Shown: in pieces, positions 1-48,833 of the stretch
Layout of the letters: every line of letters starts with the position of its first letter
How positions within the stretch are numbered: the stretch's first letter is position 1
Translations under genes and position numbers: made by a program
Notes under the pieces: generated by a model
What the model saw: the letters and a program-made list of their open reading frames with translations, nothing else
What the model was told of the DNA's origin: nothing
Databases searched by the model: none
IMG/VR virus record: IMGVR_UViG_3300016667_000424
Location: 1 to 48,833 of that record
Length of the DNA: 48,833 nucleotides
From: a virus
Taxonomy: Duplodnaviria; Caudoviricetes
Reading direction: 5' to 3' (one strand)

Positions 1-198
1 CCGCATAGCCATGTGTCTTGTCATACAGCAACGAGACGAGCAGACCCTCAGGAGCGTCCTTCATCTTGGCCATACGCTTCCTCATGTCGTCGGCATCATT
101 TACGTTTCCGAACGTCGCATCCATCGACTGCTGGCTTCCAGCGTTGTTCCTATACTCGCTGGCGATATGTTCGATGGCCCTGCCGAAGCTGGTCTTCT
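1..198. repeat. Terminal direct repeat, left copy (circular-assembly overlap)
   Basis: Identical to 48636-48833 except A27 vs G48662; lies inside a coding frame. Confidence 0.97.
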
Positions 199-3100
199 CT
201 GACTCCCTGCTCATGCCTTCGGCGAATGCCTCTGGGAATTCGTCGATGACTTTGTGTCCTGCCTCGATGAGCCAAGAGCCGAGGGACTTACCGGTTCCAT
301 CGATTTCAACCTGATGCTCGAATCCTAGGTTCTGTGAGCGGATTCTGTCGATGAGGTTGTTGTACATCCCCCTCTTGCGGACGACGTCTAGGATGTAAGC
401 CGCGGATGACAGGTCTGCGTTTCTGGTCCCGACCATGAACATGCGTCCGCCGCCGAGGTTGACGGCATGGTTGACATAGCCGACGGAGCCATACCTGCCT
501 CGGTGATGCCTTGCGTCTGCGATAACGAGCGCCCTATGCCTCTTGGCCAGAGCGTTCATCACATAGGCGTTTACGAGGATAGGCCTGTAGGCGTTGTCTT
601 CGCCATGCGGGATGGAGTCTGGCAGATTGTAGGTCTGGATGTCTCCGTCTTCGTCAAGCTTGAGCCCGGCTTTCTTGGCTAGGTCTGCCTGCTGTGCCTT
701 AAGCTGTTCCAATTCGCTCGTAGTATTATAACTGCTCCAGACTGTGGCGACGAATGGAGAGACCGCTTCCATCATCCTGCCAAGCATGGTGTTCGCGTTG
801 TGCTGGATGCTGTCATACATCGCGCTAATCCTCATGTTGGCCGGGTCATGCTCGTAGTCGGTGGCACGGAACATGTATCCGAACCTGTTCACGAATTCAT
901 GCTTCGTGTCATAGTTTCCGTCCATCATCTCGTCCAGCCACCTGAGGATGTCCTTGTTGTCGTTGAGCTTGGTCCTGCCATGTGCGAAATCGACCAAGTC
1001 CTTGTCGGTGAACTTAACCACCGACGGGTCGTCCTTGAGCATAGCCTGAGCGACCTCTTCTTGAGTGACGCCGAGGGCATCCGAAGCGAACGCTAGGGTG
1101 GTGGCAACAATTCCCCTAGGAGACTTAAGCGTCTTGTCCTTGTGGAGCTTGTACTTTCGGAACAAGGGCTTGATGCCAGTCGCATCAGGTCCGACCTTTC
1201 CAATCCTGCTTCCAATCTTGGCAACGAACTCGACGACCTTTTCGTCCGGAGCGATGGCGAAGACCTGCTTCCTGTCGATGAACTTCTTGTCGAAGTTGGC
1301 ATCGTCAGGATTGATGGAGACATACCTATGAGAGTTATCACTACTTCCGCTCATCTCGGAATTCCTGACTTGGAAGGCCGCCTCTTCGGCGTCGATTGTG
1401 GACATCGTTTCCATGATGTTGGTCATCTGGACAAGCCTGTTAAGGTTGACCCTAATCTGCTTGTGGTCGCCGAACTGGCGGAAGAAATCCTCCCTGAGCT
1501 TGGGGTCTTTGGCCAGAACCCTGAGCTTTGCAGTCCAATTCTTGGCTAGCATGTCGAAGTCAATCTTGCCCTTGAACTGCTCGACTGCGCTGTAGTCATT
1601 TCCGGAAAGCTCTGCCAGCTCCCTAGCGACGCCGATGAACTCAGGGCTCATGGCCAAGAACAGCTTGGCGAGACCTGCGACATGCCTTTCGGAGCTTCCG
1701 GATGGAATGAAGTTTCCGAACTTGAGATTTCCAAATCCGGGAACAGCAAGGTTTGCAGGCATCAGGAATTGCCTGAGCACCTCAGGATTCATGCCTTCAA
1801 TCGGATGAAGGGTTGTAGCCCTATACTTCAGCAGGGTTTCCTGCGTCAGGGGGCCGCTCGGATACACATCAGGAATGCTGGCAGGAAGCCCGTAGTTAGT
1901 CTGAAGGTTCTGCGGGACAGGGATGAACTTGCCGCTGGGCTTCCACTCGGAGCCGCCAAGCTGGCTTAGCATGTACCTAGTGAATGGACCGGAGTTAGTG
2001 ATTTCATGATGGGCATATGCCCCGTAGAAGTAGTTGTTTAGTACATACCTAGCAGGGCTCCCTCCGTTGTATGTATTCAGGTACAGGTCCTTATGTCCTT
2101 CGCCAACCCTCATGGCCGCGAGCTTATCTGTGATTTGCTTTGCCTGAGCCCTGAGGCCCGGAATCTCTTCGATTTCCTTGAACGTGGCATACAGGGTGTA
2201 TTCAGGGTCAAGCGTAGGACCGAACGTTTTTCTCTGGTAGGTATCAGACTGCAATTCCTCGATGAACGAGACTGGAATCTGCGCCTCTTCAAGCCTTTCG
2301 CGTCCATAGGACTTCAGTTGCTCGAAGATGCTGGCAGGAGTGCTGAGAACGGGAAGAGCCGTAGGAACAGTAGCGTCCGTGACTCGCAGGTGGCCGAGCA
2401 AGTTGTACCCCTTGTCGCGAGGAGCACCCTTGTGGCTGGTCATGTACTTGGCGTAGTTTTCTCCGATTGCCTTCCTGACCTTGTATACATGATTCGCCGC
2501 GTCGATGGCGCTCCTGAACTTGGCCTTTTCCGCCGGGTCGGTTGCGGCATTCATTGCACCTTCCAGCTTTTCGATGTAGTCATTGAACGCAGTACTGTCA
2601 GGCGTAACTTCGGTGAACAAGGCCGTGTACACATGTTCTCCTAGGCCTGAAGTGTAACCAGCGTATCCATGGTCATCGCCCTTGTTGTAGCCATACTTGT
2701 CCTGAGCTCCTGCGGCCCGGTCATGGTATTCTTCGATGGCAGTATCCCAGTCGCTAAGGTGGAGTCCGGAAGCACTAAGCTGAGTGGAATCCATCGTCAG
2801 AGGGTCTCCGATTTCAATCTCAATCCCCTGAAGAGATGCCAGATTCTCAAGCTTGGCCTTGGCGACTGAGGAATTGATGTTGAGCCTGTAGGTCTCAAGC
2901 AGGGGAGCGGAGAACTGCAGAATTCGGTCTGGATTCTTCTGAAGCTCGTCGAGGATTCGCATGACGACGACGGACGATTCAGCGCCCTCAAGGCCGAGTT
3001 CCTTCACAAGCGAAGTCATGATGTCCTTGTTCATGACCTTTTCGTATGCGTCCGTAAGTGCGGACAGGTGCATGTCCTTGAGCGTCTGGACGGCCGTCTG

Positions 3101-6100
3101 CATCGCAGGAGCGGAATCGTCAGTCGCCTTGGTAAGTGCATTGTCGATAGCACCGAAGACGTTCTGCACCATCTTGAGCGTACGGCTTGCGTACAGCATC
3201 TTCGACGCGACGAAGTCGATGTTGTGAGGATTCCTGATGACCTGATTGAGGCTCTGATTGGTCAGCTTCTCGTAGTGTGGTTGCCACACCTTCCTGCCCT
3301 GAAGCGGGTAGAAAACGTACAGGTAATCGAATAGCTCCTTCTTGGTCAGGTTGTTCTTCCTGTTAGCGTACAGGAACTCGGCCATGCCAGTCGCCCTGAG
3401 CTCGTTCTTGGAGACAGTATTGGCCATGAGCAGGTCGAACCACTCAAGTCCGGTACGGACTTCCTTGACCCTCTTGTTCTTGTCCATGCCCTTGATGATG
3501 GCGTTGACCATCTTCGAGATGAACTGAACAGGGCTTCCGCCGATGGCGAAGGTGGACCTATGTCGAAGGATGGACTCGAGCTCAGACTGGCTGTGGTCTG
3601 CCAAGCTGAGGCTGATTCGCTCCTGCTTTGGGGCCTCCATAGTAAGGACATCTCCCTGCCTGAGCAGGCTGGCGACAGCCTTGGCCGCTTCTTGGGTATC
3701 GAAGGCTTTGCCTAGGTTGCCGACGCCATACTTCTTTCCGGCGCCCCACAGGTGGTTTCCGTACTCGCCGACATCTCCCGGCTCAACGTAAAGGCGGGTG
3801 CTTTGCTGGACCTGAGCAGACATGCCTTTTGAGTTTCCAGACGACTCGACCCTGAGCGAGTCCCTGTTCGGAGTAGCCTTGGCCACTTCGGCTTGGATGT
3901 TGCCTGCGGAAATCTTGTCTGCGAGAGCGTTGGCTTCTGACTCCGTGTTGAAGTTCCTGACCATTCGCTTGACCTGCTTCTTTCCGTCGGTTCCGACAGG
4001 GCCGAACTCGTTCCATGCGATTGTCCAACGCTTCTGTGAGTTCTTGAAGACAGTAAGGTTCAGGGAGTCGCTGGTGTCCCAAGAGTAATGCTTGAGGTCG
4101 CTTCGTCCGGGGAACATGGCCTCGATTGCCGCGGACCTGTCTCCGTACATGGCGAGAGACCTTTCGCTGTCTGGCAGGAAGTATCCGGATTCGCCCGACA
4201 TAATCCTGTGGAACGCAGAGGTGAGGTCTCCATGGAAGTTCGGATTGACGGAATTGACGGACCTAGCGGCCGTTTCCATCATGGTCACGATGTTGCCTTG
4301 GGTGGTAGCCGTGGAAGACTGCATGCCCATCAGCTGTAGCTTCGGGTTGACAATTTCTTCCCGCTCGAAGCTTTCCCTCATCGTATTAAGCAACTTTAGG
4401 TGAGCGTTCTTCTCGTCTTGGTAGTAGGTGAGCCTTTCGATGTGGGTGGCCAGCACAGGGCCGTCCATGCCGAACTGGACTGGAGCTCCACGCATCTTCG
4501 CGTAAGGGCCAGTCACGGACATGGCCGAAGCGTAGTGATTGAGGATTGCGGTATTGAAGTCCTCAATCTTCGCATTGGCAGGAAGCACGAACGTGAAGTA
4601 CGCGAAGTCCTGAGAGATGTCGTGCATCACCTCGTCGGCATAGGCCGCGAGCTGAAGCGCTTCCTCGGGGCTGGCAGGAATGTTTCCTTCGATTAGCTGA
4701 GACAGGCGAGCCCTGACATCTCCGGACATTTCCCTGACATACTTGGGCCTCATGGAGGCACCGCCGACTAGCTTGTTGTGCGTCCTTCCTCCGAGGAAGA
4801 TGTCCCCGTTGAGAAGCTTATGGACTCCCTTCAGGTAATCCCTGACGCCGACGTCATCGAGGCCAGAATACCCTCTGGCGACATTGAGGAACGGGAGCTG
4901 TTCCTTGGTGTTTCCACCGCCAAGGGCCTTGCTCATGCCGAAGATGGACCTTCTGGCTAGGGACTGTGAATAGGCCGTATCGTTGTTGGCGTCCCAGCCG
5001 ACGGCCCTGAGGAGAGGGATGCCGACTGCCGGGTTCTGGATGTCGGAGTCATGGACGATGTCGTAAGTCGCCGTGATGTTGGTGTCCGGAGAGAAGTTCA
5101 CCAAGATTCGTCCGTCCTCAAGACGCTTCCAGCTGATTCCGATTCTGCCGTAGTCCTTTTGGTGAAGCTGGGTGCCGAAGCCCGTGGAGCCTGCCCTGCT
5201 CATGACCTTGCCGATGTGGGACTGCTTGGACATGATGACGTTCCTCCTGTCTTCGACGGACTTGATGGACATCATCGAAGGATGCGGAGCGGCGGTCAGG
5301 TTAAACCTAGCGGCCGGGGTAGAGACCTCCTGCTTGCCTAGCTGTTTGGCTACGGAAGCGATTCGGTTGGTGATTAGGCTACGCTTGATTGCGCTCTTTA
5401 CGACTGTGCCGACGCTGGGGACGTTCAGAGAGCCAGCTCCGGAGCCGCCAACCATGTAATCGGAATCGGTGTAGACGCCGCGTCCGTTAGAATCGCTGGT
5501 CTTCAACCTGAGCACTCCATCGGAATCCTCGGAGAACATTCCAGCGAAGGTAAGATGCTCCGTGGTGTTGTGATGTGCCTGATTGATTGCATCCAACACA
5601 GTAGCGCCTTCGACGGCATCAGCCATGATTTCAGGAGACCTGTTCATGACTAGGTCGAACGTGTCGTCCTGACCGAACATTGTCCACTCAATCCTAGAAG
5701 TGGCGGCGGAGTACTTGGCAGTCGGGCTAGGTCCGTAGGCAGTATCGAGATACATGCCGACGCCTTCCCAAGAGCCATTGGACATTCCCGGAGTGATTGC
5801 GGGGTGATGCCTATAGGTGGACAGCTTGGCTCCGTACATTGGGACAAGCAAATCAGGGAACTCGGTATCAGTCCTGCTCGTCATGATTGGCGAGTCCATG
5901 ATGTTGATGTTGCGGGCTTGGAACGGCCTGCTGTTGTATCTGCCAGTCTGGGCGAGCGGATAGGACTTAGCCCTCCTGTCCTTCATGGCCTGAATGGAGA
6001 CGGCCATGCCAATCCAGAACTCGCCGCTTTCGTCGGCCATGGCGGATTCCATGAGCTTGGACAGCTCGGTGGAAAGGTATCCCGTGCCGACCATGTCAAT

Positions 6101-9100
6101 CTTGCTAGCCAGAGCGGAGTGCTGACCCATCAGGTGGTCGAGACCCATGGCAGAGCCGAAGTTAAGGGCTCCCTTCATCGAGTAGCCGAAGTTGGCCGGA
6201 AGCTGGTTGTTCTTTGAGAAATCGACGCCAGCGACGAGACCCAGCATGGTCATGATTCCAGACGAAGCCATCTGGGAGGAGGTCTCATGGGCGAGCATGA
6301 AGATGCCCTGCTTGTCGATGTTCTTAATCCAGTCCTTGGCCACCAAGGCGATTTCTTCCTTTGATGCTCCCCTCTCGATGGCCTCCATGACGGCAGGATA
6401 CATCTCGTTGAAGAATCCGAAGTTGGTAAGAGCGACCTTACCTTCGGGGGTAACGTTAGGAATGCCGACCTTCAGCTTGCCGAACAGGTGAGGCATGGCG
6501 ACGGCACCAAGCGTCGCATTGGTGACATGGACCGCGCTCTCAGAAGCGAAGATTGTGGACTTGTTCTTAGAGATGACGGGCTGTGCCATCTGGATGTTTT
6601 CCTGTCCGAGCAGCGACATGATTCGCCCAATCTGGGCCTGAAGGAACGCGCTGTTGTTGTTCCTGTCCGGATTCTCAAGCATCATCAGTCCCATTACGGA
6701 CTGAACCGCAAGGACGTTGCCGCCCAAGTAATAGGCCATTGGTCCGTTGCTGAGAGAGACGGCGGAAGTCTTGCTGTTGGGAGCGTACTTCTCAAGGTAC
6801 TCGACAAGCACTTCTGCCCTATCAAATCCTCCGACAGAAGCTTCTAGGTTGGCCTTGAACTGCTCGGGATTCGCATGTGCGTCCTCAAGCCTGAAGGCCT
6901 TGGGCCTGAGCATGCTGAACAGGCCGTGGTTGACAGTATTCTCAAGGTTGTGGAATGACCTGTTGTAGGCCGTGATTGCCTCGACTGGGATTCCTCGACC
7001 TGCGACATTGACCGGGAACGAGTTCATTCCCGTGACGTCGGCGTTGTCAGGGTCTAGGTTGATGATGGCTTTTCCGTCTGGCGCGACCATGCCGAAGACT
7101 CCGGTGAGGGACAGGCCTCTGTTCCTGACCCTGTCGGACGAAAGGAAATCGACGATTTCCATGTTGTGACTCGGAGACAGCTTCTTGCTGTAGACGGACT
7201 TGTCTGCGGCATCGTTGGTAAGCAGGGTCTCTTCCCAGACCTCGTAGATTTTGGAAATGAGAGCGGTCTGAGCGGAAAGCTTTCCGATTCGCTCCTTCAT
7301 GTCATCCCTGATGGGCTCCATGAAGGCGATTCGTTCCGCGAGCGGCATGGCCTTGATTTGATTTACGCCGTTGCCTACGAACCTGTCGTCTCCGACGTCC
7401 TCGAAGTACCTTTGCAGGTCATCCAAGTCCAAGTTATTGATGTCATCCTCGTTACGGATGACCCTTTCGACGTCGGCCAGAAGGGATTCAAGGTAGCGAA
7501 CATTGCCAGAGATGTCGTTGACCGAACCCTCAAACGCCCTCTTGAGCTCGGAATAGCTTCCGTCCCTAGAGAACTTGTAGGGCATGACGAGAAGCTCCTC
7601 CTGAGGGGTGGAGTTGACGTCGTAGTATACGGCGGATTGGCTGACGTTATCGAGGCCAGAGTTGACTGCGTTGGTCGCAATCTCGGCGTTCATGTTTGCT
7701 CCGGGCCTGATGACCTCAGAGACGTCAGCGCTAGCAAGGGTGACGGATTCTTCCGCGTGGTGGATGTACGCACCAAACAGGGAGCTAATCATCGTCGGAA
7801 TGAATCCGGTATGGCTTACTGCCCTTTGTCCGCTCTTGAGTCCGAACACGGAATCATTGCTGGCTTTGAGTCCGTACCTCTGAATCATCGTGGACGCAGA
7901 GCCAGAAGAAATTCCGAAAGTTTCTCCTACGCTAGAGAGGGTGTCGTCTCTCATTCCGACAGCGAGAGCGTCAGAACCGACGGCCACCCTGAGGGTTGAT
8001 TCTTCGAGCTCAGAGAGAAGGACAGAGTAAAGCTTCCTAGAGAACTGCTTGTCTTCTTCTGCGAGCCTCTGGATTTTGTCCACCGCGGCCTTGATGACCG
8101 GACCGATGAGAAGGGAAGCCCTCCTCATCCTTTCGTTCAGCCTTCCGACCATGTCGGGATTGATGATGACCTTGGGAAGGTTCTGGACGAACTTGGAGCT
8201 ATCGAACCTCTGCCTGAATTCGGCCCAAGCATCCTCAGGGCACCAAGAAGGCCTGCTCAGTCTGAAGCTAAGCTTGTTAGCGGTCCACTTGAACCTACCA
8301 AGCTCCATCTCAGCGCCGCTAGCCCTAGCAGGGTAAAGTTCTCCGATGCCAGCCGCCATGGCCGAGCCGACGTTGTTGTCGTCGGTGAGCTTGGTGACAA
8401 TCTTCCTGAAATCAGCCTGAGAAATGGTCCTGTTTCGCATGTCGGGGATTGCCCCGATTCCGCTCGTCACAGCCGCCGTGCTGAAGGTGATGTGGTTGAA
8501 GGCCAGAATGTTCAGCAGGTCGTTCTTGGTAAGGACCATGTCCTTCATCTTCGAATCGACCGCGTCAAGCATGACGGCCTTTGCGGACTCTTCCGTAAAC
8601 ACGCCGAGCTTCATCAGCTCAGACCTGATTTCTCCGCCAAGAACCATCGGCGGGAATCTGTCAGAGTTGATGATGTCGATGACGCCGTTACCGACGGACA
8701 AGACGTCTTCGGATTCGATGACGAAATTGGCCAGCTCAGCAAAGTCCTTGATGGTGTAGGTCCTAGGTTTCCCGCTTGCCCCGGTGGTCTCGGGCATGCC
8801 GAGGAACTGGGCGTTCGGGTCGCCATAGCTCGGGTACTTGTCGAATTGAGACCTGTTCTTGGCGACGAGAGCTTCCTTGGTCTTCTCGTAGTCTCCCTTT
8901 ACGATGTAGCGACCCGTGGTAAGAACCATCCTGCCATTGTCGTCGATTTCCCAGCCTTCCTGACTGATAACGAACCTGCCGAGGTCCCTGAGTTCGTTGT
9001 TGGCCTTGCCCATGAAGAACCTGACGACTGACATGAATCCGAGCGTTGCGGAGGCGGGGTTGTCCGCCGGGTCAGCGCCGATTCCAGCGATGGAGTTCAT

Positions 9101-12100
9101 CAGGGTGGAGCCGCCAAGCTCCCTAGCCCTGACTCCAGCCTTGTTCATAGACGAGTCGATGATTTCAAGGACGGAGCTGTTCTCTGCCAAAGCCCTGTCC
9201 TTAATCGCCAGTTCCTCCTGAGTGAGACCACGCCTCTGCATGGTGGTGAACGCCTGACGCTCGACGGGCTCGATGACATACTCCATGGCCCGGTAGTGCC
9301 TGAACGCCTTTGCGAGTGCGACAGTCCTGCCATCGGGATGCCCCTTGATGATGTCATCATAGCTGGACACCATGCCCATTGCATCAAAAGCGGCCCTGAA
9401 CTCCTTGTTCTCGGCCATGACAGACAAGTACCTAGGATTAGCGTCAGCGACGGCCTCCTTGAACTCGTCAAACTGCTTGAAGACCTTGTAAGCGTCCTCG
9501 GTGGTGTCGATGTTCGACGCTTGCCTGTGGAGGAACTCGGCCTTCCTGTAAAGTTCGTCAGAGATACGTCCTGCGGTGTGCTCGAAGGTGACGAACTCCA
9601 TCATGTTCCGCGTAGCGGTCTTCATGAGGGGTTTTGCGTGAAGACGCAGGCTGGCAATCACGGGAGCGTCCGGGTGGTCCACGAAGTTCTGGATGACCTT
9701 CAAGGCCGCACCAGCGCCTCCGTACTTCAGGTCGCCATACCCGATAACAGGTGCCTTTTGGATTCCAAGGAGCTTGGCAAAGCTTGCCTTAACGTCCTCA
9801 GGGTTGACGCCCTGAATGGACCTATGCTCTCCGAGAATGTTGCCAGACCTCTGCAGGATGTGCTGGATTTCATGAACGAACAGCCCGGTGATGTAGTTAC
9901 TTCCAGAGTACCTGCTATTCAGGCTTTCGGTATCGATTCGGAACTTGTCAGCTTCAGGAGGAAGGCCGAGCTTTTCGTAGGCAAGAGCCCTAGCTCCGAT
10001 GTTGATTAGGAAGGTGCCGTCGCTCCTTCTGCCAGCCTGAGCCCCATGGATGTCGATGAAGTTGACATCGACGTCCTTCAGCCAAGGGAAATACTTGTAG
10101 AGAAGGGTGTGACCGAAGACATTGCCGAGCTTGGTGGTGCCCAGAATCTGGTCCCTAGGCATGAAGACCTCTAGGCCCGGAGTCGTGAACCTACGCTCGA
10201 CCTCCTTCTGGTAGTCGGAGAAGGCCTTTTGCGGGTCAGCGCTGAAGGCAAACGGGAGCATGTGAGGCTCTCCGTTGGACGCGGAATAATCGACGAAAGA
10301 ATCCCTGTCGGACAGCTCGAAGATTTCGGTATCGACGCCTTTAATGGTCACACGCTTCAGCAGGCCGAGCTTGCTGAGTTCTTCCTTGTGTTCCTTGCTG
10401 AGTCCGGAGGCATCGGCAATCGAGTTCATGGTCTTAGGCTTGTTCCTAAGAGACTCGAACTGTCGGGCCTGAGTGGAATGTGCTTGGTTGATTGCCTTGA
10501 CTAGGTCTTTTGCCTTTTTGAGCTGGGCAGGGCTGGCACCGAACTGAGCGTAGTACTTACGCTCCATGATGGTGTCGAACGCCTTGCTGATTGGAGACTC
10601 ATCTCCGCCAATCGCCCAATACCTCTGCATCTCAAGGGTCCAGTTGGCGACTGCTTCGTCCATGAACCTAGACGCGAGCTCTTGAGGCGTAGCGTTTGCG
10701 GTACCGATGGAATTGATTCTTTCGTCAGGATTCCTAGCCTTTTCGATTGAATAAACGCCCTGAGCGATGCCAATTAGGCCCTTGTCTCCATTGGCGATTA
10801 CCTCGCCGTAGAGACCTTCTGCGTAGGCAAGCCTATCCTTCGGGGTTCCCTGAGTCTGCTCGAATGCGCTGGCAAGCCTGTTAAGTGCTGGCTCCAGCTC
10901 CGGGTTCATCGACATGATTGCGGCGTCAAGCACCCTGAAGTGCAGTCCGCCTTCGATGTCCCTGACGCTGAGCTTCTTCTTTTCAGGGAGAAGGATTGTG
11001 CTGACAAGGGCTCCGTAGGGGGAGTTGCCCTTATTCATCATGGCATCGGACGGCTGGGCATACTTGGACGCCACTTCGGTTCCGCCATAGACGCCTGAAC
11101 GCATGGCCATCTTGCCCGGCATGGCAGTTGCAACCACGCCCTTAGAAGAGACGATTTGCGTCACGCCCCTATCTGCAAAAATCGCCAATGGGTTGGCATT
11201 TGCAATCTTCAGCTGTTCCAAGGTGTACTTGGCGCTGATGTAATCATGGCTCGCGGAGGTGGCGACAACTTCGCCGCTGGAACCTTTGGTGACCTTCTGT
11301 ACGATTGAATGAACAGATTCGTTCATCACTCGTCCGACCTTCTGGAACAAGGATTCCCTGATTTTTTCCGGGGCGACGTTAATTACCTTGAGGGCTTCGT
11401 CGATTTTGCTGACGCCGTTGACGTCCTTGAACGCTAGCGCGTAGCTGACTCCTCCGTCTGCCGAAGGATACGGAATCCAGACGCTGTCATCGTTGAGGGC
11501 GGAATCCACATAGGAGATTGTGGCAAGAAGTCCGTCCTTGATTGAGTGGAAGTTGTTGTCGAACCATCGGGGATTCTGCGGCCTGACCTCAGCAAATCTT
11601 TGCAGGATAACCTCAGACCTGCTCGTAGGCTTGAACCCTTTCTTGAAATTAGAGGCAAAATCAGAACCGCTCGTAGACTTCTCAAGAATCGACTTAGCCT
11701 GCTCGGAGTCGCCGAGCATGAATGCGTTCTCAGAGTTGTCGTTGGACGGATTCCTATTCCTCTCGGACAGGCTTCTCTTGATTTCGGCCTGAATCTGTCC
11801 GACTTCCTGCTTCCTGTCCTTGACGTACTTTTCCGGGTCTTCCGATAGGGCTTTTAGCGTAGACGCCAGCTTGTAATGTGCGCCAACGACATCCCTGCCT
11901 TCTGGTGCATGATTGAGGGTGGGGAGCCAATAGGACATGTTTTCCCCGTACGGACTCATCGCCATGCTCATCGCCTCGATTGAGGACTCGATGGCGTAGT
12001 TGAGCATCTTGGACTTTGCCTCATCGTTGACTCCGTACTTCTCGATGTGGTCGTAATCGATGAGGATGGACATCACTCCAGTCTGAGCATGCCTCTGCAC

Positions 12101-15100
12101 GGAGAAGAACCTTCCGTTAGTATCAAAAACGGGACCGAATGCGTTCTTCTTGCTCTCTACGGCGACAATAGGGACGATGGAAGGGTCAAACCTTTCGACC
12201 CTGTTGCTTTCATTCCACTCCTTGAGCTTCTTCAGGCTGGATTTGCTAAGGATGTCATTGAGTGTGATGGCCCTCTTGAGCTTCGTGATGACGTTCCTGA
12301 TTGAGTCAAATCCGCCAATGTACTCAGGATACCAGACGACATCGCTGGTCGGGTCTAGGGAGGCAAGGGACTTCATACCCTTAGCCCTTCCTTCGAGCAT
12401 CCTCTGGGTGTAGGTCTGGTGCGTGATGCGTCCGACCTCGCTCATGTACTGGAGCCTCTGGCTCCTATTCATGTCAGCCCACTCGATTTCCGTGGGCTTA
12501 GGCATGAGGTCAGCAAGGTCGCGCTTGGCCAAGTCCTTCTCGACGGCGATAGCCGCCTTGGCGAAGTCCGCAAACATGCCTACAACACCGCCGAATGGGC
12601 TGAAGACCTTCCACTTAGTTCCGGTCTTGATGACTTCGTAGCCCTGTCCGTTGACAAGCCTTCCGTCGGACATTCCGACCTTCTCGAAGCCAGCGATGGA
12701 ATAGTTCCTGCGAAGGCCTTCATAGGACCTGCCGTGGTGGTACGGCATAGGCTTGCCCGTGGTCAGCTCAAGGCCGACCAGAAGCTCCATCCTCATGCTG
12801 TGGATGGGGTAGTTCGGGTTTTCGTGACTGCTGGAGTAGCCTTCGCGAGGAGAGTTGATGTAGGACTCGTCCTTACGGATGGAGCCGCCGAAGGTTTCGT
12901 ACAGGATGTCCCTGACCTTTTCGCCCTGACCGGGGAAACGCTTGTTGAACAGCTCGGCGGACGGGACGCGACTTCCAGCGTCCTTCATCATGTTGACGAG
13001 GTATTCGTCGAAAGCGTTGTTGTAGGTGTCCAGCGAGACAAAGGTGTTTCGGACGTCAGGCCTGCTCCAGAGCTTCATCTTGCGACGATGGATGGCCATG
13101 TAGTCCACGACAGTCATCAGCATGCCGCCGCGAGGAGTGCGGAGCTGTTTGCCAGCCGCGTCGGTGGTCTTGAGCGTCAGCTTCATCTCAAAGGGCACAA
13201 AGACCCTATGAGTGACAGAGACGTCGTTGCCGAACAGCCTCTGGAAGAAGCCGTTCTTGATGGTTCGCTGGCTGTCGCCCCAGTAAGTGCCCGTGAAGAT
13301 GTTGCTGGTGGCGAATCCGGTGGACTCCCATCGGTTGTATCCGTCCCTGACGACCTTGACGGCTCGCGCGGTCTCGGGGTCGATTGCCCCAGCCGCCTGC
13401 ATTGCGTCGAGCGCCTCATCCTTGATTCGCAACATGTCAACGCTCTGGTTGCCATGCTCGTCGAGGGCGATTTCCGGCCTAAGAGACTCGTCGAGATTCT
13501 TGAAGACCTCGAAGGCGTCCGTAGCGGCCTTCGTGGACATGTCGTTCAGTTCCTTGGTGCCCTTCAGCGTGGCACCGGCCTTGCCGATGTTGAAAAGGAA
13601 TTCCTTCCTGTGGAGCTTGGCTTCAGCGAGCTGTTGCGCGGGGCTCAGCCTGTTGATGGCCTGAGCGTCATGACTGGTCGCATCCCTGACCATCGACTGA
13701 ATGAGCTGGTCGAACTCGGGGGCCCTACGCCAGACGCCGTCGTCGTAGGCTTCGGCTTGAATGGTGAGCTTGCCGTGCATGCCCTTGTTGTTCGGGTCAT
13801 CGATGGCGAAGTCTCCGTACTTGGCCCTGACGCCAGCCATCTCAAGGTCCGTGACCTTTCGAGCGAAGCGCTCGTTGTAGATGCGTTCGAGGTTGATGCG
13901 GAAGGGTTTTAGCTCATCGGGCAGGATGAGATTCTGAAGGTTGGTATGAATGAACAGGGACTCGGCGTATCCGGCGATACCCTCTTCAAACATGAACTTA
14001 ATGGAGTCGAACTTGCCGACAGCGTAGGCGGCAGGAATCTGCTTTCCTTCGGCGTCTGGCATGCTGTGCAACCAGAAAGCGGCCGCACCATTGAAGTTGG
14101 CGCTTTCCCTCAGGTCCCTAAGCTGTTGAAGGTAAAATGCCTTGCTTCCATCCCTGTCCGTGTTGCCGCCTTCGTAGATTTCCTTGGCCTTCTTATTGAC
14201 TTCCGTGACAAACGCAGGGTCGTCTTTGCTGAGTCTGGTAGAGATGTCCTCGACTGCGAGTTCAAGCGACCTGCGTCGAGCCGCTCGCGAAGCAATGATT
14301 TCGTCGCTGAAGATACCTCCGTCTGCCTTGTCTCCGAAGAAACGCCTGAGATGCTCGCCGAGCTTTCCCTTTTCCCTTAGTGAGTAGCTGATGACGTGTC
14401 CGAGAACTTCGTGGCCAAATTCTTGGAACCTATGCTTTTCCCTGTTCAGGAACAGGACAGGAACCATTCCGTCCTTGCCCTTCTTGACCAGAGTGAAGCT
14501 ACCGCCAGCGTCGTCAGAACCGGAGAACTTGGATAGCTGATGCGGGTCGATGCCGTGGCTGACAAGGAGAGCCTCAAGGCTGGCCTTGTTTCCGACGTGG
14601 GTAATCAGGTTCTTCTTGTCCGCGGAGTCGAGCGACTGCCAGAGAATCTGGGCGACGCTACGGGTCTGGGACATGACCCTAGTGGACTTGGTGGCGTCGG
14701 CATAGGAAGTGGCCTCCCTGATGAACGAAGCGTACGACGGGTTAACCTTTTCGACCTGAGGAAGGTAGCCTTCGTCGAAGTTCTTGATGTGGATGTCGTG
14801 GGAAAGGCCTCCGTTGACAAGAGACCAGCCATGCCTGAGGGCTCCGCTGTATCCGCCCCACATCATGCCTTGGGCCGCACCGCCGACAGCACCACGCTCC
14901 TTGTCGGTCATGTATCCGAGGAAGGAGAAGGTCAGGGCATCCTTGTAAGCATGCTTCAGGGACGCTGTGGACAGCTGGATGACCGGGTCAACGACAGTAT
15001 TGAGCATCTTCGCCGTGACTTTTGCGCTCGGCGACAGGAGCGGATTGGCCGCTACGGACTCAAGGATGCTGAGAGAGGTAGGAGTGCCTGCTTCGATTAC

Positions 15101-16258
15101 GCCAAAGCTACGCATGGTAGCCTTGTTTCCGATTTCCTGAAGCAGTTCGGAGGTGGTCCTAAGACCCATCGAGCCGAGGTATCCGACAGTCTGCCTAGTT
15201 CCTCCAGCGACACCTCCGAGGGCCACGGAAGCGTCGGTTGCGACAGTCTCTGCGGCGTTGCGAAGGTAGCCAGACGAGAACCCGGTCCTGCTGGAAAGGT
15301 TGTCGATAGTGCCACCGATTGCGGAGCCAGCGATGTTGGCGGGAATCTCAAGTGCCTTACCGATGCCGCTGAGCGTACCGCCTACGGCCCTCTGGGTGAC
15401 CTTCTGTGCGAAGTTGTCGAACCTCTGGGTGGCAGAGGCGAGCGTGTTGCCAATCTTGCCGAACATGCTGGTCTTGTTGGCAAGACGTGCGGACTGAACG
15501 GCTTTTGAGCTGGCGGCGGCGAGGCCGAGCTCAGCGGAGGCACCGCCCGTGAAAGGAGCGGCGATGATGGAGGGAAGCTCCATGCCGATGAAAGACATGG
15601 CATGGGCGACCTTAGGATTGATGAAGGACCTGACCTTCTTGGCGGTGTCCTCGTCCATGTCCATGTACTGCTCAAGGACGGATTCATCGCCCTGCATCAT
15701 CCTCATGGAATGGTAGTTGAACTTACGGGCCTGATTCCATTGCTGGGCTTCTTCCCTCCAGTTTTGGGACGGCTGTCCGCTCATCAGACCTTTGATGACA
15801 GACTTGAAGCCGAACATGACGGAGTCCGGGTTCTCGGACTCTGCGGCCATGCCCCATAGGTCACGGATGGACCTTACGACGCCTTCTGCCGTGCTAGCGA
15901 CTCCCTTTACGAGGCCACCTTCCGCGATGCCCTCGACGAGGTTTCCGGGGATTGCGGCGATTTCACCACCAGCATCGGCCAAAAGTTGGCCGTAGTCGGT
16001 CACCCTCTTGCTGTAGCCGCGCTTGATTGCGTTCCAATGCTCCTCAGCGTCAGGACGGGACAGGTCGATGCCCTGACTCGGGTCCTCTTCGTAGAACTTG
16101 ATTACGTCCTCGTCGGTCTCTTCCTTGGCGAGGTGAAACCCTGCGGGCCCCTTGCTGATTGAAGGGCCTAGGTCTAGGCTCTTGCCAGCTTGGTTGAGGA
16201 GCATGGCATACCTAGCGGCCTCGTTAAATTCAGAGCCGGGGGGAGTAGAGGGTTCCAT
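1..16258 (-). CDS. Giant polyvalent virion/ejection protein, about 5,717 aa in total; continues at 48635..47740 across the circular junction
   Basis: ATG at 16258 overlaps the upstream TAA (TAATG) and begins MEPSTPPGSEFNEAARY. The ORF track has no terminated ORF in this frame from 16258 to 1, and every segment I hand-translated was open. The frame is in phase with 47740..48759 through the 198-bp repeat. Motifs: APFTGGAS, GHEVLGH..EEGIA, FELSD..GHTLLYKYFPWL..HEIQHILQ, GHLRVTD..FIEELQSD. Confidence 0.92.
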   Translation of the reverse strand, partial: MEPSTPPGSEFNEAARYAMLLNQAGKSLDLGPSISKGPAGFHLAKEETDEDVIKFYEEDPSQGIDLSRPDAEEHWNAIKRGYSKRVTDYGQLLADAGGEIAAIPGNLVEGIAEGGLVKGVASTAEGVVRSIRDLWGMAAESENPDSVMFGFKSVIKGLMSGQPSQNWREEAQQWNQARKFNYHSMRMMQGDESVLEQYMDMDEDTAKKVRSFINPKVAHAMSFIGMELPSIIAAPFTGGASAELGLAAASSKAVQSARLANKTSMFGKIGNTLASATQRFDNFAQKVTQRAVGGTLSGIGKALEIPANIAGSAIGGTIDNLSSRTGFSSGYLRNAAETVATDASVALGGVAGGTRQTVGYLGSMGLRTTSELLQEIGNKATMRSFGVIEAGTPTSLSILESVAANPLLSPSAKVTAKMLNTVVDPVIQLSTASLKHAYKDALTFSFLGYMTDKERGAVGGAAQGMMWGGYSGALRHGWSLVNGGLSHDIHIKNFDEGYLPQVEKVNPSYASFIREATSYADATKSTRVMSQTRSVAQILWQSLDSADKKNLITHVGNKASLEALLVSHGIDPHQLSKFSGSDDAGGSFTLVKKGKDGMVPVLFLNREKHRFQEFGHEVLGHVISYSLREKGKLGEHLRRFFGDKADGGIFSDEIIASRAARRRSLELAVEDISTRLSKDDPAFVTEVNKKAKEIYEGGNTDRDGSKAFYLQQLRDLRESANFNGAAAFWLHSMPDAEGKQIPAAYAVGKFDSIKFMFEEGIAGYAESLFIHTNLQNLILPDELKPFRINLERIYNERFARKVTDLEMAGVRAKYGDFAIDDPNNKGMHGKLTIQAEAYDDGVWRRAPEFDQLIQSMVRDATSHDAQAINRLSPAQQLAEAKLHRKEFLFNIGKAGATLKGTKELNDMSTKAATDAFEVFKNLDESLRPEIALDEHGNQSVDMLRIKDEALDAMQAAGAIDPETARAVKVVRDGYNRWESTGFATSNIFTGTYWGDSQRTIKNGFFQRLFGNDVSVTHRVFVPFEMKLTLKTTDAAGKQLRTPRGGMLMTVVDYMAIHRRKMKLWSRPDVRNTFVSLDTYNNAFDEYLVNMMKDAGSRVPSAELFNKRFPGQGEKVRDILYETFGGSIRKDESYINSPREGYSSSHENPNYPIHSMRMELLVGLELTTGKPMPYHHGRSYEGLRRNYSIAGFEKVGMSDGRLVNGQGYEVIKTGTKWKVFSPFGGVVGMFADFAKAAIAVEKDLAKRDLADLMPKPTEIEWADMNRSQRLQYMSEVGRITHQTYTQRMLEGRAKGMKSLASLDPTSDVVWYPEYIGGFDSIRNVITKLKRAITLNDILSKSSLKKLKEWNESNRVERFDPSIVPIVAVESKKNAFGPVFDTNGRFFSVQRHAQTGVMSILIDYDHIEKYGVNDEAKSKMLNYAIESSIEAMSMAMSPYGENMSYWLPTLNHAPEGRDVVGAHYKLASTLKALSEDPEKYVKDRKQEVGQIQAEIKRSLSERNRNPSNDNSENAFMLGDSEQAKSILEKSTSGSDFASNFKKGFKPTSRSEVILQRFAEVRPQNPRWFDNNFHSIKDGLLATISYVDSALNDDSVWIPYPSADGGVSYALAFKDVNGVSKIDEALKVINVAPEKIRESLFQKVGRVMNESVHSIVQKVTKGSSGEVVATSASHDYISAKYTLEQLKIANANPLAIFADRGVTQIVSSKGVVATAMPGKMAMRSGVYGGTEVASKYAQPSDAMMNKGNSPYGALVSTILLPEKKKLSVRDIEGGLHFRVLDAAIMSMNPELEPALNRLASAFEQTQGTPKDRLAYAEGLYGEVIANGDKGLIGIAQGVYSIEKARNPDERINSIGTANATPQELASRFMDEAVANWTLEMQRYWAIGGDESPISKAFDTIMERKYYAQFGASPAQLKKAKDLVKAINQAHSTQARQFESLRNKPKTMNSIADASGLSKEHKEELSKLGLLKRVTIKGVDTEIFELSDRDSFVDYSASNGEPHMLPFAFSADPQKAFSDYQKEVERRFTTPGLEVFMPRDQILGTTKLGNVFGHTLLYKYFPWLKDVDVNFIDIHGAQAGRRSDGTFLINIGARALAYEKLGLPPEADKFRIDTESLNSRYSGSNYITGLFVHEIQHILQRSGNILGEHRSIQGVNPEDVKASFAKLLGIQKAPVIGYGDLKYGGAGAALKVIQNFVDHPDAPVIASLRLHAKPLMKTATRNMMEFVTFEHTAGRISDELYRKAEFLHRQASNIDTTEDAYKVFKQFDEFKEAVADANPRYLSVMAENKEFRAAFDAMGMVSSYDDIIKGHPDGRTVALAKAFRHYRAMEYVIEPVERQAFTTMQRRGLTQEELAIKDRALAENSSVLEIIDSSMNKAGVRARELGGSTLMNSIAGIGADPADNPASATLGFMSVVRFFMGKANNELRDLGRFVISQEGWEIDDNGRMVLTTGRYIVKGDYEKTKEALVAKNRSQFDKYPSYGDPNAQFLGMPETTGASGKPRTYTIKDFAELANFVIESEDVLSVGNGVIDIINSDRFPPMVLGGEIRSELMKLGVFTEESAKAVMLDAVDSKMKDMVLTKNDLLNILAFNHITFSTAAVTSGIGAIPDMRNRTISQADFRKIVTKLTDDNNVGSAMAAGIGELYPARASGAEMELGRFKWTANKLSFRLSRPSWCPEDAWAEFRQRFDSSKFVQNLPKVIINPDMVGRLNERMRRASLLIGPVIKAAVDKIQRLAEEDKQFSRKLYSVLLSELEESTLRVAVGSDALAVGMRDDTLSSVGETFGISSGSASTMIQRYGLKASNDSVFGLKSGQRAVSHTGFIPTMISSLFGAYIHHAEESVTLASADVSEVIRPGANMNAEIATNAVNSGLDNVSQSAVYYDVNSTPQEELLVMPYKFSRDGSYSELKRAFEGSVNDISGNVRYLESLLADVERVIRNEDDINNLDLDDLQRYFEDVGDDRFVGNGVNQIKAMPLAERIAFMEPIRDDMKERIGKLSAQTALISKIYEVWEETLLTNDAADKSVYSKKLSPSHNMEIVDFLSSDRVRNRGLSLTGVFGMVAPDGKAIINLDPDNADVTGMNSFPVNVAGRGIPVEAITAYNRSFHNLENTVNHGLFSMLRPKAFRLEDAHANPEQFKANLEASVGGFDRAEVLVEYLEKYAPNSKTSAVSLSNGPMAYYLGGNVLAVQSVMGLMMLENPDRNNNSAFLQAQIGRIMSLLGQENIQMAQPVISKNKSTIFASESAVHVTNATLGAVAMPHLFGKLKVGIPNVTPEGKVALTNFGFFNEMYPAVMEAIERGASKEEIALVAKDWIKNIDKQGIFMLAHETSSQMASSGIMTMLGLVAGVDFSKNNQLPANFGYSMKGALNFGSAMGLDHLMGQHSALASKIDMVGTGYLSTELSKLMESAMADESGEFWIGMAVSIQAMKDRRAKSYPLAQTGRYNSRPFQARNINIMDSPIMTSRTDTEFPDLLVPMYGAKLSTYRHHPAITPGMSNGSWEGVGMYLDTAYGPSPTAKYSAATSRIEWTMFGQDDTFDLVMNRSPEIMADAVEGATVLDAINQAHHNTTEHLTFAGMFSEDSDGVLRLKTSDSNGRGVYTDSDYMVGGSGAGSLNVPSVGTVVKSAIKRSLITNRIASVAKQLGKQEVSTPAARFNLTAAPHPSMMSIKSVEDRRNVIMSKQSHIGKVMSRAGSTGFGTQLHQKDYGRIGISWKRLEDGRILVNFSPDTNITATYDIVHDSDIQNPAVGIPLLRAVGWDANNDTAYSQSLARRSIFGMSKALGGGNTKEQLPFLNVARGYSGLDDVGVRDYLKGVHKLLNGDIFLGGRTHNKLVGGASMRPKYVREMSGDVRARLSQLIEGNIPASPEEALQLAAYADEVMHDISQDFAYFTFVLPANAKIEDFNTAILNHYASAMSVTGPYAKMRGAPVQFGMDGPVLATHIERLTYYQDEKNAHLKLLNTMRESFEREEIVNPKLQLMGMQSSTATTQGNIVTMMETAARSVNSVNPNFHGDLTSAFHRIMSGESGYFLPDSERSLAMYGDRSAAIEAMFPGRSDLKHYSWDTSDSLNLTVFKNSQKRWTIAWNEFGPVGTDGKKQVKRMVRNFNTESEANALADKISAGNIQAEVAKATPNRDSLRVESSGNSKGMSAQVQQSTRLYVEPGDVGEYGNHLWGAGKKYGVGNLGKAFDTQEAAKAVASLLRQGDVLTMEAPKQERISLSLADHSQSELESILRHRSTFAIGGSPVQFISKMVNAIIKGMDKNKRVKEVRTGLEWFDLLMANTVSKNELRATGMAEFLYANRKNNLTKKELFDYLYVFYPLQGRKVWQPHYEKLTNQSLNQVIRNPHNIDFVASKMLYASRTLKMVQNVFGAIDNALTKATDDSAPAMQTAVQTLKDMHLSALTDAYEKVMNKDIMTSLVKELGLEGAESSVVVMRILDELQKNPDRILQFSAPLLETYRLNINSSVAKAKLENLASLQGIEIEIGDPLTMDSTQLSASGLHLSDWDTAIEEYHDRAAGAQDKYGYNKGDDHGYAGYTSGLGEHVYTALFTEVTPDSTAFNDYIEKLEGAMNAATDPAEKAKFRSAIDAANHVYKVRKAIGENYAKYMTSHKGAPRDKGYNLLGHLRVTDATVPTALPVLSTPASIFEQLKSYGRERLEEAQIPVSFIEELQSDTYQRKTFGPTLDPEYTLYATFKEIEEIPGLRAQAKQITDKLAAMRVGEGHKDLYLNTYNGGSPARYVLNNYFYGAYAHHEITNSGPFTRYMLSQLGGSEWKPSGKFIPVPQNLQTNYGLPASIPDVYPSGPLTQETLLKYRATTLHPIEGMNPEVLRQFLMPANLAVPGFGNLKFGNFIPSGSSERHVAGLAKLFLAMSPEFIGVARELAELSGNDYSAVEQFKGKIDFDMLAKNWTAKLRVLAKDPKLREDFFRQFGDHKQIRVNLNRLVQMTNIMETMSTIDAEEAAFQVRNSEMSGSSDNSHRYVSINPDDANFDKKFIDRKQVFAIAPDEKVVEFVAKIGSRIGKVGPDATGIKPLFRKYKLHKDKTLKSPRGIVATTLAFASDALGVTQEEVAQAMLKDDPSVVKFTDKDLVDFAHGRTKLNDNKDILRWLDEMMDGNYDTKHEFVNRFGYMFRATDYEHDPANMRISAMYDSIQHNANTMLGRMMEAVSPFVATVWSSYNTTSELEQLKAQQADLAKKAGLKLDEDGDIQTYNLPDSIPHGEDNAYRPILVNAYVMNALAKRHRALVIADARHHRGRYGSVGYVNHAVNLGGGRMFMVGTRNADLSSAAYILDVVRKRGMYNNLIDRIRSQNLGFEHQVEIDGTGKSLGSWLIEAGHKVIDEFPEAFAEGMSRESEKTSFGRAIEHIASEYRNNAGSQQSMDATFGNVNDADDMRKRMAKMKDAPEGLLVSLLYDKTHGYA

Positions 16259-17199
16259 TATTCAAAGGAAATTGATTTGCTTCGATACTTCTCAGTATTG
16301 ATTTGTCGCTGAGATTCTTGGCGTTCAGGGAGGAAGTCCAGCCCGTTCGCGTGGGCGGTGCTCTTGAGCTTTTCGAGCGTCTGTGCCCTAACCTTCTTGA
16401 GCAGGGTCATTTCATTGCCACGCAGTCGGGTGAACCAAGACGAGGCTCGCTGGGGGGTCATGGCTTGGAACACGGCAAGGTCCCTGTCGGACACCTGACC
16501 GCCGAGACCCTTGGCACCGCTCATAATCTTGGCATAGTCCAGAAGGATTCTGGACTCAAGGCCTCTGGCCTCCGTAGAGGCCTCAGTCGGGCCGAACCCG
16601 GTCATGATGGCGTTGTTCTTGTAGAGCTGTTCGAGCCTAGCAAGGTTAGTCATGAGGTTCTGGCTCTGGCCAATCAGGTCTCTGAAGCCACGGGCGTTTT
16701 CGTCGCCGCCCTTGAAGGGGGCAGACTTTACTCCCCTAGCCCTAGCGTACTCCCAGACGGCCATACGCTTAGGTCCGGAAGGGGTAGGGACGTCGCGCTC
16801 GCCCTTAGGGACGATACGCATGGTCACCTTGCCGCCTACGCCTTCCTCGCCCTCGCCGAAGTCGAAGTCGTAAGGGTCAAAAATCTGGAAGTTGGAGCTC
16901 CCGTCCTTGGAGTTCATGAGGGCCGCGGCGGCACCATGGTCACCAAGGTCGTTGGCATAGAACATGGCATCCTGAGAGGCCATGGACTGGGGCTTTTGTG
17001 TTTGGGCGGCGGGTGCACCCATGCCACCTCCGCTCTTACCGCTGAAAGCGGCCTGAGCGCCCGCCAGAGGGTTCATGCCCATCTGTCGGTACTGCTGGCC
17101 CATTGGGCCATAGGTGTAGCCTCCCTCCTGCCTGCCTTGGGACAGGACGTCCCTAGGGCTGATGGAGAAGGAGTCGTTGAGCGACTCGTCGCCTTCCAT
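16258..17199 (-). CDS. Putative internal virion/ejection protein (313 aa)
   Basis: Helical protein with a G/Q-rich N-terminus and a GQVSDRDL motif; lies between the nozzle gene and the giant gene; coupled stop/start. Confidence 0.6.
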   Translation of the reverse strand: MEGDESLNDSFSISPRDVLSQGRQEGGYTYGPMGQQYRQMGMNPLAGAQAAFSGKSGGGMGAPAAQTQKPQSMASQDAMFYANDLGDHGAAAALMNSKDGSSNFQIFDPYDFDFGEGEEGVGGKVTMRIVPKGERDVPTPSGPKRMAVWEYARARGVKSAPFKGGDENARGFRDLIGQSQNLMTNLARLEQLYKNNAIMTGFGPTEASTEARGLESRILLDYAKIMSGAKGLGGQVSDRDLAVFQAMTPQRASSWFTRLRGNEMTLLKKVRAQTLEKLKSTAHANGLDFLPERQESQRQINTEKYRSKSISFE

Positions 17200-18005
17200 T
17201 ACTGTTGTTCGATGCCGTACTGCATCGCCTTGTAGCTAGTCTTCTTGTCCTTGCCAGCCATCGGTGCAATCACAATGACGCGACCTTCTCCGCCAGCGGT
17301 ACGAGCCACACCCGGAAGGACGTAAGGCTCCTTGCCAGCGAGCTTCAGGGCTTCCGTGTCATGAGCGATAGCGTCCGTAAGGAACGAGTGCAACTTCTCG
17401 GGAGGGAGCTCGCCGTTCATGACGGCGGTACGCATCTTCTTGTACTGCTCAGCCCCGATGGACTTGATGGCGGTATCGACCCACTTGGACTGACCTCGGA
17501 GGGCCTTGTACTTAGGGGCTGAGAACGTGCTAGAGCCGCCGAGCTTATCCTTCTGGAACTTCTCGCGGAACTTAATCATTTCCTCGTTCGCGTCAGGATT
17601 CTTGATGCCGTTCTCATCGACACCCGGCTCCGTGCCGTCGCCCTTCATTTTGTAGGCCAGAGTTCCAGCACCACCATAGACGGCGGCGTTGCCAGCAGTC
17701 TGAAGGCCTACGCCAGTCGCGTTGAGCGTCCTGTCTCCGAGAGTGTGCACAGTCTTGTAGGCGTCAGTCGGAACAAGCGGATTCTTGCCTGCCTTTTGCG
17801 CGGCCAAAACTTGCTTCTCCACGTTCGGGTCCTTAAACACGTTGGCAGAACTAAGAATGGGTGCCTTATTTCGGGTCTGGATTCCGAAGCCGCGAGCGAT
17901 GTTGGTCGCCCACTTGCCCATGTTAAGGGTGTCGCCCAAGTTCTTAAGGCCACCCTTGCCGAACATCTTCTTGATGCCTCTGGCACCTTTGGTGAATTTA
18001 CTCAT
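17199..18005 (-). CDS. Putative internal virion protein (268 aa)
   Basis: Basic amphipathic N-terminus, Gly-rich hydrophobic segment AAVYGGAGTLAY; operon position. Confidence 0.55.
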   Translation of the reverse strand: MSKFTKGARGIKKMFGKGGLKNLGDTLNMGKWATNIARGFGIQTRNKAPILSSANVFKDPNVEKQVLAAQKAGKNPLVPTDAYKTVHTLGDRTLNATGVGLQTAGNAAVYGGAGTLAYKMKGDGTEPGVDENGIKNPDANEEMIKFREKFQKDKLGGSSTFSAPKYKALRGQSKWVDTAIKSIGAEQYKKMRTAVMNGELPPEKLHSFLTDAIAHDTEALKLAGKEPYVLPGVARTAGGEGRVIVIAPMAGKDKKTSYKAMQYGIEQQ

Positions 18006-18007
18006 GA

Positions 18008-20152
18008 TTAGCGAAAGCGGCTCATCGGGTTGGGACGAGCGACAGGATTCCTGTTGGGGTTAGGGTTTGCCCTGTTGCGGGCTTCAATCTTCTGGCGTTC
18101 CTGCTCTGCGATGAGCTTAGCAATTTCAGCTTGGTCCATCGGCTTCTTAGGAGCGACGCCCGGAGGGCTGGACGTCTGGGTAAGCGCACCCTGAACTGCG
18201 TTACGGACAGGAGCACCGATGTCGGGAACCTGAGGAACGCCCGGAGTCGCGGTACCAAGACCATAAGGCGTAGGAGCCATGACGTTGCTCGGCCTGCTCG
18301 TCTGCTGAGTAAGAGCCCTATCGACGGCATTACGAACAGGAGCACCGATGTCAGGGATTTGCGGAATGCCCGGAGTTGCCGTGCCTAGGCCATACGGAGT
18401 GGGAGCCATCACGTTGGCAGGCCTGCTGGATTTCTGAGTCAATGCGTTCTCGACAGCATTTCGGACCGGAGCACCGATGTCGGGAAGCTTGGGGAATCCG
18501 GGAGTAGCCGTACCAACTCCGTAGGGAGTTGGCTTGAAGCCAGAAGGTGCTGGCGTTGCAACAGGCGCGACAGGAGTAGCTGTACGGCCCTGAGTAAGGA
18601 TGGCGGCCCTAGAGGGGGCGGCGACGGGGGCCTGAGGGACGGCCGCGGCCGCATTTACCTGAGCAGGAACGCTTGGTTGCGCGGGTGCGGAACCTCCGCC
18701 ACCAGTTGTAGCGGCCATGTATTCATCCTGAGCCTCCTGAGTCCTAGGCCTAGCTCCTAGTGCGTAGTCGGCATCTCCGGGCTTCACAATCTTGCCTGCG
18801 TATTCGATGTCGGCCAGCTTAGCCCTGTTTGCTTGGTACTCTTTTTTGCCAGCTTCGATGTTCCTGTAAAGCCTTCCCCATGCGTCCGCCGTAGCTTCGG
18901 GAGAACCCGGAGCGTATCCGTAGGCTTTCTGGTACATGGCGTTGCCGACGGCGTTCATGTGACGGCTTGCGCTCCTAGCGGTCTGAATCCCGTTTTCTTC
19001 AAGGTAAGCCCTTTGCTCTGCGGCAACAGGAGATTCTCCATGAAATCCTCCTTGGGCGTTAATCAACGCCTGATTGCTCCTGACCTGTTCGGCCGTGGTA
19101 GCAGGAGCGACTTCGATTGGGCCGGAAACGTTTTCCTTTCTCGTCTGCTCCGCGGCCGCGGCTTTGGCCATAGCGGCGTTCGACCTTTCGCTTGAAAGCA
19201 TCGCCTCCGCCGAAGCAGCCCTGTTTGCCAATGCGTTTTCTTTGGCATTTCCGTAATACCTTTCCATCGTATCTTGGTCCGTGAGTCCAACGCCATTCTG
19301 ACCGCCAACTCCAGACAGCAGAGCTTCTGCGGTGTTCTTGTCTCCACCAGACGCTTCTTGGACATCAAGGTAAACTTGACGACCAGCTTTCAAGGCCGCA
19401 GGAGAGGCAAGGGCCGCATAAACGCCATCCCTAGCCTTGATGGCTTCGTATTCTTTAAGGGCATCAGCTTCTTCCTGCTGTGCCTTTGCATCGACAGGAG
19501 GCTTTATGCCGCCTTCAGCCTGCCTGACATTACCCCTTCCGAAATCCTTGTTAAGAATGCCTTCGGCCATGAATTTGCCCAAGCTTCCTTCCATGTTTTT
19601 GCGGATTTTACCTTCATTGGCATCGGCCTTAAGCTTTTCGACGATGTTCGTCAGGTTTTGATTCCTAGCGTCGCCAAGTTTGCTGTCGTAAATAGCACCA
19701 CCGATTGTGGCGACAGGGTTGATGAACGACAAAGCATCCATGGCTCTGCCTCCCCACTTTTCCAAACCGCCTCTTTGGTCGGCTTGAGATGCGATGTATT
19801 GCCGAACCTGTTCTTCGTTGAGTCCATTTTCACCGACAAGACCAGTATCTTGAAAGGTTTTGCCTTCCTTGATTGCTTCCTGAAGCTGGTCATCAGTCAT
19901 GTCGGCCCCATACCTGAGCTGATTCATCGCCCTTTGCATGGTTTCGTTTTCATCAGGACCGGAATCTCCAAGCATAGCTCCGAGGCCAGTCGCGACAGCG
20001 GCTCCGCCCTTCGCGTACCTGACGCCCTTCGCGCCCATCTTGGAAACAGCGGCCCTAGTCAGGGCATTTCCTTTGACGGACGATTTGAACGCCTGAGGCG
20101 TGTATTTGTAGATGCCCTTGAGGGCGTTCCAGCCAGTCTTGATTGCTCCCAT
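18008..20152 (-). CDS. Putative ejection protein (714 aa) with a Pro-rich repeat tail
   Basis: A/G/Q-rich helical composition, GGAAVATGLGAMLG segment, three 43-aa C-terminal repeats. Confidence 0.6.
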   Translation of the reverse strand: MGAIKTGWNALKGIYKYTPQAFKSSVKGNALTRAAVSKMGAKGVRYAKGGAAVATGLGAMLGDSGPDENETMQRAMNQLRYGADMTDDQLQEAIKEGKTFQDTGLVGENGLNEEQVRQYIASQADQRGGLEKWGGRAMDALSFINPVATIGGAIYDSKLGDARNQNLTNIVEKLKADANEGKIRKNMEGSLGKFMAEGILNKDFGRGNVRQAEGGIKPPVDAKAQQEEADALKEYEAIKARDGVYAALASPAALKAGRQVYLDVQEASGGDKNTAEALLSGVGGQNGVGLTDQDTMERYYGNAKENALANRAASAEAMLSSERSNAAMAKAAAAEQTRKENVSGPIEVAPATTAEQVRSNQALINAQGGFHGESPVAAEQRAYLEENGIQTARSASRHMNAVGNAMYQKAYGYAPGSPEATADAWGRLYRNIEAGKKEYQANRAKLADIEYAGKIVKPGDADYALGARPRTQEAQDEYMAATTGGGGSAPAQPSVPAQVNAAAAVPQAPVAAPSRAAILTQGRTATPVAPVATPAPSGFKPTPYGVGTATPGFPKLPDIGAPVRNAVENALTQKSSRPANVMAPTPYGLGTATPGIPQIPDIGAPVRNAVDRALTQQTSRPSNVMAPTPYGLGTATPGVPQVPDIGAPVRNAVQGALTQTSSPPGVAPKKPMDQAEIAKLIAEQERQKIEARNRANPNPNRNPVARPNPMSRFR
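18167..18532 (-). repeat. Three in-frame tandem repeats, 129-bp period (PTPYG.GTATPG.P..PDIGAPVRNAV..ALTQ)
   Basis: gagcaccgat recurs at 18211, 18340 and 18469. Confidence 0.95.
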
Positions 20153-20157
20153 TTTAA

Positions 20158-20766
20158 TTAGTCATTAAGGTTATCGTCGATGCCTTCCCAGCCGGGAATG
20201 ACCTGACGGACAGGACCTTGGTCGCGGGCATCGGGCTGAGGGGCGACGGGGCGTGCGGCCTCCATTCCAAGCGTGCCTTGCGCGAACGGGTCTGCGAAAT
20301 TGTTCTGGCCGATGCCTTTTAGGTAGCCGCGGCGTTTGGCATTACTGCCACCCATGCTGGACCTCATGGTCTCTAATGCCCTCTTTGCACCTTCGTATTC
20401 GGGACTGCCGGGCTCGTAGGATTCAAGGACGTTCTGGTAGTGGTCCATGATTGCCTGCTCTTCGCCAGCAAGCTCGTCTCCAACTGCCTGCTCCTTGGCC
20501 GCGGCTTCATCTTCTGCTGACTGACGGGCGTATTCATCAGCCTGACCCTGATAGGCGGCTCGCTGGTCAGCTAGGGCCATGTGCATGCCAAGAGTGCCTG
20601 CCAGCTTCTCCTTGTTGAGCTGACTCGCAAACATGCTACCGAAGCCTTGCTCCTGACCCTGCTGAGCGGCCTTGAATGCGTTTTCCAGCGGAGAATACTG
20701 GCTTTGGATTGCGGCGGAAAGCGTATCGCGGCTTCCACCGCCGCCTCCGAGTTCGAGTCTGTTCAT
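20158..20766 (-). CDS. Putative ejection protein (202 aa)
   Basis: A/Q/E-rich helical ORF in the late operon. Confidence 0.55.
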   Translation of the reverse strand: MNRLELGGGGGSRDTLSAAIQSQYSPLENAFKAAQQGQEQGFGSMFASQLNKEKLAGTLGMHMALADQRAAYQGQADEYARQSAEDEAAAKEQAVGDELAGEEQAIMDHYQNVLESYEPGSPEYEGAKRALETMRSSMGGSNAKRRGYLKGIGQNNFADPFAQGTLGMEAARPVAPQPDARDQGPVRQVIPGWEGIDDNLND

Positions 20767-20768
20767 GA

Positions 20769-21500
20769 TTAAGTGGTCTGTGCGGCGTAGCCCTGAGCCC
20801 AGATGCTTCCGTAGGCGAGCACTTCATCGGCGGGAGTCTGGGGAGCGTTGCCGATGGTGACTGGGGCTTGGATGCCAGACAAGCTGACGCCGAGGTTGTA
20901 AGACTGCCTGACCTGCTGGTCCCTGACTTGGCCGAGGTTATACTGCTCGACGGCGGACGCGGAGGCGTCGTTGACGAGCTGAGACTCGATAGGAACGACA
21001 AGGGGCATGGCTGACGTAGCCTGATAGGTGAGTCCCATGATGGTTCCGGCAACCTGACGAGCCAAGTCGTGCGACTGGACTTGCATCTGCTGGTTGGAAA
21101 GATTCGTGAACATGCTGACGGAGGTATGGCCTCCGCCGAAATTGGAACTCATCCCGGCGAGGTACTGTGCGTAGGCGACGTTAGGTGCTACTGCGGTTCC
21201 TCCGTAGATGTCGGTCTTTACCTGATTGAGGATTGAGTCGTAGGTAGCCCTCGCGCTCGTATTCAGGGTTCCGACTACGTCGTTGTACCTAGTCTTAAGC
21301 GTGGTGCCTACATTGAGCTCGGCCGTAGCCCAGTCACCCGTCGGCTCCATGATGTCGGACAGGAGCTTAGCGGTGTACTCAAGTTCCTTCTTCGGGTCTC
21401 GGGTAGTGAACGTAAAGCCATGTCCACCCGCATAATTCGGGTACAGCTTGTTCGGGTATGTACCGAGCGAGGGAGGGGTGTATTGAGCAGGAGCTGGCAC
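20769..21500 (-). CDS. Virion-associated hypothetical protein (243 aa)
   Basis: ORF tightly packed after the nozzle gene. Confidence 0.55.
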   Translation of the reverse strand: MPAPAQYTPPSLGTYPNKLYPNYAGGHGFTFTTRDPKKELEYTAKLLSDIMEPTGDWATAELNVGTTLKTRYNDVVGTLNTSARATYDSILNQVKTDIYGGTAVAPNVAYAQYLAGMSSNFGGGHTSVSMFTNLSNQQMQVQSHDLARQVAGTIMGLTYQATSAMPLVVPIESQLVNDASASAVEQYNLGQVRDQQVRQSYNLGVSLSGIQAPVTIGNAPQTPADEVLAYGSIWAQGYAAQTT

Positions 21501-21502
21501 GA

Positions 21503-22930
21503 CTAGAAGGAGTTAAAAATTGACCGCCCGGCGATGGAGCCATCAACCATGATGGAGTAAATCATCGGAAAGCCCGATTTGACAACGACTTCCACGTTGC
21601 ATCCCGAACACTTTTTCCCGGCCAAAGCGCGTCGAACCATGCTACCGCCGCCAGAGTTGAGGGAGTCAATCAGATGCGAGCCATCCGGGTTGATGCTCTT
21701 GAAGTAAATCTCGACGTTGGACTGCGTGTTGGCCGTCAGCCTGACTAGGACGGCGTCGTAACGCTTGTCCATTTCGGTGCTGAAATTGTAATTACGGGTC
21801 CTGACTACGGCCACGTGCATCTCCCCGTCGTCCGAGACGCCCTTCTCAAGCTCGTAAATGAAGCCGTCCTTTCCGACGGCATACGGCTTGAGGATGCCAT
21901 CCGCATTCCTGATGGCGCAAATCGAGACGAACTCCTTGGTTCCGTAGTCGTCATAGGACTCGAACTTGGCCTCAAGGCTAGGGTCAACGACCAGAATCCT
22001 GTTAAGCTTGTAATCGCTCTTATTCGGCAGGAGCAGGTAGTACCTTCCAGCGTAAGCCATGCCAACGGCCTTTTGCATTTCGGCGGCCGGGATGCCAGCG
22101 AACTGGTCTTCGATTGCCAGAGAGATGGGGACAGTCCCGTCAGCCATGCCCTTTGCGGCATCCATCATGTAGATTCCCTGATGCCCGAGCCAAAGCAACT
22201 GGCCAAGCACCTCAGCAACGGAGTCCTTTGCGAGGATGCCATCCATGGAGCTGACCCTGACGACCTGATGGAAGTGCTCCTGCCTAGGCTCACCCTTCTC
22301 AAGGCTCATGGCGGGAGCCATGGCTGGTTCAACCATGTACACGGAGCGGTTACCGAAGGCGAAAAGCTTCCTGTTGGCGTAGGAATAGTGGAGGCTCTTG
22401 ATTGGGTCGAAGGTTTCCTGAACGAGGGACAGGGTGTCAGGGTTGCACGGCTGGACTCCGCCGTACAAGGAGAACCAGATTTGGTCGTTCTTGGCGTATG
22501 CGATGCGACCTAGGCAGTTCGCCGCCGCGACGAAGTCATACTCGCCCTCCCAGTACGCAGTCTTAGAGGCTTCGATGGTGGCTGGTTCAAGGTAGCCATG
22601 TCCCCTGACCTTCTGCATGGGCCTAGCGGCAGGGGCTACTGCCGTTACGAGGTTGCTTACGGGCGACCACTTCTTGACGTTGCCAGCGGAGTCCCACATG
22701 TGGATGCAATCTCCGGCAGGATTGCCGCTAGGAACCGCATAAACAGGAGTAAATCCGATGGCAGGGGAGGCTTTTGTCATTCCCTCGCGGCGGGTCAGTA
22801 CGCCTTCGATGTTACGGACGTTCTGTGCGTACTCCATGATGCCCTTTGCTGGGTCAAAGTTCGCGCTGTTAGGGAAACTGTTGAAGCCGTCGAAAGACGT
22901 GTCTCCTGCTTGTTGAAATTCTCTAGGCAT
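21503..22930 (-). CDS. Tail nozzle / packaged-DNA stabilization protein (P22 gp10 / tubular B-like beta-propeller)
   Basis: NVRNIEGVLTRREG start, GILAKDSVAEVLGQLLWLGHQGIY, VPISLAIED, GRYYLLLP and VRTRNYNF..DKRY patterns. Confidence 0.72.
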   Translation of the reverse strand: MPREFQQAGDTSFDGFNSFPNSANFDPAKGIMEYAQNVRNIEGVLTRREGMTKASPAIGFTPVYAVPSGNPAGDCIHMWDSAGNVKKWSPVSNLVTAVAPAARPMQKVRGHGYLEPATIEASKTAYWEGEYDFVAAANCLGRIAYAKNDQIWFSLYGGVQPCNPDTLSLVQETFDPIKSLHYSYANRKLFAFGNRSVYMVEPAMAPAMSLEKGEPRQEHFHQVVRVSSMDGILAKDSVAEVLGQLLWLGHQGIYMMDAAKGMADGTVPISLAIEDQFAGIPAAEMQKAVGMAYAGRYYLLLPNKSDYKLNRILVVDPSLEAKFESYDDYGTKEFVSICAIRNADGILKPYAVGKDGFIYELEKGVSDDGEMHVAVVRTRNYNFSTEMDKRYDAVLVRLTANTQSNVEIYFKSINPDGSHLIDSLNSGGGSMVRRALAGKKCSGCNVEVVVKSGFPMIYSIMVDGSIAGRSIFNSF

Positions 22931-23744
22931 GTTGTTTAATCCAGAATTCTGGTAGTGGTGCTATTAGTTCTACGGAAGTGATGACTTCATCGAACACAAT
23001 TCCGCCAGTCCATGGCAACAGGTACGTTTGCCCGTCCAAAGGGCTCACATAGCTGTATGGAGAAGGCTTAGGAGGGTAGCTTGCCGTCTTGGTCTCTGCG
23101 TTGGCCTGCGACTTTCCGTCAAAAGTAATGTCGAACTCCCCGTTCGCCGTGATGGGAGGTCCTAGCCCGTATGTATCGTATCCCGATGGAGGATAACCGG
23201 GGGCCTGCCAACCCGGAGCCGTCCACGAAACCGACCATGTGTACTTAACCTTGTATGGAATAAACGGCCTGCTGATGTCTTTGGAGTTCCAAAATTTGAA
23301 GACAACCTGCCCAGCCGCTTCCTGAGACTTGTCGTATTCGCAGACAGGGTAGCACCAGCCACCGCCAAGCGTCCTGAAAATCTTGTTTTTAGGAATTTCG
23401 GAAAGGTTGAGGCCAGAATTGTTAGTTCCGGATGGTCCGCTCATCGGTGGGTCATTCGGTCCGACAGGGCTAATCACGCTTACTGTGTAATTCTTGCTAG
23501 GGTCGTTCCAGTTTTCAGCAATTTCCTCGGTCATCCGGTAAATGGACCCATGGAACTGGTCGTATTCTGCGAGCGCCCTGAGGGACTTTGGCTCTGCTGG
23601 AGAAAAAGCAGAGTTTCCTGCGTCATCATTCCTGATTAATCCGTCATGAGCCACACCGACGCTAGGCAAAGACGAAAATGTGGTTCCCGGAAGTGCGGTT
23701 GACTGATTGATGGACCCAGTTTGTGCAAATTTCGTGAAACTCAT
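22923..23744 (-). CDS. Tail-associated / receptor-binding candidate (273 aa)
   Basis: P/W/Y-rich beta-type ORF in an AT-richer tail cassette; overlapping start/stop. Confidence 0.5.
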   Translation of the reverse strand: MSFTKFAQTGSINQSTALPGTTFSSLPSVGVAHDGLIRNDDAGNSAFSPAEPKSLRALAEYDQFHGSIYRMTEEIAENWNDPSKNYTVSVISPVGPNDPPMSGPSGTNNSGLNLSEIPKNKIFRTLGGGWCYPVCEYDKSQEAAGQVVFKFWNSKDISRPFIPYKVKYTWSVSWTAPGWQAPGYPPSGYDTYGLGPPITANGEFDITFDGKSQANAETKTASYPPKPSPYSYVSPLDGQTYLLPWTGGIVFDEVITSVELIAPLPEFWIKQHA

Positions 23745-24745
23745 ACCCTGTAAAAGTAGTAGTTCGCGTAGTTAGTGAACTGAATCTTCTCACCCCACAG
23801 CGAGGTAAGGATAAATTGGTTAGTAATGACCCTAACTGGGTCACCGCCTTGCTGAACAGGAGGGTATGTCCTGCCCCTAGCGATGGTCACATATCCCTCC
23901 GTAGTCGTATTGACGGGTGGAGCTGTAGCGGAAGCGACGACTTCGACAAGGGTAGGAAACTGCGTAGACGTAGAGGTAATCTTCAAGTACACCCACCAAG
24001 GAGTCCCGTTTGCGCTAGGAGACACGGCAGGAATAGATGGGTAATTAGCGACAACGTCCAGCTCGCCCCCGCCGACTGCGGTAGCCACCTTGTTGGTCAC
24101 AGTACCTGCGGTGACCTTTAGCTTGTCGCCGACAACCACGCATTTGAACGGGTGGTCTGGTTCTGATGCACCACCCTTCGCATAAACAATGTCGCTATGC
24201 CAAAGCTGGATACATTGGGTTCCAGCCACCGCCGCCAACTTGAAGTCATAGACCCAGATGTCCTGCTCCGTGGCCAAAGAAAGCACCCATTCTGGGTTTT
24301 CGTTGTTGCCGTCCGTGAGCCTGCTTAGAATTACGTAGACAGTCTCTCCTGCGTTCTTGAACTTTCCTTCTGGCCAAAACGCATAACCAGAATCCGGGAC
24401 ATCGACGATGTCGCTGTCTCCATGCTGCACTAGGCCTAGGTTTTGCTTGTACTTCAGCTTTACCGAGCTGGTGAGAAATCCGCCAGACCTAGAGACCGAC
24501 ATGTTCGCCTGAGGGGTGGTCGTGACTACAGCCCCGCCAATCAGGGTCATAGTCGATGGCTTCTTCCTAGGAAAGTTGAACTGTGCGTATTCCTCCGAGT
24601 TGGCGTCAAACATGGCCTCGTCGTAGACCCTTCCGACATGGCACCTTAGTCCGTCCTTGTTACGCCATACGCACTCCCAAGGACCAGCTGGAGCTGGAGG
24701 AGAAGTCCTTACGTGCACTCCAGCGCGAAGAAGCATGTTCGTCAA
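23741..24745 (-). CDS. Tail fibre/spike candidate (334 aa)
   Basis: Two similar beta domains (PWECVW..HVGRV and HPFKCV..TAGTV; QLWHSDI and QFILTSL); tail position. Confidence 0.55.
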   Translation of the reverse strand: MTNMLLRAGVHVRTSPPAPAGPWECVWRNKDGLRCHVGRVYDEAMFDANSEEYAQFNFPRKKPSTMTLIGGAVVTTTPQANMSVSRSGGFLTSSVKLKYKQNLGLVQHGDSDIVDVPDSGYAFWPEGKFKNAGETVYVILSRLTDGNNENPEWVLSLATEQDIWVYDFKLAAVAGTQCIQLWHSDIVYAKGGASEPDHPFKCVVVGDKLKVTAGTVTNKVATAVGGGELDVVANYPSIPAVSPSANGTPWWVYLKITSTSTQFPTLVEVVASATAPPVNTTTEGYVTIARGRTYPPVQQGGDPVRVITNQFILTSLWGEKIQFTNYANYYFYRV

Positions 24746-25827
24746 GAACCCGTGTAGTACGAGCCGTTTCCGTCAGAGTAGTAATAGGTGTAGTACGTGT
24801 TTCCGTACTCGTCCGTGTAGGACTCGCTAAAGAACAGGGTTCCGTAAGAAGCGTAAGACGTAGAGGACTCCCAGTAGGTGCCTCCGTTTCCATCATGGTA
24901 CTCAGTAGAGCTGTACGAGCCATTCTCGTAGGAGTTTCCGTTGATGGTGATGTAATTAGTGCCACCAGACGTATTCCCAGTCGGGGTTCCGTAGGACGGA
25001 GGATTGCCGCCGCTGTTGTCTCCCTCGCTGTAGTACCATCCGTTTCCGTCGGAATAGTAATTATTTCCGCCGAAATTGGTGATGTAAGTTCCGTACGGAC
25101 TGTATGAAGTCCCGGTACCGCTGGAGTAAACGCCGCCAGTTCCGTCTGCGACAACGTCGTAGTTAGAGGTTCCGACGGAGTAATAATTGCCGTCTGGGAG
25201 CTGGATTGTGTAAGAACCAGAACCGGAACCGACAATCGTGCCTTGGTAGAAGTAGGTTACTGAGGCTATTGAGGTTGTGTATCCACCAGAGCCGTTGTGA
25301 GAGTAATTCCTAGTTCCATAGCCAATGACGTAGTCAGAGCCATTGAAGGAGGCATAGACATCGACTGGGCTTTCCGAGTAGAACACTCCAGTTTCCGTGT
25401 AGAACGTGGTGCTTGAGTACGTCCAACCGCCAGAGCCGTCGTGAACGGAAGAGCTAACGCTGTATCCGCAGTAGTAGTTATTGCTTCCTACTGTGACGTA
25501 CTGGTCAAAAGTTCCAAGGTTACTGAAAATTACAGTTCCGTATGGCTTGTACTGGATGTTGTAGGCGTTGGCGTAGTCCTCGAACTGACCACCAAGGCCA
25601 TCAGCTACGACGTTTACGCTACAGTTTTGGGATGGCTGTAGGTTAGGATTATTAGGGTCTGTTGAGACATCGACCTCAAGACCTCCAAATCCTACAGGGT
25701 ATGTGACATTATTAAGGACGGACAAGATGGTGCCAGCCGGAGGGAAGTCAGGCCCCTCCGTGGTCCCATTGAGGGTGCTGTCATTACGACGCGGACCCCC
25801 AAGCCTCCTGTCGCCTTTGAATGGCAT
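24742..25827 (-). CDS. Y/S/G/T/N-rich repetitive fibre or adhesin (361 aa)
   Basis: About seven DG[SNTL]G[GWS] turns and recurrent YGT motifs. Confidence 0.6.
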   Translation of the reverse strand: MPFKGDRRLGGPRRNDSTLNGTTEGPDFPPAGTILSVLNNVTYPVGFGGLEVDVSTDPNNPNLQPSQNCSVNVVADGLGGQFEDYANAYNIQYKPYGTVIFSNLGTFDQYVTVGSNNYYCGYSVSSSVHDGSGGWTYSSTTFYTETGVFYSESPVDVYASFNGSDYVIGYGTRNYSHNGSGGYTTSIASVTYFYQGTIVGSGSGSYTIQLPDGNYYSVGTSNYDVVADGTGGVYSSGTGTSYSPYGTYITNFGGNNYYSDGNGWYYSEGDNSGGNPPSYGTPTGNTSGGTNYITINGNSYENGSYSSTEYHDGNGGTYWESSTSYASYGTLFFSESYTDEYGNTYYTYYYSDGNGSYYTGS

Positions 25828-26120
25828 CAGGACTCGAAGTAGTAGACGTAGCCTTCGCCGATAGCCCAGAACTCGCCGTTGTAGCCGTTGAGCTCAAACG
25901 AGCCGCCGTCATGCTTGGCGGCGTTCTTTTCGTGGGTAAGGCTGATGGGGTCGCCGACGCCGTCGGGCTGGAGGTACATGCCCATGACGATGGTGTCGGA
26001 CGTATTGACGACGCCGAACACCCTGCGCGAACGGCAGGAGTCCAAGACCTTGGCCTTGGTGACGTTGTTGAAGGTCTTAACGTTGACCTTCGGGATTTGA
26101 TAAGGGAGGTCCTTGCTCAT
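25827..26120 (-). CDS. Small beta-rich virion protein (97 aa)
   Basis: RRVFGVVNTSDT..GGSFEL..YNGEFWAI; coupled to its neighbours. Confidence 0.55.
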   Translation of the reverse strand: MSKDLPYQIPKVNVKTFNNVTKAKVLDSCRSRRVFGVVNTSDTIVMGMYLQPDGVGDPISLTHEKNAAKHDGGSFELNGYNGEFWAIGEGYVYYFES

Positions 26121-26121
26121 T

Positions 26122-26865
26122 TTAATAGGTTCTGAAGTTTATCGGGCGCGTCGAGCCTTGCTGGCGGAGCGTTTGGTCGAGGGCTTGGTCGAGGGCTTTT
26201 GCGTAATCGGCCTCGGCGGCTTGGACCGCTTCGAGCTCGCCTGTGGAACGACGGAAGTCGGCGTGGACTCCGTGGATGAGGGCGTTTGCGAAAAGCTTTG
26301 GGATTCGGACTCGTTCCCAAGTAAGCGAAGGAATCGTTCCCACGCCTGACGGATTCGTACCATTGTAGACATAAAAATCGCCCTGAACGGCATAACCGGG
26401 GACAGGGATAAGGGAGCCAGAGCTGGAGCCTTCGTCGTAGTAGACCTGAGCACCTTTGCTGTAGCTCTGTGCGGCATCATAGGCGGAACCAAACAGCCTA
26501 GGGGCATCCATCCTGAACTCGACCCAGACCTCTTCGTCCTGATTGGTCCTTAGGAAGATGTCGTCTCCGACGATGTCGAAGTCCTTCTGGATGGCGTTCA
26601 CCGCAACAGGGTCCCTGTTCCAGACGGCGATAACTTGGTCGGTGGTCTGAGGCAGGGTAATCTTACGCCTGCTATCGACGTTGGTCGTAGGAAGCTTGGA
26701 GTAGTACTTCAGGTCAGTCCATTCGTTGGACTCCCAGATGGCCCTGAGCCTCATCGAGGCGAAGTCCCTGACCATGGCAAACCTGTCAGGGGTGGTCAGG
26801 TTCCTGTCCAGACCGCAAAGTTGCAGGCTGGCATGGAGGACATCGCTGAAATAGGCCGAACGCAT
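26122..26865 (-). CDS. Head-tail adaptor (tubular A / P22 gp4-like)
   Basis: N-terminal helices (LRAIWESNEWTDL), LPQTTDQVIAVW, IPKLFANALIHG followed by a C-terminal helix; downstream of the capsid gene. Confidence 0.65.
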   Translation of the reverse strand: MRSAYFSDVLHASLQLCGLDRNLTTPDRFAMVRDFASMRLRAIWESNEWTDLKYYSKLPTTNVDSRRKITLPQTTDQVIAVWNRDPVAVNAIQKDFDIVGDDIFLRTNQDEEVWVEFRMDAPRLFGSAYDAAQSYSKGAQVYYDEGSSSGSLIPVPGYAVQGDFYVYNGTNPSGVGTIPSLTWERVRIPKLFANALIHGVHADFRRSTGELEAVQAAEADYAKALDQALDQTLRQQGSTRPINFRTY

Positions 26866-27215
26866 TAAGAAATTGAACGGCCGAAGCCGTCTACGAGCAG
26901 GGTGGTCTTCTCCGCTTTGGAGTTAACCCTGCACTCCGGGTTGTCCCTGAGGAAACCCTTCATGAAATTGTCGTCACGCCAACAGGCGTATCCGAGTCTC
27001 TGTCCCCAGTAATGGTAGGACTCTTCAGGGATACGCGCTGTCAGCTGGCCCAGACCTTCAACGTGACGATGTTGAAGCTGATTCAGTTGACCCAGAGCCT
27101 TCTTGGTGGCCTCGGCTTGGGCTTTACGGAGGTTCCACCCGGTACGAAACTCCTCCAGCATGCTGGGTAGGAGCTCGTCCGGGATGGATTCATGGATGGA
27201 CTGAATGCCAGCCAT
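26865..27215 (-). CDS. Conserved post-capsid head protein (116 aa)
   Basis: ARIP..YHYW...W.D..F.K.FLRDNPE pattern usual after this capsid type. Confidence 0.6.
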   Translation of the reverse strand: MAGIQSIHESIPDELLPSMLEEFRTGWNLRKAQAEATKKALGQLNQLQHRHVEGLGQLTARIPEESYHYWGQRLGYACWRDDNFMKGFLRDNPECRVNSKAEKTTLLVDGFGRSIS

Positions 27216-27226
27216 GCCTCTGTTGG

Positions 27227-28633
27227 TTACGACAGGTTGGACCTGTAGTCGAACATACCGAAGGTCAGGGGGCTGTGGACGAGCAGAGCCGCCATGGCCT
27301 CCATCATGCGACGAGGACCGCCGCCGTTTTCGGTGAGTTCGCGAACCTGAGCGATGTTACCGCCGTAGCGGACTTCGAGGTAATCCCACGGGATGACGAA
27401 GCCCTTGCACTTGGCGTTGTCGGCATGCAGGTTGGCACGGACCTTAGCCAGAGCGAAGGCGGCGTTCCTGTCAGCGGCAGACGACGAAGCGGCGGCGATG
27501 ACGAGGTTGTTCGCGGTGAGAGCACCCTGCTGGGCTGCAATCATCGTAGCCTTGGCGGCTTCGAGACCGGACGCGCCGACAGTAATGACGCCAGCGGTGT
27601 TGCCGTCGCCAGTCTGAGCCTTGACTCGGTTGGCTTCGGACGACGTGCGGCCGTCATAGAGCTTGAACTTCTGGACGCCACCTTCGGTGTATTCCTCGAT
27701 GGTGTACGGATTGACGCCAGCGTGGAGGAACTGGGTCGGGATGAGCGCGAGCTTACCGAAGTCGCCCTCGAAGTAATCGACGGACGCCTTGATGGTGTCG
27801 GCCGAAGCATCGCGGGTCGAGCGGATGCCGGTGTTGGAAGACGGGCCAGCAGGGGCACGGGTCGTGTAGACCAGTTCCGTGAACTGACGCTTCAGCTTGG
27901 TACCGACAACGGCTTCGTGGTTCTTGAACTGGCCAGTCTGCTCATAGACCGAGGTCATGAGGTCCTGAACAGTATTCTCGTTCAGGGTATCGACGGAAGC
28001 GCCGGTACCGATGATGGAGGACTCAGGGGTGACGAAGTTCTCGTCGATGGGGCGGATGGACTGGTTCTGGACGCCATACTTGTCGGCATTGGTCGTCGCG
28101 ATAGCCTTGTCCTTCTTAATCCACGACGTGAGGCATCGGGTGCGGTACGGGGTGGTGCCGTCGTCGATGGCGGGCAGGATGTCCGAGGTGAAGGTGATTT
28201 CCATCGAACGCTTGAGGTCGATGGTGGCCTTCGCCAGCTGACGGGACAGTTCATCCTTCACACCAGCGAGGTTGAGGATGTCCTGAGTCAGGTTGGAGAC
28301 GTGAACGGCACGGCGGAACAGGTGGATGTTGTTTTCAACTTCCGTCCTGTAACCGAGGGTGTACTGCTTGAAGTCCGAGTTGGTGCTCGGGTTGGTCGGG
28401 TCAACGTCCTTGCCGTCAAGGATGCCGAGCTCAACGGAGGGGTCCGGGTTGCGGTCCACCTGCCAGCGGAAGGTGGTGTTACCCGGCTTGGAGCCGCGGC
28501 GAGCCATCGAGGAGATAGGGGTCTCCTTGGCATCGACGTTGGTGATGAGGTCCGAGAGCTCCTCGCGGATACCGACTCGGGCGCCCTGAAGCGGACGCTG
28601 GTTCTGGAACTGGGACTCGAATAGGGAGGCCAT
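27227..28633 (-). CDS. Major capsid protein, DUF5309/SU10-like HK97 fold (468 aa)
   Basis: REELSDLITNVDAKETPI, FRWQVD, NNIHLFRRAVHVS, QLAKATIDLKRSME, VDYFEGDFG. Confidence 0.88.
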   Translation of the reverse strand: MASLFESQFQNQRPLQGARVGIREELSDLITNVDAKETPISSMARRGSKPGNTTFRWQVDRNPDPSVELGILDGKDVDPTNPSTNSDFKQYTLGYRTEVENNIHLFRRAVHVSNLTQDILNLAGVKDELSRQLAKATIDLKRSMEITFTSDILPAIDDGTTPYRTRCLTSWIKKDKAIATTNADKYGVQNQSIRPIDENFVTPESSIIGTGASVDTLNENTVQDLMTSVYEQTGQFKNHEAVVGTKLKRQFTELVYTTRAPAGPSSNTGIRSTRDASADTIKASVDYFEGDFGKLALIPTQFLHAGVNPYTIEEYTEGGVQKFKLYDGRTSSEANRVKAQTGDGNTAGVITVGASGLEAAKATMIAAQQGALTANNLVIAAASSSAADRNAAFALAKVRANLHADNAKCKGFVIPWDYLEVRYGGNIAQVRELTENGGGPRRMMEAMAALLVHSPLTFGMFDYRSNLS

Positions 28634-28651
28634 AGTGATGATGATTAGGTC

Positions 28652-29629
28652 TCAGATGAACTTGTTTCGGAACACGTCAGAGAGGTCATCGAGGGAGGAG
28701 GATTGCCTGTACCTGCTTTCCGCGAGCTTAGCTTTGACGGCGTCGGGCTTTTTAGCCGACGACGGCGGGGCGTAAGACGTGGTGGGCTGGACAGGGACTC
28801 GCTGGCTGATACCACTCTTGGCGGCTTGCTTCTGGCTCTGGTATGAGGCCATGCCTGAAGCGAGGTGGGCGGCGTAGATTTCGTAGTCAGGGTACTTCTT
28901 GATTTCAGGGACGGAGTCCACGAACCTATTGGCCATGATGGTCCTAGGGTCGGTCTTGTCCTTGAGCCAAGGGAATTCCTTGCGAGCCGCGGCCTTGAAA
29001 GCCTTCGACTTCTCTACGTAATCCAACTGCTTGGGCAGGTAGTCTTCCATGGCACGGATTGCGTTAACTTTCGCCTTCGCAATCGATTCCTTGTCAACTG
29101 GCTCCTGTCCGTCCTCGTAGTAGCCATCGGGGTATCGCTCACAGAACAGTCGGATTTCCTTCTGCCTCTCGTACTCGGCCTGAATTTTCTCCTCGTCGTC
29201 GAACGCGCTGAATGGATTGTTGGCGTTGGCGGTGGGAGCGGCCTTGGAACGCTTGAGAGACTCAAGTTCCTCCTCCAGCTTCTGAGCTCGTTCCTCTGCT
29301 TCCTTTCGCAGAGCAGTCAGCTTGGAGATACGCTTGTCCACGCCCTTGGGCTGTGGACGACGCTCATCCTCGTACTGCTCTGTCGATTCTTCTTCCGTAT
29401 CCTCGGCTTCGACTTCGGACGCATCTGAAACGTCCTCGTCAGCCACTTCCTCAGTTTCATCGGTCTGAGGTTCCGATTCTTGCGAGCCGTCCGCAAGAGC
29501 CCTTCCAAAGAATTGGGAGAGCTTTTCATCATCAGCGAGGTCGGCACGCTCGCTTGGTTGGGCCATGAGCTGATTAGCCTCGGGCTCAAGTCCGAGGGAT
29601 TCGGTGTTATCCGGATTATTAGGGTCCAT
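28652..29629 (-). CDS. Capsid scaffolding protein
   Basis: Acidic N-terminus, KGVDKRISKLTALRKEAEE coiled coil, short helical C-terminus; directly upstream of the capsid gene. Confidence 0.8.
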   Translation of the reverse strand: MDPNNPDNTESLGLEPEANQLMAQPSERADLADDEKLSQFFGRALADGSQESEPQTDETEEVADEDVSDASEVEAEDTEEESTEQYEDERRPQPKGVDKRISKLTALRKEAEERAQKLEEELESLKRSKAAPTANANNPFSAFDDEEKIQAEYERQKEIRLFCERYPDGYYEDGQEPVDKESIAKAKVNAIRAMEDYLPKQLDYVEKSKAFKAAARKEFPWLKDKTDPRTIMANRFVDSVPEIKKYPDYEIYAAHLASGMASYQSQKQAAKSGISQRVPVQPTTSYAPPSSAKKPDAVKAKLAESRYRQSSSLDDLSDVFRNKFI

Positions 29630-29696
29630 AGTCAGCGTTACTTAGCACGCAGAAGTAGTCGAAAGGTTGTTCGTTAGGGTCAGGACACAAGCCGCA

Positions 29697-29978
29697 TCAG
29701 GTTCGCGAATCGGTTTGATTCGGATTGGATGGCTTTTCCCTCAGGGTTACCTTGAGCATGTAGTCCCGGTTAGCCTGAAACAGCCTGAGGATGTCGTTGA
29801 ACGCAGAAACCCTGCCAGCGGCGTGAGCCCTAGCCTCTCCCGTAGTCTGAGGAAGCATCAGGGAGACTAGGTCGTTCTGGAAATTCTCATCGGTGATGAT
29901 GAGAACGGCCTTGTACAGCTCCTCCGCGTCCTTGTTGACGAATCCGAACGCCTTGGTGTTTGGGTCGATGTTGTCCAT
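29697..29978 (-). CDS. Small portal-scaffold intergenic protein (93 aa)
   Basis: RAHAAGRVSAFNDIL helix; usual position. Confidence 0.6.
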   Translation of the reverse strand: MDNIDPNTKAFGFVNKDAEELYKAVLIITDENFQNDLVSLMLPQTTGEARAHAAGRVSAFNDILRLFQANRDYMLKVTLREKPSNPNQTDSRT

Positions 29979-29981
29979 TGA

Positions 29982-32222
29982 TTAAATCATGCCCATTCCC
30001 TGAAGCGGAGAGGGGACTCCGCCTTGCTGGGGGGCCTGCAACGGCTGTTGTTCCTGCTCGGCCTGAGCCTCGCCGACCTCCTGCTGAATCTGCTCGGACG
30101 CAGGAGTGACTCCAATTCGGCCGATTTCCTTGTTCTTCTGCTGTTCAACGGACATCTGCAGGTTCTTCTGGTAGTTCTCCAGCAGAATCTGGAAGATTCG
30201 GTCAGACTGTGCGGCAGAAGCGGCCTTCGGATTCTTCTGAAGGATTTCCTGCAGATAAGCCATCTTGGATTCGGCGGACGGGTCGTTTTCGACGTACAGG
30301 GCTTCGTTGCCGAGCATCATCAAGGCGACGTCGTTCATGACGTCCTTGTACATCTTCTGAGACGCGGTGGTCTGGTCGATGACAAGTTCCCTCGCGGCGT
30401 CCGGAGAGATTGCTTCGATGACGAGCTTGACGAGCTTGTTCCTATCGATGACGCCTCCGCTGTCGAGCGGGACGACAGTTTCGACGATTGCGCGAAGTTT
30501 CTCCATGACGAACTCGGGGTCGGTATCGCGAACGTCGAAGCGGACGTTGAAGTCGTACTGGCTGTGAATTTCGGACATGTTCTGCTTGAGCGGAGCTCCC
30601 GTGATGCGGGTGACTTCCTCTTCAGGCATGAACTGCAGGCACAGGGAGAACAGTTGCTTGTACGCCTGAGTCCAGAAACCAAGCCAGTTGTTGACCTGAA
30701 GTTGCTGGAGCATCCTGACCTTGTTTGGGTCGATGGTTTCTCCAACGATGAAGCCGTAGAAATTGCCAAGGTTGGTCTCAATCTGCTGGATGACGCTGAT
30801 GGCCAGCTCGGCCTTGCCCTGCGGAGGCTCCATGAATGTGTAATCATCCTTGGTGGAGACTGGAAGAACCTGACCGGGTGCGATTCTGTTCAGCGCTCCG
30901 ACCCTTTTGACCACCTTGACGGCGGGCATAATCTCAAGAGCCACCCTATCCCTGAAGGAATCGTGCATCGCCTTGACCTCGTCCTGCTCGGTCTTGGAGA
31001 TTTCAGGGATGCCCCTGCTCTCCGTGACCTGACGACGGGTCATCTCAAACCTGATGGCTACGAACGGATACTCGCCGTGGGCGTAATTCAGAAGCTCCTG
31101 AAGGGCGTACAGCTCGCTACCGACATGCGGAGAGAAGACTGTGTAGTAGATTGCAGGAACGCCGGTTTCGTCCAGCTGTCGGTAGTAAGCCCAGACGACC
31201 TCAATCAGGTTGTCGCCACGCTGGATGTTCGAGTTGAGCATCGTGGTGGTCGGAACGAGGTTCGGGTCGTTGAAGTAGAAGTGGTTGCCCATCGTCTTGG
31301 CCGCGGCCTCGATGAACTCGGGGCTCCACCCGGCGTTTTGGGCCATGGAGCGGAGCTCGACTTCGGTCATGTACTGCCTCCTGAAGATTACGCGGGCCTG
31401 CTGAAGGTCGGCGGTCTCAGGAGGGAAACAGACCTCGTCGTACGGCTTTAGTGCCGTGACCTTGGGCAGGTTCTTCTGGACGTAGATTTCCTCAAGCTCC
31501 CCCTGACCCTCTTCCCGCATCTTCTTGACGAACTTCCTGAGGTCCTTCGCCTTCATCATCGGGAACTTTTCCTTGATGAGCTCGATGGCGAACTCCTCCT
31601 TTTCGGGGTTCATGATTGCACCGATGAGCTTGCCCGTCTCTCCGGTGCCGCCCATCTGCTGTTCCTGCTCCTGAACTGCGTAAAGCTCTTCCATCGTCAG
31701 CGACTGCTTCCTGATGCCGAGCTGTCGGTCCCAAGTAATCTGGGCGATGGACCAGCCGTAGGTCAGCATGTAGTCGGCTACTAGCTCAGCCTCACGCTGG
31801 ACCTCAGCCCTGAGCTTGGTCTCGATGAGCCAACGCATGAGGTTGGTGGCGCTGGAGGCGGCCATCGTGTCGCTAACCTCGGTTCCGCCAACCTTGAGCG
31901 TTGAGGAATTGTAGGCCGTCATGAGCATGGCCTTCTGGTCACGGATAAGCCTATCGACTAGGCGAACACGGACGTCGGAGGCACCCTCGAACGGGAAGGC
32001 CGGGTCGCCTTCGGGGCGGGCCCAGCTGTGCTTCTTGCCGTCGTCGGTCTGGCCGGGCCAGCGAGCGTAGCGGACATCATCGGCCCAAGACATCTTGGAG
32101 ACCATCGTGCCGTGGTATGCGGAACGCTCGTACTCCTCAAGGAGCACCTTGATGTCAGGCTTCCTCTCATGGTAGACGAGAGGGTCGCGGAGATACTTGT
32201 TGTCTTTAAGCCTGTTGCTCAT
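29982..32222 (-). CDS. Portal protein (746 aa)
   Basis: PFEGASDVRVRLVD, YAHGEYPFV, SRGIPEI; helical C-terminal region; between TerL and scaffold. Confidence 0.88.
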   Translation of the reverse strand: MSNRLKDNKYLRDPLVYHERKPDIKVLLEEYERSAYHGTMVSKMSWADDVRYARWPGQTDDGKKHSWARPEGDPAFPFEGASDVRVRLVDRLIRDQKAMLMTAYNSSTLKVGGTEVSDTMAASSATNLMRWLIETKLRAEVQREAELVADYMLTYGWSIAQITWDRQLGIRKQSLTMEELYAVQEQEQQMGGTGETGKLIGAIMNPEKEEFAIELIKEKFPMMKAKDLRKFVKKMREEGQGELEEIYVQKNLPKVTALKPYDEVCFPPETADLQQARVIFRRQYMTEVELRSMAQNAGWSPEFIEAAAKTMGNHFYFNDPNLVPTTTMLNSNIQRGDNLIEVVWAYYRQLDETGVPAIYYTVFSPHVGSELYALQELLNYAHGEYPFVAIRFEMTRRQVTESRGIPEISKTEQDEVKAMHDSFRDRVALEIMPAVKVVKRVGALNRIAPGQVLPVSTKDDYTFMEPPQGKAELAISVIQQIETNLGNFYGFIVGETIDPNKVRMLQQLQVNNWLGFWTQAYKQLFSLCLQFMPEEEVTRITGAPLKQNMSEIHSQYDFNVRFDVRDTDPEFVMEKLRAIVETVVPLDSGGVIDRNKLVKLVIEAISPDAARELVIDQTTASQKMYKDVMNDVALMMLGNEALYVENDPSAESKMAYLQEILQKNPKAASAAQSDRIFQILLENYQKNLQMSVEQQKNKEIGRIGVTPASEQIQQEVGEAQAEQEQQPLQAPQQGGVPSPLQGMGMI

Positions 32223-32412
32223 TCTTGGGAGGGGTAGAGTTTACTTTGAGGAAATTTTCGATGTCGTCTCGGTAGAACATGTGCTGTTTGCCGACAGTCG
32301 TGAAGACGCGGAGGGCTTTTTGCCTGCGGAGGCGGATTAGCGTGGTCTTGGAGAGACCATAGTGCTCGGCGGCTTCGGCCAGCCTGAGCAGGGGCGGGAT
32401 TTTGTTGTTCAT
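32206..32412 (-). CDS. MerR/excisionase-type HTH protein (68 aa)
   Basis: LLRLAEAAEHYGLSKTTLIRL...FYRDDI; ATG at 32412 just after the TerL stop. Confidence 0.75.
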   Translation of the reverse strand: MNNKIPPLLRLAEAAEHYGLSKTTLIRLRRQKALRVFTTVGKQHMFYRDDIENFLKVNSTPPKNEQQA

Positions 32413-32413
32413 G

Positions 32414-34042
32414 TCAGTAAGAGCCTCCCCCGATTGCCTTGTACGAGTCGCTACCGCCGTAGTCGGGTTGCATGACGGCGATGTATCGTAGTGCGTCGAT
32501 TGGGTCTTTGGACGCACCCTTCTCGTTGTCCAGACCAGTCCACTCGCGCAGGCACCACATCAGGTTGTGGCACTCCTCGGAGATGAACAGCTTGGGCTGG
32601 TTGATGGCTGAAATTTCTTGGTTCTGGTCGTAGGCGAACCAGTCGTTGATGATGGAAATGCCCTCCTCAAGCCTAAGACCAGCGGCTGGAGTGAAGTACA
32701 TGGCGAACGGCTCCTCATCCAATAGCTGAAGAAGCGTGGTTCCGCCCTCTTTGTTGATTACAGGAGAGCCTGCCGCCCTCGGGTCGATGTACCTTTCGGC
32801 GATTTCTTCGCCTTCTTCGAGCGTGAGGATGTGTTCCTTGATTTCCGAGAGACCCATCCCCGCACCTTGCTTCTGGGCAGGTCCGGGACGCCCGTCTGGC
32901 TTTTCCGACGGCAACGCCCATTCGCCCATGCTGATGTCTGGCCACTCTCGGTAGACATACTTGTTTCCGAACTCATCAATACGTAGCCACACCATGAACC
33001 AATTTCTGGCTCCAGCAGGGTCCACCGCCATGTAATTGGTTCCCTCTTTCGGGATTTGGTCCGCAGGGATGATGTTTGCTTCTCCGAATCTCGGGAATTG
33101 GGAGCCAGCGAGCGATTCCGCCCAGCCGTACGCACGGATTTTGACTTCATAGGGGCCTCGTCCTCTCAAAGCTAGCTTGATTTGCTCGAACGGAGAGTAC
33201 TTATTCAGGATTGAATGGAACCAGATTACATTAGCGCTACCCTTGGAGCACTCCGCTATGTATGGCATGTGGCCCTTAGGAATCCCCGGCACGTTCTGAG
33301 TCTCTGGAAGTAGGTCGGCAAAGCGGGTCTTTTTGATGCGGCACCCGGCGACGTAATCCTTGACGACTGGCGTGAAGCCCGTGATGGGCGTGAACGTCAG
33401 AATCATCTTGCCGCTTCGGGTGACAAGTCGGTAGCGGAGCGTCTCAATCCAGTCCTGCGGGACAAGCTCATCGCACCAAATCAGGTCAGGTTCGCCACCT
33501 TCGATGACCTTCTTCTCCTGCCCGTAGTTCATGAAGAAGCATTGCGAGCGGTTAGGAAGGACGAACGTGGCGTCGGTGAAGCCGTTCTTCTGCGAGTACT
33601 GGATGTTCGTGACCTTGGTCTTCTTGGCGTTCTTGAACTCAGGAGGCATGTACTTCCAGATGACGGCCTGTTGCATCTGGATGGAGGTCTGGGACGTTGT
33701 GTGCAGGCACCAAATTCTGGAATTAGGCCTAGTGCAAAGCAGTTGCATCACCCTCTTTGCCGCGTACTCCGTCTTTCCCGCTCGATTTCCGCCCATGATG
33801 AGTAGCTCGTTGCCGCTCATCAGTAGCTTGTCAGCGTCAGCCCAGCTTTCAGGCTCGTAGCCGTGCCTGTACGGGTCGGCGATTTCTGCCTGAATCTTCT
33901 CTTCGCGCCTCTTCAGGACTTCGGCGGTCTTCTCAGGCCCAATCGCTTGGGCAAGCGAGACTACTTCATCCTCCGTAGGAAGGTGAATGATGGGGTGCTT
34001 CGTGAGTCGCAACCCTGCCACGTTCACCACATCCAAGCTCAT
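32414..34042 (-). CDS. terL: Terminase large subunit
   Basis: Walker A GGNRAGKT, Walker B LIWCDE, LTFTP coupling motif, nuclease motifs AVDPAG and DPIDALRY. Confidence 0.95.
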   Translation of the reverse strand: MSLDVVNVAGLRLTKHPIIHLPTEDEVVSLAQAIGPEKTAEVLKRREEKIQAEIADPYRHGYEPESWADADKLLMSGNELLIMGGNRAGKTEYAAKRVMQLLCTRPNSRIWCLHTTSQTSIQMQQAVIWKYMPPEFKNAKKTKVTNIQYSQKNGFTDATFVLPNRSQCFFMNYGQEKKVIEGGEPDLIWCDELVPQDWIETLRYRLVTRSGKMILTFTPITGFTPVVKDYVAGCRIKKTRFADLLPETQNVPGIPKGHMPYIAECSKGSANVIWFHSILNKYSPFEQIKLALRGRGPYEVKIRAYGWAESLAGSQFPRFGEANIIPADQIPKEGTNYMAVDPAGARNWFMVWLRIDEFGNKYVYREWPDISMGEWALPSEKPDGRPGPAQKQGAGMGLSEIKEHILTLEEGEEIAERYIDPRAAGSPVINKEGGTTLLQLLDEEPFAMYFTPAAGLRLEEGISIINDWFAYDQNQEISAINQPKLFISEECHNLMWCLREWTGLDNEKGASKDPIDALRYIAVMQPDYGGSDSYKAIGGGSY

Positions 34043-34614
34043 TCATCCTCCTCCTCCATGTTGGAGTAGGTGGCCGCCAGACCTGCGTCGTATTGCTTGA
34101 GGTTAAGGACTGGGAACGCACCATTGAAGGTAAGTGCCCTGAATCGGAACGGACCAGTGGTCACGCCAGACGCCGGGACGCCCATCATCGGCACGAAATT
34201 CCTCATGTTGCCAATTGCCTCCCTCGCCAGACGCGAGTTAACGCCCGAAGTGCCAACTCGGCCGAAGGCCGAAGTAAAATTTTTTGAAGACTTGATTGTA
34301 GACTTCGCACCGCCCCCAGAGAGGTCTCTCTGTGGCGGGATACGCTCAGTCTGCTTGACCATGCCAGTAGTGGCAGGGCCTTGGAGATTAGCCATCGGGT
34401 GGTCTCCCCAATAGGACTTACGGCCCTCCAGAGCCTTGTTGCTGGCTTCGAGCTCAGTCCAATGCGTGAGCTGACCCAAGCTGTTCCTCTCGAAGGAGGA
34501 TTCCAGCTTGGCGTCGCCCCGCGTACCCATCTTTCGCTCAAGGCTAAGAATCGCCGCCGGGTCCAGCCTTGGGTTATCCCCGCTGGAAGTGATGACGTCC
34601 TTATCCTCGGCCAT
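34039..34614 (-). CDS. Hypothetical late protein (191 aa)
   Basis: Coupled ORF (TAAATG at its start, ATGA at its end). Confidence 0.6.
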   Translation of the reverse strand: MAEDKDVITSSGDNPRLDPAAILSLERKMGTRGDAKLESSFERNSLGQLTHWTELEASNKALEGRKSYWGDHPMANLQGPATTGMVKQTERIPPQRDLSGGGAKSTIKSSKNFTSAFGRVGTSGVNSRLAREAIGNMRNFVPMMGVPASGVTTGPFRFRALTFNGAFPVLNLKQYDAGLAATYSNMEEEDE

Positions 34615-34719
34615 TTAACCGACGATGGAATACCAGATGTCCTTGAGCTTCTCGGAGTATCGGGCGCCGACGTAGACGCCGCCGAGGAAGGTGACGGATG
34701 CGATGATGAGCGTAATCAT
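34615..34719 (-). CDS. Small single-TM membrane protein (34 aa, MITLIIASVTFLGGVYVGARYSEKLKDIWYSIVG)
   Basis: ATGA overlap with the upstream stop; fills the gap exactly. Confidence 0.65.
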   Translation of the reverse strand: MITLIIASVTFLGGVYVGARYSEKLKDIWYSIVG

Positions 34720-35030
34720 TTGAACGGGTCGAATTTGGAGCGTTCGCCGGGGGCGTAGGTCTCGCCACGTCGCCATTGGTTGACGCGGCCGAGCTCGTTG
34801 TTGACTTCGAGGGTATGCTTGTTGCCGTACCTGTCGGTCTTCATCTTGCGACCCCTCTGAAGGGTGCTTTCGGAGAGACGAAGTTCTTCGAGCTTGGCGA
34901 ACGGGATACCCTGCTTTTTCTTCGTCCAAGCGGAAGACAGACCCTTCGCGGAGTCTGGCTTCCCGAGGACCTTGCCACCCGTACTGAAGAGTTTGGCGGC
35001 GGAAGAAAGAAGCTTACGGGGAATCTTCAT
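34716..35030 (-). CDS. Basic hypothetical protein (104 aa)
   Basis: K/R-rich, ATGA-coupled. Confidence 0.65.
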   Translation of the reverse strand: MKIPRKLLSSAAKLFSTGGKVLGKPDSAKGLSSAWTKKKQGIPFAKLEELRLSESTLQRGRKMKTDRYGNKHTLEVNNELGRVNQWRRGETYAPGERSKFDPFK

Positions 35031-35899
35031 CGAGAGGCGTTCTTCTGTCGCTGGTAGTGGTTCTGCAGGGCGTCGTTGGCCCTGTGGACGCCATAGCCAG
35101 CGGCGATGGAGCCAGCGGTGATGATGCCAGCACGGCGGTTCTTGGACATGCCGCCCGTCGAGTTGCCGTAGATGTCCCTGTTGCCACGCATCTTGTTGGC
35201 CTGATTGACGATGCCCTTATGCTTGCCAGCCCAATCGTTGTAATCGGAAGGCGAGACGCCGCCAGCAGGACGCGGAGGCTTGTTGATGATGCCACCGCCA
35301 CTAGACTTCGGCTTCTGCTTGGTCATGTAGTTCTTGTACTTGTCGGCGCGAGCCTGAGCCGCGGCCATGTCCTCAGGAGTAGCGACCTTGGTCTTAGGCT
35401 TGCCGACGGGAACGGCCCAATTCTTGCCATTGGAACCGGGGCTAGAGGCCGAAGCCCTGCGGGCCATGCCGTCGGAGATATTCTTCTGCTTGGAGACTCG
35501 TCCAGCGTTGTCACGGCCGACGCCCTTGAGCATGTCGCCGACAGTATTGTAACGGCCAGCGTTATCGAAATTGCTGACGGGCTTGCTGTAAGGCTTGAGG
35601 TCGCTCAGGTGCAGATTGCCACGACGACCAGCGTCGTAGCCAGCTCGGGCGTCCTTGACGCCTCGCGCGGCCGCGGCACCAGCGTTGTTGACCGCGTCGC
35701 GAGCACCGCGAGCACCCTTGATGGTCGCGGCTTGCGTGTTGCGAGTAGCGGCACCGAGGTCATCTACCTGTTTGCCGATGCCGGAAGCGAGCTTCTTGGC
35801 ACCAGAGCCGAGCTTCTCGCCAATCTTGCTACCGAGTTGAGTGAGGTACCTTACGCCTTTGCCAGCGAGGCGACCTGCTTTGTACGGATTGATAGCCAT
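35027..35899 (-). CDS. Highly basic K/R/G/A-rich protein (290 aa), possible DNA-binding core protein
   Basis: Composition; C-terminal AGIITAGSIAAGYGV segment. Confidence 0.65.
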   Translation of the reverse strand: MAINPYKAGRLAGKGVRYLTQLGSKIGEKLGSGAKKLASGIGKQVDDLGAATRNTQAATIKGARGARDAVNNAGAAAARGVKDARAGYDAGRRGNLHLSDLKPYSKPVSNFDNAGRYNTVGDMLKGVGRDNAGRVSKQKNISDGMARRASASSPGSNGKNWAVPVGKPKTKVATPEDMAAAQARADKYKNYMTKQKPKSSGGGIINKPPRPAGGVSPSDYNDWAGKHKGIVNQANKMRGNRDIYGNSTGGMSKNRRAGIITAGSIAAGYGVHRANDALQNHYQRQKNASR

Positions 35900-35923
35900 G
35901 GGCTTTTTATTTGGCGGCGGCGG

Positions 35924-35965
35924 TTAGCACCGCTTTCCACCTTTCTTCTTGGTGTTCTTCTTCAT
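35924..35965 (-). CDS. Basic micro-peptide MKKNTKKKGGKRC
   Basis: ATG overlaps the upstream TGA (ATGA); 13 codons then TAA. Confidence 0.5.
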   Translation of the reverse strand: MKKNTKKKGGKRC

Positions 35966-36471
35966 TGCTGTGGAGAATTGCGTTTGATGAGAGTGTTCAG
36001 TCGGAGGATTGAAGTCGGGCGATGCTCGCAGAAAAATTTGCCTCCGCGATGCTTAACCACGATAGGCATGCGCGCTTTGAACGGCCTTGAGTCGAAAACG
36101 TTGCAGAAGACCGACTTTCCGTTCTCGAGCTTGACCAGCATGACGCGGCGATTGGGGTAATCGCATCGGATTACCTCAGCCTTCTCGATGGTCTCCGGGT
36201 CGGCCTCCGCGGGCTTCATGACGACGATTTCGGCAGGCTTGTCGGCCTGAGTCCTCGCATGCACCTCAATCAGGCCGAACTTGGCGACGACCAAATTCCA
36301 GCCGTTCTCGGTGAACACGACTGGACACGTCCTGAGCGGTCTGGAGCCCTGAGGCATCCGTTCCCAATGTTCGCCCTCATTGAGCGATTTGCGGAAAGCG
36401 ACCAATTCGTCCTTAGGGACGCCGAAACGCTCTACTACGTCAGATTCCTTCCATTGGACGAAATCGCTCAC
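35962..36471 (-). CDS. Hypothetical protein (about 169 aa, GTG start)
   Basis: GTGA overlap with the rusA stop; N-terminal DNA-binding-like part and a small C-terminal beta domain. Confidence 0.65.
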   Translation of the reverse strand: MSDFVQWKESDVVERFGVPKDELVAFRKSLNEGEHWERMPQGSRPLRTCPVVFTENGWNLVVAKFGLIEVHARTQADKPAEIVVMKPAEADPETIEKAEVIRCDYPNRRVMLVKLENGKSVFCNVFDSRPFKARMPIVVKHRGGKFFCEHRPTSILRLNTLIKRNSPQQ

Positions 36472-36953
36472 TTGCTCAGATGGTCGATGACCGCCCCCAT
36501 TAGCGTGGAATCGATGTGTTCGGCCCGCTTCACCCAAACGCCCAAAAATGGCTTATCGGTGCGAAACTTCATGACCTTGCCGAAAACGACCTGACAGTCG
36601 TCGTACCAGAATCCGCAGTTCGTCAGCGAATCGCACACGGCCTTGGCCAAGTTGTCAAAGTCCGGCCTCGTCGCCATGTGGACAGTCTTGCCCTTGTCGG
36701 CCAAAACGTTCGGAAACCCGAAATACAGAGTCAACTCCAGCGGTCCCGTGTAGGGCTTGTCAGGAGCATGCTTGGAAGCCTTCAGCTCAAACTCCTTCAT
36801 CCAAGCCTTGATGGCCGACTTCGTGGTCTTGCCCACGAACATCCGGTTGTCCTTGGTCTTCAGGATTCGCAGGTCCGACTGGTGAGTCGTCTTAATCGGG
36901 ACGATGTCCACGATGAACTTGCGCTCGAAATAGTTGGGGATGTCCTCAGCCAT
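36468..36953 (-). CDS. rusA: RusA-family Holliday junction resolvase
   Basis: TRPDFDNLAKAVCDSL...DDCQVV signature. Confidence 0.92.
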   Translation of the reverse strand: MAEDIPNYFERKFIVDIVPIKTTHQSDLRILKTKDNRMFVGKTTKSAIKAWMKEFELKASKHAPDKPYTGPLELTLYFGFPNVLADKGKTVHMATRPDFDNLAKAVCDSLTNCGFWYDDCQVVFGKVMKFRTDKPFLGVWVKRAEHIDSTLMGAVIDHLSK

Positions 36954-36956
36954 TGG

Positions 36957-36990
36957 TTGACAGTCATCAACAAGACTCACAGCTTGTCAA
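36957..36990. promoter_or_regulatory. Overlapping divergent sigma70-type promoters, probably leaderless
   Basis: TTGACA at 36957 (+) with CAGCTT after a 17-nt spacer and ATG at 36993; TTGACA at 36990 (-) with ATG at 36953. Confidence 0.6.
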
Positions 36991-36992
36991 CA

Positions 36993-37625
36993 ATGGACAA
37001 CGAGAGACTTGATACCAACCCCTCTTCCAATCATTCGGCCAAGAGGGTATCCAAGGAACGACGCGACAAGGTCGAGGAACTGCTTCGCGCTGGCATGCCC
37101 ATCCTCGACGTAGCCAAGGAGGTCAAGATGTCCCCCAACAACGTCATGGCCATCAAGAAGACCATGCCAGAGACCACCGGGCTACAGGACGAGTTCAAGG
37201 CGACCACAGTCCGCAACCTAAAGGCCTTCGTCCAGAGGGCTTCCCAGAAACTGGTCGATGAGCTGGACAACCTCCATGTCAGCCAAGTCCCCATCGCCAT
37301 GGGTATCGCCATCGACAAGATTCAGACCCTCCAAGACCAGCCTCAGGCGGTGGTCGAGCATCGTTTTAGCATCAGCCACGAAGCCCTGTCGGCCATGCTC
37401 AAGTCCAAGGGCAAGGGGGTCAAACTCGACTCGGACGATGCCATCGAGGTCGAACTGGGCCAGAAGAGGCCCGAAAGCACGGCCAAGTTCCTGTCTTGGG
37501 CTCAGGACCCTAAAGCTTTTTTGGGCAAAACGGAATCAGATGACAATCCGTCACCAGATTTCCAATTCCCGGACGTTGGACCCCCCCCGCCCCCTTCAGA
37601 ACCTGAGCCAGAAGGTCAGGATTGA
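36993..37625 (+). CDS. Terminase small subunit-like HTH protein (210 aa)
   Basis: N-terminal HTH (GMPILDVAKEVKMSPNNV) and helical IAMGIAIDKIQTL..QP..VVEHR oligomerisation-type motif. Confidence 0.65.
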   Translation: MDNERLDTNPSSNHSAKRVSKERRDKVEELLRAGMPILDVAKEVKMSPNNVMAIKKTMPETTGLQDEFKATTVRNLKAFVQRASQKLVDELDNLHVSQVPIAMGIAIDKIQTLQDQPQAVVEHRFSISHEALSAMLKSKGKGVKLDSDDAIEVELGQKRPESTAKFLSWAQDPKAFLGKTESDDNPSPDFQFPDVGPPPPPSEPEPEGQD

Positions 37626-37653
37626 ATTTCGCACAACATGAATTATGTCTAGT
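37626..37653 (+). other. dif-like XerC/XerD recombination site
   Basis: ATTTCGCACAA-CATGAA-TTATGTCTAGT vs E. coli dif GGTGCGCATAA-TGTATA-TTATGTTAAAT; 11-6-11 layout; intergenic. Confidence 0.7.
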
Positions 37654-37690
37654 TGGACCTGATTCATGACCCAATCACACACGATTAGCG

Positions 37691-37748
37691 TGTCAAAGCG
37701 GTTAGATGAGGCTGAGGGGCTTGACATGGGGGGTCTCTATTCTAGGGT
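37691..37748. promoter_or_regulatory. Back-to-back TTGACA promoter candidates
   Basis: TTGACA on - at 37696 and on + at 37721 (TAGGGT after a 16-nt spacer). Confidence 0.35.
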
Positions 37749-37847
37749 TACCATGGGTCGCGCGTCGGGTCATCTAGGGTCATGTCCCTTCAGGCTCTAG
37801 GATGGCCTAGGAAGCCCGATTAAGGTCTAGGCTAGGTGATGTCATGT

Positions 37848-38315
37848 TCACTTCACCATCCTGCCTTGGACGGCAAATGGTAAGGTCCTGCAAGCAATCA
37901 GCCAGAGGGACGGGATAGGCATCAGGATGACCTTGGCGGCACTATCGTCGCCGCCTGAGACCAAGCGAGCCCCGAAACTGGCCGGTGTCCTGATGGCCTG
38001 ACGCAAAGCCTCCTTAAGGTCTTGGACAGGGAGGACAAGGCACATGGCTGGGACATCATTGAGCTTGAAGATGTGCACCCAGTAATCGGCCTCCGTGATG
38101 GCGATGCCTGATGCCTTGCCTCTGCACTCGTACTCGAACACGGCATTGCCTGTGGTGGCCCATGTGTCTCGTTCGGTCTTCACCTCGACCTTGGCTTGGT
38201 CTGTGCCTAGCCAAGCGAGCCAGCGCTCGCCCTCTTGACCATACTGCAGGTCGATGTCGAACTTGGCTCTACTCGAGCCAGAGGAGCGGGATGCCGAGTT
38301 GTCGTAGTGAGTCAT
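37848..38315 (-). CDS. PD-(D/E)xK-like phage nuclease-fold protein (155 aa)
   Basis: KFDIDLQYGQEGE..VEVKTERD.W..TGN..E.E..GK.SGI..T.ADYW. Confidence 0.7.
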   Translation of the reverse strand: MTHYDNSASRSSGSSRAKFDIDLQYGQEGERWLAWLGTDQAKVEVKTERDTWATTGNAVFEYECRGKASGIAITEADYWVHIFKLNDVPAMCLVLPVQDLKEALRQAIRTPASFGARLVSGGDDSAAKVILMPIPSLWLIACRTLPFAVQGRMVK

Positions 38316-38964
38316 GGTGTGCGTAGATGAGGTTCTCGTACCGGGTGCCTGTGGCCATCTTGCGTGATGCCATGGTGCGGGTGTAGCCGACAGAGGTGAG
38401 CGGCTTGGTGACGTAGGTATCGAATGTGACCATGCTAGGGCAATGGTCTGTGAACGTCCTACGCAGGCCCTGCATGCGTGGTATCTTGGCGAGTATGCTC
38501 GGGCCTAGTGAGTAGCATGCGTAGATGAGCTGAGGGCTGGGAGGAGCTCCGTGGCTGGTCCGAAATTTGTCCACTATGGCCCTGATGAACGTAGTTGCAT
38601 ACTCTCGGGCCACTCTGGGCTTGAACGCATCATGGTAGGGATACACAGGCAGGCACAGCTTAGCCCTCATGTCGCTGATGTCATTCCACGCACTCTGGTG
38701 TATCTGAAATGCACCTATGGCCGGGCCATCGAGATGTGTCTTGTCGCCGATGGCGTTCGGCTGGTTGTCTGATTCGATGAGTGCAATGGCGTGCGCTAGC
38801 GCTCGCTCATCTGCGTGAATGCTAAGATGCATTGGCTTGCGTTGGCTCGGTATCCGGGTTGGGGTATGGCTCATGGCAACGCACAAACCAAAAGGGAAGA
38901 AGAACAACGACGCGACCAATCCAGCTCGCAAGCAACTGGGCAAGAGTGGAGTCGAGGCGTTCAT
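38269..38964 (-). CDS. Lysozyme-fold muralytic enzyme (transglycosylase / i-type-like), probably with a signal peptide
   Basis: AIALIESDNQPNAIGD..AIGAFQIHQSAW; hydrophobic LRAGLVASLFFFPFGLCVA near the N-terminus; start uncertain. Confidence 0.75.
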   Translation of the reverse strand: MNASTPLLPSCLRAGLVASLFFFPFGLCVAMSHTPTRIPSQRKPMHLSIHADERALAHAIALIESDNQPNAIGDKTHLDGPAIGAFQIHQSAWNDISDMRAKLCLPVYPYHDAFKPRVAREYATTFIRAIVDKFRTSHGAPPSPQLIYACYSLGPSILAKIPRMQGLRRTFTDHCPSMVTFDTYVTKPLTSVGYTRTMASRKMATGTRYENLIYAHHDSLRQLGIPLLWLE

Positions 38965-39325
38965 TGATAAGACGAAGATGTACGACAATGACGAGGTGAG
39001 CAAGATGCTAATGCTAGAGCCGCGCGAGTGGCTGGACTACGCATGCATCGGCGTCGCCGAAGAAGCGAACGGCACATACAGAGCCGTCTACGACCTGAAC
39101 ATTCTTGAGTACGCATATGCACTCTCGTTCGCGTATGATGAATTCAAGTACAAGAGTTTCGACAAGCTCATCATCGCGATGTCGCCTGAGCATGTGGACA
39201 TGGCCGAGGAGTGGGTCTCGTATAATACAATCAGAGGGGCGGGCTACATGGGCCCTACAGCACCCCTATTCGTGCGTTCCCATGCTGGGGACGACTGGCA
39301 AACCGGGGAAAAGTGGGGTAAATAG
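38873..39325 (+). CDS. Conserved phage hypothetical protein (150 aa)
   Basis: LDYACIG..AVYD...AEEWVSYNTIRGAGYMGPTAPLFV pattern of a common small phage family; start could instead be 38978. Confidence 0.7.
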   Translation: MATHKPKGKKNNDATNPARKQLGKSGVEAFIDKTKMYDNDEVSKMLMLEPREWLDYACIGVAEEANGTYRAVYDLNILEYAYALSFAYDEFKYKSFDKLIIAMSPEHVDMAEEWVSYNTIRGAGYMGPTAPLFVRSHAGDDWQTGEKWGK

Positions 39326-39463
39326 GCAACTGGATTGCGTTGTATATCAGCGACTTACGTAAATCACATAAATTTCTGACTACATACGCTTGACCCACGA
39401 CAATCAGAGCACATGGTGAATGGAGTCAGCTGATGAGGCTGACGCTGTTCATTCAAACATTTC

Positions 39464-39536
39464 GGTGGGGCGATACGGGCTATCAACTAGGATTCACATT
39501 CCTAGAACAAGGGTTCAAGTCCCTTCCTCACCACCA
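39464..39536 (+). tRNA. Atypical tRNA-Val(CAC) with a shortened D-arm and encoded CCA
   Basis: Acceptor GGTGGGG/CCTCACC + ACCA; T-arm AAGGG-TTCAAGT-CCCTT; anticodon arm CTAGGA-TTCACAT-TCCTAG; D-arm GATA-CGGGC-TATC. Confidence 0.7.
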
Positions 39537-39540
39537 CTTC

Positions 39541-39611
39541 GGGGATGCTTGGTAGGCCTGTTCAACCTTACATCGACACACGCTCGGGTTCGATTCCCGA
39601 CATCTCCACCA
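39541..39611 (+). ncRNA. 71-nt tRNA-Ala / tmRNA-TLD-like RNA with no D-stem and no mRNA-like domain
   Basis: GGGGATG/CATCTCC + ACCA with G3:U70; T-arm TCGGG-TTCGATT-CCCGA; centre is a single GTAGG/CTTAC hairpin. Confidence 0.7.
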
Positions 39612-39615
39612 CTCT

Positions 39616-39761
39616 GGCGCGACTTAACACCGGGCCTTGGCTACCATCCTCAATTACGAGGTGCCTAAACGCCCCTAGTGGGGCAACTCTTTACGAGGTC
39701 TTGAAACGTGTATGGTAGCACGTCCAAGCGTAAGTCGGTCTAGCATTGCCGAGCCTCACCA
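39616..39761 (+). ncRNA. Unidentified structured RNA of about 146 nt ending in ACCA
   Basis: Nested pairings CTTGG/CCAAG and CTACCAT/ATGGTAG; hairpins CCTC/GAGG, GCCCC/GGGGC and TCGG/CCGA. Confidence 0.55.
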
Positions 39762-39802
39762 CTCTCGCCCGCAAGGGCACAACCACAACACACAACACAC
39801 AC

Positions 39803-39892
39803 ATGCACATCAGCATCAACACGCTCATCGCCATCGCGGCGGCTCTGGACCTCGCTTCCTTCATCGGAATCATCGTCCTCATCGCCCGATAA
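39803..39892 (+). CDS. Small hydrophobic peptide (29 aa, MHISINTLIAIAAALDLASFIGIIVLIAR)
   Basis: AC-rich leader, typical codon usage, one TM-like segment. Confidence 0.65.
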   Translation: MHISINTLIAIAAALDLASFIGIIVLIAR

Positions 39893-39943
39893 GTGAGCGG
39901 GCCCTTCGGGGCCATAACTTTCCAACCCAAACACACACACACC

Positions 39944-40858
39944 ATGAGTAACATCATCACCAACATCAACCACGCCGTCGAGGTCAACTCGTTCAGCATG
40001 GTCAACACCAAGTCCGTCGAGAGCCGCAAGGCCCTCTACGACAGCATCGAGCGGGACCTGAAGGCCATCTTCAGCGAAGTCACCGGGTTCGACTTGAGCG
40101 AAGGCTACTACCTTCACTTCAACAAGAACGATGACGGAAGCTGGAAGACCGACCTGCATGTCAGCATCCGACAGGATGATGCGTACTGGGAGTCCACGCT
40201 TCGCCCGAGGAACAATGACCTTGAAAACTGGTGCATCCTGCCTGAGGTCGAGCACCTGCACGACAAGGGCCGAATCGCCAACTATCCCTGCCACCTGTGC
40301 TCCATCTTCAGCATCGAGGCCGAGGTCGGTGACCGCTGGTCCAAGAAGACCAAGCTGAGCGTCGGCACCGAGTACGGAGCCCACCATTACATCACCAACG
40401 AAAATCGTGATGCCATGAAGAACGGAAGCGACAAGGAGTATTGCCCTCGCCTTAACTCGTACAGCGCGTTCAAGCAAATCAAGGGCTCGCAGGAGTACGG
40501 CTACAACCAAATCAAACTGGATAAGGCCTACCGACTGTTCAAGTTCTACGTCCAGCAGTTCTACGCCCGCATCAAGGAAATCAGCGAAGGCTACTCGCTG
40601 GCCAAGGCCAAGGCCGAGCCGCACAACGAGTACCTCAGCAAGGTCAAGGCCTTCGACTCGAACCTGAAGCAACTGAACAAGCAACTGTTCGACAAGTTCA
40701 ACCCTGAAGCGAACGACAGGCAGTATCGCCCGGACTACGTCACCATCGGAAGCGAACGTATCTGGCTCATGAACGCCGACCTCCAGAGCCCCGACAACAT
40801 CGACATCGCGGCTCAGATTCTCGAACTCATCTCCAAGCTGAAGTTCAAGAAGGAGTAA
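39944..40858 (+). CDS. Early hypothetical protein (304 aa)
   Basis: Strong codon bias; hairpin plus AC-rich leader before the ATG. Confidence 0.85.
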   Translation: MSNIITNINHAVEVNSFSMVNTKSVESRKALYDSIERDLKAIFSEVTGFDLSEGYYLHFNKNDDGSWKTDLHVSIRQDDAYWESTLRPRNNDLENWCILPEVEHLHDKGRIANYPCHLCSIFSIEAEVGDRWSKKTKLSVGTEYGAHHYITNENRDAMKNGSDKEYCPRLNSYSAFKQIKGSQEYGYNQIKLDKAYRLFKFYVQQFYARIKEISEGYSLAKAKAEPHNEYLSKVKAFDSNLKQLNKQLFDKFNPEANDRQYRPDYVTIGSERIWLMNADLQSPDNIDIAAQILELISKLKFKKE

Positions 40859-40863
40859 AACCT

Positions 40864-40930
40864 TGTGGGTCGCGTTACGGGTTTAGTATTCCCCTGTAAC
40901 GTGCGTAAGCGGTCTAGTACCCGGCCCACA
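40864..40930 (+). ncRNA. Intergenic three-way-junction RNA element related to 39632-39756
   Basis: P1 TGTGGGT/GCCCACA, P2 CGCGTTACGGG/CCTGTAACGTG, junction CGTAAG, P3 CGG-TCTAGTAC-CCG. Confidence 0.6.
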
Positions 40931-40951
40931 TCCCCTTTCATCATCATGCAC

Positions 40952-41206
40952 ATGTATCAGAATCCGGTCCTTGATTGGGCCATCAACGGCAAGGGCGAAG
41001 CCCCTTCGCTGGCCAAGGCCAAGGCCTTGCTCAAGGTCCTGCAGGAATCCGACAAGGACGCCCTCAACCTCATCATCGACCTCGAAGACCGCCACAAGCG
41101 TGGCCTCGAACTCAAGGCCAACATCGAGCGTGGTATCGCCAACGTCGAGAAGTACATCAATGAAAAATCCAAGCCCAAGGCCGAAGGAGAATCCGAAAAG
41201 CCCTGA
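40952..41206 (+). CDS. Early hypothetical protein (84 aa)
   Basis: Codon bias, CAC-ATG start context. Confidence 0.75.
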   Translation: MYQNPVLDWAINGKGEAPSLAKAKALLKVLQESDKDALNLIIDLEDRHKRGLELKANIERGIANVEKYINEKSKPKAEGESEKP

Positions 41207-41378
41207 GGCCCTCAGGCTCTGGCAACAGGCTAGGCTTGCATACGCACTCTACTCTGAGTACGCATACAGCAACGACCCTTACAACGAGGCACTAGCCCTC
41301 AGCGCTTATGACCTGTGCCAGCACAGCATGGAGCGAGCGAAGGTCGCCAGCCGCACTTTCACCCAACCCAACAAATGA
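41160..41378 (+). CDS. Early hypothetical protein (72 aa)
   Basis: Fills the gap; ATGA-coupled to the exonuclease gene. Confidence 0.55.
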   Translation: MKNPSPRPKENPKSPEALRLWQQARLAYALYSEYAYSNDPYNEALALSAYDLCQHSMERAKVASRTFTQPNK

Positions 41379-42226
41379 AACACTACGACACGCACGGAGA
41401 GAACGTCATCAGTCTCAAGATTGAGAACGCGAAGCTCCTGAACCTCAGCGAGCAGGAGTACAGGCCGATGGAGGCGTTGAACCAGTCCTACATCAAGGAC
41501 ATCCACAACGTCTCGCCCTCGTACGCCGAGTACAGGCTCAAGAACCCGGAGGTCGGCCCTGCCCTGCTGTTCGGCTCCGCCCTGCATCATTACGTCCTCG
41601 AACAGAGCACGTTCTACGGACACTACGCCGTGGCTCCGTCCTGCGACAGGCGTACTAAGCTTGGAAAGGAGACGTGGGAGGCCTTCGTCGCTGAGAACGG
41701 CGATAAGACTGTCCTCAAGGAGGAGGACTTCCACACCATCCATGCGATGTACAAGTCCCTAGGCACTCTGTTCCAGAGCCATGCCGTGGGCTCCAAGTAC
41801 GTCGTCGAGCATTGCATCGTCGCCGATGCCGTCGTCTCGGAGGGCGAGTTCAAGGGCGTCCCGCTCAGGCTCAAGGCCAAGTTCGATTGGCTCAGCGAGT
41901 CTGATGACAAGCTTGTGACCAAGGACCTCAAGAGCATCGCTGACATTACGTCGGTTGCGTCGGCGTCGTACAACAATGGCTGGGCCATCCAGTCTGGGTT
42001 CTACAGCGACCTCATGACGGCCTACAAGCCCGTGCCCAACGACTTCTACTACATCCCTGTGAGCAAGGAGCCGCCCCATGACGCGCGAGTGTTCAAGGTC
42101 AGCGAGGAGATGCTCATCATCGGACGCAAGAAGTACCTGTCCGCCATCCACAAGATGCTCTGGTGGCATGCCAACGGACGCCCGGAGACTGCCGCCTTCC
42201 ACGGCATTGAAATTCTCAATGGCTAA
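41375..42226 (+). CDS. RecE / exonuclease VIII-like PD-(D/E)xK nuclease (DUF3799 type)
   Basis: ALLFGSALHHYVLE, DRRTKLGKE, LKAKFDWL, KDLKS, IQSGFY, VSKEPPH. Confidence 0.88.
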   Translation: MKHYDTHGENVISLKIENAKLLNLSEQEYRPMEALNQSYIKDIHNVSPSYAEYRLKNPEVGPALLFGSALHHYVLEQSTFYGHYAVAPSCDRRTKLGKETWEAFVAENGDKTVLKEEDFHTIHAMYKSLGTLFQSHAVGSKYVVEHCIVADAVVSEGEFKGVPLRLKAKFDWLSESDDKLVTKDLKSIADITSVASASYNNGWAIQSGFYSDLMTAYKPVPNDFYYIPVSKEPPHDARVFKVSEEMLIIGRKKYLSAIHKMLWWHANGRPETAAFHGIEILNG

Positions 42227-42887
42227 GGACTTTGAGTTTAAGGGCATCTGGATTCCGGCCCGCGTCTTTCTGGACGCGAGGCTGACCCAGTCCGACAAGT
42301 TCCTGTTCGGGGTCATCCACATACTCTGCAACGAGCGTGGATGCTTCGCTACCCGCGAGAGCTTGTCCGAGTACATGAGCCAATCCGTCCGCAACACCCA
42401 GTACAGCATCAGCCGCCTGATGGACTGTGGCTACGTCCGTAAGGACGACGATGGCGTCCTCTGGGACATCATCAGCCATACGCTGGACAGGGGTGAAAAA
42501 CCTTTCACCGGAGGGGTGAAGGTTTCTTCACCTAAGGGGCGAAGAAATTTTCACCCAGATAGTAATAAGGATGGAAACAAGGTTATGGAAAAGGCGGAGG
42601 ACTCTTCTGAGCCTGTCTTGGTCAATGATTCCTTCATCCGCAAGGACACCAAGCTGGCCGAGGTCTGGGACCGCTGGCTAGCCTTCCGACGCTCCCGTCG
42701 CTGGCCCACAAACAACGAGTACATCGAACGATGGAACACCTGCTTCACCTCTTGGGGCGCTGGCAAGGCCGCACAGGCCGTCGAGCAGAGCCTCCTGCAG
42801 GGCTGGCAGGGCATCTTTGAGCCCAAGAAGGGCTTCCCCTCCAACGAACCACCAAAGACCGACCATGACCACGCCAAGGGCTTCTGA
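42219..42887 (+). CDS. Replication initiator with N-terminal winged HTH (222 aa)
   Basis: FKGIWIP..LT..DK.L...GCFATRESLSE; C-terminal WLAFRR..VEQSLLQGWQGIF; upstream of the DnaC-like ATPase. Confidence 0.85.
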   Translation: MAKDFEFKGIWIPARVFLDARLTQSDKFLFGVIHILCNERGCFATRESLSEYMSQSVRNTQYSISRLMDCGYVRKDDDGVLWDIISHTLDRGEKPFTGGVKVSSPKGRRNFHPDSNKDGNKVMEKAEDSSEPVLVNDSFIRKDTKLAEVWDRWLAFRRSRRWPTNNEYIERWNTCFTSWGAGKAAQAVEQSLLQGWQGIFEPKKGFPSNEPPKTDHDHAKGF

Positions 42888-43554
42888 GCCACCGCTCTGC
42901 CGGAACTTCAACTGCAACAACCCGGCCCACATCCGGGAGTACGCCGAGAACATCCCTATCTACGAGACCCTGTGCAAGCCGTGCATGGTCGCTTGGGACA
43001 GGATGGTCCTATCCCATGGCATGCCCAAGGAGCCCAAGGCCGAGACGCCCATGCCCGAGTTGTTTGCCGACACGGACCCGAAGAGGCTCGGTGAGCTTGG
43101 CATGGTCGCCATGCATTACCTGCCGAGCGGGAAGGGACTGCTCATCCATGGCACCACCCGCAAGGGCAAGACCCGGACGGCTTGGTACATCGCCAACAGG
43201 CTGTGGAACGAGAACAAGTACAAGAACCGCTACCTGTTCCTCACCATGTTCGAGCTCGAAGCTCGCATCGCGGCCTCATGGGGCAACAGCACATGGGACA
43301 AGACCATGCTCCACATGACCAACGTCCCGCTCCTGTTTCTCGACGACTTAGGCAAGGAGAAGATGACTGACCGCATTGCGTCGTGCCTGTTTGCGCTGAT
43401 TGACCAGCGTACCATGCACAAGCGTAGCACCATCATCACCACGAACCTGACCGGAGATACCCTGCTGGAGCGATTCCATGACAAGGAGACCGGAGCCGCG
43501 TTCGTCGCTCGACTCAAGGACAACGACCTGTTTGAACGGGTGGCCGCACGATGA
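42865..43554 (+). CDS. DnaC/IstB-like AAA+ helicase loader
   Basis: GTTRKGKT, LLFLDDLGKE, IDQR, TIITTN; N-terminal Cys pairs. Confidence 0.9.
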   Translation: MTTPRASEPPLCRNFNCNNPAHIREYAENIPIYETLCKPCMVAWDRMVLSHGMPKEPKAETPMPELFADTDPKRLGELGMVAMHYLPSGKGLLIHGTTRKGKTRTAWYIANRLWNENKYKNRYLFLTMFELEARIAASWGNSTWDKTMLHMTNVPLLFLDDLGKEKMTDRIASCLFALIDQRTMHKRSTIITTNLTGDTLLERFHDKETGAAFVARLKDNDLFERVAAR

Positions 43555-43967
43555 GCCCAGCACTCTACATCGACCCAGAGAACAGGCTCTCTAGGGTTCC
43601 GTACAAAGTTCCGAACAACACGCACTACGTCACGCTCGCCCAATACCAGTTGATGGAACTGCAACTCAAGGCCGAGGTCGAGCGGCTGACCAATTGTAAG
43701 TCTGAAGCCGACCGATTGAAAACCGAGGTCGAGCGTTCAACTGCTTGGGGTCGTGGGCTTGAGTCCGACCTGTCCCACGCAAGGGTCGAAATCTCGTTCC
43801 TCAAGGCTGAGGCTGAGAACTCTAACCGCATCAACACCGAGTTGCTCCTCCTGTCTAATCAACAGGCAAGCGAGGTTCGCAGACTCAAGGCCGAGGTCGA
43901 GCGGCTGAAGGCTGACAATGAGCAACTGCAAAACAGGTGCGACTTCTTGGAGGGCAAAGGAAAATGA
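43551..43967 (+). CDS. Coiled-coil protein with LKAEVERL repeats (138 aa)
   Basis: 26-bp exact repeat at 43664 and 43883 plus two degenerate copies. Confidence 0.75.
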   Translation: MSPALYIDPENRLSRVPYKVPNNTHYVTLAQYQLMELQLKAEVERLTNCKSEADRLKTEVERSTAWGRGLESDLSHARVEISFLKAEAENSNRINTELLLLSNQQASEVRRLKAEVERLKADNEQLQNRCDFLEGKGK

Positions 43968-44209
43968 ACGACGAAATCAACAGGCTCGGCTTCGACGCTT
44001 GGGCCGACAACAAGATGATGAACGCCATCGAGGACCACGTGTATCAGGGAGTTGGATACGCACAGCGTGAAGCTGACGACTACAACCTCCACATCAAGTG
44101 GGACGACAAGCACATCACCTGCGTCATCCGCGCCCACACGGACGCTGGATGGCAGACCTACGAGAAGCAGATTAAGCGATGCCACAGAAACGAAGGCCAG
44201 AAAGGCTGA
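43964..44209 (+). CDS. Hypothetical protein (81 aa)
   Basis: ATGA-coupled, codon bias. Confidence 0.7.
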   Translation: MNDEINRLGFDAWADNKMMNAIEDHVYQGVGYAQREADDYNLHIKWDDKHITCVIRAHTDAGWQTYEKQIKRCHRNEGQKG

Positions 44210-44346
44210 AGCCCGGCCTTAAGCTCCTGACCCCGCACGAACAAAAAATCGTGGCAAACCATGGCAGGGAGGTGCTGGAAATGTGGAAGTCGTTGTATGC
44301 CAAGAACAAGTGGACTCCACAGCCGGACGCAAAAAAGACGAAATAA
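44179..44346 (+). CDS. Basic hypothetical protein (55 aa, MPQKRRPERL...)
   Basis: Hand-read ORF below the track's size cutoff; fills the gap. Confidence 0.55.
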   Translation: MPQKRRPERLKPGLKLLTPHEQKIVANHGREVLEMWKSLYAKNKWTPQPDAKKTK

Positions 44347-44435
44347 AACTTGTATCGAACTACAAAAGCTATTCTATCCATCACCTCGACGCTGTTAATT
44401 CAGCGTATCACTAACGACAACCAACCACACGGAAC

Positions 44436-44675
44436 ATGACCAATATCAACATCGATTACGTCAACGCCCGTATCGCCGACCTCCAAAAGGAAATCGATAC
44501 CATCAAGTCCGAGAAGGCCAACCTTGAGAACCCGACCATCAAAGGTCTGGGCATCAAGTTCGACCAACTCGACCTGAGCAAAGCCTCCGCTGTCATCCAC
44601 CTCCACAACGCTCTCATCGAGCGCGTCGAGGAACTGACGGCGAAGGTTCAGGCCCTCGAAGCGAAAGCCAAGTAA
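44436..44675 (+). CDS. Coiled-coil hypothetical protein (79 aa)
   Basis: Codon bias, AC-rich leader. Confidence 0.8.
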   Translation: MTNINIDYVNARIADLQKEIDTIKSEKANLENPTIKGLGIKFDQLDLSKASAVIHLHNALIERVEELTAKVQALEAKAK

Positions 44676-44720
44676 GCCCAAGGGGGTGCAAAGCCCCCAC
44701 CACTTTCCACACGCACACAC

Positions 44721-44921
44721 ATGAGCACCAAGCAAGAAAAACGCCGAGACAACCTCAACGAGCACCTGTGCAAGTTGATGATTGAACTCAAGGACTACGT
44801 CAAAGCCAAGCGAGCCGAATACCGAAAGAAGCCGGTCTACCTGCAGAAGGATTCCGACATCTGCGTCGATAGGCTCAGGGACGCTTTTAACGTCTTCATC
44901 AACGAAACCTACCGCGACTAA
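44721..44921 (+). CDS. Hypothetical protein (66 aa)
   Basis: Hairpin plus AC-rich leader; TAATG coupling to the next gene. Confidence 0.75.
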   Translation: MSTKQEKRRDNLNEHLCKLMIELKDYVKAKRAEYRKKPVYLQKDSDICVDRLRDAFNVFINETYRD

Positions 44922-45211
44922 TGAGCGACAAGACTAACCAGTCCTACAACGGCTATGCCACCCACGAAACGTGGGAGGTCGCCAACTACATCTCTAACGA
45001 CCCTCACCTGTACGACCTGTGCAAGCAGTTCTACGAATCCGGGTACACGTCGTGGGGTAGCCTCAGCCTCAAGCTTATGGAGTTCGGACGCCATTGGCAG
45101 TCCGTCAACAACCCAATCCGCATCGACCTGCGCGACCAGCACGTCAAGGCCGCCGAGATTACCAAACTCCTCAAAGACCTCTTCCATGAAACCCAAAAAC
45201 GCAAACGATAA
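44921..45211 (+). CDS. Conserved phage early protein of YNG...ETW type (96 aa)
   Basis: YNGYATHETWEVANYISNDPHLY. Confidence 0.75.
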   Translation: MSDKTNQSYNGYATHETWEVANYISNDPHLYDLCKQFYESGYTSWGSLSLKLMEFGRHWQSVNNPIRIDLRDQHVKAAEITKLLKDLFHETQKRKR

Positions 45212-45374
45212 CAACTCCAAGCTCCTGTGGGTCAAGGTCCCGGAGCCTCACGCAACCAAGCTTAAAGACACCGCCGAAAAAATCGGCATCTCTAGGGCTG
45301 ACTTCATGAGGCTCATCCTTATCAACTTTGTGAGCAACGAAACCAACTCCATCAACATCTCCACCCAAAAATAA
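45186..45374 (+). CDS. Ribbon-helix-helix DNA-binding protein (62 aa)
   Basis: LLWVKVPE..ATKLKDTAEKIGISRADFMRLIL. Confidence 0.75.
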   Translation: MKPKNANDNNSKLLWVKVPEPHATKLKDTAEKIGISRADFMRLILINFVSNETNSINISTQK

Positions 45375-46120
45375 TGAGCACTAACATCACGCCAGAATTC
45401 GCGGCCGCTTACGTCGCCGCAATCGCACAGACCCGCGACGTCGTCGCCGACGCCGAGAACCCGTTCCACAAGAACTCGTACGCCACGCTCGGCGCCCACA
45501 TCTCGGCCACCAAGGCCATCTTCGCACAGCACGGACTGGCCATCGTCCAGTTCCCCGTCTCGAACAGCGTCAACCGAGGTGAAATCGGAGTCGAGACCAT
45601 GGTCGTCCACCAGAGCGGAGGCTACTTCTCTCGCACCATCCTCATGCCCGTCGAGGAGAAGGTCAAAGGTCAGGACGTCGGCTCGCTCATCTCGTACCTG
45701 AGGCGTTACGCCATCGCGTCCGTCGCAAATCTGGCCACGGCTGATGACGACGCAGAGGCTGACCGCGAGGTCCGCACCATCGCCGCTCCTAAGCTTATCC
45801 AGCTTCCCAAGGAGGCCCCGAAGGCGTCGGCTCCCGCTCCGGCTCCCGCTCCCAAGGCGTCGGCCCCCATCGTCGCTCCGGGTAGCAACAGCGCCCTCGC
45901 TGAGGCTTTGGACTTCATCCTGCCGTTTGGCAAGAACAAGGGCTCTCGTCTCGGCGACCTCGCCAAGAACTCCCTCGATTGGTACATCAAGGAGTATCAG
46001 CCGAAGCCTTACAACGGCAAGATTAGCGACAAGGACATCGCTCTTCGTGCGGCCCTCGACCTGATTCGAGACGCCCGCGAATCCACGGAAATCATCTCCT
46101 CGGACGACGTCCCCTTCTAA
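45374..46120 (+). CDS. erf: ERF-family ssDNA annealing protein with an SSB-like C-terminal tip
   Basis: NPFHKNSYATL, ETMVVHQSG, GSLISYLRRY, DDDA; ends in DDVPF. Confidence 0.9.
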   Translation: MSTNITPEFAAAYVAAIAQTRDVVADAENPFHKNSYATLGAHISATKAIFAQHGLAIVQFPVSNSVNRGEIGVETMVVHQSGGYFSRTILMPVEEKVKGQDVGSLISYLRRYAIASVANLATADDDAEADREVRTIAAPKLIQLPKEAPKASAPAPAPAPKASAPIVAPGSNSALAEALDFILPFGKNKGSRLGDLAKNSLDWYIKEYQPKPYNGKISDKDIALRAALDLIRDARESTEIISSDDVPF

Positions 46121-46127
46121 ACCCTCT

Positions 46128-46199
46128 GGCCTCATCGTTCAACGGATAGGACAGGCGTTTCCTAAACGCTAAATCTAGGTTCGATTCCTAGTGGGGCCA
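46128..46199 (+). tRNA. tRNA-Arg(CCU), CCA not encoded
   Basis: Acceptor GGCCTCA/TGGGGCC, D-arm GTTC/GGAC, anticodon arm GGCGT-TTCCTAA-ACGCT, T-arm CTAGG-TTCGATT-CCTAG. Confidence 0.95.
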
Positions 46200-46222
46200 T
46201 AATTTTTCACCCGCACACGCAC

Positions 46223-46639
46223 ATGCTCAACAGCACGAACAACCAGACCGCACAGGCACCCCGCCAGCGGTATCACCGCAACGTCGGAGACCGCAAGGTC
46301 ATCCACATCAACCCGGAACTCATCGGGAACATCGCTGGGAACGAAGTCATCAGCACTTCGGTCTCCAATGATGTCCTGACCGAGCTCGAAGCCCTCTGCG
46401 TCGCCACCGGCGTCAGTCGCTCCGAAATCATCCGTGGTGCAGTCGTCCGCGAAATCGCTTTCCGGAAGTACTGCGAGACCGCTAAGGTCAAGGACGTCAC
46501 AGTCCTTTGTGGATACAAGCCGAGCGAGAAGCCTCGTACCAAGAACGAGGCCCGCGAACTTAAGCAGAAGCAAAAGAAGGAGCCGAAGCTTACTCACGCC
46601 CAGCGCGAGTACCTGAAGCGAATTCTCGCCGAAGCCTGA
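46223..46639 (+). CDS. CopG/RHH-containing regulator (138 aa)
   Basis: ISTSVSNDVLTELEALCVATGVSRSEIIRGAV. Confidence 0.75.
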   Translation: MLNSTNNQTAQAPRQRYHRNVGDRKVIHINPELIGNIAGNEVISTSVSNDVLTELEALCVATGVSRSEIIRGAVVREIAFRKYCETAKVKDVTVLCGYKPSEKPRTKNEARELKQKQKKEPKLTHAQREYLKRILAEA

Positions 46640-46652
46640 TACCTAGGCACAG

Positions 46653-46690
46653 CAAACAACAAGGGCCCCACACGGGGCCCTTTCTGTTTG
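46653..46690. terminator. Probable bidirectional intrinsic terminator between the convergent early and late units
   Basis: AAGGGCCCC-ACAC-GGGGCCCTT with A-rich 5' and T-rich 3' flanks. Confidence 0.8.
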
Positions 46691-46770
46691 TGGAAGGGCG
46701 GACTGACCAGCAGTCCATTAAGGCTTTGCCACCCCCACGACACACGCACGGGTTTAACCGAGGTGAGACT

Positions 46771-47484
46771 CTATGCTTGCGGGCTCTCTGGGCTTCGCAA
46801 GCGACATTTTACTTCCTTGTGGGTATGCAGGCCAGCGTACATGCCGTAAGCCATCCCTAGGAGGATGCAGGCACCGAAGGCCCACCTGAACCATTCGGAC
46901 TCCACGACGTCCCTCAGTACGAAGGGCGTGGCCGCACAGACACCGGACATGATGAACATGACCACGCCAGCCCTGAGCCCTTTGCCGATGAACGTATTTG
47001 CAACCACGAAAGCTGCCCCTGCGAATCCGAACACCATAGCCATCAGCAAAAACTTGTCGGACACCTTCTGCCATTCCTTCTCCTTGTTCATGGCCTTGAT
47101 GCTGTCCTTGAGCTCGTTGTTCTCCTTGTCCATCTGGGCGATGCGATTCGCCATCTTGGTAGTCTCTTCGTCCACCTTCTTGGCCTTGGCCTGTTCCGTC
47201 TCCATGGCTTTGGCGCTGGCCAGCGTAGCCTCGAACTTGCTGACCTGTTCCGCCGTCGGCTTCTTGATGCCAGACAGCCGTGTCTCGGTCAGGTCGAGCA
47301 GAGGCTTGCCCTTGCCCTCCACGTTCTTCTTGGCGACTACGATGGCCGCGGCTCCCTCGCTGGCCTCATGCTCAAGCCTGTCCACATAGGCGTCACGGGT
47401 CTTGGTGGCTGGCTCAGGCGTAGGCATCGGGGCTGGCTTGGTGGCGCAACCGACGAGCAGGAGGGACAGGATGATGGCTCTCAT
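46771..47484 (-). CDS. Lipoprotein with coiled coil and C-terminal TM helices; unimolecular-spanin candidate
   Basis: Lipobox LLVG-C13; three hydrophobic segments near the C-terminus; follows the holin. Confidence 0.65.
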   Translation of the reverse strand: MRAIILSLLLVGCATKPAPMPTPEPATKTRDAYVDRLEHEASEGAAAIVVAKKNVEGKGKPLLDLTETRLSGIKKPTAEQVSKFEATLASAKAMETEQAKAKKVDEETTKMANRIAQMDKENNELKDSIKAMNKEKEWQKVSDKFLLMAMVFGFAGAAFVVANTFIGKGLRAGVVMFIMSGVCAATPFVLRDVVESEWFRWAFGACILLGMAYGMYAGLHTHKEVKCRLRSPESPQA

Positions 47485-47762
47485 TTGATTCGCAGGACAC
47501 GGCGACGCATCAGCTCGACGACCTCAGGTGCGAACGTTCCGCACACGCTGTAGATGACAGCCTCGTAGATGGGAGGCACAAGGCCGTGCACGGCGAAGTA
47601 GGCGATGATGCCAATGATGGCACCGGCCATGGTACGCCTTACCCATACGACCCAGCTGTGCTCTTCGTCGCTGATGAGCAGACGAAGCAAGGCACCCATG
47701 GCACCGAGCGCCGCCATGAGCCACCCGCTATCCTTCAGGTCATCTAATGGGTCTGGATTCAT
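47481..47762 (-). CDS. Holin (93 aa, three TM segments)
   Basis: AALGAMGALLR, AGAIIGIIAYF, AVIYSVCG; basic C-terminus. Confidence 0.75.
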   Translation of the reverse strand: MNPDPLDDLKDSGWLMAALGAMGALLRLLISDEEHSWVVWVRRTMAGAIIGIIAYFAVHGLVPPIYEAVIYSVCGTFAPEVVELMRRRVLRIK

Positions 47763-48833
47763 CTTCGTTGTTCCTCTTCGGGGTTGCGAACCAGCGGTAA
47801 GTACTGCTCATGGCACGGACCTTGCCTTCCTTGCTGTTGTCCGCGAGGGACATCAGTCCGACGCCCTCGACAATTAGCTTGGCCATTTCGGCGGCATGCA
47901 TCTGCGTCGGGAACTTTGGCTTGATGACCATCATCGGGCCCGTGAATCCGGCGATACGGACCATGCCAGCCGCGGTTTCGTCATGGGACGAGAGCTTTGT
48001 GATTCCCATGGCATGCATCTGCAACGGGATGGGTGCTTTCCAAGTGATGGTGCCATGTTGAACGGAGGCGGGACCAATGGCATCGCCATTAGCAAGCCTG
48101 CCTCTGTCCTTCGACAGCATGGCCGCACGTTCCGCGAGCTGGGAGGAGGGATTGACGTCGGTATCATACGGACCCATGAAGGCCTCGTCATACTTGCCAG
48201 CGTTCCAATCGCTCTTGCTGAACGATGCTAGGCCAGCTCCTTCGACGATGTCCTCCATTCCCCTCCAAGATTCGGTGGCCCTGTTGTTTTCCTTCATCAG
48301 CTTGATGACGGCATGCCTGTCAGCTCCCATGCTAGCCTGCATGAAAGCTTCCATGACATAGGCTCCGATACGCCCGTACTGCTTCAGGAAGACAGTAAGA
48401 TGCGGAACGTTGCCTAGGTACTTTGAGGACTGAGCCGCCCTTTCTTCGGCCTCTGCCAGAGTGGCAATCTTCTCGAACAAGACCTTCCCGTTCGGCGCAA
48501 GGACGACATAGGTCTTGTCATTGGCCATGGCGATGGAAGCCTTCTCGAAGGCATCGTGGGAGACGGCTTCGATGGATTTCCTAGGATTGCCAGCGTAGTA
48601 GTACTCATTGAGCCAACCGGGAGCCCCATAGTTGACCGCATAGCCATGTGTCTTGTCATACGGCAACGAGACGAGCAGACCCTCAGGAGCGTCCTTCATC
48701 TTGGCCATACGCTTCCTCATGTCGTCGGCATCATTTACGTTTCCGAACGTCGCATCCATCGACTGCTGGCTTCCAGCGTTGTTCCTATACTCGCTGGCGA
48801 TATGTTCGATGGCCCTGCCGAAGCTGGTCTTCT
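47740..48833 (-). CDS. C-terminal part of the giant protein that starts at 16258
   Basis: In frame across the terminal repeat; stop at 47740. Confidence 0.9.
   Translation of the reverse strand, partial: KTSFGRAIEHIASEYRNNAGSQQSMDATFGNVNDADDMRKRMAKMKDAPEGLLVSLPYDKTHGYAVNYGAPGWLNEYYYAGNPRKSIEAVSHDAFEKASIAMANDKTYVVLAPNGKVLFEKIATLAEAEERAAQSSKYLGNVPHLTVFLKQYGRIGAYVMEAFMQASMGADRHAVIKLMKENNRATESWRGMEDIVEGAGLASFSKSDWNAGKYDEAFMGPYDTDVNPSSQLAERAAMLSKDRGRLANGDAIGPASVQHGTITWKAPIPLQMHAMGITKLSSHDETAAGMVRIAGFTGPMMVIKPKFPTQMHAAEMAKLIVEGVGLMSLADNSKEGKVRAMSSTYRWFATPKRNNEDESRPIR
48636..48833. repeat. Terminal direct repeat, right copy
   Basis: Matches 1-198 with one mismatch. Confidence 0.97.

Follow-up and report, generated by a model that had tools for sequence, protein, structure and literature searches.

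The window analysed here is a 48,833-nt stretch of viral DNA (Caudoviricetes; IMG/VR record IMGVR_UViG_3300016667_000424, positions 1–48,833). On its minus strand, the ORF listing and translation gave a frame open from 16258 to base 2 (5,419 codons, zero stops), which the listing reports only if open ends are permitted. Window nt 1–198 repeat the last 198 nt (48636–48833) with one mismatch (27 A/48662 G), so that the unit genome is 48,635 nt once the overlap is collapsed. Read around the circle, the ORF extends over 17,154 nt to a sole stop at 47740 and encodes a protein of 5,717 aa (predicted mass 630 kDa), hereafter the giant, whose gene makes up 35.3% of the genome. A previous sequence-only reading had described this frame, running from 16258 via base 1 and 48635 to the stop at 47740, as encoding about 5,717 aa on 35% of the genome, and both frame and dimensions were confirmed here; an in-frame stop between 16258 and 1 was looked for and none was found. 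The main features of the locus are as follows:

32414–34042, minus strand: large terminase of the head module (27227..34042; Pfam Terminase_6N, E 4.6e-9; PHROGs)
27227–28633, minus strand: SU10-type major capsid protein of the head module (Pfam SU10_MCP, E 3.8e-35; PHROGs)
16258..20766, minus strand: four upstream genes (202, 714, 268 and 313 aa), Ala/Gly-rich, zero family matches
1..16258, minus strand: giant ORF, aa 1–5419, continuing over the end overlap
47740..48635, minus strand: giant ORF, aa 5420–5717 and stop; relatives align to the C-terminus
48636..48833, no strand: 198-nt assembly overlap, a copy of 1–198 except for one mismatch, where G at 48662 encodes the conserved Pro5411

Support for the circular junction came from a database protein, likewise 5,717 aa long, that is encoded on a 48,776-nt contig and differs from the giant at residue 5411 only (P, as in the 48662 version), and from 16 relatives of 5,691–5,859 aa (49–81% identity over the 5,000 residues searched) that aligned end to end. 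Pro5411 was invariant among 12 aligned close relatives. The 48,776-nt contig (48,635 + 141) may be a second circular assembly, perhaps from the same sample. In the one run that contains the stretch, a freshwater metagenome having a fraction of 0.96 of the window's words and possibly its source, one contig reaches 51 nt across 48635/1 and carries the G allele, a second begins at 97, and the 45 nt separating them are uncovered, so that no single contig bridges the overlap. No RNA run was listed as containing the stretch. The same run contained a strain variant of window positions 48004–48133, a second contig with 12 differences and a depth of 4.2 vs 16.1.

All motifs quoted in the sequence-only reading were found in place, namely HEVLGH at aa 616 (nt 14413), EEGIA at aa 758 (13987), FELSD at aa 1980, TKLGNV... 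at aa 2042, HEIQH at aa 2129 (9874), EPVERQAF at aa 2330 and RRGLTQEEL at aa 2342. The APFTGGAS segment, described there as hydrophobic, is present at aa 234, but its Kyte-Doolittle peak is 1.27 (19-residue window), which marks it as rich in Ala and Gly and not as a clear membrane helix. The whole giant has one cysteine in 5,717 residues (0–10 in near-full-length relatives).

Within a minus-strand operon that also includes the large terminase and the SU10-type capsid protein, the gene of the giant comes last among the structural genes and is followed by two membrane-protein genes (46771–47762). The four Ala/Gly-rich genes upstream likely encode small ejection or internal virion proteins, and the place of the giant after them in a terminase-capsid operon is, by analogy, what would be expected of an injected protein. 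The 714-aa gene (18008–20152, minus) ends in three near-identical Pro-rich repeats of ~40 aa each. Elsewhere in the window, a terminator-like hairpin (46661–46682), usable on both strands, lies where two transcription arms converge, and an SLT-type lytic transglycosylase (38269–39003, minus; Pfam E 4.1e-5) is encoded at a distance from the membrane-protein genes. A lambdoid-style replication/recombination set, comprising a PD-(D/E)xK exonuclease, an HTH initiator, an IstB/DnaC-like ATPase, ERF and RusA, occupies 41315–46120 (plus) and 36468–36980 (minus). No polymerase or integrase was found among the 44 window proteins scanned against Pfam. The nearest cultured capsid proteins are just 24–29% identical (Vibrio VPp1-like phages, Venkman and phiM5), and from the names of these relatives we take the phage to be short-tailed. 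A weak test for the host, with a single pattern searched against GTDB, gave zero matches.

A family of giants with fixed domain order

The capsid protein of the window matched 74 IMG/VR loci, 45 of which, mostly on longer contigs, were searched for the giant, with 31 regions fetched. The two halves of the giant were matched in 38 and 33 of the 45 records, respectively, and all 20 records that were at least 90% complete matched both. Proteins >5,200 aa from capsid-locus regions and from a profile search (67 in total) were reduced to 50 non-redundant and then 45 near-full-length sequences, five cut by contig ends being left out, and 17 lineages were defined as 40%-identity clusters of these 45 with one representative each. 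The 45 giants span 5,602–6,525 aa with pairwise identity down to ~17%, and the gene accounts for 35–40% of the DNA in 15 near-complete genomes. Domain order was the same in all full-length relatives, the sole variable module being the last piece (33–261 aa), so that the modular shuffling expected under the earlier label of polyvalent protein was not borne out.

Known families offered little guidance. The giant had zero family matches in PHROGs, Pfam and NCBIfam, and eight relatives had none in Pfam except a C-terminal HTH. A tblastn search of the giant against 50,697 phage records gave zero matches, and that of one distant relative a single weak one (EBPR podovirus 3, 3% coverage, E 4e-3). In the PDB, no match below E 0.09 was obtained by sequence or profile. 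A profile of aa 4240–5290 searched against 1.84 billion representatives gave 44 matches. Apart from P0059, all were family-like giants or fragments, and P0060 was judged to be one of the fragments from this family. The same profile found zero matches among the longer proteins of a word-indexed set, and two later segments of the giant, scanned as single proteins against viral contigs, gave no matches.

The conserved sites and modules of the protein, with the pieces predicted from the joint motif described below, are:

12701..16258, minus strand: predicted piece 1, aa 1–1186 (130 kDa), Ala/Gly/Ser/Thr-rich at aa 221–480, with zincin 1 and a conserved block
13982..14413, minus strand: zincin 1, H616-E617-H621 with distal E759, HExxxH here and HExxH in the other clade
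9095..10423, minus strand: predicted piece 4, aa 1946–2388 (50 kDa), zincin 2, site residues in 45/45
3608..9094, minus strand: predicted piece 5, aa 2389–4217 (200 kDa), zero family matches
1..3607 and on to 47851, minus strand: predicted piece 6, aa 4218–5681 (163 kDa), helical domain and enzyme-like core

Both zincin motifs proposed in the sequence-only reading (HEVLGH with distal EEGIA, and HEIQH with EPVERQAF) hold up across the family, their site residues being kept in 45/45 relatives (E617 in 44/45) down to ~17% identity. The AF2 model of aa 480–1290 (mean pLDDT 75) has a zincin fold, for which a fold search returned a lethal-factor-type match; an HExxH or HExxxH motif with a distal Glu and a three-stranded sheet with helices, the hallmarks of zincin-like MPTases, were thus found. 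Piece 4 combines an FExSD block, HExQH (H2129, E2130, H2133) and distal E2333, with a joint motif on each side, and its best PDB profile match was a neutral metalloprotease (E 0.37). The description of this block as LPD23-like was not upheld, Pfam LPD23 matching 0/28 zincin-2 segments of family members at E<=1. An HE pair at aa 3324–3325 (~6284–6289, minus) in piece 5 is invariant in 17 close relatives, and the distant relatives L096, L101 and L103 have a full HEIAH near aa 3490, at similar depth; the pair is possibly a third, decayed zincin, judging from sequence.

Beyond zincin 1, piece 1 contains a strongly conserved block (aa 800–1185), for which a fold search with aa 800–1260 gave no clear match. 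The AF2 model of piece 6 (pLDDT 71) is largely helical and its fold search returned helical-bundle matches only. Since both models exceed 400 residues, these negative searches do not indicate a new fold. An internal-repeat scan, which reached aa 4801, showed that aa 2519–2594 of piece 5 is a copy of the small helical domain at aa 4243–4322 (hhalign probability 87%, E ~5e-6). A small hairpin-plus-helix unit ending in F-x-[TD]-x-x-[EK]-A also appears to be present in four copies, three of them detected by pattern (~aa 1205–1245, 4075–4120, 4170–4200 and 5460–5490); these copies were not reported by profile self-comparison.

The core of piece 6 is split by a 500-aa insert and comprises H4609, H4623, R4625, EExQSD (4667–4672) and Q4675 followed by Y5224, D5248 and R5255, all present in 45/45 giants. 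A GNAT-like fold was weighed for this split domain, whose model gave no clear fold match. A compact form of this core was found as 1–4 tandem EIQSD modules in the otherwise unrelated proteins P0059, P0061, P0062 and P0063, the last of which fuses it to ART-PolyVal. The third block of the core (PxG...DAR) had no significant match in P0059, which itself had zero tblastn matches in the 50,697 phage records. The repeats of P0059 end in the same short GQPTYAKA stretch, possibly a linker tag of its own. In the ESM Atlas, aa 4150–5350 gave no usable match and the compact EExQSD-type module only unnamed clusters, at 0.77–0.80. The last piece, after S5682, is 36 aa long here; among relatives its length ranges over 33–261 aa, and some of these pieces include an HTH domain.

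T7-type motif B and DFDxD are catalytic motifs of N4- or crAss-type virion RNA polymerases, and both patterns were found in 0/45 giants. Nor does the giant resemble the DarB-like methylase-SNF2 giants, which would have an N6-adenine methylase motif NPP[YFW] and a conserved Walker A: an NPP-type methylase motif occurred in 1/45, and Walker A was absent from the giant of the window and at no conserved column, with zero Pfam matches. The anti-defence role suggested in the sequence-only reading found no counterpart, in that no known anti-defence, methylase, helicase or polymerase module was detected by Pfam, PHROGs, NCBIfam or pattern scans; the host-takeover role suggested alongside it is a prediction.

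A joint motif changing in concert

The pattern S[IL]A[DG] occurs exactly five times in the 5,717 aa of the giant (S1187, S1946, S2389, S4218 and S5682), each time at an aligned joint, and a sixth, degenerate site was located by an untrained lineage PSSM scan:

12689..12709, minus strand: joint motif 1, RNY-SIAG, S1187, in a segment of the AF2 model with pLDDT<50
12359..12379, minus strand: joint motif 2, ~S1297, degenerate here, clear in 26/46 relatives
10412..10432, minus strand: joint motif 3, TMN-SIAD, S1946, where the zincin 2 module begins
9083..9103, minus strand: joint motif 4, LMN-SIAG, S2389
3596..3616, minus strand: joint motif 5, ISL-SLAD, S4218, opening the EExQSD module
47839..47859, minus strand: joint motif 6, GLM-SLAD, S5682, preceding the variable last piece

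The motif has a length of 4–6 residues across lineages, and other versions take its place at the aligned joints, including S[TVI]GG or SVGD, SL[KRG]G, N[ML]MVGG, LM[IL]G, QITG and LLM[AV]SG. Among the 17 lineages, similarity among a protein's own sites (2.88) exceeded that to the same site in other lineages (1.82) and to other sites in other lineages (1.56), an effect reached by 0/10,000 label permutations and 0/1,995 random five-column sets. Because the sites had been chosen in the window's protein, the test was repeated minus its clade, giving 2.91 vs 1.89 (0/5,000 permutations); inside each superclade (7 and 9 lineages) the values were 2.62 vs 2.33 and 3.14 vs 2.62, respectively (0/5,000 each). 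In leave-one-site-out tests, four sites ranked the fifth within the first 5 of ~5,700 positions in 65/85 cases (median rank 2); training on the other superclade lowered this to 13/85 (median 41). These statistics use related lineages, the largest motif switch being one event on a quick tree, and one clade shows drift at site 5682.

Zincin 2 has a motif exactly on each side, and the sole large variable module follows the last motif. In the 21 other window proteins examined for it (6,628 aa), the motif was absent bar one weak, serine-less match. Module borders carry a repeated, protein-specific and co-varying site motif of the kind expected in a self-processing polyprotein. The term polyprotein, already used in the sequence-only reading, gains real support from this concerted change, whereas the cutting itself is a prediction from the behaviour of the motif. 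Internal translation starts at the motifs were considered and rejected, the S-type sites having no Met at a fixed place.

A putative self-cut ejection protein and its alternatives

On balance, we lean towards reading the giant as a virion-packed precursor, a large ejection protein that would be cut at the motif by its own zincin into about seven pieces. A protein-specific motif matched at six joints is the pattern that one reader with drifting specificity would leave, for which reader a protease is the simplest candidate, and an own zincin is favoured as the cutter because the protein holds two intact zincins and no other protease gene was recognised. Judging from gene position and analogy, the giant would be packed into the head of a presumably short-tailed phage and cut either there or after ejection, with predicted products of ~130, 12, 72, 50, 200, 163 and 4 kDa if borders are drawn at the motif serine. 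Zincin 1 is weakly favoured as the protease because its metal motif differs between the clades, HExxxH going with the S-type joint motif and HExxH with the M/Q type, a difference that amounts to a single change on the tree. Piece 1 may act as an envelope-crossing anchor, and pieces 4–7 may be cytoplasmic cargo, one of them an unnamed enzyme and another, in part of the relatives, a small DNA-binding protein. Cutting would ease passage through a tail, for which a size of 30–45 Å is given in the available text of PMC13434306, and would send the cargo to different targets. Precedents in the available parts of the sources include P1 DdrB, which is processed before packaging, MPTases proposed to cut polyvalent proteins (both PMC5512222) and phi24B gp47, a 2,811-aa protein with metallopeptidase and LPD domains that was found in virions (bioRxiv 10.64898/2026.04.10.717836).

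A less probable reading, which nevertheless keeps a real chance, is that the giant is ejected uncut like the N4 virion RNA polymerase and that the motif is a tag for docking or packaging. A single partner reading it, such as the portal, a scaffold, a chaperone or a non-catalytic zincin groove, would likewise make the sites change in concert. The N4 polymerase is packaged whole despite a zincin-like HExxH domain (PMC5512222 and PMC13434306, available text), a domain order fixed over 45 sequences suits a single machine, and the 36-aa last piece would be an odd product to release. However, the catalytic ligands of both zincins are almost without exception retained across the 45 giants, the motifs are placed exactly around zincin 2 and before the variable HTH cargo, and the other virion proteins of the window lack the tag.

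That the motif is instead cut by another protease, either one from the host or a phage head protease that escaped recognition, with the zincins acting on host targets or peptidoglycan, appears improbable. Peptidoglycan digestion has been proposed for such zincins (bioRxiv 10.64898/2026.04.10.717836 and 10.1101/2020.03.07.982082, in the text available), and a lineage-specific motif could track the host, but zero protease families were found among the window proteins scanned. The capsid, scaffold and portal candidates of the window are also without the motif, in contrast to the substrates of head proteases such as T4 gp21 and phiKZ gp175.

We regard it as very improbable that the motif reflects only a short repeat at the DNA level, homogenised by gene conversion or used in module exchange, and has no function in the protein. 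Over 17 genes pooled, identical codons between motif sites were in excess (221 vs 147; individually p<=0.03 in 6/17), but this shrank to 151 vs 127.5 +/- 9.9 under stricter controls, and in the window's gene there was no excess (7 vs 10.6 expected), the serines using both TCN and AGC. Some copying of DNA between sites may nevertheless have occurred in the family. The copies are moreover just 12–18 nt long with scattered silent differences, and modules are unshuffled. Least credible of all is an external tail or head appendage. The giant does lie within the structural operon and its placement inside the head is a prediction, but zero fibre, Ig-like, beta-helix or collagen matches were found in PHROGs, Pfam and NCBIfam, both AF2 models are largely helical and enzyme-like, and the HTH cargo of relatives implies a cytoplasmic target.

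Within the reading of a self-cut precursor, a broader picture is put forward tentatively. Widespread freshwater phages of ~48 kb may devote 35–40% of their genome to one precursor of 5,600–6,500 residues with its own protease and private cut code; each lineage may have changed its six sites jointly with the form of the zincin 1 active site, forming a natural series of protease–substrate coevolution, and a new split-EExQSD enzyme may be released into the host at infection.

The giant resembles the polyvalent proteins of Iyer et al. 2017 (PMC5512222), as far as the available text describes them, in being a large protein beside the late virion genes of a terminase-portal phage and in having two MPTase-type sites, including the HEXXXH variant described there, with a match to the same lethal-factor-type fold; autoproteolysis was proposed for the polyvalent proteins too, and one module of the giant also has compact relatives fused to ART-PolyVal. 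Candidate unrelated activities are provided by the zincins, the enzyme-like EExQSD core and the HTH of some relatives. Unlike those proteins, neither the giant nor eight relatives have a Pfam LPD, ART, methylase, helicase or ParB domain, and the architecture is fixed rather than variable or shuffled, with candidate cut sites that are visible and change in concert. Divergence may hide catalogued polyvalent domains in the giant; a relative of piece 6 outside the family carries ART-PolyVal. Because it has no catalogued LPD and no shuffled architecture, the giant is best considered a variant, not a plain member, of the polyvalent/ejection giants.

Comparisons with individual ejection proteins, again from the available parts of the sources, give a similar result. 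N4 gp50 (PMC13434306; PMC5512222) is likewise the last ejection protein of a short-tailed phage, with 3,500 aa, a likely membrane-associated N-terminus and an HExxH domain, but it holds a T7-type polymerase and is packaged uncut, whereas the giant has no polymerase motif, is 1.6–1.9 times longer and has two zincins. The Stx phage phi24B gp47 (bioRxiv 10.64898/2026.04.10.717836) is also a large metallopeptidase protein and a proposed ejection protein, but differs in its LPD1, LPD5 and LPD38 domains. The crAss-like gp65-gp66-gp67 fusion (bioRxiv 10.1101/2020.03.07.982082) is a zincin-bearing polyprotein of the virion for which cleavage into its components is assumed; unlike this fusion and P1 DdrB, the giant is without a DFDxD polymerase or ParB domain. 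No description of the giant family or of such co-varying sites was found in the literature searched, which mostly did not cover subscription journals.

The giant alone is an expected kind of protein, and its main interest lies in the co-varying site code. Autoproteolysis of polyvalent proteins by zincins has been proposed since 2017 with almost no sites known. With six predicted sites, two candidate proteases, product sizes that follow from the sites and lineage-specific pairs of motif and protease that can be swapped, the family makes this old proposal directly testable on expressed fragments, and no phage need be cultured. The family also places in a common freshwater phage group a largest gene unmatched in Pfam, PHROGs, NCBIfam, the PDB and 50,697 phage records, with ~4,000 residues without assignment and an enzyme-like domain without a named activity. 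The size of the giant is no record, because a 12,242-aa plasmid protein is named in the available text of PMC5512222.

Follow-up and report, generated by a model that had tools for sequence, protein, structure and literature searches.

A probable cassette of exchangeable structured RNA genes in a phage tRNA-operon slot

The window analysed here, meaning the whole 48,833-nt stretch of DNA, is an entire 48.8-kb phage contig (IMG/VR record IMGVR_UViG_3300016667_000424). Its minus strand encodes terminase, major head protein, RusA and an SLT lysin, and its plus strand encodes exonuclease VIII, an O-like initiator, DnaC and Erf; the RNA cassette described below stands at the start of this plus-strand gene block. 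Elsewhere in the window, an open reading frame of at least 5,419 amino acids (2–16258, minus strand) had no Pfam match in either half, and ARAGORN called a separate canonical tRNA-Arg(CCT) at 46127–46200 (plus strand), downstream of the Erf gene. A terminase search of IMG/VR returned 80 loci, mostly 77–97% identical, and no relative among 185,579 genomes; the nearest deposited phage is 32% identical. The runs listed for it, aquatic or wastewater metagenomes with small shares of this sequence, hint weakly at a freshwater habitat for this virus of bacteria. From the upstream gene that served as the family anchor to the first protein gene past the cassette, the locus comprises the following features:

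38873–39325, plus strand: upstream gene used as family anchor, conserved in the alignment and across loci
39345–39357, plus strand: IHF-consensus-like DNA site upstream of the promoter (family motif)
39390–39417, plus strand: predicted early promoter, TTGACC (39390–39395), 16 nt, CATGGT (39412–39417) (family pattern)
39425–39457, plus strand: leader hairpin (39425–39443), then a boxA-like signal (39447–39457); predicted Nus antitermination site of rRNA-leader type
39464–39536, plus strand: U1, aberrant tRNA with an ACCA end (ARAGORN Val(CAC); fold z −2.8)
39541–39611, plus strand: U2, alanine-type acceptor stem and T arm with a mini D hairpin and an interrupted arm (Rfam match at the ends, pair counts, inner helices)
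39616–39684, plus strand: module A, three-hairpin RNA whose last hairpin is preceded by an A-rich linker (17 homologues, not in Rfam)
39695–39761, plus strand: module B, three-way-junction RNA (39695–39757) followed by ACCA (20 homologues, not in Rfam)
39767–39778, plus strand: short GCAA-capped hairpin closing the cassette, then an A/C-rich leader (sequence)
39803–39892, plus strand: 29-amino-acid hydrophobic open reading frame, the first protein gene past the cassette (translation)

Pfam, PHROG and Foldseek searches with the upstream gene gave no match. Its alignment led to 50 metagenome and 63 viral loci, from which we kept 48 regions, the window and 47 relatives, at a profile score of at least 80 and after removal of near-duplicates (more than 98% identical over the first 450 nt). 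These regions come from related phages, and the homologue counts given below are therefore not independent events. An open reading frame related to the 29-amino-acid one starts downstream of the cassette in 46 of the 48. For the proteins neighbouring the cassette, Atlas and Foldseek matches were uninformative. A 304-amino-acid early open reading frame (39944–40858, plus strand) found no match in family and Atlas searches; with only three terminase-anchored relatives among the matches listed, it is a variable accessory gene.

An initial annotation made from the sequence had proposed that a long hairpin is followed by three ACCA-terminated units, none of them a canonical tRNA, forming an early cassette of tRNA mimics. 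The unit coordinates, the ACCA ends and the CTTC/CTCT spacers are exact in the sequence, and the GCAA hairpin is present, with counterparts seen by eye at the same place in many relatives. What had been taken as a third unit (39616–39761) is two RNAs, A and B, because an insert of approximately 95 nt splits them in locus L221, their order is reversed in L223 and each occurs without the other; the cassette thus holds four units. They are always on the sense strand, downstream of the promoter and ahead of the first early genes. The idea of an early cassette holds up, its RNA genes being conserved, covarying and tRNA-operon-like, with compensatory changes in all four units and none fully covered by an Rfam family. 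Its extension to tRNA mimicry by every unit does not, as neither A nor B contains a T-loop or a D-arm and A, in addition, lacks an acceptor-like end. A protein-coding reading of the cassette was rejected, the two overlapping open reading frames being broken in the closest relatives.

Upstream of the units, we identified a compact leader. The promoter pattern, TTGMM-17-YANNNT, occurs in 42 of the 48 regions against a shuffled mean of 0.9, an enrichment that is partly circular because the pattern was derived from the same regions; a generic sigma-70 scan did not call the predicted promoter. The site at 39345–39357 resembles the IHF consensus; when one mismatch is allowed it recurs in 46 of the 48 regions, against an average of 5.3 in shuffles. 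The long hairpin of the initial annotation (39417–39451) does fold (z −3.7), but in the RNA probably only 39425–39443 does so, because the left arm overlaps the predicted −10 box and the right arm is the boxA-like site. We infer that the leader consists of a short hairpin and boxA, a layout that it would share with the Escherichia coli rrnB leader, which served as the control. Boxes with at most one mismatch are found in 22 of 48 regions (shuffled, 0.7), and with at most two in 38 (shuffled, 6.5); the copy in the window has two mismatches to GYTCTTTAANA, the consensus given in PMC5725501, a level that 22 other plus-strand sites in the window also reach. The predicted arrangement, a hairpin and then a GYTCTTTAANA-like motif shortly after the promoter and before untranslated RNA, resembles that of rRNA-leader Nus antitermination. 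It differs in the two mismatches, and the consensus is gamma-proteobacterial and may not be that of the host.

U2 shows the clearest conserved signature. We aligned 14 distinct homologues (15 regular-expression matches minus L286), which are 70–78 nt long and contain no tag reading frame. G1–C72, G2–C71, G3·U70, A73 and a CGACAC motif are invariant in all 14, acceptor pairs 4–7 change on both sides, the T stem is 100% paired at four pairs, and 4 homologues, including the copy in the window, have a UUCGA T-loop and the other 10 a UGCAA one. G3·U70 is the mark recognized by alanyl-tRNA synthetase; both elements of alanine identity tested, G3·U70 and A73, are present in 14 of 14. The terminal loop of the interrupted arm, by contrast, differs among homologues and no anticodon is fixed, which argues against decoding. 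Overall, 97.4% of cells pair, a level reached by none of 500 shuffles; two type-count measures were not above shuffles. The registers of the two inner helices were chosen after inspection: across 13 sequences (L294 omitted), the 4-bp helix flanking CGACA, anchored by eye, pairs in 22 of 26 variable cells against 14.8 in shuffles, and the mini D hairpin in 37 of 39 cells against 29.3. The copy in the window has a C·C mismatch in the first of these helices.

The best Rfam match of U2 is tmRNA, both in the window (39 bits against a cut-off of 47, at the ends only) and at six homologue loci, with scores of 25–39 bits across the window and these loci. A standard or permuted tmRNA was rejected on that score, on 15.8 bits (E 2.9) for the permuted model and on the failure of ARAGORN to find a tmRNA. 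The tRNA-like domain (TLD) of tmRNA is charged with alanine (PMC8012679), and forms without a coding sequence, reduced to the TLD, are known, including that of mycobacteriophage DS6A; a molecule similar to the DS6A RNA is reported to inhibit tmRNA (PMC4131195 and PMC11915505). U2 might specifically be a TLD-only tmRNA that has diverged and that would block trans-translation by titrating SmpB, with the other units as unrelated passengers, an explanation that we regard as unlikely. The Rfam matches speak for it, given that the known DS6A TLD itself scores only 43.2 bits, as does the TLD-like order of acceptor, short D region, helix, 0–2-nt connector and T arm; against the U2 model, the true TLD of L286 reaches 45.3 bits, although L286 was found through the CGACAC pattern, so that the shared motif is not independent. 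However, both TLD-only controls, DS6A and L286 (59.1 bits in Rfam), keep a D-loop GG..UCGA 5′ of helix 2 and a 3–4-nt, GAC-type connector. U2 lacks this stemless D-loop, and its connector after the 4-bp helix (anchor by eye) is 0–2 nt, for which reasons it is not to be filed as a TLD-only tmRNA. Further, the middle of U2 in the window is not aligned to tmRNA, CGAC lies 3′ of the arm, the D hairpin is supported and UGCAA predominates in the T-loop; a CGAC/UGAC remnant of the TLD D-loop motif is seen only in L314, L309, L176 and L294.

Like the DS6A RNA, U2 is a phage RNA of approximately 70–85 nt with a tmRNA-like alanine acceptor and T arm and without a tag frame. It departs from that RNA in its mini D hairpin, in the invariant CGACAC on the 3′ side of the interrupted arm, in the mostly UGCAA T-loop and in having neither the D-loop UCGA before helix 2 nor the GAC-type connector. 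Its alanine-acceptor architecture, intermediate between tRNA and the TLD of tmRNA, appears to be undescribed, and U2, judged by its sequence, may work like a TLD-only tmRNA. In IMG/VR, its exact pattern matched 13 stretches, 12 from the family plus L286, and in the genome collection the UGCAA-type pattern was not matched exactly anywhere.

Two further observations concern acceptor RNAs outside this unit. First, L286, an unrelated phage contig, carries the 64-nt textbook TLD-only tmRNA used above (1199–1262, minus strand), which adjoins a tRNA-like gene (1289–1414) with a long anticodon-arm insertion. Second, a second alanine-acceptor type, between tRNA-Ala and TLD, is present at L185 (2634–2710), L184, L186 and L234; it has G3·U70, CGACAC before a 9-bp bulged arm that ends in a UGC-bearing loop, with the variable loop absent.

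Module A formed three hairpins in 16 of 17 individually folded homologues, and for the inner stem of hairpin 2 there are five sequence variants, all of which pair. In the automatic alignment 96% of cells are paired; only 2 of 11 pairs have double changes and RNAalifold recovers only hairpin 3, making the structure of A less firm than that of B. Its pattern has ten matches in IMG/VR, all in family contigs, and a compact copy precedes tRNAs in the more distant L062.

For module B we aligned 20 of 33 regular-expression matches, keeping family cassette copies with clean ends. Paired cells amount to 97.7%, 8 of 13 pairs have double changes, and RNAalifold gives the same three-way junction, with invariant bases GGU, CGYAAG and GCC. 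Shuffled alignments reached these values in 0 of 500 cases on three of five measures and in 4 and 57 of 500 on the other two; controls slid along the sequence gave 22–49%. The ACCA punctuation that the initial annotation read in the window is correct there and is kept in 11 of 14 distinct copies of U2, but it is not a family rule for B, whose 28 copies end in ACCA in 5 cases and in TCCA in 2. This weak NCCA tail makes an RNase P-type release of A and B less certain than that of U1 and U2.

The B model finds tandem pairs and second-site copies, including copies between downstream genes. Outside the family, it also detects a copy in the unrelated provirus L307 (32.8 bits, E 6.8 × 10^−7 for the record, 74% GC), which is intergenic, before an HNH gene and beside another unclassified conserved element. 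L307 was picked by a B-like pattern, which inflates this score; its stems nonetheless pair through different sequence. The 29 stretches with the B pattern comprise 10 family contigs, L307, two weak matches (L318 and L322, 21 bits) and 16 that the model did not score. In five cultured actinophages that have the sequence neighbouring L307's copy, B was absent within approximately 500 nt of the match.

A separate conserved intergenic element, ending ...CUACUCCA, was seen at L307 (964–1082, minus strand), L341 (343–481), L342 (501–568), L343 (501–556), L344 (501–536) and L345 (501–535). It is common to the provirus and to cultured Arthrobacter, Rhodococcus and Microbacterium phages, adjoins tRNA genes in two, and is covered by no Rfam family, apart from a tRNA-Sec-like row that overlaps one of its ends in L342. 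We note it as a candidate RNA in culturable phages.

Comparison with known RNAs, through Rfam for A and B and additionally with the model for B, gave no relative. Rfam, ribozymes and riboswitches included, yielded only sub-threshold, non-significant overlapping rows for them in the window at E ≤ 10, and nothing in 20 loci at the gathering threshold, in 14 loci at E ≤ 0.5 or in L307. Hammerhead, pistol and HDV-like ribozymes were rejected by eye against their consensus structures, and had no Rfam match. The best hits of the B model were at E 0.4 in the T4 tRNA cluster, including RnaC and RnaD, and at E 0.077 in E. coli rrnB and ssrA; T4 RnaC was rejected as a relative of B, the two having CGUAAG in common but not the fold. 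RnaC and RnaD are stable RNAs of the T4 tRNA cluster (AF158101 and PMC9697503), and resemble the present units as structured non-tRNA molecules inside a phage tRNA cluster. They differ in being classed as late and in having no match to the B model, and the content of the present cassette is shuffled among relatives. We found no description of the U2, A or B modules in the literature searched, which included part of a screen of over 10,000 viral RNA candidates (PMC10690425), among whose unnamed candidates A, B or U2 may figure. A phage tRNA cluster with extra RNAs and a TLD-like mimic is a known kind of setting; A and B appear to be new motifs, and the U2 architecture, the two modules and the shuffled library appear undescribed.

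The slot itself turns over extensively. Of the 48 regions, 19 carry A, 21 carry B, 20 carry U2 and 44 carry a tRNA called by ARAGORN; 19 regions have none of U2, A and B, which are therefore dispensable or replaced. Counted over 900 nt, ordinary tRNAs of 17 anticodon types share the slot, module order and copy number vary, and tandem copies occur. Loci L222, L223, L224 and L174 have a nearly identical anchor gene and different module content; mapped onto a tree of the upstream gene with 47 rows, module content forms clusters, yet requires 12 changes against a minimum of 6. Further occupants include module C, a covarying RNA of nested stems in 13 regions (L177, 2893–2973, and 12 others), with double changes at 9 of 17 predicted pairs in an eight-sequence alignment that has one misplaced row, and recurring segments E (8 regions) and D (4 regions).

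This turnover bears on whether the units act in cis, as RNase P or RNase E punctuation, as stabilizers or as put-like antiterminators that shape the early mRNA, which we consider rather unlikely. Such a role would suit units that invariably lie in sense orientation ahead of the first early genes under a boxA-like signal, and of which one, B, recurs between genes downstream. A cis-acting cut site would, however, not need the invariant G3·U70, the order and number of the units vary freely with tandem copies, and the B copy of L307, before its HNH gene, sits in a different gene context.

U1 is the unit for which the denial of canonical tRNAs in the initial annotation has to be divided: ARAGORN calls it tRNA-Val(CAC), and yet it is noncanonical in connector, D-loop and anticodon stem. 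ARAGORN, folding and covariation support a tRNA-Val cloverleaf with anticodon loop, T arm and CCA, built from a 1-nt connector, a 4-bp D stem, a 5-nt D-loop, a 6-bp anticodon stem and a 3-nt variable loop. The canonical U8/A9 connector (U1 has C8 only), A14, the G18G19 D-loop and the 5-bp anticodon stem are missing. No RF00005 row was returned for U1 in the Rfam search of the window; its homologue in L173 scored 30.4 bits as an Rfam tRNA, above the cut-off of 29. In an alignment of 5 homologues, taken from 6 distinct copies, 10 of 22 pairs have double changes, 4 of them in the acceptor stem, and U1 is maintained rather than decaying, yet noncanonical. In architecture U1 resembles tRNA-Pyl and mitochondrial tRNA-Ser(UCN), with a connector of 1 nt, a small D-loop, an anticodon stem of 6 bp and a variable loop of 3 nt. 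It differs from these in its CAC or CAU in place of CUA, its normal TTC T-loop and one extra connector base.

Two side observations touch U1. L222 (2590–2820) contains three successive Met-like RNAs: a CAU-bearing homologue of U1, a tRNA-like unit that lacks a D arm, and a tRNA-Met of initiator type. Further, a 13-nt stretch of the U1 D/anticodon arm (window 39480–39505) and its partner strand also occur in an otherwise unrelated module of L223 (cassette 429–519), possibly a trace of recombination.

With its anticodon-type loop carrying CAC or, in relatives, CAU, in a slot that otherwise holds normal tRNAs, U1 could be a working aminoacyl carrier: a nuclease-resistant tRNA reading GUG (AUG in relatives), with U2 as an alanine donor for a non-ribosomal transferase. 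A GUGC T-loop, reminiscent of the staphylococcal non-proteinogenic tRNA-Gly, and the documented replacement of cleaved host tRNAs by phage tRNAs would also fit. We nevertheless judge this improbable, since the U1 anticodon stem is only 73% paired among the 5 homologues, the D-loop is reduced, no transferase was recognized among the open reading frames scanned, and A and B are left unexplained. That the units are merely decaying tRNA pseudogenes and chance folds is very improbable, for although single-sequence folding was not significant (z −0.75 for U2, −1.6 for A and −1.6 for B), every unit has compensatory changes and the B model recovers a copy in the unrelated provirus.

Taken together, the units are very probably real, selected and exchangeable structured RNA genes. 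As to function, we tentatively favour, on sequence evidence and at a little short of even confidence, a decoy role in trans for the units as separate early RNAs, alanyl-tRNA synthetase being the enzyme that would charge U2. On this view, a slot for phage tRNA operons holds a swappable set of four genes for structured non-coding RNAs, likely the first to be transcribed from the upstream promoter. Host polymerase would start at the TTGACC/CATGGT promoter, and the hairpin–boxA leader would recruit Nus factors and so allow approximately 350 nt of untranslated RNA to escape Rho. RNase P and 3′ trimming would release the units, as they would the ordinary tRNAs of the same slot. U2 would be charged through G3·U70 and A73 without decoding, and might then tie up a tRNA- or tmRNA-handling protein, either SmpB or a defence effector that recognizes acceptor ends. 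U1 would act as U2 does, or decode poorly, and A and B would expose conserved junction motifs that host proteins recognize.

A decoy role is consistent with the turnover of modules combined with an invariant alanine mark, but rapid exchange would fit any accessory RNA role and not decoys alone. Precedents for it are phage anti-defence tRNAs, RNA anti-CRISPRs and the TLD-only RNA of DS6A. Phage tRNAs are reported to counter PARIS, retron Eco7 and anticodon nucleases by replacing cleaved host tRNAs (PMC11464382, PMC11555353 and PMC10264068); they too are lineage-variable phage genes, and such a role is plausible for the ordinary tRNAs of the slot and for U1. By contrast, they replace a cleaved tRNA in translation, whereas U2, A and B have no fixed anticodon. 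The proposed mode is that of the phage RNA mimics Racr (solitary repeats), pseudo-ToxI and rAcrIIA1, small RNAs that titrate a host defence protein (PMC10651486, PMC3594212 and 10.64898/2026.06.03.729762), from which A and B differ in matching no Rfam family and in that a decoy target is only proposed. A broader version is conceivable, if doubtful: the slot may be an RNA-level anti-defence island of six or more interchangeable folds (U2, A, B, C, D and E), expressed with Nus antitermination of the rRNA type, in which every fold imitates another host RNA–protein interface, with B a new RNA class common to distant phage groups.

Phage tRNA clusters have long been known to hold stable RNAs without known function, such as T4 RnaC and RnaD. 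For several RNAs of the present slot, comparative data now supply folds, invariant bases and natural presence/absence variants, and U2, A and B, all shorter than 80 nt, could be produced and tested independently of the phage. Should they prove to be decoys, each of these RNAs would point to a host RNA-binding defence or translation factor.

Follow-up and report, generated by a model that had tools for sequence, protein, structure and literature searches.

G3:U70 is the main determinant of recognition by AlaRS, and allo-tRNAs combining this pair with non-Ala anticodons suppress amber codons in E. coli, according to the part of Mukai et al. drawn on here (PMC5389517); Ala and Ser are the main residues inserted by allo-tRNAs in the corresponding part of a review (PMC7609411). 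In those same parts, allo-tRNAs carry alanine identity together with diverse non-Ala anticodons including stop readers, occur in mobile, transposon or toxin-antitoxin contexts, and have acceptor/T stems of 8/4 or 9/3, a D arm resembling that of tRNA-Sec and a long variable arm. The tag-less tmRNA of mycobacteriophage DS6A ('TLD only' or 'standard, no CDS', the latter a class of nine entries in PMC11915505) is a short phage RNA with G3:U70, A73, a T arm and no tag in the excerpts of PMC4131195 and PMC11915505 considered here; UCGAC lies in its D loop and is followed by the P2 hairpin and then by a 3-nt linker. M. alvus tRNA-Pyl has no connector, a D loop of 4 nt and a lengthened, interrupted anticodon stem and works, as far as the relevant portion of PMC7609411 goes; in that of PMC11551756, GTA is decoded in E. 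coli by an engineered tRNA that has a UAC anticodon and lacks the D arm.

A 71-nt element with alanine identity marks

The window, meaning the whole 48.8-kb stretch analysed, is a freshwater phage record rated 100% complete, with genes for terminase, major head protein, RusA, exonuclease VIII, and DnaC-like and Erf-like proteins. It holds a 71-nt element (Table 1) that is not a chance occurrence, because the pattern describing its ends matched once in the window and in none of 100 shuffles. The coordinates, ends, G3:U70, discriminator A and 36-nt spacing between acceptor and T arm given in the initial annotation were all recovered in a sequence check, and, in agreement with it, a simple pattern test of the whole window found no resume-like motif followed by a tag-like frame. 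Its description of a single hairpin and no D stem stood in part: a canonical D stem is absent, but a 2-bp mini hairpin typical of the family described below is possible; a hairpin is predicted in the middle, but it is weak (-3.2 kcal/mol), with 160 of 200 shuffles folding equally well, and the element by itself shows no significant folding energy (z -0.75). Taken together, sequence evidence supports an RNA gene that stands alone, bears alanine identity marks, has no tag frame and appears to be actively kept.

The element was called neither by ARAGORN nor by Rfam at the gathering threshold. Its best Rfam match was tmRNA RF00023 (39 bits, E 4.4e-14), under the gathering score of 47 and with an alignment spanning only the acceptor and the T arm. 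With canonical tRNA-Ala (RF00005) it shares the acceptor identity set, the T arm and the spacing from U33 to the T stem, and it differs in having no U8, no 4-bp D stem, no 5-bp anticodon stem, no variable loop and a Val triplet in place of an NGC anticodon.

By analogy, the element would likely work most like an allo-tRNA, with which it shares the mismatch between identity and anticodon (G3:U70 with UAC). The architecture is different: the stems are 7/5, and the RNAs of what is probably its kind, termed type B below, are about 71 nt long, lack a variable loop and combine a D hairpin of 2-3 bp with an anticodon arm of 9-10 bp; the polycistronic tRNA0 rows and two tRNA2 rows in the part of the PMC5389517 supplement considered also have other layouts. 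Zero or one connector base, a small D loop, a lengthened anticodon stem with breaks and a short variable region are common to type B, M. alvus tRNA-Pyl and type I mitochondrial tRNA-Ser(UCN), but in the latter two the anticodon stem has 6 bp and identity matches the anticodon, whereas in type B the arm is longer and the two disagree.

Table 1. Features of the element and of the adjoining part of the RNA cassette.
Feature	Position	Strand	Remarks
tRNA-like RNA gene with alanine identity marks, 71 nt (probable type B member)	39541..39611	+	
Acceptor stem, 5' strand (G1, G2, G3)	39541..39547	+	7 bp with 39601-39607; G3:U70
Mini D hairpin, predicted	39548..39555	+	2 bp, GG in loop, directly after position 7, no U8/9 connector; CM alignment
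Long anticodon arm, predicted	39556..39583	+	weak in the element's own copy
Outer stem of the arm	39556-39561/39578-39583	+	5/6 pairs, one C.C; abuts T stem
Anticodon-type loop C32 U33 U-A-C A37 U38	39567..39573	+	17 nt before T stem, as in tRNA
Loop triplet UAC	39569-39571	+	would read Val codons
CGACAC motif	39574..39579	+	conserved only in the element's phage group; 10/28 syntenic cassettes
T arm	39584..39600	+	5 bp and 7-nt loop; G51-C63 pair intact
Acceptor stem, 3' strand, with A73 and encoded CCA	39601..39611	+	A73 at 39608; CCA 39609-39611
Putative cassette leader	39390..39458	+	TTGAC promoter-like site and hairpin 39425-39443; conserved in relatives by eye
Atypical tRNA-Val(CAC)-like gene	39464..39536	+	4 nt upstream of element; ARAGORN; Rfam 31.8 bits

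Two layouts of short G3:U70 RNA and the type B family

Pattern scans covering viral, metagenome and genome contigs returned two layouts of short G3:U70 RNA. Type A, a tag-less tmRNA head, runs from a stemless D loop ending in UUCGAC through a hairpin and a GAC linker to the T arm; in type B, probably the element's kind, position 7 is followed at once by a hairpin of 2-3 bp and this by one long arm, the 3' strand of which joins the T stem with no linker. The type A hallmarks occur in 32/32 type A sequences by construction, because type A was chosen on those features. The D-loop UYGAY motif and the GAC linker were found in 0 of 12 distinct copies from the element's phage group and, outside that group, in 1 and 7 of 109 type B members, respectively; CGAC at the element's site (39574 onward) recurs in five of these 109. 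Short phage 'mini-tmRNA' calls thus mix two unrelated layouts. Type A mini-tmRNAs of 62-82 nt are common in phage contigs (L137-L256), where they made up 22 of 94 distinct objects by our rule in a sample from 9/64 parts of the collection.

The initial annotation had likened ATCGAC (39572-39577) to the tmRNA 5' motif and read the element as a tmRNA head binding SmpB, and here it fared poorly. The AT of this motif occupies positions 37-38 of an anticodon-type loop and is not part of a D-loop motif; compared with tag-less tmRNAs, TCGAC is shifted by 17 nt towards the 3' end and follows the loop of the arm instead of preceding the arm, and the conserved anticodon-type loop is nothing that an SmpB ligand would need. 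Acceptor, G3:U70, A73, CCA and T arm agree with a tmRNA head, but the D-loop UUCGAC motif, the GAC linker and the tag frame of a full or split tmRNA are absent; unlike in the DS6A RNA, the arm abuts the T stem and CGAC lies 3' of the loop. Model scores also favoured the other family: the element scored 55.0 bits, aligned end to end, with a type B model of 109 sequences that excluded its own phage group, versus 32.6 bits with a type A model of 32 sequences, and the order was reversed for the DS6A RNA, which was in neither training set (36.6 and 47.1 bits, respectively). Ordinary tRNA-Ala reached 53.1 and 45.2 bits with the type B model, so that this score cannot part the element from tRNA-Ala and that separation rests on layout. 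Its length, mini D hairpin, abutting arm and loop at -17 are those of type B and a paired inner stem is missing; the element very probably belongs to this family, of which it is a loosened member, and it is probably not a stripped-down ribosome-rescue RNA.

A loop-constrained pattern recovered 39 viral and at least 121 genome loci of type B (about 250 genome loci estimated). We parsed 159 loci, among which 125 had at least six acceptor and at least four T-stem pairs, and setting aside eight of these as type A, canonical or off-register Ala left 117. The family occurs in phages and in many bacterial phyla, by record title Patescibacteria, Alphaproteobacteria, Acidobacteria, Chloroflexota, Actinomycetota and others, at times beside transposases. 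With a loop-free pattern it was found in 14/401 genomes of the phylum of G001, several of which hold 2-4 different copies, and in 4/401 genomes of that of G004. Length is 70-72 nt in 107 of 121 representatives. ARAGORN calls only 3/109 members, and an open-access-heavy literature search returned no description of the layout; the family is apparently undescribed.

When 109 members were aligned by sequence only, 80.9% of the cells of the proposed structure were paired versus 62.3 in shuffles, and covariation reached 0.483 versus 0.156, every slid control being lower; acceptor, T-stem and outer-arm pairing belonged to the selection filter, and the mini hairpin did not. The latter has at least 3 bp in 61 of 106 members (shuffle mean 37.8, maximum 54); RNAalifold missed it while recovering the outer arm. 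G:U at pair 3:70 is present in 17/17 rows of an alignment of the phage group with its nearest look-alikes and in 108/109 of the type B alignment, a fixity that is partly by construction of the search patterns. In the former alignment no more than 36% of the outer-stem cells are paired in the model register, yet the stem's own strands pair better than exchanged ones (148/20000 permutations, related rows not being independent) or shuffled ones (36/1000).

Of 49 representatives found without loop constraint, two of them seeds from the loop-constrained scan, 37 have the motif Y-U-N-N-N-A starting 16-17 nt 5' of the T stem, as against a mean of 3.4 and a maximum of 10 in 5000 shuffles and 0-5/49 at other offsets. 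This spacing is that of tRNA positions 32-37, and only 5 of the 37 triplets are Ala-reading. Among the 121 representatives, a set that under-samples G35 because constrained scans excluded it, 108 carry the motif; their 32 different triplets include stop readers, and those reading Gly, Asp and Arg are the most frequent. Close homologs of the element have CCU, UAG and UUG in the same loop register.

Several features of individual type B loci stand apart. The member at L341:2501-2573, whose triplet is GAU, has selA on one side and selB on the other, a place where one might look for genes related to tRNA-Sec. At the small-genome loci L297, L343 and L349, related genes of 545-632 aa and of no clear family adjoin the RNA on either side, all on the opposite strand. 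The tRNA-Ala(UGC)-like genes of phages and bacteria whose D stem is miniature or absent (L416, L418, L419, L422, L424, L433, L436-L439, L444, L454, L010, L011, L264, L282, L302 and L329) possibly link canonical tRNA-Ala with the type B family.

The RNA cassette in related phages

The closest cultured phage is distant, with a best terminase match of 32%, and BLASTN of the element against GenBank phages returned no record covering 80% of it. We gathered 80 related loci via terminase, and ARAGORN found no tmRNA among them. A census with a loose motif placed homologs of the element in 10 of 28 same-cassette relatives, the number of cassettes being approximate; the cassettes variously contain Ala, Phe, Pro, Arg or Val tRNA pairs, single tRNAs and unknown structured motifs. 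The leader includes a sequence that we take to be boxA-like; a sigma-70 scan of the leader called no promoter and listed the hairpin as terminator-like.

In L032, L041 and L042 the homolog adjoins two intact tRNA-Ala genes, and acceptor and T stems have compensatory changes within the phage group with G3:U70 unchanged. In contigs X5, X17 and X18, from three other runs, the match resumes exactly at 39541 after differing upstream sequence, with 96 replaced letters in the joint table. The runs labelled RNA-Seq were flagged as probably DNA contigs and do not bear on expression. The tRNA-Val(CAC)-like gene, swapped for other sequence in contigs that retain the element, thus behaves as an exchangeable module. 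The junction, the tRNA-Ala neighbours and the compensatory changes together exclude a simple deletion scar, which the initial annotation had named as one outcome that would overturn it. An integration-site remnant was likewise rejected, given that both ends are present and the stems have compensatory changes; no integrase family was found in the 26 phage proteins scanned. Other readings were discarded as well: a split tmRNA whose tag half is encoded separately (the window lacks a tag-like frame, and a candidate frame in the downstream module is not conserved), a permuted tmRNA (ends in standard order; RF04321 match of 15.8 bits, E 0.54) and a recoded phage genome, the ORF-poor left 16 kb being one open 5419-aa frame under table 11.

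That frame (2-16258, minus strand) is a single one of at least 5419 aa running off the left end of the record. The relatives inspected share with the window a conserved imperfect palindrome at 39337-39358, on the 5' side of the promoter-like site of the cassette; it is possibly a protein-binding or recombination site. Downstream of the element, two recurring structured non-coding motifs (39615-39690 and 39694-39760, plus strand), neither of which reaches an Rfam family, form separate mobile modules among relatives (L021, L024, L025, L030, L042, L045, L051, L054, L060, L061, L082, L095, L097), and a third structured motif occurs in relatives only (L027, L030, L040, L041, L042, L047, L048). Tandem tRNA pairs for one amino acid (Ala, Phe, Pro, Arg or Val) are frequent in the cassette, with the amino acid differing between close relatives (L032, L041, L042, L047, L048, L057, L080, L082, L095). 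The slots upstream of the element (39464-39536 in the window; L021, L024, L025, L097, L131) are filled by further unusual tRNA-like genes in which the D region is shortened and the acceptor is non-Ala; ARAGORN misses most of them, and their loop triplets sometimes differ between close relatives (L024 and L025). Another G3:U70 RNA, of 77 nt, lies at L040:2760-2836, L047:4839-4915 and L048:3810-3886 (minus strand); CGACAC lies towards its 5' side, its long arm is capped by a UGC loop, the type B model gives it 41-42 bits (L040, L047), and it does not pass the type A model.

Possible roles of the element

At the level of sequence, the comparisons establish identity marks, covarying arms, a conserved length, a U33/A37 loop with a free triplet and retention as a module. 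The reading that we prefer for the element is an alanine-charged missense tRNA that takes part in decoding, to which we give a probability of about 0.4. The element would likely be transcribed together with the phage tRNA cassette, its RNA would be processed, host AlaRS would likely charge it with alanine, and EF-Tu would deliver it to the ribosome, where the UAC loop would read valine codons and insert alanine there at a low rate; GTA and GTG account for 104 of 465 Val codons in 23 phage genes. The benefit may be that ribosomes keep moving over codons whose host tRNA is cut or depleted in infection. AlaRS does not read the anticodon, and U33 and A37 are a requirement of a loop read by the ribosome. 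A long anticodon arm can compensate for a reduced D arm, as in atypical mitochondrial tRNAs, a principle for which a literature search returned no match; in type B, a 9-10 bp arm stacked on the 2-3 bp D stem would preserve the distance from anticodon to elbow. Also in favour of decoding, the element sits where the cassettes of relatives hold ordinary tRNAs.

Several observations argue against decoding. In the element, MFE folding prefers a different weak hairpin and the inner stem is unpaired in the register of the family model, with three non-pairs. In the phage group, six of 12 copies have the loop at -17, three have it displaced and three lack the motif. Across the family, loops are mostly not of 7 nt (among the 108 motif-bearing representatives, 8 nt in 50, 9 nt in 20, 7 nt in 20 and open in 18), A34 triplets such as ACC and AUC are common, and 23 of 121 representatives have G at T-loop position 55. 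Six allo-tRNA(UAU) variants associated with transposons or toxin-antitoxin systems gave no suppression in E. coli in the part of PMC5389517 drawn on, and mistranslation by the element would harm phage proteins as well. As to the purpose, no partner gene recurs among the 147 of 153 selected nearest ORFs at about 80 loci, smpB, Ro60 and selA/selB each flanking one type B locus, and no matching neighbour anticodon backs it: the triplet matches the neighbouring tRNA in the window (Val/Val) but not in L129, L114, L117, L101 or L121. Replacement of a missing canonical tRNA was also discarded, as G170 and G264 hold both kinds.

Extending the missense reading to the family is more doubtful, although type B may form an unrecognised tRNA class of phages, mobile elements and bacteria, notably Patescibacteria, that is always Ala-loaded and decodes dozens of non-Ala and stop codons; this would amount to mistranslation that is natural and programmable, on a non-canonical fold that standard tRNA finders do not see. 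Type B is in any case widespread and mostly missed by ARAGORN, and it combines a reduced D arm and a long anticodon arm with a mismatch between identity and anticodon. Were type B to decode, phages and mobile DNA would carry a natural means of codon-specific Ala substitution or stop read-through, and code expansion would gain a new chassis of small size; otherwise type B would be a candidate class of decoys in conflict over host tRNAs.

A close rival, nearly as likely as the missense tRNA though itself doubtful, is a charged tRNA mimic that does not decode and whose loop is bait for anticodon nucleases, tRNA-modifying toxins or another anticodon-reading protein; the alanine marks would keep the RNA aminoacylated and stable, and the triplet would vary with the enzyme to be distracted. 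Enlarged loops of 8-9 nt (70 of 90 closed loops) and the unusual A34 triplets fit such a role, as do the presence of several different copies in one small genome and of copies extra to canonical tRNAs, G170 and G264 each having a canonical-looking tRNA-Asp arm and a GUC type B member. Mobile contexts point the same way, 12 of the 147 neighbouring proteins being transposases (IS1-like, IS1595, other DDE). Phage tRNAs have been proposed to counter anticodon nucleases, in the portion of PMC10264068 considered, which is in keeping with bait and also with the benefit suggested above for decoding, and some irregular tRNAs are charged yet unused in translation, according to the same part of PMC5389517. 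Bait would need neither a conserved overall length nor intact T-stem pairs, however, stop-reading triplets have no host tRNA to protect, and no nuclease or toxin recurs among the 147 neighbours.

It is improbable that the element is a tag-less tmRNA head that titrates SmpB or rescues stalled ribosomes without tagging. The RF00023 match, the weakness of the anticodon arm in this copy and phage precedents speak for this, the DS6A RNA inhibiting tmRNA in E. coli in the excerpts of PMC4131195 and PMC11915505; CGACAC, conserved in the phage group, leaves room for a protein ligand, SmpB included. The match is confined to acceptor and T arm, though, and the near-absence of both hallmarks, the model scores reversed relative to DS6A and the conservation of U33 and A37, which such a head leaves unexplained, weigh against it; the phage record has no smpB, and one was found among the 147 neighbours.

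Slightly less probable still is a decaying or relaxed copy, from a functional family in a phage lineage that is losing the arm, or a deletion remnant of tRNA-Ala or tmRNA. The broken inner stem, the C.C mismatch and the presence of a homolog in just 10/28 cassettes would suit decay, but the compensatory acceptor and T-stem changes, the homologs beside two intact tRNA-Ala genes and the contigs that keep the element from exactly 39541 with the upstream module replaced speak for maintenance, and no full tmRNA occupies the slot in any of the 80 ARAGORN-scanned loci. Least probable is an alanine donor outside the ribosome, serving tRNA-dependent aminoacyl transferases with a freely drifting anticodon: non-proteinogenic tRNAs exist, and G3:U70 and A73 are fixed while the triplet varies, but a donor would not need U33 and A37 kept, and no transferase gene recurs among the 147 neighbours.

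Among near-identical type B genes, the triplet switches between GUA (Tyr) and CUA (amber) in L335, L337, L347, L351, L356, L390, L392 and L406, and these genes form a natural test set for triplet reading.

Follow-up and report, generated by a model that had tools for sequence, protein, structure and literature searches.

The window, the whole stretch of DNA analysed here, is an entire virus record of 48,833 bases. It carries the gene content of a tailed phage, with genes for terminase, the major head protein, RusA, exonuclease VIII, a DnaC-like protein and Erf, and the best match of the terminase among cultured phages was 32%. When alternative genetic codes were scanned, the genes around the locus of interest were open in table 11. 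The early region on the + strand runs from a tRNA-Val gene through a tRNA-like gene and further structured elements to small ORFs and then to recombination and replication genes, and the two copies of the motif described here lie at its start (Table 1). The 29-aa ORF had no match in PHROG, and the 86-aa ORF is followed by the exonuclease VIII, replication initiator and DnaC-like genes. Neither promoter-like nor terminator-like sites were found at either copy, and no terminator-like site was found downstream on the + strand. Elsewhere in the window, an isolated second tRNA gene, tRNA-Arg(CCT), lies at 46127-46200 directly behind the Erf gene. In the part from 1 to 16200, ORFs on the + strand are either short or not plausible, and the AT skew points to genes on the minus strand; few minus-strand ORFs of at least 60 aa were listed there.

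Table 1. Features at the start of the early region, numbered from the first base of the window
Feature	Position	Strand	Basis or remark
tRNA-Val(CAC), first gene of the RNA cluster	39464-39536	+	ARAGORN, Rfam
tRNA-like gene, outside the motif	39541-39611	+	sequence, fold, tmRNA-model scores of orthologues
Separate conserved structured element	39617-39690	+	kept in L135, L136 and L180, where copy 1 is missing from the slot
Motif copy 1	39695-39757	+	present or absent as a unit in relatives
Copy 1 P1, GAGGT/GCCTC	39695-39699/39753-39757	+	
Copy 1 P2 arm (local)	39700-39728	+	
Copy 1 junction, CGTAAG	39729-39734	+	
Copy 1 P3 arm	39735-39752	+	
ACCA directly 3' of copy 1	39758-39761	+	
29-aa hydrophobic ORF, first coding gene after copy 1	39803-39892	+	conserved in relatives
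304-aa ORF between the copies	39944-40858	+	no PHROG match
Motif copy 2	40864-40930	+	absent from the orthologous gap of some relatives
Copy 2 P1, 7 bp	40864-40870/40924-40930	+	
Copy 2 P2 arm, stem 11 bp	40871-40903	+	
Copy 2 junction	40904-40909	+	
Copy 2 P3 arm, stem 3 bp	40910-40923	+	
86-aa ORF after copy 2	40946-41206	+	

The tRNA-like gene has an acceptor with G3:U70, a T arm and CCA, its D and anticodon arms are degenerate and variable, and a conserved GACAC word stands 5' of the T arm. Its orthologues scored 28.8 and 32.2 bits against the tmRNA model, under the cut-off of 47. It is also found in L134 (4162-4231), L127 (1878-1952, - strand), L135, L136 and L180, and in most of the clade clusters examined. 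It looks like the tRNA-like domain of tmRNA minus the coding part.

A preliminary description of this DNA, made from the sequence, had claimed two copies of a three-way-junction RNA. Both were found: the pattern CGTAAG-(T)CGGTCTAG occurs exactly twice in the 48.8-kb record and not at all in its reversed control. With the filters off, the covariance model R2 scored the two copies at 77.7 and 39.1 bits (both belong to its training set), and the next-best match in the window reached 13.9 bits. Copy 2, which ends 15 nt before the next ATG (40946), was exactly as written, including its limits, the 7-bp P1, the 11-bp P2, the CGTAAG junction and the 3-bp P3. Copy 1 had to be redrawn. It had been built from GGGC and CTTGG stems extended by a multi-hairpin insert, but these strands (39632-39640) belong to the separate upstream element, and the long-range fold that uses them, at -39.2 kcal/mol, falls 6.7 kcal/mol short of the local fold at -45.9 kcal/mol and has pair probabilities of 0.0. 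Because the relatives L135, L136 and L180 keep the neighbouring 39617-39690 yet are without exactly 39695-39761, copy 1 is a short local unit; the next ATG (39803) follows it by 45 nt. The upstream element lies outside the motif and holds the GGGC and CTTGG strands, the hairpins of the supposed insert and the CGACTTA word. It is laid out as a hairpin, CCTTGGC, a hairpin, GCCTAAAC and a GC hairpin, is found in many clade members, and had no Rfam match. As a side observation, the P2 loop of copy 2 (40885-40895) is TAGTATTCC, one letter off the origin nonanucleotide of ssDNA viruses; the other copies do not conserve it, and the resemblance is probably due to chance.

Homologues were collected by pattern and neighbouring-protein scans of viral contigs, a metagenome scan, a genome scan, a structural descriptor and two covariance models. 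The covariance-model and viral searches, a course that had been proposed in advance, yielded homologues and covariation, and the curated set consists of 33 distinct copies, 27 in the phage clade and six in five other records. At the DNA level, none of these five records, three of which are fragments, matched window positions 30000-48833, in a run without positive control. The copy in L270, a 163-kb phage, lies 18 nt after tRNA-Gln and 11 nt before tRNA-Glu, and L429 has two copies in a tRNA cluster, one of which (L429a) was found by the model alone. The copy in L308, a provirus, is 5' of an HNH gene, that in L391 is 5' of an ORF with an HNH-like motif recognised by eye, and that in L306 lies between convergent genes. 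For the copies with 19-24 stem pairs (L306, L308, L391 and L429b), arm shuffling gave an expectation of 0.025 such matches among 219 distinct pattern hits, as against 0.16 for the 17 pairs of the L270 copy among 219 pattern hits. The L270 copy was retained because of its context and because its P3 loop, CAYRCACU, inside a covarying stem, is common to L429b and L308.

Several candidates were dropped from the set. L122 is an ssDNA-virus-like locus with a different fold, and L267/L242 and L312 have a broken P2 or P3, L312 also overlapping a helicase-like ORF. L321, L349, L359, L465 and L473 have 12-17 pairs but lie inside ORFs, although some may be real; for matches with 12-17 pairs, 0.16-4.7 are expected by shuffling the 219 pattern hits. 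L154:3385 and L195 were regarded as noise of the descriptor, which gave 0.33 hits per shuffled window. The 14-15-mer of the preliminary description taken alone occurs in at least 119 viral stretches, and among the matches listed, only L101 was a true copy. The genome scan, run with one variant pattern over 185,579 species, returned 10 stretches, none of them convincing, and blastn of cultured phages with copy 1 and the L270 copy gave nothing beyond 21-27-nt pieces at an E value of 8.

Within the clade the motif is accessory. Among the 16 viral records that the neighbouring-protein search returned, six carry the motif, one carries only the sister form described below, and nine show neither in the fetched locus. 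Whole-record searches were positive for 13 of 22 records, many of which had been picked because they hold the motif, and in three records of 96-100% completeness the motif was not found by this search. Every clade copy called with confidence is located either in the RNA cluster or in one of the first intergenic gaps. Besides the three relatives without the copy-1 unit, L199 and L134 have this unit with a different P2, and the orthologous gaps of L134, L135 and L199 contain no copy 2. In the copy-2 gap of a related contig there are 83 different letters, the last 30 of which end like the motif. The motif is thus gained and lost as a whole unit among the tRNA and early genes of related phages.

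Other modules were observed in the same region of these phages. A sister motif, which shares the closing stem and has TTAAA or GTAAA as its junction, occurs in L187 (11027-11106), L202 (1397-1462), L206 (2195-2266) and L215. Multi-stem RNA modules that look unrelated to the motif occupy the same slots in L191, L211 (at the end of the RNA cluster) and L214, the first two sharing a three-stem form with AGU and AUUUGCAA linkers, and more such swapped-in modules are found in L134 (4316-4400), L133 (1697-1765) and L180 (10945-11020). In addition, a conserved unannotated element ending in AAGAACGAGGCG was seen at L308 1270-1430 (- strand) and in L488-L491; it is common to the L308 provirus and to cultured phages of Arthrobacter, Rhodococcus and Microbacterium, lies close to HNH or terminase genes, and had no Rfam match in L366. 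The motif is absent from four actinophage regions that have the element upstream in L308.

The motif is 53-71 nt long and consists of three stems, with about ten near-invariant letters clustered at the junction. Its variable parts are the loops, the P2 arm (14-36 nt), the P3 arm (12-24 nt) and the length of P1 (3-10 bp), and no copy has an unpaired linker between P3 and the closing strand. At each of the positions P1.1-4, P2.1-3 and P3.1-4, 29-33 of the 33 copies keep the pair, and a single position can show as many as six pair types. The first pair of P1 is U-G in 30 copies, C-G in two and U-A in one, P1.2 and P1.3 are G-C in all 33, P2.1 is C-G in 20 and U-A in 13, and P3.1 shows four pair types. 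On a tree of the copies, the two sides of a stem change together, with 2-8 pair changes where the changes of the two sides sum to 4-14. In the 24 aligned copies, 88.5% of the cells pair, as compared with 75.0% after shuffling (0 of 500 shuffles as high) and 22-44% with slid partners, and the covariation score was 0.430 against 0.190 for the shuffled alignments; these pairing figures lean towards the model because the copies had been chosen by a pairing descriptor. RNAalifold recovered the three-way junction from the same 24 copies unprompted, with double changes in nine of 12 pairs. In the core stems, G-U pairs outnumber A-C by 39 to 5, and therefore it is the + strand that folds, most probably as RNA. 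In isolation, the three-way fold is the predicted minimum-energy fold of 13 of the 33 copies and is at most 4.9 kcal/mol off in the rest. Loop-loop kissing, apparent by eye in some copies, failed the swap control: the 30 distinct loop pairs scored 6.1, against 5.82 ± 0.23 for swapped pairs, with 253 of 2000 swaps as high. Pairing between leader and junction is complete in only six of the 33 copies. The motif is a real, selected and covarying three-way-junction RNA module. The initial view of it as an unrecognised RNA whose stems differ and still pair is borne out by covariation in all three stems and by the lack of an Rfam match at the motif.

The invariant core consists of GG(U/C)/(G/A)CC in P1 and the junction CGYAAG, which is CGTAAG in 21 copies and CGCAAG in 12. 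GG/CC and CGYAAG were part of the search descriptor, and the copies found by the model alone (L180, L235b and L429a) carry both too. In a junction-free scan of 26 clade loci, the 5-6-nt junctions containing AA were only CGYAAG words and the GTAAA/TTAAA sister form. Thus, of the junction and loop start that had been called identical, the junction is kept in 33 of 33 copies, and the loop start CGGTCTAG is lineage-specific (nine of 33). The weight once placed on the CGGUCUAG hairpin was misplaced, since this loop is present in only nine of the 33 copies.

In the available part of Geary et al. 2011 (PMC3035441), A-minor junctions are described in which a CC:GG duplex receives a docking GNRA loop or Y(u/gNR)R triloop, and the accessible text of PMC7913685 gives GUAA, GCAA and GUGA as the loops preferred by helix receptors. 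The same consensus was found in the motif at the level of sequence, with GG/CC and CGYAAG each in 33 of 33 copies. The junction CGYAAG allows the readings C(GYAA)G and C(GYA)A, and P1 gives the invariant GG/CC receptor. Of the two sister junctions, both of which sit on this closing stem, TTAAA (L187 and L215) conforms to U(UAA)A, and GTAAA (L202/L206) departs from the triloop consensus. A folding lock can account for every one of the conserved letters, and we favour a structural role because the invariant letters fit this known junction.

Our leading interpretation, held tentatively and with less than even confidence, is that the motif may be a compact cap or boundary that resists nucleases within a processed early transcript of tRNAs and mRNA. 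It corresponds to the processing or exonuclease-blocking element among the options that the preliminary description had named, next to a ribozyme and an antiterminator. The tRNA cluster and the early genes would be co-transcribed, and C(GYAA)G or C(GYA)A would make an A-minor dock on CC:GG of the closing stem, resulting in a compact locked fold. Host RNases would cut the A/C-then-U spacers that flank tRNAs and motif modules alike, and the motif would protect the neighbouring RNA end, mostly the 5' end of the following mRNA. The position of the copies is consistent with such a cap in that about 21 of 33 have an ORF start at most 50 nt away and six more belong to tandem runs ending at one. Counted by independent slots, however, ORF leaders account for only about five of 11, and the L270 copy, both L429 copies, L154a and L180 are located among tRNAs or other RNAs. 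Similar spacer words follow the clade copies (19 of 27) and the tRNAs (14 of 18); the 7% background for these words overstates the contrast because it is mostly coding DNA. Simple hairpins already precede the same genes in relatives, whether the motif is present or not. Since hairpins are there anyway and nine of 16 records are without the motif in the fetched locus, its function is dispensable.

Phage tRNA clusters and the leaders of HNH genes are typical contexts of small ribozymes, and the motif occurs there patchily and repeatedly (5' of HNH genes in L308 and L391), as a small RNA with its near-invariant letters at the junction and with free peripheral arms. A new class of small self-cleaving ribozyme, which might cut the early transcript at, for example, the U-A or C-A step of the junction to leave 5'-OH ends, would agree with this, and we consider it rather unlikely. 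The same holds for its specific form, in which unrelated phages would cut their tRNA operons and their early or HNH-gene transcripts with a minimal pseudoknot-free ribozyme built on the A-minor junction. The known docking motif can account for all the invariant letters, no pseudoknot was found in the loops or the leader, and self-cleaving copies only 5-8 nt apart in tandem would be redundant. The core words of known classes are CUGANGA and GAAA for the hammerhead and GGUCCYAAGC, UGCAAG, CUAAGCG and AGAAA for twister, twister-sister, pistol and hairpin ribozymes; on the sense strand each was found in 0-5 of the 33 copies, and Rfam was negative, finding no ribozyme in 20 neighbouring loci. Theta ribozymes, as described in the available text of Kienbeck et al. 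2024 (PMC10879173), are HDV-like, associated with phage tRNAs and placed at most 5 nt from tRNA 3' ends. They share with the motif that both are small structured RNAs in phage tRNA clusters. In contrast, the distance from the upstream tRNA to P1 is 8-474 nt in the 29 copies that have one, most over 80 nt, and the nested pseudoknot with an unpaired J4/2 and a catalytic C is not found in the motif. A free small RNA that is excised like a tRNA and serves a host protein or a defence nuclease in trans, as decoy or ligand, would suit the L270 and L429 copies, which fill slots of tRNA size between tRNA genes and have no ORF behind them. The spacer words shared with tRNAs, the exchange with other RNA modules at clean boundaries, and the CAYRCACU loop shared by L270, L429b and L308 in a covarying stem point in the same direction. 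On the other hand, CCA follows only 10 of the 33 copies, the arm lengths are too variable for mimicry of the tRNA shape, and several copies stand alone between protein genes; a trans-acting role of this kind seems unlikely to us.

The remaining explanations appear far less probable. The signal recognition particle (SRP) Alu 5' domain (RF01854), according to the accessible portions of Kempf et al. 2014 (PMC4231752) and PMC2905702 and to the Rfam consensus, is a three-way junction of helices 2, 3 and 4 with a connector between helices 3 and 4. This topology is present in the motif and is supported by covariation; the two further have in common a short closing helix, whose pair at the junction is Y-G, and two hairpins joined by a connector that contains GYA. 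A stand-alone Alu 5' domain binding the factor site of the ribosome is nevertheless very improbable: the SRP connector is UGU(NR), as compared with CGYAAG, and UGU is found in none of the 33 copies. The loop-loop pseudoknot, helix 5 and S domain of the SRP RNA are all lacking in the motif. Among bacterial SRP connectors, in the 18 of 32 loci parsed by pattern, TGTAC occurred 10 times, TGTAA six times, and TGTAG and TGCAC once each. The best E value of R2 across 18 SRP loci was 0.96, and RF01854 and RF01857 gave no match in the record of the phage itself. The suggestion of a two-state switch or antiterminator, with CGACTTA competing for the junction through TAAGTCG, fared little better, and we give it hardly any weight. 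The alternative pairing is physically possible in this genome, with a predicted probability of about 0.96 in a 153-nt context (-48.9 kcal/mol), but it is not conserved: a helix of at least 7 bp can form in one of 33 copies, the mean longest helix is 4.06 against 4.16 after shuffling, and CGACTTA is retained where the motif is absent. Moreover, the + strand has no terminator-like site behind either copy. Finally, clean gain and loss and tandem copies are what a near-neutral module spreading by recombination between spacers, with no role as RNA, would produce; the repeated coupled changes and the conserved U-G pair show selection on the RNA fold, and such a module is most doubtful.

Most of the structured RNAs in phage tRNA operons have no assigned function, and the motif is one such RNA. 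What is at stake is whether it is a ribozyme of a new class, the phage equivalent of RNAs that resist exonucleases, or a decoy. The motif is tiny, with a ten-letter core, natural variants exist in several unrelated phages, and there are close relatives that carry it and others that lack it, all of which makes it experimentally tractable.

The motif family matches no RNA family catalogued in Rfam 15. In the window, Rfam 15 found only the two tRNAs and nothing at the motif; in four loci searched at E values up to 10 there was no match on any copy, and 20 loci gave tRNAs only. A tRNA or tRNA-like identity was rejected: P1 has 3-10 bp as compared with the 7-bp acceptor, UUCRA occurs in one and CCA in 10 of the 33 copies, and ARAGORN did not call the copies as tRNAs. 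The species 1 and 2 RNAs of T4 (rnaC and rnaD) are non-tRNA structured RNAs in a phage tRNA operon and are larger than the motif, which differs from them in also standing alone between protein genes and in having no Rfam match. A description of the motif was not found in the literature covered, which mostly excluded subscription journals. Four of six readable supplement files of Fremin et al. 2023 (PMC10690425) gave no match, and the motif may be among the 10,006 candidates of that work. The PeSL cassettes of T4-type phages, each a promoter plus a terminator hairpin in the available text of Arbiol et al. 2010 (PMC2839356), resemble the motif, as far as that text describes them, as repeated structured units in variable early regions with module swapping, and differ from it in that neither window copy has a promoter-like or terminator-like site. 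The A-minor junction shares with the motif the loop and receptor consensus, that is, GUAA/GCAA or C(GYA)A together with tandem G-C pairs in the adjoining helix. In the part of PMC3035441 available, this junction is a building block of rRNA, RNase P and introns, whereas in the phage motif the A-minor letters appear to be the whole conserved content of a free-standing module, a likeness at the sequence level. If the A-minor reading is true, the motif would be a natural stand-alone example of a junction used in RNA design.
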